Assembly: GCA_965205655.1 (NCBI GenBank)
Contig: CBDBIJ010000143.1
Span: 1-53,545 of the forward strand
Length of the DNA: 53,545 nt
Direction of reading: 5' to 3'
Source: Candidatus Latescibacterota bacterium
Lineage (GTDB): Bacteria > Latescibacterota > UBA2968 > UBA8231
Part shown: one piece after another, positions 1 to 53,545 of the stretch
Layout: every line of letters starts with the position of its first letter
Numbering within the stretch: the stretch's first letter is position 1
Translations under genes and position numbers: made by a program
Notes under the pieces: model-generated
Database searches by the model: none
Told to the model about the DNA's origin: nothing
What the model saw: the letters and a program-made list of their open reading frames with translations, nothing else

Positions 1-1872
1 CATCCCGGGAGAAGACCACGCGCAGGTCGTCGATGGCGTCAGCTTCCTGCGTCGCGTCAACGCCGGCGAGCGTCCGACCCTGCCGCGGTCGGTCGTCGTC
101 GTGGGTGGCGGCGATGTGGCCATGGACGCCTGCCGCGTCGCCAGGCGGTTGCCCGGCTGCGAGGAGGTCAAGGTGCTCTATCGTCGCGGCCCTGACGAAA
201 TTCCGGCGCGGCGCATCGAGCTCGAGGGGGCCATCGAGGAGGGCGTCGAGTTCGTCTACCACACCAGCCGGTGAGCGTGCACAGCCGCGATGAGGGGGTT
301 GTCCTGCGTTGTGTCGAAACGACGCTTGGCGAGCCTGGCGAAGACGGGCGGCGGCGGCCCGTCCACGTCGACGGCAGCGAGCACGACTACGAGAGCGGTA
401 TGGTCATTGCCTCCGTCGGCCAGAAAGGCGTGTGCGAGGAACTCGACTCCATCGGCATGATGCTGCCCGACCGCGTCCGCGCCGACTTCGGCACCATGCG
501 CACTTCCGACCCCAAAGTCTTCGCAGCCGGAGACGGGGCGTTTGGGGGCTCCACCATCGTCATCGCCATGCATCACGGCCAGAAGGCAGCCTATTACATC
601 AAAGCCTTCCTCGAGGGCCATCAAGACCCCATTCCCTATCGCACACCCTACCGCACGCGTCACGTTCCGGTGGCTCAGGATATGATGTGGGAGCGGTTCG
701 CCCTGCAGCACCCGGAGTTTCACGGGCTCGGCAAAGAGCCGGTCAAATTTCCTGAGATCGAGACGACCTACGACGGCGAGACGGCCAAGAAAGAGGCGGC
801 GCGATGCTACCGGTGCGACGCGGAGACCGGCACCCCCGACTACTCCGTGCGCCACCGGGAAGACCTGTTCTCCATGGCGCGGATGAAGCCGGAGGATCTC
901 CCCGAGCAGCAGTCCATGCTCCGGCGCCGCCTGACTCCGCGAGAGAACCCGTTCCCGGACAAACGACCGCCGCAGCTCGAAGACATCGTCTTCCTGCCAG
1001 CGAACCTGTCGCGGCTCGTCATCGATCCCTATCGCGAGGCCTGCCGCGTCAGCTTCGACATCGGTGGAAGGCTCGAGCTCGAGCACCCCTTCATGGTCAC
1101 CGGTTTCGACGATTCTCCGGGGGAGATTCGCGAGGCTGTCGCCCGCGGACTTGCCGACACCGGCAGCCCCTACGTGGGCTCTCGACCGCTTTCTCGGCGA
1201 ACAGAAGTCCCGTGGCTACAGCTGCTGCGGGCGGATGGACCAGCAGCTGATCCCGACGCGGCTGCCCTGTTGCACTCGTTTGACGAAGATCGTGAACCTC
1301 GAGAGATGGCGCCGCTCGTGGATGGCCAGCTGCTCGGACTCGCCGTCTCTTCCGAGGACTTGCTCAGTTGGGCGATTTCACACGCTCTCGACCGGCAGCT
1401 CGACCTGCTTCTCCTCGACGGGACCACGGCCCCATCTGACGCTGCTGCATGGCCGGAGTTGGCCGGCGCACCGAATTTGCGATTGCTGCGGGACGCTGTG
1501 GCTGTCTTGCGGAAGCTTGGCCGCGAGGAGGAGATCGACCTCGTCTACTTCGGCGGTATCCGCTCGGGCACCGACGCCGCCAAGCTCGTCGGTCTGGGTG
1601 CCGTGGCCATGGTGATGGGGGTATCGATCGGTCTCGCTGCGGGCGGGCAGATACACCGGGACACACTCATCTTCAATTCGGACCGGAGCGCTGACGAGCG
1701 CGCCGAGGCGGTCGCCAACCTGATCAGGGCCAACACCGGTGAAGCCTCGATGATGGCCCGGTGCACCGGCAAGACCGATCTCCACAACATCGAGCCAGAA
1801 GACCTGCGTGCCCTGACCTTGGCCACCTCCGACAGTGCCGGAACTCCCGTCGCCGGAACCCGCCCCGCCTGA
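1..1872 (+). CDS. GltD-like FAD/NAD(P)H oxidoreductase fused to C-terminal glutamate-synthase FMN-barrel-like domain (5' partial; one frameshift near 265)
   Basis: Frame from base 2 reads VVVVGGGDVAMDACRVARR...YRRGPDEIPA (GltD NADPH-binding motif), shifts at CACACCAGCCG into ORF 271..1872 with VFAAGD, EAARCYRC and then DLVYFGGIRSGTDAAKLVGLGA...MARCTGKTDLHNIEPEDLRALT (glutamate synthase FMN domain-like). Confidence 0.8.
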
Positions 1873-1885
1873 ACGAAAGATATAG

Positions 1886-2299
1886 CTAGGCCAGATTCAC
1901 TCCCGGCCATTGGTCACTGCTGGAGGTCACATCGACGGTAATCCCGTCGGGATCCTCGACCTTGAAGGCGCCGCTTTGGAGATTGTGGACGTCGAGGGGC
2001 ACCTTGCCGGATAGGCCATCGGAGTAAATCTCGTACCCCATCTCTAGAAGCCGCTGCGCCGCCTCCTCTAGACTTGACACCCGCACGCCGATGTGCAGGT
2101 AGTCAAGCAAGCCGCGGATGTTCGCCGGACGCTCCGGACCGTCGTGCTGGAAGACCCGGAAGTTGTGGTGACCGTCGCTGAGGTCATAGCAGTTCTCGAA
2201 CTGCGAGGCCACCGTCAGTCCGAGCCCGTCCCGCCAGAAGCGGATCGTCTTGTCCAGATCGCTGGCGCGGACTCCGACGTGGACGAGTGTTGCGGACAT
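1886..2299 (-). CDS. VOC/glyoxalase family protein
   Basis: LVHVGVRASDLDKTIRFWRDGLG and LHIGVRV...EDPDGITVD motifs; AGGAGG RBS before ATG at 2299. Confidence 0.85.
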   Translation of the reverse strand: MSATLVHVGVRASDLDKTIRFWRDGLGLTVASQFENCYDLSDGHHNFRVFQHDGPERPANIRGLLDYLHIGVRVSSLEEAAQRLLEMGYEIYSDGLSGKVPLDVHNLQSGAFKVEDPDGITVDVTSSSDQWPGVNLA

Positions 2300-2403
2300 G
2301 GTCGAATCCTCCTGTGATGTTGCGAATCGGCTGGTCGGGTGTCTTCGCGTCTGCCACAATGAAGTTCGTGGTTTGACCTCGGGTCAAGCCTGAAACCCGA
2401 CTT

Positions 2404-3072
2404 CTAAAGAAATTCCAGCGCCTCTTCCAATTCGATCTCGCGAAAAGACTGACGCAGACAGTCGGGACCGAGACCTTCAAACCACTGGTCGCGAATCTGC
2501 TGGACTTCGGGATCATCTGTCACTGAATCGAACACCTTCGCCACCCACTCCCGAAGCGCCGGGCAGCTGCTGACTACCTCGAGATCAGCCTCGTCAACCC
2601 GGCCATTGGGGTCGTAGACGAACGTTCGTCTCACGTTTCTTCTCAGACTCTCCAGCTGGACCTTCTCGAAGGAGGGTTCTGGCGCGGGCTCCCTTTCCGG
2701 CACGAGCAACACGTTCACACCGCGATCGGTAATCGCTGAAGCTGTGTCGTTCGCGCTCTCCGGGACGAAAACGCTCTTGTGATCGGGCCAGATGTCCATC
2801 ATCCCGTAGCGGGCAAGTGGACGCCGCCGCTGAAAAGTGAAGAAATCCGGATAGGCGAAGAACTCATCACCGGTTTCGCGGTAGCGATCGTAGAAGGCCG
2901 TCACATAGGCTGTGATGAGGGTTATCGCCCCGACACCCTCCCAGCGATTGGGCGCCACCACTCCGAGGCGATCCGTGGTCGCGAAATCGGCGAAGAATTC
3001 CTCGTGACTCTGCTCCTCGCCGCGGTACCGCAGTTCGAAATCCGTCCTGCTGAGAATCCTCGAGCTGTGCAC
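2404..3072 (-). CDS. hypothetical protein (222 aa)
   Basis: Clean ORF with normal composition, co-oriented in the cluster; no family recognised. Confidence 0.7.
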   Translation of the reverse strand: MHSSRILSRTDFELRYRGEEQSHEEFFADFATTDRLGVVAPNRWEGVGAITLITAYVTAFYDRYRETGDEFFAYPDFFTFQRRRPLARYGMMDIWPDHKSVFVPESANDTASAITDRGVNVLLVPEREPAPEPSFEKVQLESLRRNVRRTFVYDPNGRVDEADLEVVSSCPALREWVAKVFDSVTDDPEVQQIRDQWFEGLGPDCLRQSFREIELEEALEFL

Positions 3073-3114
3073 GATGGCCTTATTCTTCGACCCGGTAGAT
3101 GCCTGGACGCGCCA

Positions 3115-4920
3115 TCATCGCGCCTCCGCCCCCTGCCAGTCTTTGCGCAGCGCGTACACCCGATCGTCGAAGACGAAGTCGCGACGACCGCCGTGCGCCC
3201 CCCCCGCCACGATGAGCCGGCCGTTCAGCTCTGCCGCCGCCCCCCACGAATTGGCGGAGGGAAGGTCAGGAGCCCTCTTCCAGGACCTATCGCGGGGTGA
3301 GTATCGATAGCCTTCAGTCGTGTCGTGGCTGCCCAGGACCCAGACCTGGCCGTCGTGAGCGGCGACCTGGGAGGCCTGCGGCAGCAGCGGCGGCTGTTGC
3401 AGCTCCTCCCACTGATCGCCCTTCACATCGAGACTGTAAGCCCCCTCGGTGCCGACGACATAGATCACCCCCTCGAGAACGCAGCCGGCGTACTGTCGCA
3501 TTTTACGGAGCAGCGACGGCTCGGAACGCCAGGTGGTCTCTCCCGGGCCGATGCTCTCCACCGCGTCAAGGGCATTCCCGACCCCGGACCCACCGATAGC
3601 GTACACTCGTCCCCCTGCTGTAACAACAACCGGCTCCTGTCGGGCTTTTCCAAGCGCTGGCCCCTGACGCCACGAACCCTTCTCCGGGTCGTAGATATCG
3701 ACGTCGTCGAGCGGGAGTCGCTCGCCTTTAGAGTTGACCTTGTCTTCCTCATACACCGCCCCTCCCACATTCCAGATCTCGCCGTCCAGCGCCGCGATGC
3801 CGTTGTAGCACCGGTGGAAGGGCAGGTGCCCCTCGACACTCCACACATCCGTCTCCGGATCATACGACCACAACTCGTCAAAGGTGTGGGGCACCGCCGG
3901 GTAGCCCCATCCCCACGTGGCTCCCCCGGAAGTCCACAGCTTGCCGTCGTGAACGGCGGCGAAGATGTCGTGATTCCCGCCGGGGAGACGGCCCAGCGCC
4001 TGCCACTTCTTTTGCCAGGCGCCGCGACGCGCTTCTATGCGGAACAGTTGTCGGACCACCCCGACCCAGGTGTTGCCATCGCCGTCGGTCGTCAGCACTC
4101 GAATCGGAGCCTCCGCCGACGCACCCTCACTCAGGACCTCAATGTGGAGATTGGCGTCGTGGCCCAGGTCGATCTCGATCACCTCCCCCGAGATCAGACC
4201 CGCCATCGCCATTCCAGCTGGCGACAGACCCAACGCGGTTGGACTCGCCAGACTCAGTCCCGGCGTACCCGGAATAGCCCTCCAACCCTCCTCGGGAGCG
4301 CGGGGGTCCATCTGTCGCAGACCGCCCTTTCCCCCGATCCATACCATACCGAAATCGTCAGCGGTCACGAGACTCCACTGATCGGCGGCCGTGCCTTGTG
4401 GAAACGGCACCACCTGCCACGCCTCCGGCGCATTGGCGCGCAGCACGACGAGCTCTGCCTGTGCGCCGACGCCTGCCACTGCCCAGTGATTGTCGTACAG
4501 ATCCCGCGCTACCGGAATCGGCGCCACGTTCGCTCCCGAGTATTCCGGAGTTTCCGCGAAGCTGCCCTCGACGCCGCGGAATTTCCTGCTCCCCTCGACC
4601 CAAATGCGTCCATCCGGGGTGCGAAAGACTCGTCCTGCGCCCGCGGCCGAACCACCGAATTCAGCTGTCACCTCCTCCGGTTTCCACGACCCGCTCACGG
4701 AAGCGCTCAGGATTTTCTGGTCAGCGGTGTAGTAGATGCGTTTGTCTGGCCCGATGGCCGCGCCGCCGACGGGGCCTCTATTCAGGGTGCGAAGCTCCCC
4801 GTCTCTGAGCACCACGAGCCCGCCTTTGTCGCCGGCCAGGACGACGTAGACGGCGCCGTCATCGGCTGCGACGAGAGCGGTCGGTTCACCCGGTAGATCC
4901 TTCACGAGTTGCATTGGCAC
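3115..4920 (-). CDS. Kelch-repeat protein with N-terminal second beta-propeller
   Basis: C-terminal Kelch repeats (DGKLWTSGG, DGEIWNVGG, GGRVYAIGG, NGRLIVAGG; YDPETDVW); N-half has D-x-x-G-x-x-W-(I/V)-G blades. Confidence 0.8.
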   Translation of the reverse strand: MPMQLVKDLPGEPTALVAADDGAVYVVLAGDKGGLVVLRDGELRTLNRGPVGGAAIGPDKRIYYTADQKILSASVSGSWKPEEVTAEFGGSAAGAGRVFRTPDGRIWVEGSRKFRGVEGSFAETPEYSGANVAPIPVARDLYDNHWAVAGVGAQAELVVLRANAPEAWQVVPFPQGTAADQWSLVTADDFGMVWIGGKGGLRQMDPRAPEEGWRAIPGTPGLSLASPTALGLSPAGMAMAGLISGEVIEIDLGHDANLHIEVLSEGASAEAPIRVLTTDGDGNTWVGVVRQLFRIEARRGAWQKKWQALGRLPGGNHDIFAAVHDGKLWTSGGATWGWGYPAVPHTFDELWSYDPETDVWSVEGHLPFHRCYNGIAALDGEIWNVGGAVYEEDKVNSKGERLPLDDVDIYDPEKGSWRQGPALGKARQEPVVVTAGGRVYAIGGSGVGNALDAVESIGPGETTWRSEPSLLRKMRQYAGCVLEGVIYVVGTEGAYSLDVKGDQWEELQQPPLLPQASQVAAHDGQVWVLGSHDTTEGYRYSPRDRSWKRAPDLPSANSWGAAAELNGRLIVAGGAHGGRRDFVFDDRVYALRKDWQGAEAR

Positions 4921-5051
4921 CCTGCCTTGAATCTGTGCCGCACTTGCCGATGAACCGGATCCCTGCCTTGTGGGGGGTGTGGTGCTACTCGGTGCTGTCT
5001 ACTCGCAGTGGCTGTCGATCGACGCCCGCACTGGGCTCGATTCCCGATCTA

Positions 5052-5783
5052 TCACTTTAGCACTGCGACGAATTCCTTGGCCCTTTCGACGCAGGCGATG
5101 GCGTCCTTGCCGTAGCCGTCGCAGCCCATCTCGGTGGCGAGCTCCTGGTTCACCGCGGCGCCGCCGGCCATCGTTTTTACGTCTCCCAGTCCGACCTGTT
5201 TGAACTCCAGAATCGTCTTGCCGATGTTGACCATCGTCGTGGTCAGAAGGGCGGACATGCCGACGATCTTGGCGTCGTGCTTCCGTACAGCCTCGATGAA
5301 CTCCTCGGTTGCCGTATCCACGCCGAGGTCGTGGACCTCGAAGCCGGCCCCGTTGAGCATCATGATGCACAGATTCTTGCCGATGTCGTGGAGGTCTCCC
5401 TTGACCGTGCCCATGATGACGGTGGCGATCTTCTCGATGCCCGCATCCGACAGAATCGGATCGATGTGAGCCATGCCCGCCTTCATGGCGCGGGCAGAGA
5501 CGAGCACCTCGGGAACGAAGACGATGTTGTCTCGGAACTTCACGCCGACGACCGACATGCCGGCAATCAGGCCATCGTCGAGGATGGTGTGCACGTCGAA
5601 TCCCTTCTCGATAGCTTCCTTCGTCAACGCGTCGCACGAGTCCTGATCACCCATTATGACATCGTAGGCGATATCCTCCATCAGTGGATCTGCTTTCTCG
5701 AAAATCGCGCGCAGATCCGCGTTCTCGGTCGGATCGGTAACCCAGTTCAGCTCTTCTTCTATTCCTTCGTTCTCGATCGGCAT
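5052..5783 (-). CDS. methyltransferase-associated corrinoid (B12-binding) protein
   Basis: Cap domain LIAGMSVVGVKFRDNIVFVPEVL plus GTVKGDLHDIGKN (DxHxxG), SALLTTT and GG motifs. Confidence 0.93.
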   Translation of the reverse strand: MPIENEGIEEELNWVTDPTENADLRAIFEKADPLMEDIAYDVIMGDQDSCDALTKEAIEKGFDVHTILDDGLIAGMSVVGVKFRDNIVFVPEVLVSARAMKAGMAHIDPILSDAGIEKIATVIMGTVKGDLHDIGKNLCIMMLNGAGFEVHDLGVDTATEEFIEAVRKHDAKIVGMSALLTTTMVNIGKTILEFKQVGLGDVKTMAGGAAVNQELATEMGCDGYGKDAIACVERAKEFVAVLK

Positions 5784-5801
5784 CGATTCGGTCCCGCGTC
5801 A

Positions 5802-6932
5802 CTAACTCAGTGATATCGGGTAGTTGCCGTATTTGTATGTCGCCTCGAGCATGGCCGCGTAGTTGTCGATCGGCACGTACTCCGGAATCGAATTCCCCGA
5901 CGACACGCAGTAGCCACCACCCGGTCCCAGGTCGCGGATCCGCTCCCGCACTTCGGCATCCACCTCTTCCGGCGTCCCCTTCGTCAGGGTATACTGAAGA
6001 TCGATGTTGCCCAAAAGGGCGATGCGGTCGCCGTATTTCGCCTTCACCTCGTTGATGTCGTGGGCTTGCTTCTCTACCGGGTGCCATCCGTCGATGCCCG
6101 TAGCCAGCAACTCTTCGATCACCATGTCGATCTTGCCGTCGGTGTGATACACCATGGGCTTGTCCGCCGCCTTGGCCATGTCGGCCATCTGCTTGTAGCA
6201 GGGAAAGACGTATTTGCGGTAATGGGCAGGGGAGACGAGGGGCCCGTTCTTGCCCGACAGATCATCGGCGTGAAAGCTCATGCCGACCGACGGATGCGCC
6301 ATGGCGGCTTCCATGGCGCGCAGCTGCAACGGCACGACCTTGTCGTACATCATCTCGATGAGCTCGGGATCGTCGATGCAGGCGAGCATGAACGTCTCCA
6401 GCCCCATCATGAACCAGACACCCGTGAAGACCTTGCCGATGATGACGCTGATCTTCATGCCGTCCGGCAGCAGCGGCGCGACCTGGTCGAGCACGGAAAA
6501 GTCCAGGTTGTCCGGATCGGGCCAGTCGAACTCAGCGAACTCCTCCTTGGTGGTGATGACGCCCTTGTGCATCTCGGCCCAGTAACGCTCGGTATAGGCC
6601 TCGAGTTCGGCTCTGTAGGTCTTGGTCTTCGTGTGAGTGACCTCTACCTGTTCAGTCCTCTCGGTCTCGCGCCGCTTATGGTGGACGCTGATGACTGTCA
6701 GGGCCACCGGGTAGGCGTCGTAGCCGGCTTCCTTGTAGAACTCCATCTCATCCGCGTGGCCGCTAAGCGTGCGGCCCATGAACAGCTCCTTGATCTCGGG
6801 CTCGATGCTCATCTCGAAGATCGGGACGCAGTCCGGCTCTTTCAGTGCCAGCGCCGTCCTCAGCCGCTGAAAGTCGTTTCTTCTGTCGCCCTTCGCCGCC
6901 ATGGCTCTCTTGATCGATTCTGGTACTGCCAT
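5802..6932 (-). CDS. uroporphyrinogen decarboxylase (URO-D)/MtaA-CmuA-like family protein
   Basis: EPDCVP, ADDL, YHTDG, ALLGNID, GTPEEV, GGGYCVSSGNSI motifs; directly upstream of corrinoid protein. Confidence 0.88.
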   Translation of the reverse strand: MAVPESIKRAMAAKGDRRNDFQRLRTALALKEPDCVPIFEMSIEPEIKELFMGRTLSGHADEMEFYKEAGYDAYPVALTVISVHHKRRETERTEQVEVTHTKTKTYRAELEAYTERYWAEMHKGVITTKEEFAEFDWPDPDNLDFSVLDQVAPLLPDGMKISVIIGKVFTGVWFMMGLETFMLACIDDPELIEMMYDKVVPLQLRAMEAAMAHPSVGMSFHADDLSGKNGPLVSPAHYRKYVFPCYKQMADMAKAADKPMVYHTDGKIDMVIEELLATGIDGWHPVEKQAHDINEVKAKYGDRIALLGNIDLQYTLTKGTPEEVDAEVRERIRDLGPGGGYCVSSGNSIPEYVPIDNYAAMLEATYKYGNYPISLS

Positions 6933-7216
6933 TTGATGCCGCCTCCATCAATTCGAAAAGAGGATCATGGGAGTCAGGACTCGCATGCATCCGTGATATT
7001 TCCAGCCGCTAAAGATAGACAAAACCGCTTGTCGCGACGAGGCTTCCCATGAGGTTTGTATCCCTCGCCGCAGTTCGCCCGCGTCACTTGTAGGAGCTTT
7101 CATGAGCTCGACCATCAGAATCGGTGTAGAATTCATGTTGGCTTGAGTGACTGATGCGAGCAACGGAAAAGCGCCAATAAAGAAAGGCCCCGCGTGTTGT
7201 TTACAGGTCCACCAAT

Positions 7217-7250
7217 AGAAAAAGCCCGACGTTGTTGTCGGGCTTTTTCT
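7217..7250. terminator. intrinsic terminator, probably bidirectional
   Basis: Perfect 14-bp inverted repeat AGAAAAAGCCCGAC-gttgtt-GTCGGGCTTTTTCT downstream of the DUF4159 gene. Confidence 0.85.
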
Positions 7251-7251
7251 T

Positions 7252-7284
7252 CAATAAGGCAGAGCCGATGGCTCTGCCTTATTG
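7252..7284. repeat. 15-bp perfect inverted repeat overlapping the DUF4159 stop codon
   Basis: CAATAAGGCAGAGCC-gat-GGCTCTGCCTTATTG. Confidence 0.85.
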
Positions 7285-8618
7285 CGTAAACTGAGTCACA
7301 TTGGCGATTCCGCCCGGCTGGGTGAGGGCGTAGACGATGAGGTTGACCCCGAACTGCAGGCCGCGTTCGCGGGCTTCCGCTTGCTGGTCGCCCCAGTACC
7401 AGCTGATGTTCAGATCGCTGAACACGACGGCCACGCGGCCGCGCAACTCCAGCATCTCGAGATCGAACACGTTGCCGCCCGGCGCCCCACCCATTGGGGG
7501 GCCGTCTGCGAAATCGAAGAAGCTGTAGAACAGCGGATGGGACTTGACGACCTTTTGCCATCGGGATCCTTCGGTGCCGAGAACGTCCGGCTCTTTCATG
7601 AGAGCCTTGAACTGTCGATCGAAGAGAGTCCCTTCGACGCCGGCATCCTGCCCCTCGAGAGTGCCCGATGCCGCGGTTTTCCGGATCTCCTCGGCGTACA
7701 GAAAGCCGCCGTTCCTAAGATAATCGCCCAGATTCCCCTTCTCCGTCCTCGTCAGCTGCAGAAATGGCGCTGTTTCCAGTCATATAGATGAAGGGCGCCT
7801 TCATGACCCGGGTGTCGCTGAGACGCACCGTCGTCCCCTCGATCTTGGCTTTGATCCGGGTGTGGTCGCGCATGTAGCGCATCAGCTCTTCCACCGCGGT
7901 CGGGAACCTGTCCGCGCTCTTGTCGGCCAGATCGTAGTCGACGACGGTCATATTGAAGAAGCCGCGGAATGTTCTTCTTGTTCTCGGGGTCCTGGATTCA
8001 GGATCGCCTGGAAGCGACCGTAGTCCAGATCTGCCACGTTCAGCAGCTCCTGCCGCAGGCTCGTAGCCTCTTGCACGGGAGCGGCCGTCTCCGTGAGCTG
8101 GATCATCTCCACCTCGTCGAAGGCGAGGTCCTCGGCCTTGGCGCCGCTGAAGGTTCCCAGCACCTGCGACCCGGGAAGGACGGCTCCGAGCAGATCGCTG
8201 CCGACTGTGCTCACGTCGGCGATGGCGGAGATGTCCTCAGGTATTTCCGGCGGCCCCATTGAGGCCAGCATCTCCATCTGCACCTCGGAAATTTCCGGCT
8301 GTTTGGCCAGATCGAAGTTCTTCTGCAAAATGGGCCGGTGGCGCCTGGAACCGTATGAGCACCTCCTCTTCGTCCTCGGCACCCAGGCCGAGATAGTAGG
8401 CAACGCCGCCACCGATTCCGTGGGCGATCACGGCAACCGTCAGCGCCGTCCACATGCCCATTCGGTGTCCCGTTGTCGCCTTCCCACAGCGCCGTCAGTA
8501 GCACGGCGGCGGCGGCGATCAGCAGGAGCCAGGCGAACCACATGGACACGATCAGTCCCAGGTGAATCAGGACGGCTATCCCAAATATCGTATACAGGTT
8601 TCTCTTTTGTTTATCCAC
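7279..8618 (-). CDS. membrane-anchored DUF4159-domain protein (about four frameshifts)
   Basis: ORF pieces 8211..8618, 8237..8461, 7948..8412, 7715..7951, 7279..7599 join into TM segments, an acidic linker, then APFIYMTG...YLRNGGFLYAE...HPLFYSFFDF...GRVAVVFSD...FGVNLIVYALT typical of DUF4159. Confidence 0.78.
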
Positions 8619-8664
8619 GGACGTACAGTCCCCTGCGTTCCTGGGTTGAGGTGTGCTGGACTAC

Positions 8665-9074
8665 CTAACCCCGTCCCCTCTGCGGTTCGGTTGCGATGAC
8701 CTGATCCACGATTCCCACCTGCCGGGCAATGTCCATGATATTCACGATCTGCCCGTGGGTGGCCCGCTCATCGCCCTGGATGATGATCAGAGTCGTGTCG
8801 TCCAGGATCTTTCGCTTGTACTCGAGCTCCTGCTTCAGGTTGGCGAACGTGACCGTCTTGTGGTTCAGCTTCATGTTGCCATCCTGATCGACCACGATGA
8901 ACAGGTTCTCCTTCTCCGGCGCCTCTGACTCCTCCGCTTCCGGCAGCTTGATATCGAGCCCCGGGGTGATGGCGAACACGGCCGTCACCATGAAGAAGAT
9001 GAGGAGCTGAAACACCACGTCGATCATGGGTGTCAGATCGGGAATTTCCCGTATTTCCTTCTTTCGCGTGCCAT
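8665..9074 (-). CDS. exbD: biopolymer transporter ExbD/TolR (frameshift just after start)
   Basis: DLTPMIDVVFQLLIFFMV, IKLP, IIQGD...HGQIVNIMD; ATG at 9074 with GGAG RBS is one base out of frame. Confidence 0.92.
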
Positions 9075-9093
9075 GTGCTTAAATCTCCCTGGC

Positions 9094-9749
9094 CTAGGCC
9101 GCCTGCGAGCCGTGCCAGCGCCTCAGGAGCGCGTCGACAAAACCGTGTCCGTACGGCTCGAACTCTGTCGCTTTTCCTTCGGCACGGGAGGTGAAATAGG
9201 TGAAGATGGCCAGCGCCGGAACCGCGATGACGAGACCAGTGACGGTCGTGATCAGCGCCTCGGAGATACCAGCCGCTACGATCGTCGGTTCGCCCAGGCC
9301 TTTCTCGGCGATCCCTTCGAAGGCCCGGATCATGCCGTTCACGGTGCCGAGCAGGGCCCAACAGCACGACGGAGTTGGCGACGAACTGAACCACCGGCAG
9401 GTAGCGCTCCAGATATCCGATCGCCGCCCGATCGACGGTGCCGTTCATCTCAACGCGCATCTCTTCCATCGTTCGTTGCTCTTTGGCCAGGTGCTCGAAT
9501 CTCTCGATTCCTTCGGCGTAGACCTCGCCTTCCAGTTTGCCGATCTCACCGCAGTAGTCTTTCAGCTGCTCGAAAGACGTGCCGGAGTCGATGCGCCCGG
9601 TGACGTCGTTCGTCACGTCGGAGAGCTCGTCCTCGCCTCGCATGCTGGCGTAGGTCCCACACCCTCTCGAGAAAGAAGCAAAGAGCCATGATCGACCACA
9701 GAAGCAGGGGCCACATGAATGGTCCGCCGTCGCGGAAGAAATCCCACAT
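9094..9749 (-). CDS. exbB: MotA/TolQ/ExbB proton channel (two frameshifts)
   Basis: GGPFMWPLLLWSI..ER; LLG(L)LGTVNGMIRAF; VAAGISEALITTVTGLVIAVPA across ORFs 9546..9749, 8768..9643, 9094..9342. Confidence 0.9.
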
Positions 9750-9782
9750 CTTTCTACATCCTCCCGGTTTTGTCAGATGGAT

Positions 9783-12700
9783 CTATCTGAAAGCGCCGCT
9801 GTGCGGGCCACTCAATATTACGCGGGCCTCGACCAGCATCTCCAGCTGCGATTTGCAGAAGTCCACCTGAGGTGAAAACCTCGAAACATCGCTGTAGTTG
9901 TCTATCACTTTCTGAAACTCTTCCGCCGCCTGACGATACTTCTCCTGCGCCATGTAGGCGGCTCCGATATTCACCGCTGCGTTCACGGTCTGATCGCTGT
10001 CGGGATACTTCTCTATCACACCTCGGAAAATCTCGATGGCGCCCTCGTAGTCTTCCCTGTCGAATAGCTTTTCGCCCTCGGTGTAGATGTTGTAGGCGTC
10101 GATTTCGGACAGGTGCCCAAGGAGGACGGTGGCTTTACGCCGGAGCGGCCGGTCCTCCTTGATGAGCATGTCCTCCGGATACTGGGCGAGGAACTTCTCG
10201 TAGCTCTCCGTCGCTTTGTCGTACGCCTTTTCGCCGTAGTAGTAGTCACCCAGGGTATACTGGCTGCGGCCGCCGTAGCGCCCGTCTGGATAGTCGGTGA
10301 CGATCTGCTCGAAAATCGAAACGGCCGTGTCCTTCTTGCCGAGGTTGATCATTGCCCACGCCCGGTTGTAGAGTGCATCATCTGCGTAGTCAGAGCGCGG
10401 GTAGCGCTCGAGCACGGCCTCGTACCGGCTCAGTGCCTCTTCGAAAACCGCAACCTTGCGGGTCCAGGGTGAGGCCTTGAGCCGTGTTGAAGATCGCCTC
10501 GCCGGACCGGAAGAGCGCTTCGGGGGCGTGTTTCGAATTCGGGTAGATGTCGACCAGAGTTGAGAATGTGTCTGAGGCGTCGCGCCATTTCCCCAACCGG
10601 TAGAGCGCCCATGCGTCATAGTAGTGGGCGAACACTGCCTTGTCGTCTTCGGGATATTTCTCGTGGTACGTCCGAAACGCCTTCTGCATCATCGGGATGT
10701 ACTCGACTCTTCCCCCGGCCGACATTCTGTTATAGGCGACGCCGATCTGGAACTGGGCGTTTTTCGCCCAGCCGATCTGCGGATAGTTGTCGATGATTCC
10801 TTGATATGTTTCGATCGCCTCCCCGTTGCGCCCGGCACGGAAGTAGCTGTTCCCCTGGACGAACAGAGCATTCGAGATGCTCTCCGCGTCGAATCGCAAG
10901 GTCGATGAGCCGCTGAGGAGGCGTCGATGCTGCGATCGTACTGTTCGAGCCTGAAGTAGGCGCTGGCGAGACGGATGAGCACACGGGCACGGTCCTCCTC
11001 GGCATCCAGCTTGGCGAGCATTTCCTCGTAGGTGCGAATCGCGTCTTCCGGGTCCTGTTTTTCAGCCATGGAGATGAGTTGCAGCTGGGCATTCCGGGCC
11101 AGCGTCTCGTCTCCGGAATCGATGAACCTTGTGCAGCAGCTCGGTGGCGTGTGCGTCCTCACCGACAGCGGCGTAGGACAGCGCCATCGAGAACTCCACC
11201 TTCAGCTGCATCGCCTCTGGTAGATCCGAGTCCAGCAGCCACCGGTAGTCTTCCAGCGCCCGCGTGTAGACAGCGCCGAAGTGATAGGCGAGGCCCCTAC
11301 CGTAGCGGGCCTCGCGAATAGCCCCGCTCTCGGGATACTCGTCGATTACCTTCGTGTAGCGTTGGATGGCGTCCCGGTAGTTCTTCAGATTGAGGTCCAG
11401 CTGGGCCATCTGGTAATGGGCCGTGGCCTCGAGGTCTCGATCGCCCTGGACCCCGTCGAGCAGCTCGCTCAGCAGTTGCCTGCCTCGCTCGGATTGCCCC
11501 TCGGTGATGTGGATGTTGGCCGCCTCGATGAGGGAGGCCACGTAGATCTCCCGCGCGTCGCGACCCACCTGCGAGAAGGCGGCCACGGCGTCGTCCATGC
11601 GCCCCTGTTGTTTGTAGAGGCTGCCGAGGCCGTAGTAGGCGTCGGCTGTGTGGCGCGTCTCGCCGTAGGTGGCGGCGACCCTTTGATATGCCTTCACCGC
11701 TTCGTCCACTCGCTGCTGCTCGGAGTTGACTCTGCCCATTCTGAGCAGACACAGAGGCGCCTGGTCGGAACGTGGAAAATCATCGGCGACGCGGTTGTAA
11801 ATCTCCAGCGCACCGTCGTGATCTCCGAGTTTTTCGGACGACCAGCCGGCGCTGTAGAGGGCTGCTGCCCTGAGGCTCGTCTCGCTATCCGGATAGCGCT
11901 CAATCACTCCCAGGTACTCGGTGCGGGCCTCGGCGTACTGGCCGCCGAAGTATCGGGCCTCGCCCTTCTGGTACTGGGCATTGGGCGGATAGGACGTGTC
12001 GCCGTAGAGCTCGATCACCTGATCGTACGCCTTCCAGGCATCCTCGAAGCGGTCCCCACCCCATGTAGTTGTCGCCGAGCCGCATCTGGACCTTCGCCTT
12101 GTAGAAGCGCTCTTCCGCCGTCTCCTGCGCGGCGATCAGCTCCTGGTACGCCTCCTCGAACTGCCCTTCCTCGCGATAGATCTCCGCCACGCGCAGCGAT
12201 GACGTCTCGAAAAGCCCGAGGTAGTTCTCGAAGTCTACGTTCTTGCCCTCGCGGAAGGAGCCGCGCAGCAGCTCGTACATGAGGTCGTGCAGGTCGCGCA
12301 CCTCACGATAGCTGTCGATGGCCAGCTGGGAAGCTTCCCATCTTGTCATAAGCCCTGGCCTTCAGATAAACGGCATCGGCGATCGCCGGGCTCTCAGGGT
12401 ATCTGTCTAGGACGGCTTGCGCCTCGTCGATCGTGCGAGAATAGTCGCCTTTTTCGAAATGGCAACTGGCGATTCGAAACTGAGAGTCCGGGGCGTAGCG
12501 ATCCTCGGGATAAGCATCCAGCATCGCCAGCAGTGTCGTTACCGACTGGTCATACTGCTTCAGGTGGTATTCGCTCCAACCGGCGTAGAAGTAGGCCTCG
12601 CCGGCGTAGTCCGACTCGGGAAACAGCTCGACGTAACGCTTGTACTCCCTGGCGGCATCGCCGTACTCGCGCTGAAGGTATCGCGTTTCGGCTACCTGAA

Positions 12701-13072
12701 ATTGGACCAGCGACCGGAAGACTTCGGGCACGTTTTCGGCGGCTACCACCTTGCTGAAGTTTTCGATCGCCTTTTCGTGATCTTCGCTACGTTTGTAGGC
12801 GTTGCCGAGCTGATAGTAGGCGGCCTCCACGACGGGCAGCTCGAACCGGCCCGCGAAGGCGTCCTCGAAGGCGACGGTGACGCTGTCGTTGCGCACGGCC
12901 CAGCTCCTGAAGCCGACGATCTTCTTGTACTCGACGATCGCACCCTCGTACTCCCCGAGGGCGTATAGCGACTGCCCGGCGTCGAATTCGTCTTCAGGCT
13001 TTGCGGGACGGGGAGGAACATGCTCGTCCCCACTCCAAGCCCCAGGATGATAAATCCCGCCCAGACCGTCAT
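9783..13072 (-). CDS. large tetratricopeptide-repeat protein (~1090 aa; at least six frameshifts)
   Basis: Successive ORF fragments all carry BamD/CpoB-like TPRs (YPESDYAGEAYFYAGW, YPEDRYAPDSQFRIA, YPRSDYADDALYNRAW); hydrophobic N-terminus; AAGGAG RBS. Confidence 0.85.
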
Positions 13073-13145
13073 AAACAGATCTCCTTCGCTGCTACGTCGA
13101 TTGGGATCTCAATGTGTCTGCGATGTCCTCGTCGATGTCCTCTAC

Positions 13146-14100
13146 TTAGAACGTGCGGATCAACGAGAACCGGTGGGTGCCATTCGTCTCGGTCAGATCG
13201 AGGGGGATGTGATACCCGTAGTCGAGCAGCGTCTTCTCTCCCCAAACTGTAGCCCAACCCGGCGTTCAGATCGCCGCTGGCGTCGTCTTCGAAGATCTTG
13301 CTGCCGCTGGCGCGCAGCAGCAGCCCCTCGACCAGCACCGTCTCGCCTCCGACCACCAGCCGCTTGTCCGTCTCACCGGACAGATCGCGCATCGCCCACT
13401 GCACCGACAGCATCGAGGCGTCGGCCACGCTGAACGACACTCCCACGTTCAGATCCGTGGGCAGATCGCCGTCGTTCGATTCAAGCGCTGCATTCGGCGA
13501 GCAGGAGGCCCCGCAGGCCACGTTCGGCACCAGCGCGTTCTTGTACTGCACCCCCAGCTTCGCATCGCGGAACGGCGTATTCCACAAAATCCCCACGTCG
13601 GCGCCGATCGAGCCCTGGCTCTGGTTGGCCACCGGATCCGGCCTCCCGTTGTCGTCGGGAATGTCGCCCACGCTCCAGAACACATACTTCCCCGTCACCC
13701 CCAGGTGCAAATTCTTGTTCAGGCGATACGACAGGCCGAAAAAAGCCCCGTTCTCGCTCATCAGATCCGAGCCGATGCGCTCGTAGCCCAGACCAAGACC
13801 CAATCGCGACCCCAGCGGACGGGCGTAGCTGGCCACGTGCTGACCCAGATTGTCGCCGTCGATGCCCGAAAACAGAATCGACACATTCGTGTATGACAGC
13901 TGCCCGCGCTCGATCTGACCCAGCCCCGCCGGATTGGCAAACACGGCATCGCCGTTGTCCGCCACCGCCACGAAGGCGTTGCCCAGAGACGCCGAGCGCG
14001 CACCAGCGCCGATGCTCTGGATGTTCACCACCGCATCGGCGGCTGTTGCAGAGCCGACGATCAGCGCGATTGCTGCCGCCGCATTCAGTGCTCGTATCAT
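13146..14100 (-). CDS. PorV/PorQ-family outer-membrane beta-barrel protein (frameshift near 13240)
   Basis: Signal peptide, then IGAGARSASLGNAFVAVADNGDAVFANPAGL; removing one base near 13240 gives ...KTLLDYGYHIPLDLTETNGTHRFSLIRTF* ending in terminal Phe at stop 13146-13148. Confidence 0.82.
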
Positions 14101-14170
14101 GTGCTGCTCCTTTCATAGTGTCGCTCTCGATGTCTGTCCGAGGCGACGAGTGCCCTGCTGTGACAGGACG

Positions 14171-14953
14171 CTATAGACCGGCCGATTCCCATGCGATCTG
14201 TCCGTCGCGGTATTGCTTCCCGATCCGCCTGGCGAACTGGTAGCTGATGTCCACGGTTTCCAGGGGCTCGTTGCGGAAGTCAAATCGCAGAATGCAGTCC
14301 TGGATCGTCACATCGATTTCGCGCACATCCGGATGGAGCGCCTTGAAGACGATGTATCTTCCCTCTTCCTCTTGACCGCTGAAAATGTCCTCGTTCCTGA
14401 ACATGGTTCGGCGCAGCAAGTCCATGCGGGATTGATAGCGGGTATACTCATTTCCGCGATAGCCGATGGCGTAGGCGCGATAGTAGGTATCCAGCTGCTG
14501 CAGGTTCAGGCTCCAGTACTCGCGTCCGTTCTTCGCCCTGAGGACGATCTTGGCCGGGTCGATCCGCACCTTCGGAAAAGCGTAATTCTTGACGCTCAGC
14601 TGGAAGACTGTGAAACGATCCCGCTCTTCCTGTCCTTCCCAAAACTTCGTGTCGCCGTAGGTGTAGGGATTCGTCGACTTCGGCCCCGCCCTCGAATCGC
14701 TGACGAACTGGCGGTTGAGCTCCTCTTTCGTCATTGGTCTCAGCTTTACCTCCAGGCGGTCCTGGACGAACGTAACGCTGTTGTCGTCGGCCACGATCAT
14801 GGAGACGCCGCCGCTCTGACCGTCCGTCGGCCGGAGCAGTGTCGCATGATGGTAGTAACCGCAGCCCAGAGCCAACATGGCTGATGCGGCGACGAAGGGT
14901 AGAGCTCGTGACCAGCCCGGAACAACGAATCCTGCTCCGAATCGGATTGCCAT
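14171..14953 (-). CDS. hypothetical lipoprotein
   Basis: Lipobox LALGC; AGGAG RBS before ATG 14953. Confidence 0.7.
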   Translation of the reverse strand: MAIRFGAGFVVPGWSRALPFVAASAMLALGCGYYHHATLLRPTDGQSGGVSMIVADDNSVTFVQDRLEVKLRPMTKEELNRQFVSDSRAGPKSTNPYTYGDTKFWEGQEERDRFTVFQLSVKNYAFPKVRIDPAKIVLRAKNGREYWSLNLQQLDTYYRAYAIGYRGNEYTRYQSRMDLLRRTMFRNEDIFSGQEEEGRYIVFKALHPDVREIDVTIQDCILRFDFRNEPLETVDISYQFARRIGKQYRDGQIAWESAGL

Positions 14954-15009
14954 GATATTCGTTCGCTCCTGTGTTTTCCTAGGCCCAGCTACCCGGCTCG
15001 CAAGAAATC

Positions 15010-15044
15010 GGACATAAGATATGGTATTTATGTCCATATTGGAA
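15010..15044 (-). promoter_or_regulatory. candidate sigma70 promoter with overlapping palindromic operator
   Basis: Minus strand TTCCAA-17-TATCTT; inverted repeat GGACATAA-N10-TTATGTCC (15010-15035) in an AT-rich patch. Confidence 0.5.
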
Positions 15045-15049
15045 GATTT

Positions 15050-16009
15050 TTAATCAGCTCCAAAGGAGGCCTTGATCCGGCCCCAGGACCCCTCCTGCAC
15101 GGCCGATGGCCTCTCCCCATCAGGCGATGCGAGCACGAGGTCGGTGAAGCGGTCGGACAGTTTGAAGGCGTTGTGCCCCCCCGACAGAGACCACCTGGCA
15201 TCGTATAACTCCGAGCGGCTGTCGAAGTCGTTGAACTCCACGTTGAAGCCCAGGACCTCTCCTGCAGTCAAGTCGTGGGGCTGGCTCAGGAAATCGGCAC
15301 TCATATCCACGCGATCGAATGGGGCAAGCATGAGCTCATAGCTCATCACGGCCTCTGCGCCGGTCGATCCCTCGAGTGCGAAGGCCGCTTGCGTGAAAGG
15401 CCCGTCCGCCAGTGAATACCACCCCGCCGCCGAAAAATTGATGAAGAAGTCCTCGTCCGGAGGGGGGGCGGCGATCACGAAGTGACTCGCCTCGGCCCCG
15501 TTGAGTCGGAGTTGATCCTCGGCGCTGGCATCAACGAAATCGGCAAACTGTCCGCCAGAGTGGTCGGAATCCAGGAAAACCTCCATGTCGTCGTCCTGGA
15601 AGATGCGCTGGGCGGCGGTTCCCGGTTCCCGGTCGATCTGGTGAATGTCGTCTCTCACTCGTGCCGCTACGAACAGCCTGTTGATCTCCTCGTTCCATCC
15701 CACCCACAGGGCGACGGAAAAGTCGTCGTCATCCACCTGGACATCACCGACCAGGTCTCGGAATGCCTCGGTCTCAATGGCGTAGCCAGGACCCACGAGC
15801 TGCCAGTCGGACAGGTCGCCGTCGATGGTGGGAACCGACTCGCTCGAAAACGGGAAGGCCCGGAAGACGGTCCCGGTGGGCTCGTGGCCCCAGCCGCCGC
15901 CCGGATGAGATAGAACCCCGAGCGTCGCAGCGAGGAAGAGCCTTGATTTCGCCACCCGATACCACCTCGATCGGAGGGTGTCTGGCGCTATAAACGACGT
16001 CGTCTTCAA
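15050..16009 (-). CDS. secreted CBM9/DOMON-like protein with C-terminal SWGRIKASF tail
   Basis: Signal-like N-terminus; PTIDGDLSDW, WVGWNEEINRLFVAARVRDD, DDMEVFLDSDHSGG, LGFNVEFNDFD. Confidence 0.72.
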   Translation of the reverse strand: MKTTSFIAPDTLRSRWYRVAKSRLFLAATLGVLSHPGGGWGHEPTGTVFRAFPFSSESVPTIDGDLSDWQLVGPGYAIETEAFRDLVGDVQVDDDDFSVALWVGWNEEINRLFVAARVRDDIHQIDREPGTAAQRIFQDDDMEVFLDSDHSGGQFADFVDASAEDQLRLNGAEASHFVIAAPPPDEDFFINFSAAGWYSLADGPFTQAAFALEGSTGAEAVMSYELMLAPFDRVDMSADFLSQPHDLTAGEVLGFNVEFNDFDSRSELYDARWSLSGGHNAFKLSDRFTDLVLASPDGERPSAVQEGSWGRIKASFGAD

Positions 16010-16047
16010 TCCGATCTCATCTCCATAATGAGTTGCACCACAACAAG

Positions 16048-17396
16048 TTATGCCCCACTGCTTCGGGCGTCAACGACGCGGGCTCGGCGGCGGCGTGGTC
16101 TCCATTCGATGCGGTCGTCGTATTTGCTCCGCAGCTCGGCGATATAGGCGTCGACCGCTCGCCGGCTCTTTGCCGCTTTGAGTTTGTGTAGCAGGATCGG
16201 TTTGGCCCTCTCGAGACCACGGCTTCGGAAACTGTCAGGCTCCGCCTCGAAGCTCGCTGCGCACATCAGCCTCTGAGATGGTCACCCGTTGCAAGACGTG
16301 GCGCCGCAGCAGCTGGCCAACGAGAAGCTTGCGGTAGCGTCTCCTGGTGTCGGCTATGAACTCGGGGGTGTCGCGCCAACCCTCTTGCGGTGGCCTGTAG
16401 AACGAACAGCGTGTCGGCCATCACCCAGCGACGCAAGGCGGAAACGGCCGAACCGGTATCCTTCAAGGCGCTCGCGGAGAGGCCGCGGCCGCCAAGAATT
16501 CTGCGAGCGTGGCTCAGCGGGACGATTCGGCCTTCGCCGTAGGTGACGATCGGCGAATCTGCCTCGGCTATCGCGTCGCTCTCATCTGAGTGGCCGGGTC
16601 GCATCAGCGCCGCTATGGCGGCGCTATCGTACTCGACCTCGAATCGCACCTCAAGGCTGCGAAGATACCCTTCGTATGCGGTGCGGAATTTCCGGCGGCG
16701 CAGTGCTGATTCGAGACGGGGCCGGACCTCTTCGAAGGGAACCTCCTCGATTTCGAGGACGCGAACGATCTCGATCCCCTCCGCAGTCCGCACCGGCTCC
16801 GAGTATTCGCCAAGCGACAGACTCAGAGCCGCGTCGAACAGCTGGGGACTGCCATCTCCGGGTCCGTAGGGTTGCATCATATCTCCACCGCGAATGCCGT
16901 CCATGGCCAGCGATCGCTCTATCGCGAGCTCGGCGAAATCTGCTCCGTCCCGCAGCTCGGCAAGCACCGCTTCTGCCTCTGGTCGTGAGGCGGTCACGAT
17001 GTGAGCCGGCCACAGCCTGCGATCCCACCCCTCGTCGCGGTATGCGGTGGCGATTTCTTCCTCCGAAATATCGCGCCCGACATCGAGCTCGCGTTCGAGG
17101 ACGCGGTTGGTCACGCGCTCGATCAGGTAACGATGGAGCCTTTTCCTGATTTCCGGCTCGTTGGCGTAGCCGAGTTCCTCTGCCTCCAGAATCAATATTT
17201 GGCGGTCGACGAGGGTCTGCTGGAGTTCCCGTTCGGCTGCCGCGCCGCCCTCGGGAAGGAGGTAATCAGGGAGGGTATTCTCGAACAGACTGAGATCAGA
17301 CGAGGTTATGGCGACGTCGTCAATTGTTGCCAGCACGTCTGTTGCCAGCACGTCGTCACCATCGGGGCCGGCGCACGTGGCGACGAGGCCGGCCAA
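16048..17396 (-). CDS. PrsA/SurA-like parvulin peptidyl-prolyl isomerase (frameshifts near 16380 and 16260)
   Basis: LATIDDVAIT, AHIV...GADFAELAIERS...RGGD...YSEPVRT..G.EIV parvulin motifs; C-terminal LRSKY helix in ORF 16048..16266. Confidence 0.82.
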
Positions 17397-17443
17397 CAGC
17401 GAAGAGATCGTCAGAAATGCGGGAGAGAGTTTGACAGAAGAAT

Positions 17444-18376
17444 CTATCGGAAGCTTGCCTTGATGCGGGCCCAGGTGTCCGTTTGCACGACTGTCTTCGG
17501 AGCCATGCTGCAGTCACCGGTGTTACACGGGACCAGTTCGGCGTCGACAAACCTGTCGGCCTCGAAATAGGTTCCCTCAACTCCCGACAACGTGTGAAAT
17601 CCGTGGTAGGGGTTCCCGACACAGCTCCAGCAGCCGCGATCGAAGTCCGGGACCGAGATCTGTAACCCCACGATGCTGCCGGCGGTCAGGTCACTGGCGA
17701 CGCTGCTCTCCGGTCCTCGCCAATCGAGCTGGTCCCACGGTGTCACGTACATCTCGATAATAGAGCTGTTCGGCGACTCGCCGCCGTCGTTGAATCCGCC
17801 GCCGTCGGCGTACGGCGGGAAGACGACCCAGTCGTTTCCCGCTCCGGCATATCCCAGGGTTTGATTGTCGGGGGACTCGGCGATCGCGAAATATTGCTGC
17901 GCCTGAGAATTGGTCAGGTGCTTCCTCTGATCCTCCTCGACACCCCTGAACCGGTTGTAGCGGCCCCCTGAATGATCGCCGTCGATCATGAACTCGATGC
18001 CGTCGTGCTCGAACAGCCGACTCGGATCGCCTCCATCATAGCTGTTGACGTAAGCGTCATCTACCCTCTCGATCGCCACATAGATGAGATTGCCCGCATC
18101 GTGCCATGCCAGGAACACCCGATAGGCGAGATCGGAGGGATCGATGCCCGCGCCATCTCCTATGTCCAGCGGAGCGAAATCGTTGTGGTCAAATGAGATG
18201 CCGGGCAGTACGTCATTCCAGTCGTCCATGCTGCCGTCGTATATGTCGGGCAGATCGACCGTGGGGAGCTCGAAAATCGGAAACTCCCGGTCGCCCACGT
18301 GGGCACTGGCTTGTGAAATCGGACTCGCTATGATTGCCAGGATGAGAATCGCGATCGCGGATGATCCTGTTGCCAC
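17444..18376 (-). CDS. secreted CBM9/DOMON-like protein with C-terminal TWARIKASF tail
   Basis: Signal peptide ending ASA-H; DGSMDDW, FLAWHD..NLIYVAIERVDD, DGIEFMIDGDHSGG; paralogous to 15050..16009. Confidence 0.72.
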   Translation of the reverse strand: MATGSSAIAILILAIIASPISQASAHVGDREFPIFELPTVDLPDIYDGSMDDWNDVLPGISFDHNDFAPLDIGDGAGIDPSDLAYRVFLAWHDAGNLIYVAIERVDDAYVNSYDGGDPSRLFEHDGIEFMIDGDHSGGRYNRFRGVEEDQRKHLTNSQAQQYFAIAESPDNQTLGYAGAGNDWVVFPPYADGGGFNDGGESPNSSIIEMYVTPWDQLDWRGPESSVASDLTAGSIVGLQISVPDFDRGCWSCVGNPYHGFHTLSGVEGTYFEADRFVDAELVPCNTGDCSMAPKTVVQTDTWARIKASFR

Positions 18377-18397
18377 GAAATGGTCCTGGCGGTCAAC

Positions 18398-19339
18398 TCA
18401 CGGCGAAGCGCCGTCGGGGATTGCTGTTCGTCCCGCTGGATGTGGCCATGTCTCCTCATCCGCTGTCCTGTCCGCTGCGGGCTTGAACATGAGGAGTCTC
18501 ACGTCGTGCATTCCGATGGCGAATTGGCCTGTCACCGTCTTCCCAGTAAAGGCCGATCCAACGCGACGCTCAAACATGCGGTCTGTCTCACCGGAATACC
18601 GCGCCGTGCTCGCGTCCACGCTGCCCTGAATGGTCTTACCCGACCACAAGGTGACCGCTATAGGCCGCCGCTCGAGGCCGCTGCTCGCTTCTGCGAAGGC
18701 GATCTTGGCGATTTTCGACAAACCGACGCTTCTCCGCTTACGACCCTGATTCAACACCAGAGCTGTCGTCTCGCGGAAGTTCAAGTCGTCGACCTCGAAA
18801 AGCCTCCCCTGTTCGTCTACGACCGTCGCGGAAAGAGAGAACTCCGCGCTTGGCAGACTCGACTCGGGATGTCGAAAAATGATCTCCCGGACGTCGTGAA
18901 GCTGCAACAGGAACGGCCCGAGATTGGTAGATCCACTCACCTGGCTGCTGAGTCGGGCCCCTCCAATCGTGTCGTGGTGAGGCGTCCCGCGGCTACCGAT
19001 GACGATGGTGCCGTTCTCCACCCTGCCATTGCGTAACTCGACCCGAATCGGACGTTCCTCGTCGCCTCTCTCGCCGTCCAATCTGAAACCAGCGATCTCT
19101 CGAAAAGAGATGATGCGCCGCTCGTCTCCACGGTAGTACTCCATATTGGTCTTTCCAAGAATCTCGATCTTGCCGAGGAGATGGCGATTGCCGCTGTAGT
19201 CGACCACGGTCGCGCCCAATTGAGATTGTTGGGATTGTCGAGATCGTTGAGCGTGGGACGGACCGGTTGCCGACAGGAGTAGGGTCACCAGTATGATCGG
19301 AGACCCTCCTCGCAGCAGCGTCGGTACTGTAGAGATCAT
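18398..19339 (-). CDS. secreted hypothetical protein with two internally similar halves
   Basis: Signal peptide (SHA-Q); repeated pattern ATVVD...E(E/R)RPI.V.L..G....G...F...HDVR in both halves. Confidence 0.68.
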   Translation of the reverse strand: MISTVPTLLRGGSPIILVTLLLSATGPSHAQRSRQSQQSQLGATVVDYSGNRHLLGKIEILGKTNMEYYRGDERRIISFREIAGFRLDGERGDEERPIRVELRNGRVENGTIVIGSRGTPHHDTIGGARLSSQVSGSTNLGPFLLQLHDVREIIFRHPESSLPSAEFSLSATVVDEQGRLFEVDDLNFRETTALVLNQGRKRRSVGLSKIAKIAFAEASSGLERRPIAVTLWSGKTIQGSVDASTARYSGETDRMFERRVGSAFTGKTVTGQFAIGMHDVRLLMFKPAADRTADEETWPHPAGRTAIPDGASP

Positions 19340-20016
19340 GGGGATTGGGGCTCATCCTCCTGCCCTGGTTCCTCCGTCGTTTCCTGCCCGATCCGGACGA
19401 ACGAGGGCGGCCGGCCGTAGACCACCTCTACAGGGCGGATCTCGTCGAAGCCGGTGGGTGAGTTCTCCATACGAATCTTGTACTGTCCCTCGGGCACTAT
19501 GAAGTGGCGTACCTGCCTCGAGGTCATTCCCCGGCCGAGGACGTTGCGCATAGTGTAGTCCATGATGACAAACGGCATGTTCGCTCCGAACTGCGTACCG
19601 GCTACCATGACCTGAAAGCGGCCGACTCGAACGGAGACGTATTTCTCTATATTTGCGGTCAGTTGGACATTCTCGAACACTACGTCGTCGTTCACATCTG
19701 TGTTTACGACAACTGTGTAGACTCCCGGTTCCAAGTCGACGATCAGGTTGGTCTGCTTCAACCCCGACTCGTAGGCGCTTGGCGACATGGCCGACAGGCG
19801 TGGAAAAGCGGAGTGGACCTCCTCACCCGTCTCCTGATCCGTCACGAAGAAGTTTAACTCTCGGATACCGCCGGCCTCGAGGATCAGACGACCACTGCCC
19901 TGGGGTATGGGACCGGGACCGTACTCGTAGCTACTTCCGGTCGAGGCGCACGAGACTATAAATAAGACACTCCCTGCCAGCGCCGCGGAGACTGCTGTGT
20001 TTGCCAGTTTCTTCAT
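19336..20016 (-). CDS. hypothetical lipoprotein
   Basis: MKK... lipobox IVSC; GGAGG RBS at 20023-20027; LEPGVYTV and VPEGQYKI beta-sandwich-like motifs. Confidence 0.72.
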   Translation of the reverse strand: MKKLANTAVSAALAGSVLFIVSCASTGSSYEYGPGPIPQGSGRLILEAGGIRELNFFVTDQETGEEVHSAFPRLSAMSPSAYESGLKQTNLIVDLEPGVYTVVVNTDVNDDVVFENVQLTANIEKYVSVRVGRFQVMVAGTQFGANMPFVIMDYTMRNVLGRGMTSRQVRHFIVPEGQYKIRMENSPTGFDEIRPVEVVYGRPPSFVRIGQETTEEPGQEDEPQSP

Positions 20017-20033
20017 CTGATACCTCCGCACGG

Positions 20034-20042
20034 TACGCTCCC
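20034..20042. repeat. left target-site duplication TACGCTCCC
   Basis: Identical to 21419-21427. Confidence 0.92.
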
Positions 20043-21418
20043 GAGCTATAATCAGAAGGTGTGGAAATAGACAGACGGCGATCCTACCCTTCCTTTGTAA
20101 TTAGCCATCACAAACGCCGGGGCTATCCCGGCAGGAAGAGGAGAATCGCCATGGCACAACCTAAGCCGAGCACGACGGAAATGTCCATGCCCACGTTCGA
20201 AACGCTGGAAGAGTGGACACGCTCGCAGATTCAGTCGCTGATGCAGTCGGTTCTGGATGAAGAAGTCACCCATGCGCTGGGACGGTCACGGTACGAACGA
20301 CAGGCACCGTTGGACGCAGCCGGCGGCTACCGCAATGGGTACGGGAAGCGGCGGCGACTGTCCTTGACCTCGGGCACGATCGAGGTGAAACGCCCTCGGG
20401 TGCGGGGTCTGGAAGAGCGATTTGAGAGTGCGGTACTGCCGCTGTTCGCCCGGCGCACCCAAGAAACAGGTCAGCTGCTGCCAGAGCTTTACCTGCACGG
20501 TTTGTCTCAGGGCGACTTCGAGCTGGCGCTGCGCGGCCTGCTGGGCAAGGGAGCGCCTTTGTCGGCGTCCTCGATCGCTCGTTTGCGTGAGAAGTGGATC
20601 GTCGAATACAACGCCTGGCGCAGCCGACGACTGGATGACCGCGAGCTCGTCTACGCCTGGGCGGACGGGATCTACGTCAAAGCCGGTCTTGAGAAGCAAA
20701 AAGCCGCTCTCCTGGTGGTCATCGGCGCGATGAGCGATGGGCGCAAAGAAGTCCTGACGATTGTCCCGGGCTATCGCGAATCGACAGAGTCGTGGGCGGG
20801 CGTACTGCGCGATCTGCGTGACCGCGGACTGAGCGTGGCGAAGTTGTTGGTGGCGGATGGGCACCTGGGTATCTGGGCGGCCCTGGCAGAGGTCTGGCCG
20901 GAGACGGCTGAACAGCGATGCTGGAATCACCGCATCCTGAACGTGCTGGATAAGCTGCCAAAACGCGTGCAGGTCGAAGGGCGGCACCTGCTGACACAGA
21001 TCCCGTACGCGCCGACCCGTCAGGAAGCGACGAAACGTCGCGATCAATTCGCCAAACGGTTTCGCCGCGAGTGTCCAGACGCCGTCGATATCCTCGAGCG
21101 CGATTGGGACCGTATGGTGACATTCTACGACTTTCCCGAGGCCCACTGGCAACACCTGCGCACCACCAACGTCGTCGAAAGTCCCTTCGCTTCGGTACGG
21201 TTGCGAACCAATGCGGCCAAACGATACAGGAAGGTGGCCAATGCCACCGCCCTCATTTGGCGGGTACTGATGGTGGCCGAGAAACGATTCCGGCGACTCA
21301 ATGCACCGCATCTCATGGCTGACGTCTACGCCGGGGAGTGCTACGAAAACGGATCACCCATCGCGCAAAGGAAGAAGATCGCCGCCTGAGTCGTTTACAC
21401 ACCATTTGACCCTAGCTC
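20043..21418 (+). mobile_element. IS256-family insertion sequence (1376 bp)
   Basis: Imperfect terminal IRs GAGCTATAATCAGAAGGTGTGGAAA vs reverse complement of right end GAGCTAGGGTCAAATGGTGTGTAAA; flanked by 9-bp direct repeat TACGCTCCC. Confidence 0.93.
20151..21389 (+). CDS. IS256-family (Mutator-like) DDE transposase
   Basis: YRNGY, ELYLHGLS, WADG (D), VADG (D), QRCWNH (CxxH), TTNVVES (E); GAGGAG RBS. Confidence 0.95.
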   Translation: MAQPKPSTTEMSMPTFETLEEWTRSQIQSLMQSVLDEEVTHALGRSRYERQAPLDAAGGYRNGYGKRRRLSLTSGTIEVKRPRVRGLEERFESAVLPLFARRTQETGQLLPELYLHGLSQGDFELALRGLLGKGAPLSASSIARLREKWIVEYNAWRSRRLDDRELVYAWADGIYVKAGLEKQKAALLVVIGAMSDGRKEVLTIVPGYRESTESWAGVLRDLRDRGLSVAKLLVADGHLGIWAALAEVWPETAEQRCWNHRILNVLDKLPKRVQVEGRHLLTQIPYAPTRQEATKRRDQFAKRFRRECPDAVDILERDWDRMVTFYDFPEAHWQHLRTTNVVESPFASVRLRTNAAKRYRKVANATALIWRVLMVAEKRFRRLNAPHLMADVYAGECYENGSPIAQRKKIAA

Positions 21419-21427
21419 TACGCTCCC
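21419..21427. repeat. right target-site duplication TACGCTCCC
   Basis: Identical to 20034-20042. Confidence 0.92.
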
Positions 21428-21488
21428 TTCTGTTGGGCTTAGTCTGGCTCTGTGTCGCTATGATCATCGTTCGTTCGGTCAGTGTCAA

Positions 21489-22706
21489 TCAATAGGCTCG
21501 CCAGCTCGGCGACGCCTCGTCCCTGTCCGGCGTGTTCGTAATGTTGACAGGCATGGTGGGACGCTCTTCGGCGTCGTCCCAGTCGAAACCGACGGCGGCG
21601 ACTATGAAGATGTCGTAGGAGCCCTCAGGACGATACTTGCCCGTCCTCTTGTTGAAGGAGACGTCGAGCACTCCGTCCTCGCGCAGGTTCATTTTTCCCT
21701 GGTAAACGATCGATCGGCCGTCGTCGGAGAACTCCGGGTCTTGCTCGAGGGTTTGTTCGGCTATGGTGATGCGCACCAGCTGGCCGCTCTCGACACCTGC
21801 GATCATCAGTTCCTGTCCGCCGGCGCGCTCAGAGTTGAACGCCAGCCGCAAACCGTCCGGCGACCATGCGGGAAACCCGTCGATGCGCTTCTGGTCCGTG
21901 ATGCGGCGCAGGTTGGTGCCGTCGGCGTCGATGATGTAGATCTCGTCATTGCCCTCGAACTGGCTGGAGGTAAAGGCGATGCGCCCCCCATCCGGTGACC
22001 ACGACGGCTCCCGACCCTGAACGAGTCTTCGCTTGGCGCCGCCGTCGGCGTTCATGATCCACACCGCCACCTCCCCTTCCCTTTGACTTACGAAGGCGAT
22101 CTGATCGCCTGTCGGCGACCACGCGGCTCGCTCGTCACGCTCCTCGTGTTCCGTCAGGCGCACGGCGCCCGATCCGTCGTCGTTTATCGCGTAGACGTCG
22201 AGGTTCGTGTACACCTCGCCCCGCGTGAATAGAATCTTCTCGCCGCCAGGCGACCAGGATGGATGTTGCTCGCTTTCCTTGGTGTCTGTCAGCTGGGTGA
22301 GCTCGCTGCCGTTCGTCTTGATGGTGAACAGATCCCAATCGCGGACTTTTGTGGGGCTGGAGGCAAAGACGATGGTGCCTTCTGTGGCGGGCGCCAGATT
22401 CGATCCTGGAGGGAGTTCAAAGCTGAGCCGGTACGAGCGCACGCCGGAGAAGGGCTCCGAATCGACCGCCAGGGTCTTGGTCTCCAGATAACTGGTCCCC
22501 AGCACGCTCACCGTGTATGAGCCTTTGCTGACTTCCTCGAACCTGAATACGCCGGCATCCACGAGTCGGTTGAGCTTGTGCTCGAGCTGCCCGGCGACCA
22601 GGCGAAGCTTGTTGCCATCGCCGCCGACGATTTCAACGGCCACCTCATTGACGCCGCACGAGGTCGTCCACATGAGCAGAGCTGCCATTGGGAAAGTCCG
22701 CTTCAT
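21489..22706 (-). CDS. TolB-like PD40 beta-propeller lipoprotein
   Basis: Cys after hydrophobic N-terminus (TTSC); repeated PSWSPGG/AWSPTG/PSWSPDG/PAWSPDG blades. Confidence 0.87.
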   Translation of the reverse strand: MKRTFPMAALLMWTTSCGVNEVAVEIVGGDGNKLRLVAGQLEHKLNRLVDAGVFRFEEVSKGSYTVSVLGTSYLETKTLAVDSEPFSGVRSYRLSFELPPGSNLAPATEGTIVFASSPTKVRDWDLFTIKTNGSELTQLTDTKESEQHPSWSPGGEKILFTRGEVYTNLDVYAINDDGSGAVRLTEHEERDERAAWSPTGDQIAFVSQREGEVAVWIMNADGGAKRRLVQGREPSWSPDGGRIAFTSSQFEGNDEIYIIDADGTNLRRITDQKRIDGFPAWSPDGLRLAFNSERAGGQELMIAGVESGQLVRITIAEQTLEQDPEFSDDGRSIVYQGKMNLREDGVLDVSFNKRTGKYRPEGSYDIFIVAAVGFDWDDAEERPTMPVNITNTPDRDEASPSWRAY

Positions 22707-23449
22707 CCTTTCTTCACTTCCGTCCCGCGCTGACTACCCTCGAATCGAAAACTGAGATCGCCGATTCGCGTTTGGAGCTCTGCCATCAATTCGCCCACGT
22801 CGGCGAATTCGTCCGAGTAAATCGGCGCTCCCACCCGAAAGAACACGGCGGATCGCGGCGCCATGATATTCTCGTACTCGAGCCCGACGGGAATCATCGG
22901 AACGCGCAGACCCCCTTCCCTCTCTACGGAAATCATGTGCTCGATGACCTGCTTCTGGAGCACGCCCATGTTGTCGGCACAGCGCGTGCCCTCGGGGTGG
23001 GAAACCACCAGTTCACCAGTGGTGTACAGCCACGCCAGATAATCGAGCGTATGCTGATTTCTGTCACGGGCCCACTCGATCCTTTGGCGACGAACGTCGC
23101 GATCCTCGATGCGGCGAATATCGCGGGGCCTGACGATCTTGACCCCACCGAGCACCTCCAGAATCCCGTACAGGCCGACCTTCATCACATAACTGGCGTG
23201 CCGACTCGTCAATCTGTGAAGGAGCACTCCCTCGACGACGATGTCTCGATAGGCGCGGTGCTTGGGCAGGATGAGCGCCGTCCCGGAACGCGGCAAATTT
23301 TCGCCACCCTCGACGACGAATCGGTGATAGAGAAACAGAGGACCCTTGGACAGGTTCCGGACGGCGGTAGTTACTTTCTCCCAGCGCCGTAGGCGGAACT
23401 CGGTTCCCGGCTTCGTCTCAGACGATGTGGGGATCGTAGTAGGATCCAT
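22703..23449 (-). CDS. PlsC-like lysophospholipid acyltransferase
   Basis: KHRAYRD (HxxxxD), HPEGTR, IPVGL motifs. Confidence 0.85.
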   Translation of the reverse strand: MDPTTIPTSSETKPGTEFRLRRWEKVTTAVRNLSKGPLFLYHRFVVEGGENLPRSGTALILPKHRAYRDIVVEGVLLHRLTSRHASYVMKVGLYGILEVLGGVKIVRPRDIRRIEDRDVRRQRIEWARDRNQHTLDYLAWLYTTGELVVSHPEGTRCADNMGVLQKQVIEHMISVEREGGLRVPMIPVGLEYENIMAPRSAVFFRVGAPIYSDEFADVGELMAELQTRIGDLSFRFEGSQRGTEVKKG

Positions 23450-23461
23450 GACCCGCAAACA

Positions 23462-23496
23462 GAGGGGGGCTTTGCGTATTCACAAAGCCCCCTTTC
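23462..23496 (-). terminator. probable intrinsic terminator
   Basis: GGGGGCTTTG-N8-CAAAGCCCCC stem downstream of 23533..24120; short T tail. Confidence 0.6.
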
Positions 23497-23532
23497 AACG
23501 ACTCGAGCCCTTTCTTCGGCGGCCCTGCTCGG

Positions 23533-24120
23533 TTACTTGAACAGTTCCTTCACCTTGCCCCAGGTGTTGAAATCCACCTCCGTCATCACCGGCCCGGGGT
23601 GGCTCGCCGCCAGGGCACTCGTCACTTCGGGCAAGACCTCACCGGTTCCCTCGACCACCAGTGCACCGGCGCGGCTTTCGAGGAGGAGGAAGTCTTCAGC
23701 CTCCGGGTGCGGTTTCTCGAGCCAGGTGACGACCCTTCCGGACATTGGAGAGAGCGGAGACGACTCCCATGCGTCTGCCGGTTCGCGCTCGCGAACAGCT
23801 GAAGCGGGGACCATGAAAAACGTCGGCCCGAAGCGACGACCCATATCGGAGAAAACGTCCGGGACCTCCGAGGGCAGGTACACGCCCACGACATCGACCG
23901 TGGCATCGAATGGGTCCATGGCGAGTTGAATGTGCTGCAGCCTCACGAGGTGGTCGTCGATATCGGGATCGAAAACGTATACGACCTGATACGGTGCGAG
24001 CAGATCGACATCCAGATCCCGCGCGCGCGCGACGTCTCCGTCAGTCTGGATGGTCGGAATCCAGAGCACAGCAGCAGCCGTGACAGCGATCACTCGCATG
24101 TGTTTCGGACCAAATCGCAT
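23533..24120 (-). CDS. secreted hypothetical protein with C-terminal TWGKVKELF tail
   Basis: Signal-like N-terminus; body unrelated to the CBM9-like pair; shared C-terminal motif. Confidence 0.68.
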   Translation of the reverse strand: MRFGPKHMRVIAVTAAAVLWIPTIQTDGDVARARDLDVDLLAPYQVVYVFDPDIDDHLVRLQHIQLAMDPFDATVDVVGVYLPSEVPDVFSDMGRRFGPTFFMVPASAVREREPADAWESSPLSPMSGRVVTWLEKPHPEAEDFLLLESRAGALVVEGTGEVLPEVTSALAASHPGPVMTEVDFNTWGKVKELFK

Positions 24121-24137
24121 CGTAGCGTCCTCGAACT

Positions 24138-25268
24138 TTACTCTGCCCGGACGGAGTAACCTGTTTCGATCTCGCCCTCTCCCTGGACGATCTGCGCTTG
24201 GGAAAGGTGATCGGTCAAAACCTGCGCTACCTGTACCACTCCCACCCGGCGGGGAAGAGCGAAACCGAGGGCTACTCCAGTCCCTGGATCCGTCAACTCG
24301 CGACCGTTGTCCCAGACGCCGAACTTGTCGCCGTTCCGAATCCCATCCGCCAAGCCCACATTAATATAAGCTCGTAGGCCGTCGATATCTATTATTTTGG
24401 GCTCGGAGACGGATAGCGAGGGCGGTGGGGGTATCAGCTCAGTCAGACTGTGGGCCAGGTCCTGGAGGCATTGACCCACCGCCTGGCCCACGAGGGTCTC
24501 GTGAAACGCCTCCGTGCCCCATTCGTACTCCTCCAGAAAAATGTACTCGCGGTCGAGGGGGACGTGGGCGGCGGGGTTGACGATTCCCGTGCGCTTGCTG
24601 TCGGTGAGAGTATCTGCCCGATACTCCCCCCTCGCTCGGCCGTCGATAACGTTGTACAGCAGCACCGTCACGGTCGCCACCCCCTGGTAGCTGCGATACC
24701 CGCCGAGGGGCACCGTCGCCCGCATTCGATTCATCGTCAGGTTTTCGATCTCGCCGACGATGACGACGTCGGCGCCGAGCTGCCGCCCCACAGCGATGAT
24801 CCGACCCTTCGTGATTCTCCCTTCGAGCTCGTCTTCGTCGAGCAGTGTCAGGGCCCTCTCCGTGGGGATGACCCGGAAGAACTCGTGGCCCGCCAGTGAA
24901 TCCGCCAGACCGAGCGGCAGCTCGGTGTAGATATCCCACGGGCCACCGTACTTGGACAGATCCAGGAAGGGAAGTAGCAGGATCGCCTTCTTGAGCGCCG
25001 CATCGCCGTCGAGGACGGTTTCGCCATCCTCGTTCACCAATCCCCCGCTTGCGGGGGATTCGCGTGCGGCACGCGCCGCTGCCGTGCCTGCATCCACTTC
25101 GACCTGCGCCGCGCTCGCGTCCGCCGCAGCGGACCTCTCTGTTGGACTCGAGCCTTGGGCAGCGGAGCTCGAGTACCACTTGGCGACAGAGGTACAACCT
25201 GCCAGGCACAGCCAGGCAGTTGATATCAGCAGGAGCCAGATCAAGGCGCCGTACCCCGGACGCGACAC
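24138..25268 (-). CDS. lipoprotein with CsgG/TolB-N-like domain and FlgT C-terminal-like domain
   Basis: Lipobox LAGC; ILLLPF..., GRQLGADVVIVGEI, LYNVIDG; C-terminal YINVGLADGIRNGDKFGVW...LTDPGTG..LG. Confidence 0.7.
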   Translation of the reverse strand: MSRPGYGALIWLLLISTAWLCLAGCTSVAKWYSSSAAQGSSPTERSAAADASAAQVEVDAGTAAARAARESPASGGLVNEDGETVLDGDAALKKAILLLPFLDLSKYGGPWDIYTELPLGLADSLAGHEFFRVIPTERALTLLDEDELEGRITKGRIIAVGRQLGADVVIVGEIENLTMNRMRATVPLGGYRSYQGVATVTVLLYNVIDGRARGEYRADTLTDSKRTGIVNPAAHVPLDREYIFLEEYEWGTEAFHETLVGQAVGQCLQDLAHSLTELIPPPPSLSVSEPKIIDIDGLRAYINVGLADGIRNGDKFGVWDNGRELTDPGTGVALGFALPRRVGVVQVAQVLTDHLSQAQIVQGEGEIETGYSVRAE

Positions 25269-26519
25269 AGTAGATATGGTCCACGTGGAATGACCGCGAC
25301 CGAGGCCGCGGGGCCGTATCGCTGCAGCGCTTTCTCTACACCCGCTGCTAGCGACGGGATGATGTCGACCAGCGACAGCGTCTGGGCGAACTCTCTCATC
25401 CCCTCAGAGTACATCCCGACCTCTACCTTGTTGACGACCTTGCACAGCTCCTGCACTTGCCATTGATCGATGACGAAGAAATCGGGGTCTTCGAGTCGGT
25501 GCTCGAACTCGGCGGCGGATTGCGCAGATGTCACGAGGTCGCCGAATTCCATGCTCCCGATGCCCTCATCGCAGCGGGCGGCCATCAGAATTGTCCCGCC
25601 GTCACGGACGATTGGCAGGGCAGCCGTCATCCCTTTCACCGACTGGTAGAATGTGAGGTCGAGTGGAAAACCGGCGCCGGAGGTAATGACGATGTCGACC
25701 GGTTCGTCGACGTAGGCGCAGGCCCTCTCCTCGAGATAACTCACGCCTTCGCCGTGAGCCTTTTCAAGATCGCCGCAAAAAACACCCGTTATCCGTCTGC
25801 TGTCGTTCATCGTCACGTTGACGGTGAAATCGACCCCTGAGCGCTGCGCCGCCTCCAGGGCCTGCCGATGAACCGGATTGCCCTCGATGAAGCCCTCGGC
25901 TGCGCGCGGATGGAAGAGTATATGGGGACTGTGGAAGGCCCTGATCGTGTCGACCCCCATGATGCCGGGGCAGATCGCCTTCCTCCCTCCCGAGTAGCCG
26001 GCCATGAGGTGGGGCTCGATCAGGGAGGTGGCGATCTTCAGATCGGCTGAAGCGAACGCCTTGTCGATCCAGATCGGCATGCCGAGGGAGGTCTCGCCCA
26101 AATAGCACAACGTAGCCCTATCCCGCGCCACGTGGTTGACGATGCAATAGTCGGCGGCGATCTGCGGGCCGACCCAGTTCCACCAGCTCGTCCCCCGTAT
26201 TTGGCCTGTGCAAGCCGGTGCCGATGAGAATGGTGATTCGATCCCGGCTGATTCCCGCGCCCTCCAATATGCGCAGAACAGGGGGCAGGATGATCGGGTT
26301 GGGCACCGGCCTGGTGATGTCGGATATGACGATGCACGCATCTCGTTTTCCGGATGCCAGGCGAGCCAGGGATGGCGTTCCGATGGGATGACTGAGCGCC
26401 CCTTCGATCCGCTCCGACACCCGTTCGAGACCGGGAGACTGTCCCATCTCGAGAACCTGGCTGTGGTCGGGGACCTCGACCTCCAGTCCTTCTCTGCCGT
26501 AATCCAGCGACACCTTCAA
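25241..26519 (-). CDS. larA: nickel-pincer-dependent lactate racemase family protein (frameshift near 26150)
   Basis: ISDITRPVP, GTGLHRP, IVNH, IEPHLMAGYSGGRK, FHS, GFPLDLTFYQSVKG, ARCDEGIGS, DQWQVQ. Confidence 0.92.
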
Positions 26520-27442
26520 GGCTCGCTCACCCCAGGCCTTTCCGTCTGTAGCTTTTCACTGAGATAGGAGGCGAATGCGTCACCGTGATCGGGGTCCGCC
26601 AGGGCGAAGTCGGCGAAGGCTCGATAGTAGGTCAGTGGACTGCCGATATCGTAGCGTCGCTCCCCTGGCTCGAGCGGGACGCACTGAACCCGATCACCGG
26701 CTGCAACCAGGAGCCTGATGGCGTCTGTGAGCCAGAGTTCGCCTCCCACCCCCGCTTGTATCTGCTCGATGGTCGCGAATATCCGGGGGGTGAAAACGTA
26801 GCGAGCGGCCACAGCCAGACAACTGGGCGCCTCTTCCACGGAGGGTTTCTCGACGATGTCCTCGACGTCGAACACGGCTGACCCCCGTTCGCCCCCGTCG
26901 CCCGACGACACGTCAGTTGGCTTGACGATGCCGTATTTGAAAGTTTCTTCTCGGGGGACCTCCCACACCCCGATCGTCGCCGCCGCCGACCGGCGTTCGT
27001 GTGCCTCGATCATTCTGCCGACCACACCCGGCCGCCCGGGCGAGCTCAAAATGGTGTCCCCGAAGGCGACGACGAAGGATTCGCCCTTGACGAATTCGCT
27101 GGACATGCGGACGGCATCCGCCGTACCGGCCGGCCGTCGCTGGCGGGTGTAGAAAAACTCGACCCCCCTCGATTCGTAGTCGACCTGACCCATTTGCGCC
27201 GCGCTCGTGGAGAGCCGGGCCTCCAGCTCGGGATCGTCGTCGAAATGATCCTCGATAGAGCGCTTTTTCCTTCCCGTGATAAACAGAAACGTTTCAATGC
27301 CCTCCTCGATCAGCTCTTCGACTACGTACTGCACGACCGGTTTACGGCCCACCGGCAGCATTTCTTTGGGCTGGGACTTGGTGGCTGGCAGCAGCCGCGT
27401 TCCCATTCCCGCAACCGGAAGGATCGCTTTCGTAATCGCCAT
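26516..27442 (-). CDS. galU: UTP--glucose-1-phosphate uridylyltransferase
   Basis: KAILPVAGMGTRLLPATKSQPKEMLPV, IEDHFD, VEKP, GGELWLTDAI. Confidence 0.9.
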   Translation of the reverse strand: MAITKAILPVAGMGTRLLPATKSQPKEMLPVGRKPVVQYVVEELIEEGIETFLFITGRKKRSIEDHFDDDPELEARLSTSAAQMGQVDYESRGVEFFYTRQRRPAGTADAVRMSSEFVKGESFVVAFGDTILSSPGRPGVVGRMIEAHERRSAAATIGVWEVPREETFKYGIVKPTDVSSGDGGERGSAVFDVEDIVEKPSVEEAPSCLAVAARYVFTPRIFATIEQIQAGVGGELWLTDAIRLLVAAGDRVQCVPLEPGERRYDIGSPLTYYRAFADFALADPDHGDAFASYLSEKLQTERPGVSEP

Positions 27443-27607
27443 TGTCCTGTAACGGACTCGAATTGACTCGGATCGAGGGGTATCGATCGAGGCGAGTAGT
27501 GGCGCCGTAGGAGAGTGCGCCAAAGTTGCCTAACTCTTGAAAAATTACCGGATTAAATCTCCGCGATCAAGCGCCGGGGAGGCACCGAACTGGTCGATTT
27601 CGACTTC

Positions 27608-27636
27608 TTGACAGCCCCGTGCCGGGCCAGTAGCAT
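27608..27636 (+). promoter_or_regulatory. sigma70-type promoter
   Basis: TTGACA-17-TAGCAT upstream of the plus-strand gene. Confidence 0.65.
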
Positions 27637-27716
27637 TCGAACGACCTGTCTCGCCGCACATCCGCCGCCTCGGTCGGGGGGTCCACTATGCACGCCGAAT
27701 TCACTCGTGAAGGATT

Positions 27717-28886
27717 GTGCTCTCGCCTGCCCGTGCAGCGTTTCGGGCGAGACCATTGCTCTGGAGTGTCACCGTGCCGCATGACGGCGCCGACATGACC
27801 TCTCTCCGCGTCCGTCCGCTGGGACAGAGACAGAGCAAACACGAGCTCCGGGAAATTCTGCTGGACCCGGACGGCCCGCCTCCCGAGGCCGGAGCCATGG
27901 CCGCTTCCATCGCCTCGGTAGCCGATCGCATGCGCGCCGCCCGCGCGGCGGGGGCGGCGGTCATTCTGGCCTACGGCGCCCACCTTGTGAAGAACGGGCT
28001 CGCTCCCATCGTCAGGCGCCTGCTGGAGGGAGGCTGGCTCACTCATCTGGCGACAAACGGTGCCGGCGTCATTCACGATTGGGAATACGCCTTCCTGGGA
28101 CGCTCCGAGGAGGACGTGCGCGCCAACGTCGCCACCGGTCAGTTCGGGGCCTGGGACGAGACCGGCCGCTGCACCCAGGTGGCGGTCCTCGTCGGATCTC
28201 TCGCCGGCATGGGCTACGGGGAGTCAGTAGGCCGCTTCATCCTCGACGACGGGTGCCTGATCCAGGACAGGGCCGACCTCAGCGGCGCCCTTCGGGATTG
28301 GTCCACTGAACCGTCGGACGATGAATCGATGCCGGCGACGGCGGAGCTTCTGCAGACCCTGATGCGGTTCGGCATCCCCTCGGGTTTCTTCCGGGTCGAG
28401 CATCCGTTCAAGGACGCATCTCTCACAGCCGCTGCGGCTCGGCTCGACGTGCCGCTCACGGTCCATCCCGGAATCGGCTACGACATCGTCTACAATCACC
28501 CGATGGCGAACGGCGCAGCTCTGGGACGCGCAGCCGGCCGTGACTACGCTGTGCTCGTAGACAGCGTGGACCGTCTCGGCGACGCCGGCGTGGTCCTGTC
28601 AGTGGGATCTGCCGTGATGGCGCCTCAGGTCCTTGAAAAAGCCGTCGCCGCGGCCAACAACATTCGATCTCAACGGCAGCTCGGGCCTCTCGCCCCATAC
28701 ATAGCCGTCAACGATCTGGTGCCGACGGCATGGGACTGGTCGCACGGTGAGCCTCCCGTGGACGATCCGGCCTACTACATGCGATTCTGCAAGAGTTTCA
28801 GTCGGCTCGGGGGCGAGATGGCATACATCGGGGCCGACAATCGGGCGTTTCTCCACAACCTGTGTCGCGTCTTGGGAGAGGAGTGA
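27717..28886 (+). CDS. deoxyhypusine-synthase-like protein (true start may be nearer 27795)
   Basis: YGAHLVKNGL...HLATNGAGVIHDWE, PLTVHPGIGYDI, LSVGSAVMAPQVLEKA resemble the bacterial DHS-like NAD-binding family. Confidence 0.65.
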   Translation: MLSPARAAFRARPLLWSVTVPHDGADMTSLRVRPLGQRQSKHELREILLDPDGPPPEAGAMAASIASVADRMRAARAAGAAVILAYGAHLVKNGLAPIVRRLLEGGWLTHLATNGAGVIHDWEYAFLGRSEEDVRANVATGQFGAWDETGRCTQVAVLVGSLAGMGYGESVGRFILDDGCLIQDRADLSGALRDWSTEPSDDESMPATAELLQTLMRFGIPSGFFRVEHPFKDASLTAAAARLDVPLTVHPGIGYDIVYNHPMANGAALGRAAGRDYAVLVDSVDRLGDAGVVLSVGSAVMAPQVLEKAVAAANNIRSQRQLGPLAPYIAVNDLVPTAWDWSHGEPPVDDPAYYMRFCKSFSRLGGEMAYIGADNRAFLHNLCRVLGEE

Positions 28887-28920
28887 GTCGCACGCCCGGC
28901 GGCACGATGTTGAGGCAGGA

Positions 28921-30765
28921 CTACGACGCCATCGTCTCGTCGATCAGATCCCGGTAGCGCTCCTCGATGACCCCTGGAACGATTTTCTTGAGTCCGCGCG
29001 TCAGTGTTCCCGAATCCTCGTCGAGTGATTCAGGCAGAATTAGCACCTTGTGCGGGCGCTCGTGCCCGGGCAGGCCGAAGCTGTCCGCCTCCCTGAGCAG
29101 GTGCTGACGGAGGCGATCCTCCAGGAGCTGGGATCCCCGTATCTCCGACTCTCCGAGCCCCTGCAGCTCGGGCAGCCTTGACGCCTCTTCGATATCGATG
29201 GCGACGATTATGAGGGGATGACTCCACTTCTGCATGCCGGCGACGAGCACGTGCTCGACGAGCGCAACTCGCGCGAAAATCCGCTCCAGCAACTCCGGGT
29301 TCACGAACTCCCCGTTCGCCAGCTTGAACTGCCGGCCCAGTCGACCTCTGAAGGTCAGAAACCCGTCCGCGTCGATGCTGAACAGATCGCCGGTCCGATA
29401 CCACATGCGGCCGGCTTCATCCCGAACGAGCACGCGCGCCGTTTCCTCCTCGTCGTTCAGATACCCCTTCATGACGTTCCGCCCGCTCACCCACAGCTCT
29501 CCCACCTCCCCATCGCTGCCGCGGCAGACCCCCGCCTCGGGGTCACAGTAGCCGACCTCGGCACCCTCGCCGGTGACCAGTTTCGCCGTCAGCAGCGGTC
29601 TGCCGACGGTGCCCGTCTTCCGCCCTGTCCGTTGGTTCGTGGCGATCAGGGGAGCGCACTCCGTCGTTCCGTAGCCCTCGTAGGTGCGGATATCCAGCAC
29701 GTCCTGAAAGAAATCGAGCGCCTCGGGATCTGCTTTGGCGGAGCCGACGACGAGCAGTTCCAGGCTCCGCCCGACGCGGGTGGCGAGCTGCTGCTTGATT
29801 TTGCCGATGATGACGCCGCCAAGAGTGGCGTCTAGGAGGCGATCCAGGCCCCCGGCGCGGCCTCTCGCCTTTCGCTGTCTTGCCTTCACCGACCGGGCCA
29901 CGAGCCGGCCCTTGATGCCGCCGGCGTCGATTTCCTTGCGCACATTGCCATAGACCTTGTCGAGCACGAGAGGCACAGTGAGCAGCCCCTGCGGCTCCGA
30001 GCGTCGGATATCGCTCAGAACGCGGTCGGGCGATCGGGCCATATCGAGAACCCACCCCTTCGCCAGGGGGTAATAGATGTTGAGAATCCCCATCGAGTGG
30101 TACTCCGGCGCCGACTTGAAAAACCTGAAGGGGTCCTTGTCGCTGATAGCATCCCACACCTCCTCGACGTTGGCGACGATGTTGGCGTGCGTCTGTATGA
30201 CCCCCTTGGGCAGCCCCGATGAACCTGATGTATAGAGGATCTTGCTCTCGTCATCCGGGAAGACCTCTACCTCGGGTGGCGGCTCCTGCGAGCCGACAAA
30301 CTCGGGCCACGACACGGCGCCATCGCGACTGCCGTCCGTCAGAACGATTCTCGGTCCACCCCCCTCCAGAGAGGAGCGCACGGCGCTGATTCTCTCATCT
30401 CCGACAGTGTCCGCAACGACGAGTCCGACATCGGAGTGACTGAGATTATGCGCCAGGATTTCGGGGGGAGACTTGATGCACAGCGGCACCGCACACACAC
30501 CCAGAACGTCGGTGGCCAGGAAAACCAGCAGCGGCTCCAGACCCCCGTCAGTCAGGATGCCGACTCTGTCTCCCTTGCGAATAGACATGCGGGACATGCC
30601 GGCGGCCACGGCGTCCCTTTGCAGCTTCAGCTCGGAGTAGGTGATTGGACGGTACTCGAGATCCCCACCTATCGTGTTCGGTACGAGATGCCGCACCGCC
30701 ACGCGCTCGGCGTGCTGCGCAAATGCTCGGTTCATCAAGTCTTTGAGTGTCATGCGGGTAGCCAT
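28921..30765 (-). CDS. long-chain acyl-CoA synthetase (AMP-binding)
   Basis: YTSGSSGLPKG, YEGYGTTE, YRTGD, FKLANGEFVNP. Confidence 0.9.
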   Translation of the reverse strand: MATRMTLKDLMNRAFAQHAERVAVRHLVPNTIGGDLEYRPITYSELKLQRDAVAAGMSRMSIRKGDRVGILTDGGLEPLLVFLATDVLGVCAVPLCIKSPPEILAHNLSHSDVGLVVADTVGDERISAVRSSLEGGGPRIVLTDGSRDGAVSWPEFVGSQEPPPEVEVFPDDESKILYTSGSSGLPKGVIQTHANIVANVEEVWDAISDKDPFRFFKSAPEYHSMGILNIYYPLAKGWVLDMARSPDRVLSDIRRSEPQGLLTVPLVLDKVYGNVRKEIDAGGIKGRLVARSVKARQRKARGRAGGLDRLLDATLGGVIIGKIKQQLATRVGRSLELLVVGSAKADPEALDFFQDVLDIRTYEGYGTTECAPLIATNQRTGRKTGTVGRPLLTAKLVTGEGAEVGYCDPEAGVCRGSDGEVGELWVSGRNVMKGYLNDEEETARVLVRDEAGRMWYRTGDLFSIDADGFLTFRGRLGRQFKLANGEFVNPELLERIFARVALVEHVLVAGMQKWSHPLIIVAIDIEEASRLPELQGLGESEIRGSQLLEDRLRQHLLREADSFGLPGHERPHKVLILPESLDEDSGTLTRGLKKIVPGVIEERYRDLIDETMAS

Positions 30766-30980
30766 GCTTTGGAGAGGCAAAATGATAGGGGGCGCTGCGG
30801 CATCCGGCAACCGGTGCCCTGTTGGGAAATAGGGCACTTGGAAAGGTTGACTTTCCGTGGCCGCGCGATCACTATAACGGGACTATATTTGGGCCATTCT
30901 GTCTACGACCTCCCCGACCGGACGCTCGGAGCCAGCTGTGATTCTAAACCCGCGCGCGAAAAGGTCATCCCGGAACAGCT

Positions 30981-33955
30981 ATGGACGACGAAAAAGATCC
31001 AAAGCAGGCCAGCTCCACAGAAGAGGAAAACGCGGGCGATGACGCCGACCTTCTCGGTGGGCTCGAATCCCTGCTCGACGAGGAGAGCACTGGCCTCGAT
31101 CTGGGCGATGACGACCTCAGCGAAGACGACCTCACCGATCTGTTCGACGACGATGAGGATGGATCGGAGCCTGAGAGTACCAAAGACGCCAGGCAAACCA
31201 AAGATCGGGGACGACCGCGCTCAGCGCGCCAGGACCGCCGGCTGCGGGATCAGGAGGGGTACCAGAGCCTGGAGGCGCACCTCCGGGCGACGCCCCTCGG
31301 CCTGGAGATTTCAGATGACAAGATGACGGCCACCGTCAGCCGCATCACGGCTGACAACTCCCTGGAGGAGATCCTCGGCCTCATCAAGCGCGAAAAAATC
31401 GTCAACGGCATCGACCACGATGCGATCCGCACGGCTCTCTCCAAAGCGGCCACCGGCCAGAGTCAATATGAGGTAACCGTCGCCCGGGGCGACCGCCCCA
31501 ACGTCGTCACGCCCACCGAAATCGTTCATCACCTTCCCGAAGAGCTCATCACCGAGAAAGACGCGCAGAAGACGGATTTTGAGCGCCTCAAGAGACTCCT
31601 GGAGGGAGAATTCCTGGAGGCGTGCAAGAATTGGGAGGGACCGGTCAAGTTTGTCCGCAAGGGGGATCTCATCTCCGAGATCATACCCGCCGAGATCGAG
31701 CCCGGCTGCGATGTCTTCGGAGGGCAGGTGGCGCTGGAGAACACTGCCACGCTTTCATTGGAGGCCGGGGACAACGTCACCTTGTCCGAGGACGAGATGC
31801 AGGCGACGGCGGATTTGTACGGCTACGCCGGGCTCCTCTTCGGTCAGCCCACGGTCGTTCCACCCGTGTGGATGTCCAATGACCACATGGAGGCACGCTT
31901 CGTCTACCATGCTCCATCCTCCGACCCCCCAGTGCCCAGCGAAGAGGAGCTGCTCGAAATCCTGGAGATGAAGTGGATCGAATACGGCGTCATGGAGAAG
32001 CAGCTGGAGCTGATCACCAAGCGTATGGAACAGAAGCAGGCCCTGCCTGTGAGCGTTCCGATCGCCCAGGGAACGCCGGAAATTCACGGCGAGGATGCGC
32101 AGATCAAGTACGCCTTCGATCCCTTCGAGCTGATGAAATGGAATCAGCTGCAGAGTATTCTCAGTCTCAAGACAGCGGAAGAAATAGACAGCTCCCTCAA
32201 CATGCTGTATGAGGACGACGAGGAAGACAACAGCGGCATCCGCTTCAAAGCCGTTCGTCCCGACGACGTCGTGGCGGAGAAAATCCCGGCGACCTCCGGT
32301 GTGGTCGGCAAGGATATCCAGGGAGAGGATGTCACGCCCAACGAGGGCAACGACGTGCCGCTGGAGTTCGGGGAAGGGCTGGTTGTCAGCGGCGATGGTC
32401 TGAAGTGCACGTCACAGCACTTTGGGTTCGTGGGCCTGAAGTGGGACATCGAGATGAACGTGTTCTCGCCGCTGTTTGTCTCGCCGGACCGAGTCGCCGT
32501 CTACTTCCTCAACCTGCCCCAGAGCCAGAATCCCAGGTACCCCTCGGTCGAGCATATGCAGGCGTTTGATGGACCAGACTGAGATCCTACACGGCTACAA
32601 CGCCGAGCGCTGGGCCGAGACTCTCCAGGAGCTCGAAGCAGGCACCAGGACTGAGTACCTCATCTGCGTCGCTCAGGCCACACCTGCACAGCCTGGCGAA
32701 GACGCCCAGTTCGAATGGACCGTCCAGATCGAGGCCAACCAGCCCGGCAAGATAATGGAGGACGGCACCATCGACTTCCGAGATCGCAACTTGAACACGG
32801 TCGTTTCCGAAGGCGACATGCTCGGCAAGCTCGTTCCGCCCAAGGCGGGCGTGCCCGGCAAGGACGTCTACGGCGACGTGCTTCAGCCGCCGGCGCCGCT
32901 CAACATCGAGATCGTCACGGACTCCCGCATTTACGCGGAGCCGGAGGAAGACGGCCGCATGGCGTTTTTCTGCGAGAGTGGCGGCGGCATCGCCACGGAT
33001 GAGGAGATCAAGACGGTCAAGGGCCGGACCCACAAGCGCATCAACATCGGCGTCTACCCGATTTCCAACATCGAAGGTGACGTGGACTATCACACCGGCA
33101 ACATCGACTTCAACGGCGATGTCGTCATCGGCGGGTCGGTACAGTCTCAATTCTCCGTAAAGGCGACCGGGTCCGTGACCATCGCCGGATACATCGAGGC
33201 AGGGGCTTACGTCACCGCCGGCAAGGACCTGCTGTGCCAGCGCGGTGTGGTGGGAGCGAGCACGGAACTGGTCGCGGGCGGCGACGTCATGGCCAAGTTC
33301 ATCCAGGAGTCCACCGTCAAGGCCAGCGGCGACATTAGGGTCGGCAGCTACATCTTCAACGCCTCCGTCAGAGCCGGAGGCGAGGTTGTCGTGCCGGGAA
33401 TGGGCGAGGGTAAATCGCGCGCCCTCGTGGGCGGTTTGATCTGGGGGGCGAAGGGAATCTCGGCGCGCTCCGTCGGCTCCCCGTACAACACGAGCACCAG
33501 ACTCGTCGTCGGCGTCGATCCGGACCAGGTGAATCGCGCCGACCAGATCCGCGCCAACATGCAGGCCTGCCAGCAAAAACAGCTCAAGCTGCTGAAAAAG
33601 GTCGGTGTCGACACCCTCGATTTGCAGCTCATCAAACAAAAGCTCGCCCATTGCGACTCACCCAAGCAGAAGCAGGCCATGCTCATGGCGGTCAAGCGCA
33701 TCGCCAAGATCGCCGAGCTTGAGCAGAACCAGCAACAGGAGCTCGAGGAGATCGCCGAGGCCCAGCGGAAAACTGTCGCGCCAGACGAACGTCAACGTCA
33801 TCGCCGAGTTCTTCGCCGGCGTCGAGCTCAGGATCGGGGAGCAGACCGACCTCATCCGCGAGGACTCGGAGAAGGTGAGCTTCCGCCTCGTCACCGAGGA
33901 GGAAGAGGAGAAGATCCAGATGGACGGGCTCAGCGGCAACGTGAAATTGTCATAG
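30981..33955 (+). CDS. large FapA/DUF342-family protein (frameshifts near 32560 and 33770)
   Basis: Repeated ISxDKMxA / GxD(V/I)xG units, DGTIDFRDRN, GDVDYHTGNIDFNGDVVIGGSV, beta-helix, T.LVVG, coiled coil, FFAGVELRIG C-terminus in ORF 33605..33955. Confidence 0.82.
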
Positions 33956-35631
33956 TGTCCGGACCTTCGCTTCCCTTCCTTGCCTGCACCTGCGCTTTGA
34001 CCATATCGGGGCTGGTCGGCTCACCGCGGCCGGCGGTGTCGGCCGTAGGGCTGCAGCCACCTTCTCAGACCGGGACCCAGTACAGCGTCAGTATGGGCAC
34101 GGTCACGGCGATGGGCGAACAGCTCTACCGGATCAGCCTGCGCCCGGACATCCCGCTGGGCAAGATGGGCGTCGCCTTCGATATCGAGCTCTTCATCGAC
34201 GAGCGAGGCGACTTGAGCGACCGGGGCTGGGAGTTCGACGGCTCCACCGAGGTTCTGGATACGGCATTGCGCAAGATCTACTACCTGCGCTACGGCCGCC
34301 CGGGGGACGACGTCTTCATTCGCGTCGGCGCCCTCGACCGGGTTTCCCTCGGATACGGCCTCATCGTCGATCGCTACCGCAATACCCTCCACTATCCCGG
34401 CGTCAAGAAAACGGGGCTCGAGTTCGAATTTCGCAACGTGACCCCGGCTGGCCTCACCATCGAGGGGCTGGTGAACAACCTTCAGGATCTGACCGAAGGC
34501 GGCGCCCTCGTCGGAATGCGGGTATCGGGCGTGGCGACCGGCAAGCTCGAGGTGGGGTTGACCTACGTCGTTGACCTGGACCAGTACGGTGGCCTCTTCG
34601 ACCGCGACGGCGACGGCTACCCCGATGAGGTGGACGCATTTCCCGAGAACGCGGACCAGGCCCTCGACAACGACGGCGATGGAGTCGCCGACCAGGTTGA
34701 CGGCGACGACGACAACGACGGCCGCATCGATGTGGATGGCGGCAGTGGCCTGCCAACGGCTGTGATCGACGCCCTCGAAGATATCGAGGAGACGCACGGG
34801 GAGGACGTCTTCGCCGTCGACCGCTCGGTGTCGCGCAAGAGTCCCTTCAACAAAGAGCTGGTGGGCCGGGACATGTTCGGCATCGTCGGTCTCGATGTTG
34901 GCTATCCGCTCCTCGAATCGGGGGGCACGCGACTCGTATTGTATGGCCAGGTCGCCCTCATGCTGGACGACGAGGACGAGCTGGCTGCCGAGGACGCCGA
35001 CTCGCAGGGGGTGACCCGCGACAACCGCAAGGCCGAGGGGTTCGGCATCATGGCGCCCGGGCTATTGCTGCAGTTCGGTCCTTTCGAGGGTCGCGCCGAG
35101 TACCGCTATTTTCAGGACGACTTCGATGCCGGCTACTTCGACAACCTCTACGAGCTCGATCGGGCAAGGCTCGACGTAGGCAGCGGCAGGGCCACGCCCA
35201 AGGATGCGGTCCTCGGGCGCGGCGAGAGTGTTCAGGGAGTGTTCGGACGGCTCGGCACGGACGTCTACGGCCTGGTCGACGCCTCCGTCGACTACCAGCA
35301 CCTCGTCGGCTCCGACGATCCGAAGCGTCAGCTCCACGCCGCAGCCAGTATCTCCCGCAAGCTTCTCGACACCGTTCCCCGCCTCACTCTCGCCGAAGCC
35401 TACTATCAGAAAAACAACATCGGCACTCGGTTGGACAAAAACGGACGGCCCGATTCCGAGGACGACTTCCTCGAATCGACCGAAGACACCTTCTACGGTC
35501 ATCGAGTCGGCTTCGAAATGGCCAACGGCGTTTCCCTCGTGTGGGACACCCGCTATCTGTTCGAACGCGGCGCCGATGGACACCTCGACCGCCGCAAGGT
35601 GATGTCGGTCGAGACCGTCTTCAGCTTCTAA
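33955..35631 (+). CDS. putative outer-membrane beta-barrel protein with thrombospondin type-3-like Ca-binding repeats
   Basis: GTG overlapping the upstream TAG; signal peptide; [34 protein letters not shown]; amphipathic strands; terminal VFSF. Confidence 0.72.
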
Positions 35632-35637
35632 AACTTC

Positions 35638-36753
35638 GTGAAAATCACAGATGTCTCGGCCTTCGTGCTGAGGCTTCCGGAGGTGACGGCGGCTGCCGAC
35701 GGCACCCAGGATACCTGTCTGATCAAGGTCGTCACCGACGAAGGCATAATCGGTTGGGGAGAGGCAGATTCCGCACCTACCGTCGTCAAGGCGATCGTCG
35801 ACGCTCCGATGTCGCACCAGATCGCCAACGGCCTCGCCAATGCCCTGGTGGGTCCAGGACCCCCTCGCCATCGAGGTCTGCATGGATCGGATGTGGGAAG
35901 CGGTCAACTACTACGGCCGCGCCGCCGTGGGGACCCACGCCATGGGCCGGCGTCAACCTCGCCCTGTGGGATATCCTCGGAAAGGCCTGCCAGCAGCCCG
36001 TCTACCGCCTATTGGGAGGACCCTACGCGACTCGCTTCAGAGCCTACGCATCCAGCCTCTTCGGCCACACGCCAGCCGAGACCTACGAACTGGCGCGCCG
36101 GTTTGCCGACTCTGGTTTCACGGCGATCAAGTTCGGCTGGGGGCCCATGGGCCAGAGCGAGGAACTCGACATCGCTCTGGTGCGGGAGGCTCGTCGGGGC
36201 CGCCGGAGACGACGTCGATGTCCTCATCGATGCGGGGCAGGTCTGGGACTGGAAGACGGCGCTCAACCGGGCCCACCAGTTCGCCGAGTTCCGGCCTTTC
36301 TGGCTCGAGGAACCGCTGCGGCCCGACGACGTTGCCGGCTATGCACGCTTGACTGCATCGAGCCCGATCCCGATCGCTGGGGGAGAGGCCGAATCGCTCT
36401 ACCGGGACTTTGAGCGCCTCATCGTCGAGGGGGGCCTGGACTTTATCCAGCCGGACCCGGCGCGCTGTGGCATCAGCACCATGGTTCAGGTCGGCCGCTT
36501 CGCCGTTCGCCAGCAGGCCCGCGCCGTCAACCACAGCTTCAAGAGCGGCATCACCATCGCCGCCTCCCTCCACGCTGTAGCCGCCATACCTCGCTGCGAG
36601 CTGTTCGAGTTCAGCATGTCAGACTCTCCGTTGCGTCACCAGCTCACCCATGAGCAATTCTCGCTCGAGGATGGCTACGTAAAGATCCCCGAGGAGCCGG
36701 GGTTGGGGATTACGGTGAACGAGGACACACTGTCGAAGTATCTGGTCAGCTGA
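35638..36753 (+). CDS. mandelate racemase/muconate lactonizing enzyme family protein (about three frameshifts)
   Basis: [60 protein letters not shown]. Confidence 0.9.
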
Positions 36754-36971
36754 CCGCTCTGGCGATCCCACTACCTTCTGGCACCATCCGCTCCAGGCGC
36801 AGACCGGTCCCGCGGAGGCGATCGGCGGTATTTTCACCCAACCGGCCCTTTTCGTCTTTGCAATCAAAGTATTTAGGCCTGTTTTTAACGCAAATAGACT
36901 GTAGCGCTACTCCGCGCGGACAAAACAGGCCGATTTTTCGTGCAAAACATCAATTTTCGGTGAAGCATACG

Positions 36972-37000
36972 TTGCAATAGGCCGATATTTCTCGTATACT
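36972..37000 (+). promoter_or_regulatory. sigma70-type promoter for ilvBN
   Basis: TTGCAA-17-TATACT. Confidence 0.7.
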
Positions 37001-37121
37001 TGCTTACGGCGCTTTGGACCGGCAAGTGTTGACGATCCATAGATTTGCCGGCAGTCAGGTTATGTGAACGGACAATTCATACGAGCTGACAATCAGTTCA
37101 TACAAAAATAAGGCGGATTCC

Positions 37122-38822
37122 ATGAGAGGCGCAGATGCAGTCATCAAGGCAGTCGAGAATCACGGGGTCGAGCACGTTTTCGGGCTCCCGGGTGGCGCCG
37201 CCATGCCGATCTTCGACGCCCTTGTAGATTCGACCGACATACAGCTGATCCTGACCCGCCACGAGCAGGGCGCCACCCACATGGCTGACGGGTACGCCCG
37301 CGCCACCGGCAAGCCAGGCGTCGTCCTGGTGACGTCCGGTCCGGGTGCGACCAATACCATTACAGGTCTGCTCACCGCCCACATGGACTCGGCTCCTCTC
37401 GTCGTCCTCACCGGGCAGACCATCACCCCCATGCTCGGCAAGGACGCCTTTCAGGAGGCCGACGTCTTCGGCGTTTCCATGCCGGTGGTCAAGCATTCCT
37501 ATCTCGTCAAGGAGACGAATGACATCCCCCGCGTGATGAATGAGGCATTCCACATCGCCACCACGGGCAGACAGGGACCCGTTCTCGTCGACCTTCCCAA
37601 GGACGTCACCACGAACGAGTGCACCGCGGACTTTCCCGAAAAGGTCTTCCTGCCCGGTTACCGCCTCGGGCCGAAGCCCGATGCGGAGATCCTCGCCGAA
37701 GCCGCTACCCTTCTCCGCAGAAGCAGGAAACCCCTCCTCTACCTTGGTGGCGGGTGCATTGCCGCCGGCGCGCACGAGGCCGCCCTGGCCTTCGCCGAGA
37801 AAACCCGCATGCCGGTGACGAATACCCTGCTCGGCAAGGGGAGCTTTCCGGAGCAGCACGAGTTGTCCGTGGGGATGCTCGGCATGCACGGCACCGCCTA
37901 CGCCAACAAGGCCGTCGTCGGCTGCGATCTGATCATGTCGGTGGGAGGCCGTTGGGACGACCGCATCACGGGCAAGCTCTCGGAGTTCTGTCCGGACGCG
38001 AAGAAGATCCACGTCGACATCGATCCGGCGGAATACGGCAAGGTCGTCATGCCGGATGTCTTCATCGAGGGGGACGCCCTCGAGGTGCTGGAAGAGCTCA
38101 TCAATTTCGTCGACCCCATCGACACCGCCGACTGGCTTGCCGAGATCGACGAGTGGAAGAGAAAGTATCCCCTCAAATACGGCCGCAAAGGGGGCCTCAA
38201 GATGCAGGCCGTCTTCGATCGGCTCTACGAGCTCACCGACGGGAAGGCGATCGTGACGACGGACGTGGGACAGCATCAGATGTGGGCCGCCCAATTCTAC
38301 AAGACCCGCTACCACCGCCAGTGGCTGTCCTCGGGCGGCGCCGGCAGCATGGGCTTCGGGTTTCCCGCCGCCATCGGCGCCCAGTTGGGGCGACCCGACG
38401 ACACGGTCGTCTCCATCGTCGGCGATGGCGGTTTCCAGATGACGCTGTGCGAGCTGGCCACCGCCGCCATCTACAACCTGCCGGTGAAGGTTCTGGTGAT
38501 GGACAACAAATACCTGGGCATGGTGCGGCAGTGGCAGAACCTGTTTTACGAGAACCGGCTGTCGGGAGTCGATCTGGTCGGCAACCCGGATTTCGTCAAG
38601 CTCGCGGAGGCCTACGACGTCGAGGGGTTCCATCTCAAGCGCACGGCAGACATCGACAAGATCCTGACGAGAATGCTGGAGTGCGACGGTCCCTGCGTCG
38701 TCCACGCGCACTGCGAGAAAGAGGACAACGTCTTTCCGATGATTCCGGCTGGCGCCGCCGTCCACGAGATGATCGTCGGCCCGCCGAAACGGAAACTGGC
38801 GCAACCCACGGGGAGCACGTGA
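37122..38822 (+). CDS. ilvB: acetolactate synthase large subunit
   Basis: [57 protein letters not shown]...N TPP motif. Confidence 0.97.
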
Positions 38823-38827
38823 GAGAG

Positions 38828-39391
38828 ATGGCCGACGACGGAGGTCCGCACAACGGCAGCCAGCCGGCAACCGCGGCGACCGCTGCACCTGCGACTCAGC
38901 CAAAGAGGACGACGATCGGGCTTCTCGTCAACGACATGCCCGGCGTCCTCATGCGCATCAGCCAGGTTTTCAGCCGCAGAGGCTACAACATAGAGTCTCT
39001 CGTCGTGTCATCGGCGCACTTGTCGAACACCTCACGCATGACGATCACCTGCAGTGGTCCGGAAGATGTCCTGCACCAGATCATCCTGCAGCTCGACAAG
39101 CTCGTCGACGTCATCCACGCGCAGGGACCACACCGACGACCAGGCTGTGACTCGCGAACTGGCCATGTTCAAAGTCGCCTGCACTGTCGCGCAGCGCACG
39201 GAGGTTCTTCAGGTCATCGAAGTTGTTCAGAGGAAAGACCGTCGATATTTCCGAAGAGCACGATCACGGTCGAGGCCACCGGGACCTCTGAAAAGATGGA
39301 CGCCATGCAGCGCATGCTGAGCAAGTTCGACCTGCGCGAGATGGTGCGAACCGGGAAGGTGGTCATGGCCCGCGGAAGCGGGGATACGTAG
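38828..39391 (+). CDS. ilvN: acetolactate synthase small regulatory subunit (frameshifted)
   Basis: LVNDMPGVLMRISQVFSRRGYNIESL, QLDKLVDV, RELAMFKV, EMVRTG split across frames between about 39120 and 39260. Confidence 0.93.
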   Translation: MADDGGPHNGSQPATAATAAPATQPKRTTIGLLVNDMPGVLMRISQVFSRRGYNIESLVVSSAHLSNTSRMTITCSGPEDVLHQIILQLDKLVDVIHAQGPHRRPGCDSRTGHVQSRLHCRAAHGGSSGHRSCSEERPSIFPKSTITVEATGTSEKMDAMQRMLSKFDLREMVRTGKVVMARGSGDT

Positions 39392-39421
39392 CGACTGCAG
39401 ACACGTGGCGCCTGAAAAACG

Positions 39422-39454
39422 AAGGGGTGGGAGAATTCTCCCACCCCTTTTTTT
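39422..39454 (+). terminator. intrinsic terminator between convergent ilvN and TBDR
   Basis: Perfect palindrome AAGGGGTGGGAGAATTCTCCCACCCCTT followed by a T run; A run upstream. Confidence 0.88.
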
Positions 39455-39479
39455 GTGGTTGTCGCTGCCCGAACGCCGC

Positions 39480-42446
39480 TCAGAAGGAAACGCCCAGCTG
39501 AGCGTAGGCCAGCCGGCCGACTTCCGGCGCGCCCACGAAGGCGCGAAACTCGTCGTTCAGGACGTTGTCCACGTTGACGATGAGGGAGAGGTTCTCGCCA
39601 TACGGCAGGTCGTAAGCGGCGCTCAGATCGACTACCGTGTAGGACTTCACCTTCCCTTCATACACGCCGGACTTCATCGGGAATGAGCCGTTGTGCCTCA
39701 ACCTCGCCCCGAGGCGCAAATTCTGCGCCGGCATGCGATACTGGCCACCGACGCGAAACTTGTGCTTGGGTGCGTTGAGGGCGACATCGGCGATCCCCCC
39801 GAGATTGGCGAAGAAATCGTCGTCAACGAAGGAATAGGAACCCGTGACATTCCAGATGTCGTTCGGGTAGTACCCCGCACTCAGGTCGACACCGTAGAGC
39901 GTCACGTCGCCGAAGTTCCGGTAGGTGAGAATCACGGCGTGGGGATCGTAGGCCTGCACGGGTGAGATGGTTCCGAGGGGAATGAATGCCGCACCCGGCT
40001 TCGCCTCGCCCCCGAGCTCTGCACCCTGAACGAACAGCGCTGTCAGCTCCGGAACAGGGTCGCCATCCCCGTCGCCGCCGAGTCCGAGCGCCGGATTGTC
40101 CACCGCCCCCAGAATCGGCACCACCTCTGCATAGGCCTCGTCGGCGAAGGCTTCGCGCAGGCCCGCCTCCAGACCCACCGTCAGTGAAACCGGATCGAGA
40201 AAGACGTTCGGGGTCTCCACCGCGAGCGGACCCACGAAGTCCTCCGTCTCGGTGCGGTAGAAATCGGCGGCCACGACAATGTTGCCACCGACGATTCCTT
40301 TGTATCCGACCTCGATCGTTTGAGTGATCGTCGGTTCGGTGAGCCTCACGTCGACGACGTCGGTCAGAGGATCGGCGGGGTCGAATGGGAATGGATAGGT
40401 CGCCCGGTCTGCAGCTTTGGCCTGGTTGAGACTGAGGGTTCGCGTGGCGAGGTCGGGGATTGCGGTCGGGACCATTTTGTCGAATTGCGCCAGCGCGTCA
40501 GCGGCCTGCTCATCGCTGAGTTGCAGTAGCGGTGCTGCGGCCATGAAGGCATCCGTGAATCCGGCCAGCACGGCCCCGCGGCCGACGTTCCACAGCACTC
40601 CGGTGGCAATCGGGTCATCGAGCCTGATGTAGCCGTCGTTGCCGATGGAGTACCCGGGGGTGCCCGGATCGATTTCCAAGGCCGCGAGCTGACCCGCGAT
40701 GAGGGACGAGAATGGCGTGCGGTAGAGGGGGTTACCGTCCTCTCCCCTTCTGAATGTCAACCCGGTATCGTCCTTGCGATACGTCCCCTGAGCCATGACA
40801 TCGATTGTCGGAGCGAACCCTAGTGTTGGCTGAAATCCGCTCCCCAACCCGAATGGATCTCGACTCGCAACTCTGTCGAGGTACAGGTTGTTCGTGGTGG
40901 GCGTGCTGAAGGCGCGGTTGTAAGTCAGCCTCACAGTTTGGCTTTGGCTGGGTTTGTAGAGCAGGGCGGCCCGCGGTGACAGGACGGAATTCTTGACCCG
41001 GTTGTGATCGTCGTACCGCAGTGCGAGAACGAGATCGAGTTGCTCTGTCAGGTCCGTCTCGCTCTGAACGTAGACGCCGAATTCGTTGACGTCGTCGTCG
41101 TTTTCGTTCTGGCCGGTTATGGTGCCCTCTGTTTTGGGTCGCGTCAGCAGGACGTCGACCCCGTAAGTCAGACGCTCTTTCCGGCCGAGCTCAGTGGCGT
41201 GCTGGACCTGGAACACATCGAGGCTCGACTTGTCCACGATCTTGTCACCGGTGGCCAGCAAAAAGGTGTCGCCCGCATCGCTCCAGTTGTGGAAATACTG
41301 GGCGAAGAGGTCGGCGTAGATGAACCGCGCCTGCACGTAGTTGTAGTTCCAGTCGATCACCTGGCCGGCGCCCAGGCCGGTCAGCTCGATGTGGTCTCCC
41401 TTGTTGTAACCGTACGAGAGGATGGCAGTCATATCCTCTGCCGGCCGGTAGTCGAGCCTCGCCTCGACGCTCTGCCGCTCCAGATCGAAGTCTCGCGGCT
41501 TCAGAATCCGCATAGCCGGGTCTTCCACTTCGGCCGCTTCCTTTGCGCGCGCGGCTTCCTCCACCGGATCATTGAACTTCCAGTCCGTGCCCACGTAGTA
41601 CTGGGCGGATACCTTGTACCCCAAATGTGAGTTGATGGCTCCGGCGTGGCGGACCGAGCCCTTGCGCAGGCTCCGCTCGCCGAAACCGATGCTCACATCG
41701 GTGCCCCCCGAGACGAAGGGCGAACGCGTTATCACGTGCATGACCCCGTTGGCGCTGTTCGGCCCGTAGAGCGCCGAGCCGGGTCCGAGGACGACCTCGA
41801 TCCGCTCGATATCGTCGTTCGTGACGGGGATGAAATTATTGGCGTTGAGCCTCAGCGATGGCACCCGCGCGATGCGGTTGTCGGTCAGGGTCAGCAAGGC
41901 GCCCGAGAAGATGTTGTTGAATCCCCTGACGACGACGTTGCTCGTCACCAGACCGGTCTGGGCGAAATCGACACCGGGGAGATCCTTCACATGGTCGGCC
42001 ACGGTCAATACCGGGTTGTCCCGGATCTCCGATGCCTCCACCACCGCCACTGACGCCGGTGCGTCCAACGCCTTCGCCTGAGTTCGCGAGGCGGAGACGA
42101 CGTTCTGCTCCAGATAGATGACGGTCGATGCGAGGGTGAAATCGAGGCGGTGCGCGCCTCCGGCCTCGATCAGCACCTCTTGGATTGCGGCTCTGTAGCC
42201 GATGTGCGTGACGTGCACCTCGTATGTGCCCGCGGGAACCGCGGTGACGACGTAACCTCCATCGGAGCCGGTCACCGTCCCCATCGGTGCGTCCAGCGAG
42301 GCGCCGCGGATTGCGACGTTGGCTCCAAACATCGGCTCCCCGGTGATGCCAGTCACCTCGCCGTTCAACGTTCCTGTGCCTTGAGCGTGAGCAGGGTGGA
42401 GCGCTGCGATGAAGCTGATGATGCCAAGAGTGATTCTGAAAGACAT
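39480..42446 (-). CDS. TonB-dependent receptor with N-terminal carboxypeptidase-regulatory-like domain
   Basis: VVSASR, plug DIERIEVVLGPGSALYGPNSANGV, SPRAAL, NVDNVLN, terminal VSF. Confidence 0.95.
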   Translation of the reverse strand: MSFRITLGIISFIAALHPAHAQGTGTLNGEVTGITGEPMFGANVAIRGASLDAPMGTVTGSDGGYVVTAVPAGTYEVHVTHIGYRAAIQEVLIEAGGAHRLDFTLASTVIYLEQNVVSASRTQAKALDAPASVAVVEASEIRDNPVLTVADHVKDLPGVDFAQTGLVTSNVVVRGFNNIFSGALLTLTDNRIARVPSLRLNANNFIPVTNDDIERIEVVLGPGSALYGPNSANGVMHVITRSPFVSGGTDVSIGFGERSLRKGSVRHAGAINSHLGYKVSAQYYVGTDWKFNDPVEEAARAKEAAEVEDPAMRILKPRDFDLERQSVEARLDYRPAEDMTAILSYGYNKGDHIELTGLGAGQVIDWNYNYVQARFIYADLFAQYFHNWSDAGDTFLLATGDKIVDKSSLDVFQVQHATELGRKERLTYGVDVLLTRPKTEGTITGQNENDDDVNEFGVYVQSETDLTEQLDLVLALRYDDHNRVKNSVLSPRAALLYKPSQSQTVRLTYNRAFSTPTTNNLYLDRVASRDPFGLGSGFQPTLGFAPTIDVMAQGTYRKDDTGLTFRRGEDGNPLYRTPFSSLIAGQLAALEIDPGTPGYSIGNDGYIRLDDPIATGVLWNVGRGAVLAGFTDAFMAAAPLLQLSDEQAADALAQFDKMVPTAIPDLATRTLSLNQAKAADRATYPFPFDPADPLTDVVDVRLTEPTITQTIEVGYKGIVGGNIVVAADFYRTETEDFVGPLAVETPNVFLDPVSLTVGLEAGLREAFADEAYAEVVPILGAVDNPALGLGGDGDGDPVPELTALFVQGAELGGEAKPGAAFIPLGTISPVQAYDPHAVILTYRNFGDVTLYGVDLSAGYYPNDIWNVTGSYSFVDDDFFANLGGIADVALNAPKHKFRVGGQYRMPAQNLRLGARLRHNGSFPMKSGVYEGKVKSYTVVDLSAAYDLPYGENLSLIVNVDNVLNDEFRAFVGAPEVGRLAYAQLGVSF

Positions 42447-42693
42447 GTCGTGCCTCCGTTTCTCGGACCCGCTTCACTGAGCGTGACGACGCTCCGCGCT
42501 GGCGCCGAGAGATTTTTGTGGGCGATCGCGCGCCGAAAGTTGCGCCTGTCGAATATCGCGCGTCTAATATAATGAAGGTTCGCAAGACCCAATCGGTTTT
42601 TTCGCTTGAAGCGTTCCCCGAGCGACCGGGTTTGTCCAAAATTAGATATTTTTGCCCAAAAAATGGCGGCTGTGTGACTGGCGCCGCGCCGTC

Positions 42694-42722
42694 TTGCTCT
42701 CCTCAGAGCGGTTGGATATATT
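42694..42722 (+). promoter_or_regulatory. candidate sigma70 promoter for ppdK
   Basis: TTGCTC-17-TATATT. Confidence 0.55.
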
Positions 42723-42866
42723 CGACGTCGCTTCTATCCGTCTTCATCCCGAGTGCGACACGACGATGCTTCTCCCCTGCAAGGGGGTGACGACGGATGG
42801 GATCTCCCGCGCTACATCGAATGCCTTTTCGTTCATGGGGATCCGGCCGCGCGAAGCGGTACGACG

Positions 42867-45503
42867 ATGGCGAAAAAATACGTATACCTGTTCGGCACCC
42901 AGAAAAATGAGGGCGATGCGTCCCAGCGCGAGCTTCTGGGCGGCAAGGGCGCCAATCTTGCGGAGATGGCGCGGCTGGGCTTGCCCGTACCCGCTGGCTT
43001 TACCATCAGTACCGAGGTCAGCTCCTACTACTACCAGCATGACTGCGCGTATCCACCACCGCTGGGAAAGGCGGTCAGTCGCGCCCTTGCGGCAATCGAG
43101 TCAGCCATGGGTAGTCGCTTCGGCGATCGGCGCAACCCTCTGCTTCTCTCCGTGCGCTCGGGTGCGCGAGTCTCGATGCCTGGCATGATGGAGACGGTTC
43201 TCAACCTCGGCCTCAACGACGAAATCGCCGACGGACTCGCCGAGCTCACGCAGGACGAGCGCTTCAGCTACGATGTCTACCGCCGCTTCGTGCAGATGTA
43301 CGGCGACGTCGTCATGGGACTGCGACCTGAAGGCAGGGAAATAGATCCGTTCGAGGCGCTACTGGAAAGCAAGAAACAGACTCGCGGCGTCGAGCTCGAT
43401 AGCGAGCTGACTGCCGGCGATTTGCGCGAGCTGGTGAAGGAGTTCAAGACCCTCATCAAGCGGCGTTTGCGGCGCGGATTCCCAGAGGATCCGGAGGAGC
43501 AGCTGTGGGGCGCAATCGGGGCAGTTTTCGGTTCCTGGCAAGGCCAGCGCGCCATCCGCTACCGCGAGCTCGAAAGCATTCCCCACGACTGGGGGACGGC
43601 GGTCAACGTACAATCGATGGTCTATGGAAACATGGGCGATGACTGCGCCACCGGGGTCGCCTTCACGCGCGACCCCTCCACCGGTGCCAGGAGACTCTAC
43701 GGCGAATACCTGGTGAATGCCCAGGGCGAAGACGTCGTGGCGGGGATCCGCACACCGGAACCGATGGCGAAACTCAAGAAGCAGCTGCCCGCCGCCTTCC
43801 GCCAATTCGAGAAAGTCTGCACTGCCCTCGAACGGCATTACAAGGATATGCAAGACCTGGAGTTCACCATCCAGAAGGGCAGGTTGTGGATGCTGCAGAC
43901 TCGCGCCGGCAAACGCACAGCTGCCGCCGCGGTCAAGATCGCCGTCGACATGGTGGGCGAGGGCCTCATCACGCAGAAAGAGGCCCTCAAGCGGGTCAGA
44001 CCCGACGACCTCGACCAGCTCCTGCACCCCACCTTCGACCCCAAGGCCCACAGGGAAGTCATCGGCAAGGGACTGCCGGCATCACCGGGCGCCGCCAGCG
44101 GCAAGGCCGTGTTCACGGCCGATGACGCCGAGGAGGAGGCCGCCGGCGGCGACAAGGTGATTCTGGTGCGGCTCGAGACATCTCCCGAAGACATCGGTGG
44201 GATGCACGCCGCGCAGGGAATTCTCACGGCGCGAGGCGGCATGACGAGCCACGCCGCCGTGGTGGCGCGCGGTATGGGCAAGTGCTGTGTCGCCGGCTGC
44301 GGAGATCTCACAGTCGACTACGCGAAGGACCTCTTCAGAGCGAACGGCCATACGGTAAAGAAGGGCGAATGGATTTCGATTGACGGCTCCTCAGGCGAGG
44401 TGATGGCGGGTCAGGTGCCGACGAAATCGTCGACCTTCTCCCGCGAGTTCTTCCAGCTCATGGGCTGGGCGGACCGGGTGCGCCGACTGAATGTGCGCAC
44501 GAACGCGGATACTCCGCACGATTCGGAGGTAGCGCGCAGATTCGGCGCCGAGGGAATCGGTCTGTGCCGCACGGAGCACATGTTTTTCGAGGGTGACCGC
44601 ATCAAAGCCGTGCGCGAGATGATCCTGGCTGCAGACGAAGCGGGTCGACGCGCAGCTCTCGCCAAGCTGAAGCCGATGCAGCGTCGGGATTTCGAGGGAA
44701 TCTTCAAGGCCATGAACGGCCTGCCGGTCACCATTCGGCTCCTCGATCCGCCGCTTCACGAATTTCTGCCGCAGGAACCGGCTCAGATTCGCGAGATGGC
44801 CACCGAGATGGGGGTCACCCTGCGGCAGGTGCGGCAGAAGATCGACTCCCTGCACGAATTCAATCCCATGCTCGGCCACCGGGGTTGCCGTCTGGGCATT
44901 ACCTATCCGGAAATCTACGAGATGCAGGTGGAGGCGATCATCGAGGCGGCGGTGAATGTCCGCAAGCGGCGCATTGCGGCCGTCCCGGAAATCATGATCC
45001 CGCTCGTGGGCACAGTGCGGGAACTCGCCGACCTCAGGCAGATGGTCGATCGAGTCGCAGCCGAGACTCTGAAGCGCCGCAAGGCGAAGATCGGTTACCT
45101 CGTGGGCACGATGATCGAGATTCCGCGAGCCGCCATCGTCGCCGACCGCATCGCCGAGCAGGCGGACTTCTTCAGCTTCGGAACGAACGATCTCACCCAG
45201 CTTACCTTCGGCTACAGCCGGGACGACGCCGGCAAGTTTCTACCCGAGTACGTCGAGAAAGGGATACTCGCCGCCGACCCGTTTCAAACCCTCGATCAGG
45301 AGGGTACCGGACAGCTCGTGCGACTTGGCACCGAGCGGGGGCGCGCGGCGCGCAAGAGCTTGAAAGTCGGCATATGTGGCGAACACGGCGGCGATCCCGC
45401 CTCCGTCGCTTTCTGCCACGACATCGGTCTCGACTATGTCTCCTGCTCGCCCTACCGGGTTCCGATCGCGCGGCTGGCCGCCGCCCAGGCCGCCCTCTCA
45501 TGA
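42867..45503 (+). CDS. ppdK: pyruvate, phosphate dikinase
   Basis: LLGGKGANLAEM, SVRSGARVSMPGMM, GGMTSHAAVVARG, EFNPMLGHRGCRLG, SFGTNDLTQ, GICGEHGG. Confidence 0.98.
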   Translation: MAKKYVYLFGTQKNEGDASQRELLGGKGANLAEMARLGLPVPAGFTISTEVSSYYYQHDCAYPPPLGKAVSRALAAIESAMGSRFGDRRNPLLLSVRSGARVSMPGMMETVLNLGLNDEIADGLAELTQDERFSYDVYRRFVQMYGDVVMGLRPEGREIDPFEALLESKKQTRGVELDSELTAGDLRELVKEFKTLIKRRLRRGFPEDPEEQLWGAIGAVFGSWQGQRAIRYRELESIPHDWGTAVNVQSMVYGNMGDDCATGVAFTRDPSTGARRLYGEYLVNAQGEDVVAGIRTPEPMAKLKKQLPAAFRQFEKVCTALERHYKDMQDLEFTIQKGRLWMLQTRAGKRTAAAAVKIAVDMVGEGLITQKEALKRVRPDDLDQLLHPTFDPKAHREVIGKGLPASPGAASGKAVFTADDAEEEAAGGDKVILVRLETSPEDIGGMHAAQGILTARGGMTSHAAVVARGMGKCCVAGCGDLTVDYAKDLFRANGHTVKKGEWISIDGSSGEVMAGQVPTKSSTFSREFFQLMGWADRVRRLNVRTNADTPHDSEVARRFGAEGIGLCRTEHMFFEGDRIKAVREMILAADEAGRRAALAKLKPMQRRDFEGIFKAMNGLPVTIRLLDPPLHEFLPQEPAQIREMATEMGVTLRQVRQKIDSLHEFNPMLGHRGCRLGITYPEIYEMQVEAIIEAAVNVRKRRIAAVPEIMIPLVGTVRELADLRQMVDRVAAETLKRRKAKIGYLVGTMIEIPRAAIVADRIAEQADFFSFGTNDLTQLTFGYSRDDAGKFLPEYVEKGILAADPFQTLDQEGTGQLVRLGTERGRAARKSLKVGICGEHGGDPASVAFCHDIGLDYVSCSPYRVPIARLAAAQAALS

Positions 45504-46333
45504 CGATGACCGCTCCTGCGCCGGAGCCGGCCGCCGTGCCCTCTTCCAAGTCGGGGTCGGACCGGAAAAAAAGACATATTATCGCCGTGGCCAACCAGAA
45601 GGGCGGCGTCGGCAAGACCACGACGGCTGTCAACCTGGCCGCATGTCTCGCGGTAGCGGAAGAGCCGACCCTGCTCATCGACATGGACCCTCAGGCCAAT
45701 GCCACCAGCGGCTGCGGCGTCGATGCCCGCGACGTGGAGGAAGGCAACATCTACCACACGCTGTTGGACCGCAAAGCGGTCGGCGAGATCCTGCGCCCGA
45801 CGGAGATTCCCTTCCTTTCCCTCGTTCCGTCTCACATCAATCTCACGGGCGCCGAGGTCGAGATGGTCAACATGATCGCTCGCGAGCAGAAACTACACAA
45901 TGTGGTGGCGGACATCGCCGATGACTACACCTACATCATCGTCGATTGCCCGCCCTCCCTCGGGCTGCTGACGCTCAATTCCCTGACCGCAGCCGATTCG
46001 GTCCTCATTCCGATTCAGTGCGAGTACTACGCTCTCGAGGGCCTCGGCAAGCTCCTCAACACCGTCCGTCTCATTCAGCGCCATCTCAACAAGAAGCTGC
46101 AGATCGCCGGTGTTCTTCTCACTATGTTCGACGCCCGTCTCAACCTGTCGCGCCAGGTAGCCGACGAAGTCCGCTCCTATTTCGGTGACAAAGTCTACAA
46201 GACGGCCATCAGCAGGAATGTTCGTCTCGCCGAGGCACCCGGTCACGGCCAGCCTATCGTCCTCTACGACATCGTATCTCCCGGCGCGCAGAACTACATG
46301 AGTCTGGCGGGAGAGATTATCCGTCATGGCTAA
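45500..46333 (+). CDS. parA: chromosome partitioning ATPase ParA/Soj
   Basis: NQKGGVGKTTT, DMDPQANAT, DCPPSLG, QCEYYALEG, RNVRLAEAP; start overlaps ppdK stop (ATGA). Confidence 0.96.
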   Translation: MTMTAPAPEPAAVPSSKSGSDRKKRHIIAVANQKGGVGKTTTAVNLAACLAVAEEPTLLIDMDPQANATSGCGVDARDVEEGNIYHTLLDRKAVGEILRPTEIPFLSLVPSHINLTGAEVEMVNMIAREQKLHNVVADIADDYTYIIVDCPPSLGLLTLNSLTAADSVLIPIQCEYYALEGLGKLLNTVRLIQRHLNKKLQIAGVLLTMFDARLNLSRQVADEVRSYFGDKVYKTAISRNVRLAEAPGHGQPIVLYDIVSPGAQNYMSLAGEIIRHG

Positions 46334-47216
46334 GAAGCCCGTACTCGGCAAGGGAATTCACGCCCTCATCGCCGAATTCGGCGACTCCGGTGAGTCGGGC
46401 GAAACGCGGGAGGTCGTCTACCTGCCGGTAGAAGAGATCGAGCCCAACCCACATCAACCCCGATCGGATTTCGACGAGCAGAAGTTGCAGCAGCTCACAG
46501 AATCGATCCGCGACAAAGGTGTGATTCAACCCGTCGCCGTAAATCGCGTCGGCCAGTCCTACCACCTCATTGCCGGCGAGCGCCGGTGGCGGGCGGCGAG
46601 GATGGCCGGGTTCGACACCATCCCCTCCCTCATCCATGAAATCGACTCCGTTCAGGAACTCATCGAGCTTGCGCTCGTCGAAAACATCCAGCGGGACGAC
46701 CTCAACCCGGTCGAGGAAGCGGAGGGCTACCGCAGCCTGGTCGACACATGCCTTCTCACGCAGGAGCAGATCGCCGAAAAGGTGGGCCGTGACCGATCGA
46801 CGATCGCCAACAGTCTGCGCCTGCTCAAACTGCCTGTGGAGATCCAGACCCATCTGCGCCGCGGCCAGCTGCAGATGGGCCACGCTCGCGCCCTCGTGAC
46901 CCTCGACCACGACGACTGCCTGCGACTCGGCCGCCGCGCCATCGAGGAGAAGATGACGGTGCGGGAATTGGAGCGGGCGGTCAGGGAGCGAGCGGCGAGC
47001 GGCGCCGGAAACGCCCGCGATCGCCGCAAAACGAGCGGCGACGGCTCGCGCCGGCGCGCCGATCCCGTCCTCGAATCGTGGAAGGAAAAGTTGCGACATC
47101 GCTTCGGCACCGCCGTCGAAATTCACCGCGCCGCACGCAAGGGGCGCATCGAGATCGAGTTCTACGACGACGATGATCTCGAGCGGATTCTCGAGCTGCT
47201 GCTGACCGAGGAGTGA
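46326..47216 (+). CDS. parB: chromosome partitioning protein ParB/Spo0J
   Basis: LGKGI, PNPHQPR, IAGERRWRA, ALVENIQRDDLNPVEEA, HTH RSTIANSLRLL. Confidence 0.96.
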   Translation: MAKKPVLGKGIHALIAEFGDSGESGETREVVYLPVEEIEPNPHQPRSDFDEQKLQQLTESIRDKGVIQPVAVNRVGQSYHLIAGERRWRAARMAGFDTIPSLIHEIDSVQELIELALVENIQRDDLNPVEEAEGYRSLVDTCLLTQEQIAEKVGRDRSTIANSLRLLKLPVEIQTHLRRGQLQMGHARALVTLDHDDCLRLGRRAIEEKMTVRELERAVRERAASGAGNARDRRKTSGDGSRRRADPVLESWKEKLRHRFGTAVEIHRAARKGRIEIEFYDDDDLERILELLLTEE

Positions 47217-48556
47217 TGCGGTGGATGGGCGGCGTCTGCGGTCGCCTTCTCAGCGCGTGTGTATGCGTTGCCGGCTTCATCCTTCCCGGCTGTAGCCTCT
47301 TTCACCAGGACCTCCCCAACGAGGCACCTGTCCTGCAACTCAGGGAGGCCGATACCACGCGCACCGGCCGCGGCGGACGGATCGAGCTCGAGGTTCGCGC
47401 CTCCGACGACGACGACGACCCGCTGTTTTACACCTGGTCAAGCCTCGGTGTCGGCAGCTTTACAGACTCCACCGCGCCCACCACGGAGTGGATCGCCCCG
47501 GCCGAGATCCTCAGCAACTCCGAGTTCGTCCTCATCCGCGTCACCATCGTCGATCGTCAATGCGATCTCATACCGTCCGCCGAGGACCGGGAAACGTGCC
47601 AGAGCGAGGCCCTGAAAATCGTCGAGAGCTTCCTCATCGAGGTCGTTCAGCGGCCGCCGACTCTCGAGCTGTCGGTGGGCGATACGACGATCTCGTTCGC
47701 ATCAGGCGCTCTCACCATCGACGCCATCGGCTCAGACGAAGATGGAGATCCGCTGACCTTTGAGTGGGAAGTCCTCGAGGGTCGTGAGGTCCTCCTGTCG
47801 ACGCAATTGGTCGGGGCCGGCCACTCCCGCGCCGAGCTTCTACCGCTTTTTCCGGAGGACCACCGACTGAGCGTCGAAACATCGGACGGCAGCGCCACGG
47901 TGAAGCGGGAGGTCGCCCTGATTGTGGACGCTGCCGAGACGCCGGAAGGGGGGATGGTGACCGTCGAGGTGGAGCTTGCCGATGGCACTATCGGCACTTA
48001 TGAGATCGACGCCTATGAGTACCCCAACATGAAGGGTTCCACGCCACTACTGGTAGCCGACTGGTTCGAAGCGGCGCGGCTGTGCGCCGATCAGGGCAAG
48101 CGGTTGTGCCGCTCGGTCGAGTGGAGAAACGCCTGTCAGGGACCGGAGGGATCGATCTATTCATCATCGGAAGATCCCCTCCTCCTCCCTGAGAGCTTTG
48201 GCAGGAGGTTCTGCAACACGGTTGGCTCTGAAGTCGCGGGTGACGAGCCCGAAGGGGATGAACTGGCACCGTCGGGTAGTTTCCCCAACTGCGCCAGTTC
48301 AACCGGCGTCTACGATCTGACGGGAAACGCTCTGGAGTGGCTGGAGAGCAGGGATGTTTTCGGTGATCGCGTGGCTGGACAGGCGCTCAGCAGCGTCGAA
48401 TTCCCGCTCCCGTGCGGAGCGATCGTACATCAAGATACGATTCGTTTCTCGGACGATTTCGATATCTTCAACCAGGCCCAGGTCGACAGTCTGCTCGACC
48501 TGATTCCTTACCAGGGGTACGCTACCGAGGGGTTTGGCTTCCGGTGCTGTCGTTAG
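47213..48556 (+). CDS. lipoprotein with Ig/PKD-like domains and C-terminal formylglycine-generating-enzyme (SUMF1)-like domain
   Basis: Lipobox LPGC; ASDDDDDPLFYTW and SDEDGDPLTFEW; IDAYEYPN, GKRLC...EW..AC, GVYDLTGNALEW, GFRCC. Confidence 0.82.
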   Translation: MMRWMGGVCGRLLSACVCVAGFILPGCSLFHQDLPNEAPVLQLREADTTRTGRGGRIELEVRASDDDDDPLFYTWSSLGVGSFTDSTAPTTEWIAPAEILSNSEFVLIRVTIVDRQCDLIPSAEDRETCQSEALKIVESFLIEVVQRPPTLELSVGDTTISFASGALTIDAIGSDEDGDPLTFEWEVLEGREVLLSTQLVGAGHSRAELLPLFPEDHRLSVETSDGSATVKREVALIVDAAETPEGGMVTVEVELADGTIGTYEIDAYEYPNMKGSTPLLVADWFEAARLCADQGKRLCRSVEWRNACQGPEGSIYSSSEDPLLLPESFGRRFCNTVGSEVAGDEPEGDELAPSGSFPNCASSTGVYDLTGNALEWLESRDVFGDRVAGQALSSVEFPLPCGAIVHQDTIRFSDDFDIFNQAQVDSLLDLIPYQGYATEGFGFRCCR

Positions 48557-48604
48557 TGTGACCGTCGCGGCAGACTCTGGAGCCGATTTGCATACTGCCT
48601 GCGG

Positions 48605-48995
48605 TCACTGTCCACTCGCCAGAGTTTCCCATTCGGCAAGCGCGAATGCCGATCTACTCGGTTCGAATGCCGATTCGTTCGGCTCGTAAGACCTTCCATT
48701 TCCGTTGTTGCAGGCGATCTCTCGCCACTGTCCCAACTCCTCCTCCATGAGAGCCCGTCTGGTGTCTGCCCACCGCCGCTGGTTGAGCACCTGGGAGGCA
48801 AGCCCGGCGCACGATGCCATGTTCCTGCTTGAGGGCGGCCAGTCTGTTTGACAGCCCCGTCACCTCACGTTCACCCGCCTTGAGCATGGCCATCTGCTGA
48901 CCGATTTCGAATGACAGTTCGAATGACAGGATGTACTTGAGGGTTACTGGTACGGCCACGCACAGGGCCGCGATCAGTATCGCTTCGACGCTCAT
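48605..48995 (-). CDS. small membrane-anchored coiled-coil hypothetical protein (frameshift near 48800)
   Basis: GGAGGAG RBS, N-terminal TM helix, heptad-like segment continuing in ORF 48605..48820. Confidence 0.55.
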
Positions 48996-49103
48996 TATAT
49001 GAGTACTCCTCCTCTGGGTAGCCCGTTTGGACACACACGTGCGCTCATCCTTCGTGGAGCAACCGGTATGCCATTCTCAGTACTGTGTGTAAGTTCAGCT
49101 ATA

Positions 49104-49125
49104 TCAATGATGTACACATCATTGA
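49104..49125. promoter_or_regulatory. palindromic operator-like site
   Basis: TCAATGATGT-AC-ACATCATTGA in divergent intergenic region. Confidence 0.55.
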
Positions 49126-49197
49126 CCCATCGGAGATTTAGTTCTGATAGCGCTGTTTTTTCCCCTCGGGGTCGCTCTTTTCCGGCGTGCGGCTCGG

Positions 49198-49226
49198 TTG
49201 AGTGCTTCCGCTCGCTGGCCTATACT
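49198..49226 (+). promoter_or_regulatory. sigma70-type promoter for larB
   Basis: TTGAGT-17-TATACT, 14 bp before ATG. Confidence 0.6.
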
Positions 49227-49240
49227 GAGCCGCAACCGAC

Positions 49241-50020
49241 ATGGACAGAGAAACTCTACGACAACTCCTCGACGAGGTTGCCGCCGGTGAGTTGAGCCCC
49301 GATGAGGCCTTCCAGCGCCTCAAGGCCCTCCCCTTCGAGGATCTCGGCTTTGCGCATGTCGACCACCACCGTGGCCTGCGACGCGGCTACCCCGAGACCA
49401 TTTTCTGCGAGGGTAAGACACCTGAGCAGACCATCTCCATCGCCGAGCGCATCGCCGCGAGTGGTGCCTTCGTGCTGGCGACTCGCGCCAGCGAGGATGT
49501 CGGCGCGGCGATCAAGAGTCGCTTTCCGAGTGCCGACCACGACGCTGTAGCGCGCACCGTCGTCATCCGGCCACCGGGTAAACCCGAGTCTGCCAAAAAG
49601 GGATTGGTCGTCGTACTCTCGGCCGGAACCTCCGACGTTCCGGTCGCCCAGGAAGCGGTTGTAACGGCTCGCGCCATGGGTGCCGAGGTGGACTCCATAT
49701 TCGACGTCGGCGTCGCCGGTATCCACCGGCTGCTCGCGCATGTCGATCGTCTCAACCAGGCCAGGGCCGTCGTCGTGGTCGCGGGGATGGAGGGCGCCCT
49801 GCCCAGCGTCGTCGGCGGCCTCGTCGACGTACCCGTCATCGCCGTGCCGACGAGCGTCGGCTACGGCGCCAGTTTCGAGGGCCTCTCGGCGCTGTTGACG
49901 ATGCTGAACTCCTGCGCCTCCGGAGTGCTCGTCGTCAACATCGACAACGGCTACGGTGCCGGATATGCCGCCGCACTGATCAACAGCCGGGCCGCTGATC
50001 CCGGCGATCATCCGCCCTGA
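49241..50020 (+). CDS. larB: nickel pincer cofactor biosynthesis protein LarB
   Basis: DHHRGLRRGYPETIFCEGKT, SAGTSD, DVGVAGIHRL, AGMEGALPSV, VPTSVGYG, MLNSC, VNIDNG. Confidence 0.95.
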   Translation: MDRETLRQLLDEVAAGELSPDEAFQRLKALPFEDLGFAHVDHHRGLRRGYPETIFCEGKTPEQTISIAERIAASGAFVLATRASEDVGAAIKSRFPSADHDAVARTVVIRPPGKPESAKKGLVVVLSAGTSDVPVAQEAVVTARAMGAEVDSIFDVGVAGIHRLLAHVDRLNQARAVVVVAGMEGALPSVVGGLVDVPVIAVPTSVGYGASFEGLSALLTMLNSCASGVLVVNIDNGYGAGYAAALINSRAADPGDHPP

Positions 50021-50062
50021 TCCCATGAACGAACAGGCGCGACACCGACGGCGGATGCGAAC

Positions 50063-50710
50063 GTGAAGGGCCCTCCTTTAACAGGGATTATTCTGGCCGG
50101 CGGCCGCAGTCGTCGGATGGGTTCGGACAAGGCCTGGCTGACACTTGGCGGCAGGCCTGTTGTCCGGCGCGTGATCGCCGCTGTCGAGCCTTTGGGGATT
50201 CCCCTGGCCCTCGTGGCAGACGAGCCATCCTCCGACCGTCTCGCCACTCTAGATCTGCCGGTCTGGACGGACCTGATCCCTCAACGAGGCCCGCTCGGCG
50301 GGCTCCACACCGGCTTCGATCGCAGCCAATCAGAGGCCATCCTTCTTCTGGCGTGTGATCTCCCCTTCCTGACCGACGCCCTACTCCGGTTTCTCGTGAA
50401 CCGGTCACCTCGTGCGGATGCCGTCATTCCCGAGGCTGCCGATCAGCTTCAACCGCTGTGCGCCCTCTACGCTCGCTCCTGCCTCCCCGTCCTCGAAGAT
50501 TGCCTTTCGGGCCCCGATCTGAGCATGACGGCCTTTGCCACACGGCTGGACAGTCGCGTGGTGAAGCGGGCGGAATACGCACACCTCGACCCGCACGACA
50601 TCACCTTTGCGAATCTGAATACGCCGGAGGACTACGAAGAGGCGAAGGAACTAGTGGGACGGCTGGAGAATGGAGGAGCCGCGGGGGAACCGGCCGCGGT
50701 GCAGGCGTGA
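50063..50710 (+). CDS. mobA: molybdenum cofactor guanylyltransferase
   Basis: ILAGGRSRRMGSDKA, GPLGGL, LACDLP, QPLCALY, NLNTPED. Confidence 0.92.
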   Translation: MKGPPLTGIILAGGRSRRMGSDKAWLTLGGRPVVRRVIAAVEPLGIPLALVADEPSSDRLATLDLPVWTDLIPQRGPLGGLHTGFDRSQSEAILLLACDLPFLTDALLRFLVNRSPRADAVIPEAADQLQPLCALYARSCLPVLEDCLSGPDLSMTAFATRLDSRVVKRAEYAHLDPHDITFANLNTPEDYEEAKELVGRLENGGAAGEPAAVQA

Positions 50711-50717
50711 GGAGTAA

Positions 50718-51686
50718 CTAAAAGCCCACGTCGATGACGGTGAGGATGAACAGGAGTGGCAAATAGACGACGGAGGCGCGCAGCAGGCGACGGGCATCGA
50801 CAATCGATCGCGTGGAGCTGAAGGAAATGCCGGCTGCCAGCAACGCGACGCCCAGCAGCATGGCTCCGGCCAGGTAGAGTTGGCCCGACAGGCCGAGTAT
50901 GGTCGGAAGGGCCGACGCTGCGATGAGCAACATGCTGAAGCCCAGAATATGGCGGCATGTTCGGTGTCCGCCAGGATCTACGACGGGCAGCATTTTGAAC
51001 CCGCCGCGGCGATAGTCCTCACGAAAAATCCAAGCGATGGCGTAGAAATGCGGGTGCTGCCAGGCGAACAGAATGGCGAAAAGGGCCCACGCCTCGAGGG
51101 TCAGACCGCCCGTGGCCGCCGCCCATCCGCCCACCGGAGGCAGGGCACCCGGTATGGACCCGATCGATGTGTTCAGCCAGGTGAGGCGTTTCATCGGGGT
51201 GTACACGACGACGTACAGAAATGCCGTCAGCAAGGCGAGGAACGCGGTCAACAGATTGACTTTGCCAACGAGGAGCCCGAGACCGGCGAGGATCAGCAGC
51301 AATCCAAACGACATCGTCGTCGACGGTCTGACCGCGCCGGCCGGAAGGGGCCGATTTCGTGTGCGCCGCATGCAGCCGTCGACCTCTCTCTCAAAGTAGT
51401 GATTGAGGACGGCTGATCCCCCAGCCACGCAGGCCGTGCCCAGTAGCGTCCATATGAGCAGAGTTGCCGACTGGATCCCCCTCGTACCGAGGAAGAATCC
51501 GAGCGCTGTCGATACCAGCACGAGGCAGGTAATGCGGGGCTTGGTGAGTTCGAGGTACAGCGACATCGATCGCGTCAGACCTGCGAATGTCAGCGGCCCC
51601 GGGAATACCGTCTTTACCCTTGTTGTCCTGGCGTTTTCCACCCTGTCACATACCCCTTCTTGAAGGCGTTTCAATATATTATCCAT
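50718..51686 (-). CDS. cyoE: protoheme IX farnesyltransferase (heme o synthase); real start probably nearer 51566
   Basis: ELTKPRI, D..MRRTRNRPLP, YTPMKR, GALPP..GW, WQHPHF, EDYRRGG. Confidence 0.95.
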   Translation of the reverse strand: MDNILKRLQEGVCDRVENARTTRVKTVFPGPLTFAGLTRSMSLYLELTKPRITCLVLVSTALGFFLGTRGIQSATLLIWTLLGTACVAGGSAVLNHYFEREVDGCMRRTRNRPLPAGAVRPSTTMSFGLLLILAGLGLLVGKVNLLTAFLALLTAFLYVVVYTPMKRLTWLNTSIGSIPGALPPVGGWAAATGGLTLEAWALFAILFAWQHPHFYAIAWIFREDYRRGGFKMLPVVDPGGHRTCRHILGFSMLLIAASALPTILGLSGQLYLAGAMLLGVALLAAGISFSSTRSIVDARRLLRASVVYLPLLFILTVIDVGF

Positions 51687-51727
51687 CTTTGATTTTATCC
51701 ACTCGACCTACACCACCATCGGACTAA

Positions 51728-53545
<1,818 letters not shown>

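Follow-up and report, generated by a model that had tools for sequence, protein, structure and literature searches.

A short portable C-terminal tail on exported proteins of Latescibacterota is a candidate address label for the PorU cell-surface attachment machine

Type IX secretion system (T9SS) export is described as requiring a folded C-terminal domain (CTD) on the cargo (PMC11285876). In Prevotella intermedia, short CTDs of 43 to 55 residues are reported to retain cleavage and glycan attachment, and the same source gives the cleavage preference of PorU as PT/GI, with a small residue at +1 and Ile at +2 (PMC11969387); PorU cleavage is elsewhere reported as sequence independent (PMC4804311). 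A second class of T9SS signal, the type B CTD, is described with its own PorP/SprF shuttles (PMC12618676). Tripartite signals, according to their description, carry a signature motif near the C terminus and occur in many copies per genome on unrelated proteins with signal peptides (10.1101/2023.06.07.544157). We analyzed a 53,545-nucleotide stretch of DNA (the window; contig CBDBIJ010000143.1 of assembly GCA_965205655.1) from a Candidatus Latescibacterota bacterium, for which an original prediction, made from the sequence alone, had proposed that three secreted proteins share a C-terminal tail serving as a tag for export or surface attachment.

Tail-bearing proteins of the window and the host genome

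The three minus-strand reading frames were confirmed to end as quoted in the original prediction (Table 1). Proteins 1 and 2 are paralogs (27% identity, E 1.6e-25); therefore, portability rests on protein 3, whose body has no match among the other tail-bearing bodies, and on what the genome contains elsewhere. Homologs of protein 3 were found four times in 40 genomes of the family, with the tail kept in all four. None of the three window proteins matched TIGR04183, PF18962, or PF13860. The divergent barrel gene was rejected as a PorV ortholog on the basis of its sub-cut-off score and a PorV-family tree, and the PorV-like and TPR genes of the window are not typical neighbors of the other 14 tail genes in this genome. 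Foldase genes adjoin several tail genes, and reading the neighborhoods of the 17 tail genes by eye revealed no recurrent shuttle-like gene. The label "CsgG-like" that had been given to 24138..25268 found no support in Pfam or NCBIfam.

Table 1. Coordinates of tail-bearing genes, tails, and context genes in the window
Feature	Position	Strand	Basis
Exported CBM9-like protein 1, tail-bearing, 319 aa	15050..16009	-	PF06452 weak, E 1.4e-4
Tail 1 (S-A-V-Q ... S-W-G-R-I-K-A-S-F) through stop codon	15050..15106	-	
Exported CBM9-like protein 2 (gene 2), tail-bearing, 310 aa	17444..18376	-	Foldseek to CBM9 1i82, E 3.3e-10
Tail 2, coil followed by a predicted helix (W302-F308), beyond the folded body	17444..17494	-	Structure model
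Exported protein 3, tail-bearing, 195 aa, unrelated body, no known family	23533..24120	-	
Tail 3 (T-E-V-D ... T-W-G-K-V-K-E-L-F-K) through stop codon	23533..23583	-	
Divergent PorV/PorQ-family barrel, context only	13069..14100	-	64 bits, below family cut-off 90
PPIC-type foldase between tail genes 1 and 2, context only; frame change near 16380	16253..17396	-	

By these analyses, exported proteins carry a tag that is portable, C-terminal, and not transmembrane, and that belongs to no curated family. A profile built from tails identified 17 in the 4.0-Mb bin, 15 of which had served as its seeds, with the consensus T-[AS]-V-[EQ]-x-x-[ST]-W-G-x-[IV]-K-x-x-[FY] over ~16 to 18 residues. The stop codon is at most 28 residues away for 16 of these tails and 162 residues away for the remaining one. 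The strict pattern [TS]W[GA][RK][IV]KxxF has four matches in the six frames of the genome, none of them more than 10 residues from a stop. In crudely called genes, 13 matches to the pattern [TS]W[GA]x[ILVM]K fall in the final 30 residues (105,750 residues) versus two elsewhere (1,141,452 residues), a C-terminal enrichment of ~70-fold. The carriers comprise at least nine unrelated kinds of bodies; those that can be named are mostly binding modules (i.e., CBM9, CBM96, Kelch, PD40, Cache, and FN3), and 7 of the 17 carriers are paralogs within one CBM9-like family. A crude hydropathy heuristic for signal peptides was passed by 12 of the 17 tail proteins, including all three window genes, against a background of 828 of 3,063 genes; of the five that failed, two are truncated at contig ends and three resemble fragments. 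No match to the tail was found in Pfam, NCBIfam, or the literature, nor did 63 tails match TIGR04183, PF18962, or PF13860. A search of the Atlas returned one match (0.85), which has no name, and a search of representative sequences was dominated by FN3 repeat proteins.

In the structure model of gene 2, the tail has a pLDDT of about 70, and the back half, [ST]-W-G-x-[IV]-K-x-x-[FY], is predicted to fold as a short helix attached to a flexible linker; a single-sequence AlphaFold run on the same protein (pLDDT 31) was of no use. Within their last 45 residues, the window proteins reach a 19-residue hydropathy of no more than 0.08, 0.35, and 0.97, so that a transmembrane stretch is lacking, as had been predicted. 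The BAM beta-signal and the last strand of autotransporters are terminal barrel beta-strands that end in an aromatic residue. The bodies that carry the tail are not barrels and the tail is modeled as a helix, yet the strand moment exceeds the helix moment in two of the three window tails (0.75 to 0.77 versus 0.38). A complex prediction of PorU (residues 585 to 1195), PorV, and the C-terminal 35 residues of gene 2 scored 0.00 in both runs, in which the controls were also unfolded, and weighs neither for nor against an interaction.

That the tail arose by chance or forms an integral piece of one domain has a negligible probability. The seven paralogous carriers would fit this explanation, but it was ruled out by the ~70-fold C-terminal enrichment and by the modeled position outside the folded body, and the variety of unrelated bodies also speaks against it. 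On the four points that could have refuted the original prediction, the motif was found to be C-terminal, borne for the most part by proteins whose N termini look signal-like, placed beyond the folded domain in the model, and without a characterized family.

The front half of the tail and the T9SS components of the host

The front half of the tail resembles, at the sequence level, the published PorU cleavage site PT/GI. The motif [TS][AGS][VI] stands at a fixed place in 11 of the 17 tails (background, 0.0035 per position), and 112 tailed homologs of gene 2 have T or S in 109 cases, A in 100, and V in 107 at these positions; the small residue at +1 is absent from two of the three window tails (TVVQ and TEVD). 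In this genome, 9 of 41 PNP-type CTDs have this motif before them; it precedes 22 of 98 such CTDs in PorU-positive genomes versus 0 of 20 in PorU-negative ones (p 0.023). A weight-matrix test of the linkers gave no difference between PorU-positive and PorU-negative genomes (34/98 versus 8/20, p 0.8); the matrix captures the P-T-E-F start of the CTD itself. There is also an exchange of positions: an FN3-like domain that is tailed in Ignavibacteria and Rhodothermia is, in two genes of the host genome, followed directly by a CTD (E 8e-5 and 0.007). A tag for quality control or protease recognition in the periplasm, with no relation to surface display, would likewise be short, C-terminal, and attached to exported proteins, and the neighboring foldase genes would suit it. 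Such a tag is very improbable, given that the named bodies are mostly binding modules and that, behind the FN3-like domain, the tail occupies the place of a CTD.

The host genome encodes SprA, PorV, and PorU. The candidate partner PorU (contig C127; NF033707, 649.7 bits versus a cut-off of 420) carries a CTD of its own. Its catalytic His is kept in 62 of 62 aligned sequences; at the column of the Porphyromonas gingivalis catalytic Cys, Ser is found in both PorU copies here, in the PorU of family f6, and in 61 of 62 aligned relatives, and cleavage in the window's family (f1) is therefore doubtful. A PorV-family tree of 30 loci (the best of ~80 matches, from five genomes) and 12 loci from this genome contained no paralog specific to tail-positive genomes, and no dedicated reader gene was found. 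The Pfam model of PorZ was too insensitive, with matches in 5 of 47 cases and none in this genome.

The serine PorU bears on an explanation in which the tail is a noncovalent docking peptide, so that uncleaved cargo is carried out on, or inserts into, a surface scaffold or a carrier that has a CTD, with PorU as a candidate. The serine form persists in 61 of the 63 f1 genomes, f1 being a family with some of the highest tail counts; this retention, the CTD of PorU itself, and the tails that close some predicted lipoproteins (e.g., L087, with degenerate forms on contig C38) would all agree with docking. We consider it unlikely, however, as it leaves the match of the front half to the CTD-linker cleavage motif unexplained, and the PorU cysteine is kept in most other tail-positive lineages sampled.

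Distribution of the tail and PorU

In f1, the tail was detected in all 63 genomes and the PorU-specific segment in 61. The sister families f2 to f4 gave 0 of 51 for the PorU-specific segment and 0 of 51 for a real tail match, save an uninspected first-model match (E 0.005); one further match (E 0.04) lay 70 residues from a stop. These tail negatives were rechecked with a broader model because the first had missed the form found in Ignavibacteria and Rhodothermia. In each of the 19 f2 and f3 genomes checked, the sole C25 gene belongs to the large non-PorU type, and the two checked among f2 to f4 keep SprA, the PorV ortholog, and FlgD-type CTDs. Since the PorV proteins of f2 and f3 are sisters, the absence of both tail and PorU from f2 to f4 probably reflects one loss event. 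PorU is not sufficient for the tail, because it outnumbers tails in f8 (PorU in 4/5 genomes, tail in 0/5) and f10 (12/13 versus 4/13). Tail counts per f1 genome reach at least 57 scored matches, and most f1 genomes, including single-contig genomes with at least 57 scored tails, have one PorU match; another complete genome has 64 tail matches.

Among genomes of other phyla picked for a tail locus, all 41 matched the PorU model (35 over the cut-off), and none of seven control genomes did. PorU is common in these phyla regardless of the tail. In the phylum of Melioribacter, PorU exceeded the cut-off in 41 of 42 tail-positive versus 10 of 20 tail-negative genomes; one tail-positive genome, G209, has a sub-cut-off match only. 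Two loci (L037 and L065) in genomes without PorU have a pattern match within 20 residues of a stop, and both had been classed as chance controls ahead of the search. No complete, many-tailed genome without PorU was present among the genomes searched. Relatives of Ignavibacteria and Rhodothermia have one tail per genome, on a conserved secreted protein of ~130 aa; since records named Melioribacter roseus, Rosettibacter primus, Roseithermus sacchariphilus, and Rhodothermus sp. contain this single-copy form, the tail can be tested in cultured bacteria. The ~130-aa FN3-like protein as such was not found in Latescibacterota, in which profile matches cover the domain only and mostly fall in longer reading frames.

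These distributions bear on whether the tail could instead be a T9SS-independent amphipathic helix that fixes proteins to a leaflet of a membrane or attaches to a partner in the periplasm or envelope, its overlap with PorU reflecting shared ancestry. W, I/V, and F/Y at i, i+3, and i+7, with basic residues between them, would suit such a helix, as would the many PorU-positive genomes without a tail and a within-class contrast that is probably one event. Against it stand the modest helical hydrophobic moment of the window tails (0.38 to 0.42), the near-invariant W, G, and K, which suggest a protein pocket over lipid, and the consistent presence of PorU in the complete, many-tailed genomes searched. 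We regard it as quite unlikely.

Proposed role and comparison with known signals

Because it is found almost only in PorU-carrying genomes, we read the tail as a likely, undescribed miniature address label for the PorU cell-surface attachment machine, with a probability of about 50%. Its position, portability, conservation, and co-occurrence with PorU are observed, as is the lack of a transmembrane helix; of the original prediction, the portable C-terminal tag on exported proteins stands, and its role in export or attachment is one that we infer. The assertion that the tail matches none of the T9SS CTD, LPXTG, and PEP-CTERM signals holds, but the PorU-site-like front half and the co-occurrence with PorU indicate that it is not unrelated to T9SS. 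The reported requirement for a folded CTD (PMC11285876) counts against a T9SS reading of so short a tail, and the reported sequence-independent cleavage by PorU (PMC4804311) also counts against our reading. In the proposed mechanism, cargo would be exported to the periplasm, where the tail helix would be bound by a putative T9SS-associated reader; the cargo would then pass to PorU, which would engage T-[AS]-V-[EQ], the front half, much as it would the same motif before CTDs. In lineages with a cysteine PorU, the enzyme may cut after Thr and attach the cargo to a glycan on the surface, and the serine PorU of f1 may act via its serine or merely hold the cargo.

We tentatively extend this reading, in a form that is rather less likely to be correct, to a third class of type IX signal, in which a 16-residue peptide replaces the folded CTD. 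Such a signal would have originated on the conserved ~130-aa secreted protein (single copy in Ignavibacteria, Rhodothermia, and several related lineages) and expanded to dozens of cargos in Latescibacterota and Eisenbacteria, with a serine-for-cysteine PorU handling the tail in the window's family. If true, a 16-residue signal feeding the T9SS attachment machine would alter the view of substrate recognition, offer a very small display tag, and assign a location to many "hypothetical" proteins (the highest counts being at least 57 scored matches in an f1 genome and 64 in another complete genome).

Among known signals, LPXTG, PEP-CTERM, GlyGly-CTERM, and MYXO-CTERM are likewise described as C-terminal, multicopy motifs on unrelated exported proteins, but the tail has neither a transmembrane helix nor a terminal Arg cluster and lacks the helix plus basic cluster of the tripartite CTERM signals. 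Type B CTDs, as described, have ~100 residues, five motifs, and an often-linked shuttle gene, whereas tail genes have no recurring shuttle-like neighbor. With type A CTDs (TIGR04183/PF18962; of the FlgD_ig PF13860 type in this phylum), which go together with the PorU sortase and the PorV shuttle, the tail shares its C-terminal position, portability, and Sec-exported cargo, as well as a PT/GI-like motif that opens the signal in a flexible linker (PMC11969387). Unlike these 70- to 100-residue Ig-like beta-sandwiches with motifs B, D, and E, the tail has ~16 residues, is predicted to be helical, contains none of these motifs, and is confined to some T9SS lineages. P. intermedia's short CTDs provide a precedent for CTD shrinkage and, as described, keep a three-stranded sheet and motifs B, D, and E; the tail, at a third of their length, has only the cleavage-site-like motif in common with them.

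The tail and its carriers

Three minus-strand genes of the window (genes 1 to 3 in the table) had been singled out from the sequence as encoding secreted proteins with a common C-terminal tail, a candidate undescribed sorting signal. Their C-terminal sequences were confirmed exactly by ORF translation, and the tail can be written as a motif of ~16 residues, T-[AS]-V-[EQ]-x-x-[ST]-W-G-x-[IV]-K-x-x-[FY]. Pattern and profile searches recovered tails near stop codons across the host genome (4.0 Mb; 84% complete), of which the window is contig C143. Named homologs of the window proteins are mostly labeled Candidatus Latescibacterota, with some Gemmatimonadota. A strict pattern close to that of the original prediction matched four times in six frames, always near a stop. 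A position matrix gave 17 tail sites scoring 21.5 to 44.8, of which 15 were seeds of the matrix itself, and everything else scored ≤14.6; an HMM search likewise yielded 17 tails. Sixteen lie ≤28 residues from the stop, and the exception, in a DUF3179 frame on contig C11, lies 162 residues away. On crudely called genes, the final 30 residues showed a ~70-fold enrichment of the core motif (13 per 105,750 residues versus 2 per 1,141,452 elsewhere).

The motif is portable, C-terminal, and mostly found on signal-peptide proteins. Signal-like N-termini, claimed for the window proteins, are enriched among carriers in general (12/17 by a crude test; background, 27%), and the tail indeed contains no transmembrane stretch. 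No Pfam or NCBIfam family covers it. Seven carriers, including genes 1 and 2, are paralogs, and the portability claim is borne out by many different bodies besides these CBM9-like proteins: CBM96-like (two), luciferase-domain, Cache, FGE-sulfatase, PD40, Kelch, and DUF3179 proteins, a contig-edge fragment, and gene 3, for whose body no family was found. In a gene 2 model folded from a 112-row alignment, the body (mean pLDDT, 90.8) matches CBM9 (1i82; E value, 3.3e-10) and is followed by a coil (residues 283 to 301) and a helix (W302 to F308; pLDDT, about 70); the back part of the tail is thus predicted to form a helix at the end of the chain, beyond the folded body. By regex, 112 of the 120 listed gene 2 family proteins carry the tail (consensus, P-T-A-V-[EQ]-x-D-S-W-G-R-I-K-A-S-F-R), and a variant is present in at least 4 others. 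Of 40 family genomes, 4 encode a gene 3 homolog, in each case with the tail kept.

CBM9-like tail genes often share operons with genes for CTD proteins (CTD, type IX secretion system [T9SS] C-terminal domain), large barrel-like proteins, and PPIC foldases (host contigs C73, C91, C5, and C138; G015:C61; L256). Two predicted lipoproteins on host contig C38, whose genes lie near two PorV-family genes and one CTD protein gene, end in degenerate tails (PWSVIK and SWTELR); the tail is complete in a lipoprotein from Eisenbacteria (L087). In the window, overlapping TPR ORFs in different frames resemble one long gene in pieces, and the foldase gene shows a frame change relative to a paralog on C144; assembly indels are a possible cause of both. 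The transposase gene runs opposite to the gene cluster into which it is inserted, and segments of that cluster are syntenic in G077, G204, G061, and G099.

Coordinates of tail-related genes, PorU copies, and other window features
Feature	Location	Strand	Remarks
Gene 1	window 15050..16009	-	319 aa
Gene 2	window 17444..18376	-	310 aa
Gene 3	window 23533..24120	-	195 aa
Two host PorU copies with Ser	C127:24489-28556; C121:43274-46039		loci L250, L018
Small FN3-like protein, ~130 aa	L092:1498-1905; L026:1114-1530; L078:1126-1533; L102		
Different ~135-aa secreted tail protein	L033:1498-1917; L029; L061; L080		L033 labeled Zixibacteria
Degenerate-tail lipoproteins	G000 C38:13708-15206		L014, L251
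Corrinoid protein plus MtaA/CmuA-like methyltransferase	window 5052-6932	-	pair
TPR ORFs	window 9783-12896	-	overlapping
Divergent PorV-like gene	window 13069-14100	-	close paralog at G000 C147:15180-16676, neighbors not the same
Foldase	window 16253-17396		
Mutator-family (IS256-type) transposase	window 20061-21389	+	
Two FapA-domain genes	window 30981-35631	+	side by side; one with four FapA_N repeats

Distribution of the tail and of PorU

The host T9SS comprises SprA, 13 PorV-family matches, 50 FlgD-type CTD matches, and three C25 genes, namely, two PorU-like genes and one of a 1935-aa type. The PorU on contig C127 passes the PorU model (649.7 bits; cutoff, 420).

Among 150 relatives in the phylum, the first tail model detected all 63 genomes of the host's family (f1), compared with 1/30 (a candidate match; E value, 0.005), 0/19, and 0/2 in its sister families f2, f3, and f4. 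For other families, the counts were 1/1 (f5), 2/2 (f6), 1/1 (f7), 0/5 (f8), 5/6 (f9), 2/13 (f10), 3/3 (f11), 1/1 (f12), 3/3 (f13), and 0/1 (f14). A broader model gave 0/30 (f2), 1/19 (f3), 0/2 (f4), 0/5 (f8), 4/13 (f10), and 1/1 (f14); those f10 and f14 matches that were inspected are true C-terminal tails, and the f3 match, 70 residues from the stop, was judged to be due to chance. A PorU-specific segment was found in 61/63 f1 genomes (the other two are fragmented, 76% and 87% complete), 4/5 f8, 12/13 f10, and 1/1 f14 genomes and in 0/30, 0/19, and 0/2 genomes of f2, f3, and f4 (51 sampled genomes, G007 and G057 included). Each of 19 f2/f3 genomes checked has one C25 gene, of the large type (about 1900 aa where complete), and one f2 genome (8 CTDs) and one f3 genome (16 CTDs) also retain SprA and the PorV orthologue. 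Thus, judging from f2 to f4 versus f1, the families without the sortase are also without the tail, with the rest of the T9SS kept where checked. This joint absence is probably one event, since the f2 and f3 PorV sequences are sisters; the T9SS of these families would secrete without sortase attachment. PorU without the tail exists in f8 and most of f10, and the tail distribution nests within that of PorU.

In a wider search of one genome per species, loci matching T-W-G-x-I-K-A-x-[FY] at the DNA level numbered at least 120; conservation of the letters fixed by this pattern is true by construction. Among the 120 matches listed, 104 lie ≤20 residues from the stop; the others are 13 instances of one internal site of a single protein, which we take to be translation factor IF-2, one tail 22 residues from the stop, and two unrelated sites. 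Locus labels include Eisenbacteria, Krumholzibacteriia, Zixibacteria, KSB1, Marinimicrobia, Calditrichaceae, Delongbacteria, Aegiribacteria, Kryptoniota, Ignavibacteria, Rhodothermaceae, Bacteroidota, and Latescibacterota. PorU was matched in 41/41 tail-locus genomes (35 over the cutoff) versus 0/7 controls, of which two (L037 and L065) have matches ≤20 residues from the stop that were classed as chance beforehand and would be exceptions if real tails. In the Melioribacter phylum, 43 of 121 genomes have the tail (exactly one in 42 of them), and all 20 loci read are C-terminal. Of the 42 other tail-positive genomes there, 41 had PorU over the cutoff, versus 10 of the 20 tail-negative genomes listed (of 78); these counts include kin and hence nonindependent genomes.

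Thirty-one of the 36 loci picked as likely small proteins encode one secreted FN3-like protein (130 to 154 aa) ending in S-[SGA]-V-x-x-T-W-G-S-I-K-A-M-F-R. It is single copy across Ignavibacteria, Rhodothermia, KSB1, Marinimicrobia, and others, including cultured species, with housekeeping neighbors differing by lineage; no family scored over its cutoff, and Atlas returned unnamed clusters. In two host genes, the same domain directly precedes a CTD, and the tail and the CTD therefore share the same slot. The gene for the different ~135-aa tail protein is flanked on one side by what we take to be a gene for a Rex-like regulator and on the other by a putative anti-sigma factor pair.

PorU site, proposed mechanism, and known signals

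The front of the tail resembles in sequence the PorU site. The PorU of Prevotella intermedia preferentially cleaves at PT/GI, in the coil between body and CTD (PMC11969387). In the host, [TS][AGSD][VI][EDQSKAT] occurs within 40 residues before 9/41 PNP-type CTDs (random windows, 6.6%), and 11/17 tails open with the same letters at a fixed position (background, 0.0035). With CTDs fetched only in part for genomes other than the host's, the linker motif precedes 22/98 CTDs of four PorU-positive genomes versus 0/20 of two PorU-negative genomes (P = 0.023); a matrix version of this test gave no difference (34/98 versus 8/20; P = 0.8).

Aligned to Porphyromonas gingivalis PorU (6za2), the C127 PorU has Ser in the column of the solved enzyme's Cys, which is C690 by counting along the alignment; C690A is the published catalytic mutant (PMC5562754). 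Ser occupies this column in both host copies, in f6, and in 61/62 aligned relatives, with an invariant His; sampled PorUs of f5, f7 to f14, and other phyla have Cys. The strictly conserved Ser-Gln site is compatible with a serine enzyme (a sortase) as well as with a binding scaffold or conserved pseudoenzyme; f1, the family with some of the highest tail counts, has a PorU that may be noncutting.

We propose, with a probability of about one-half, that a T9SS-associated reader binds the terminal helix and that the cargo then passes to PorU, which would cleave and attach it in cysteine-PorU lineages and possibly hold it in the host's serine-PorU family. That the tail instead docks, uncleaved, on a T9SS carrier seems rather unlikely; the serine PorU kept in f1 speaks for this alternative and the PorU-like front of the tail against it. 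The main objection in print is that T9SS export requires a folded CTD (PMC11285876). We also consider an anchor independent of the T9SS unlikely.

Full-text literature searches, including the literal motif and T9SS in Latescibacter and covering texts outside supplements and most subscription papers, returned no description of the tail. Because the tail failed the structural tests for type A CTDs and for tripartite sorting signals, it is classed as neither, in keeping with the original prediction that it matches none of the T9SS CTD, LPXTG, and PEP-CTERM signals; it would work most like a CTD.
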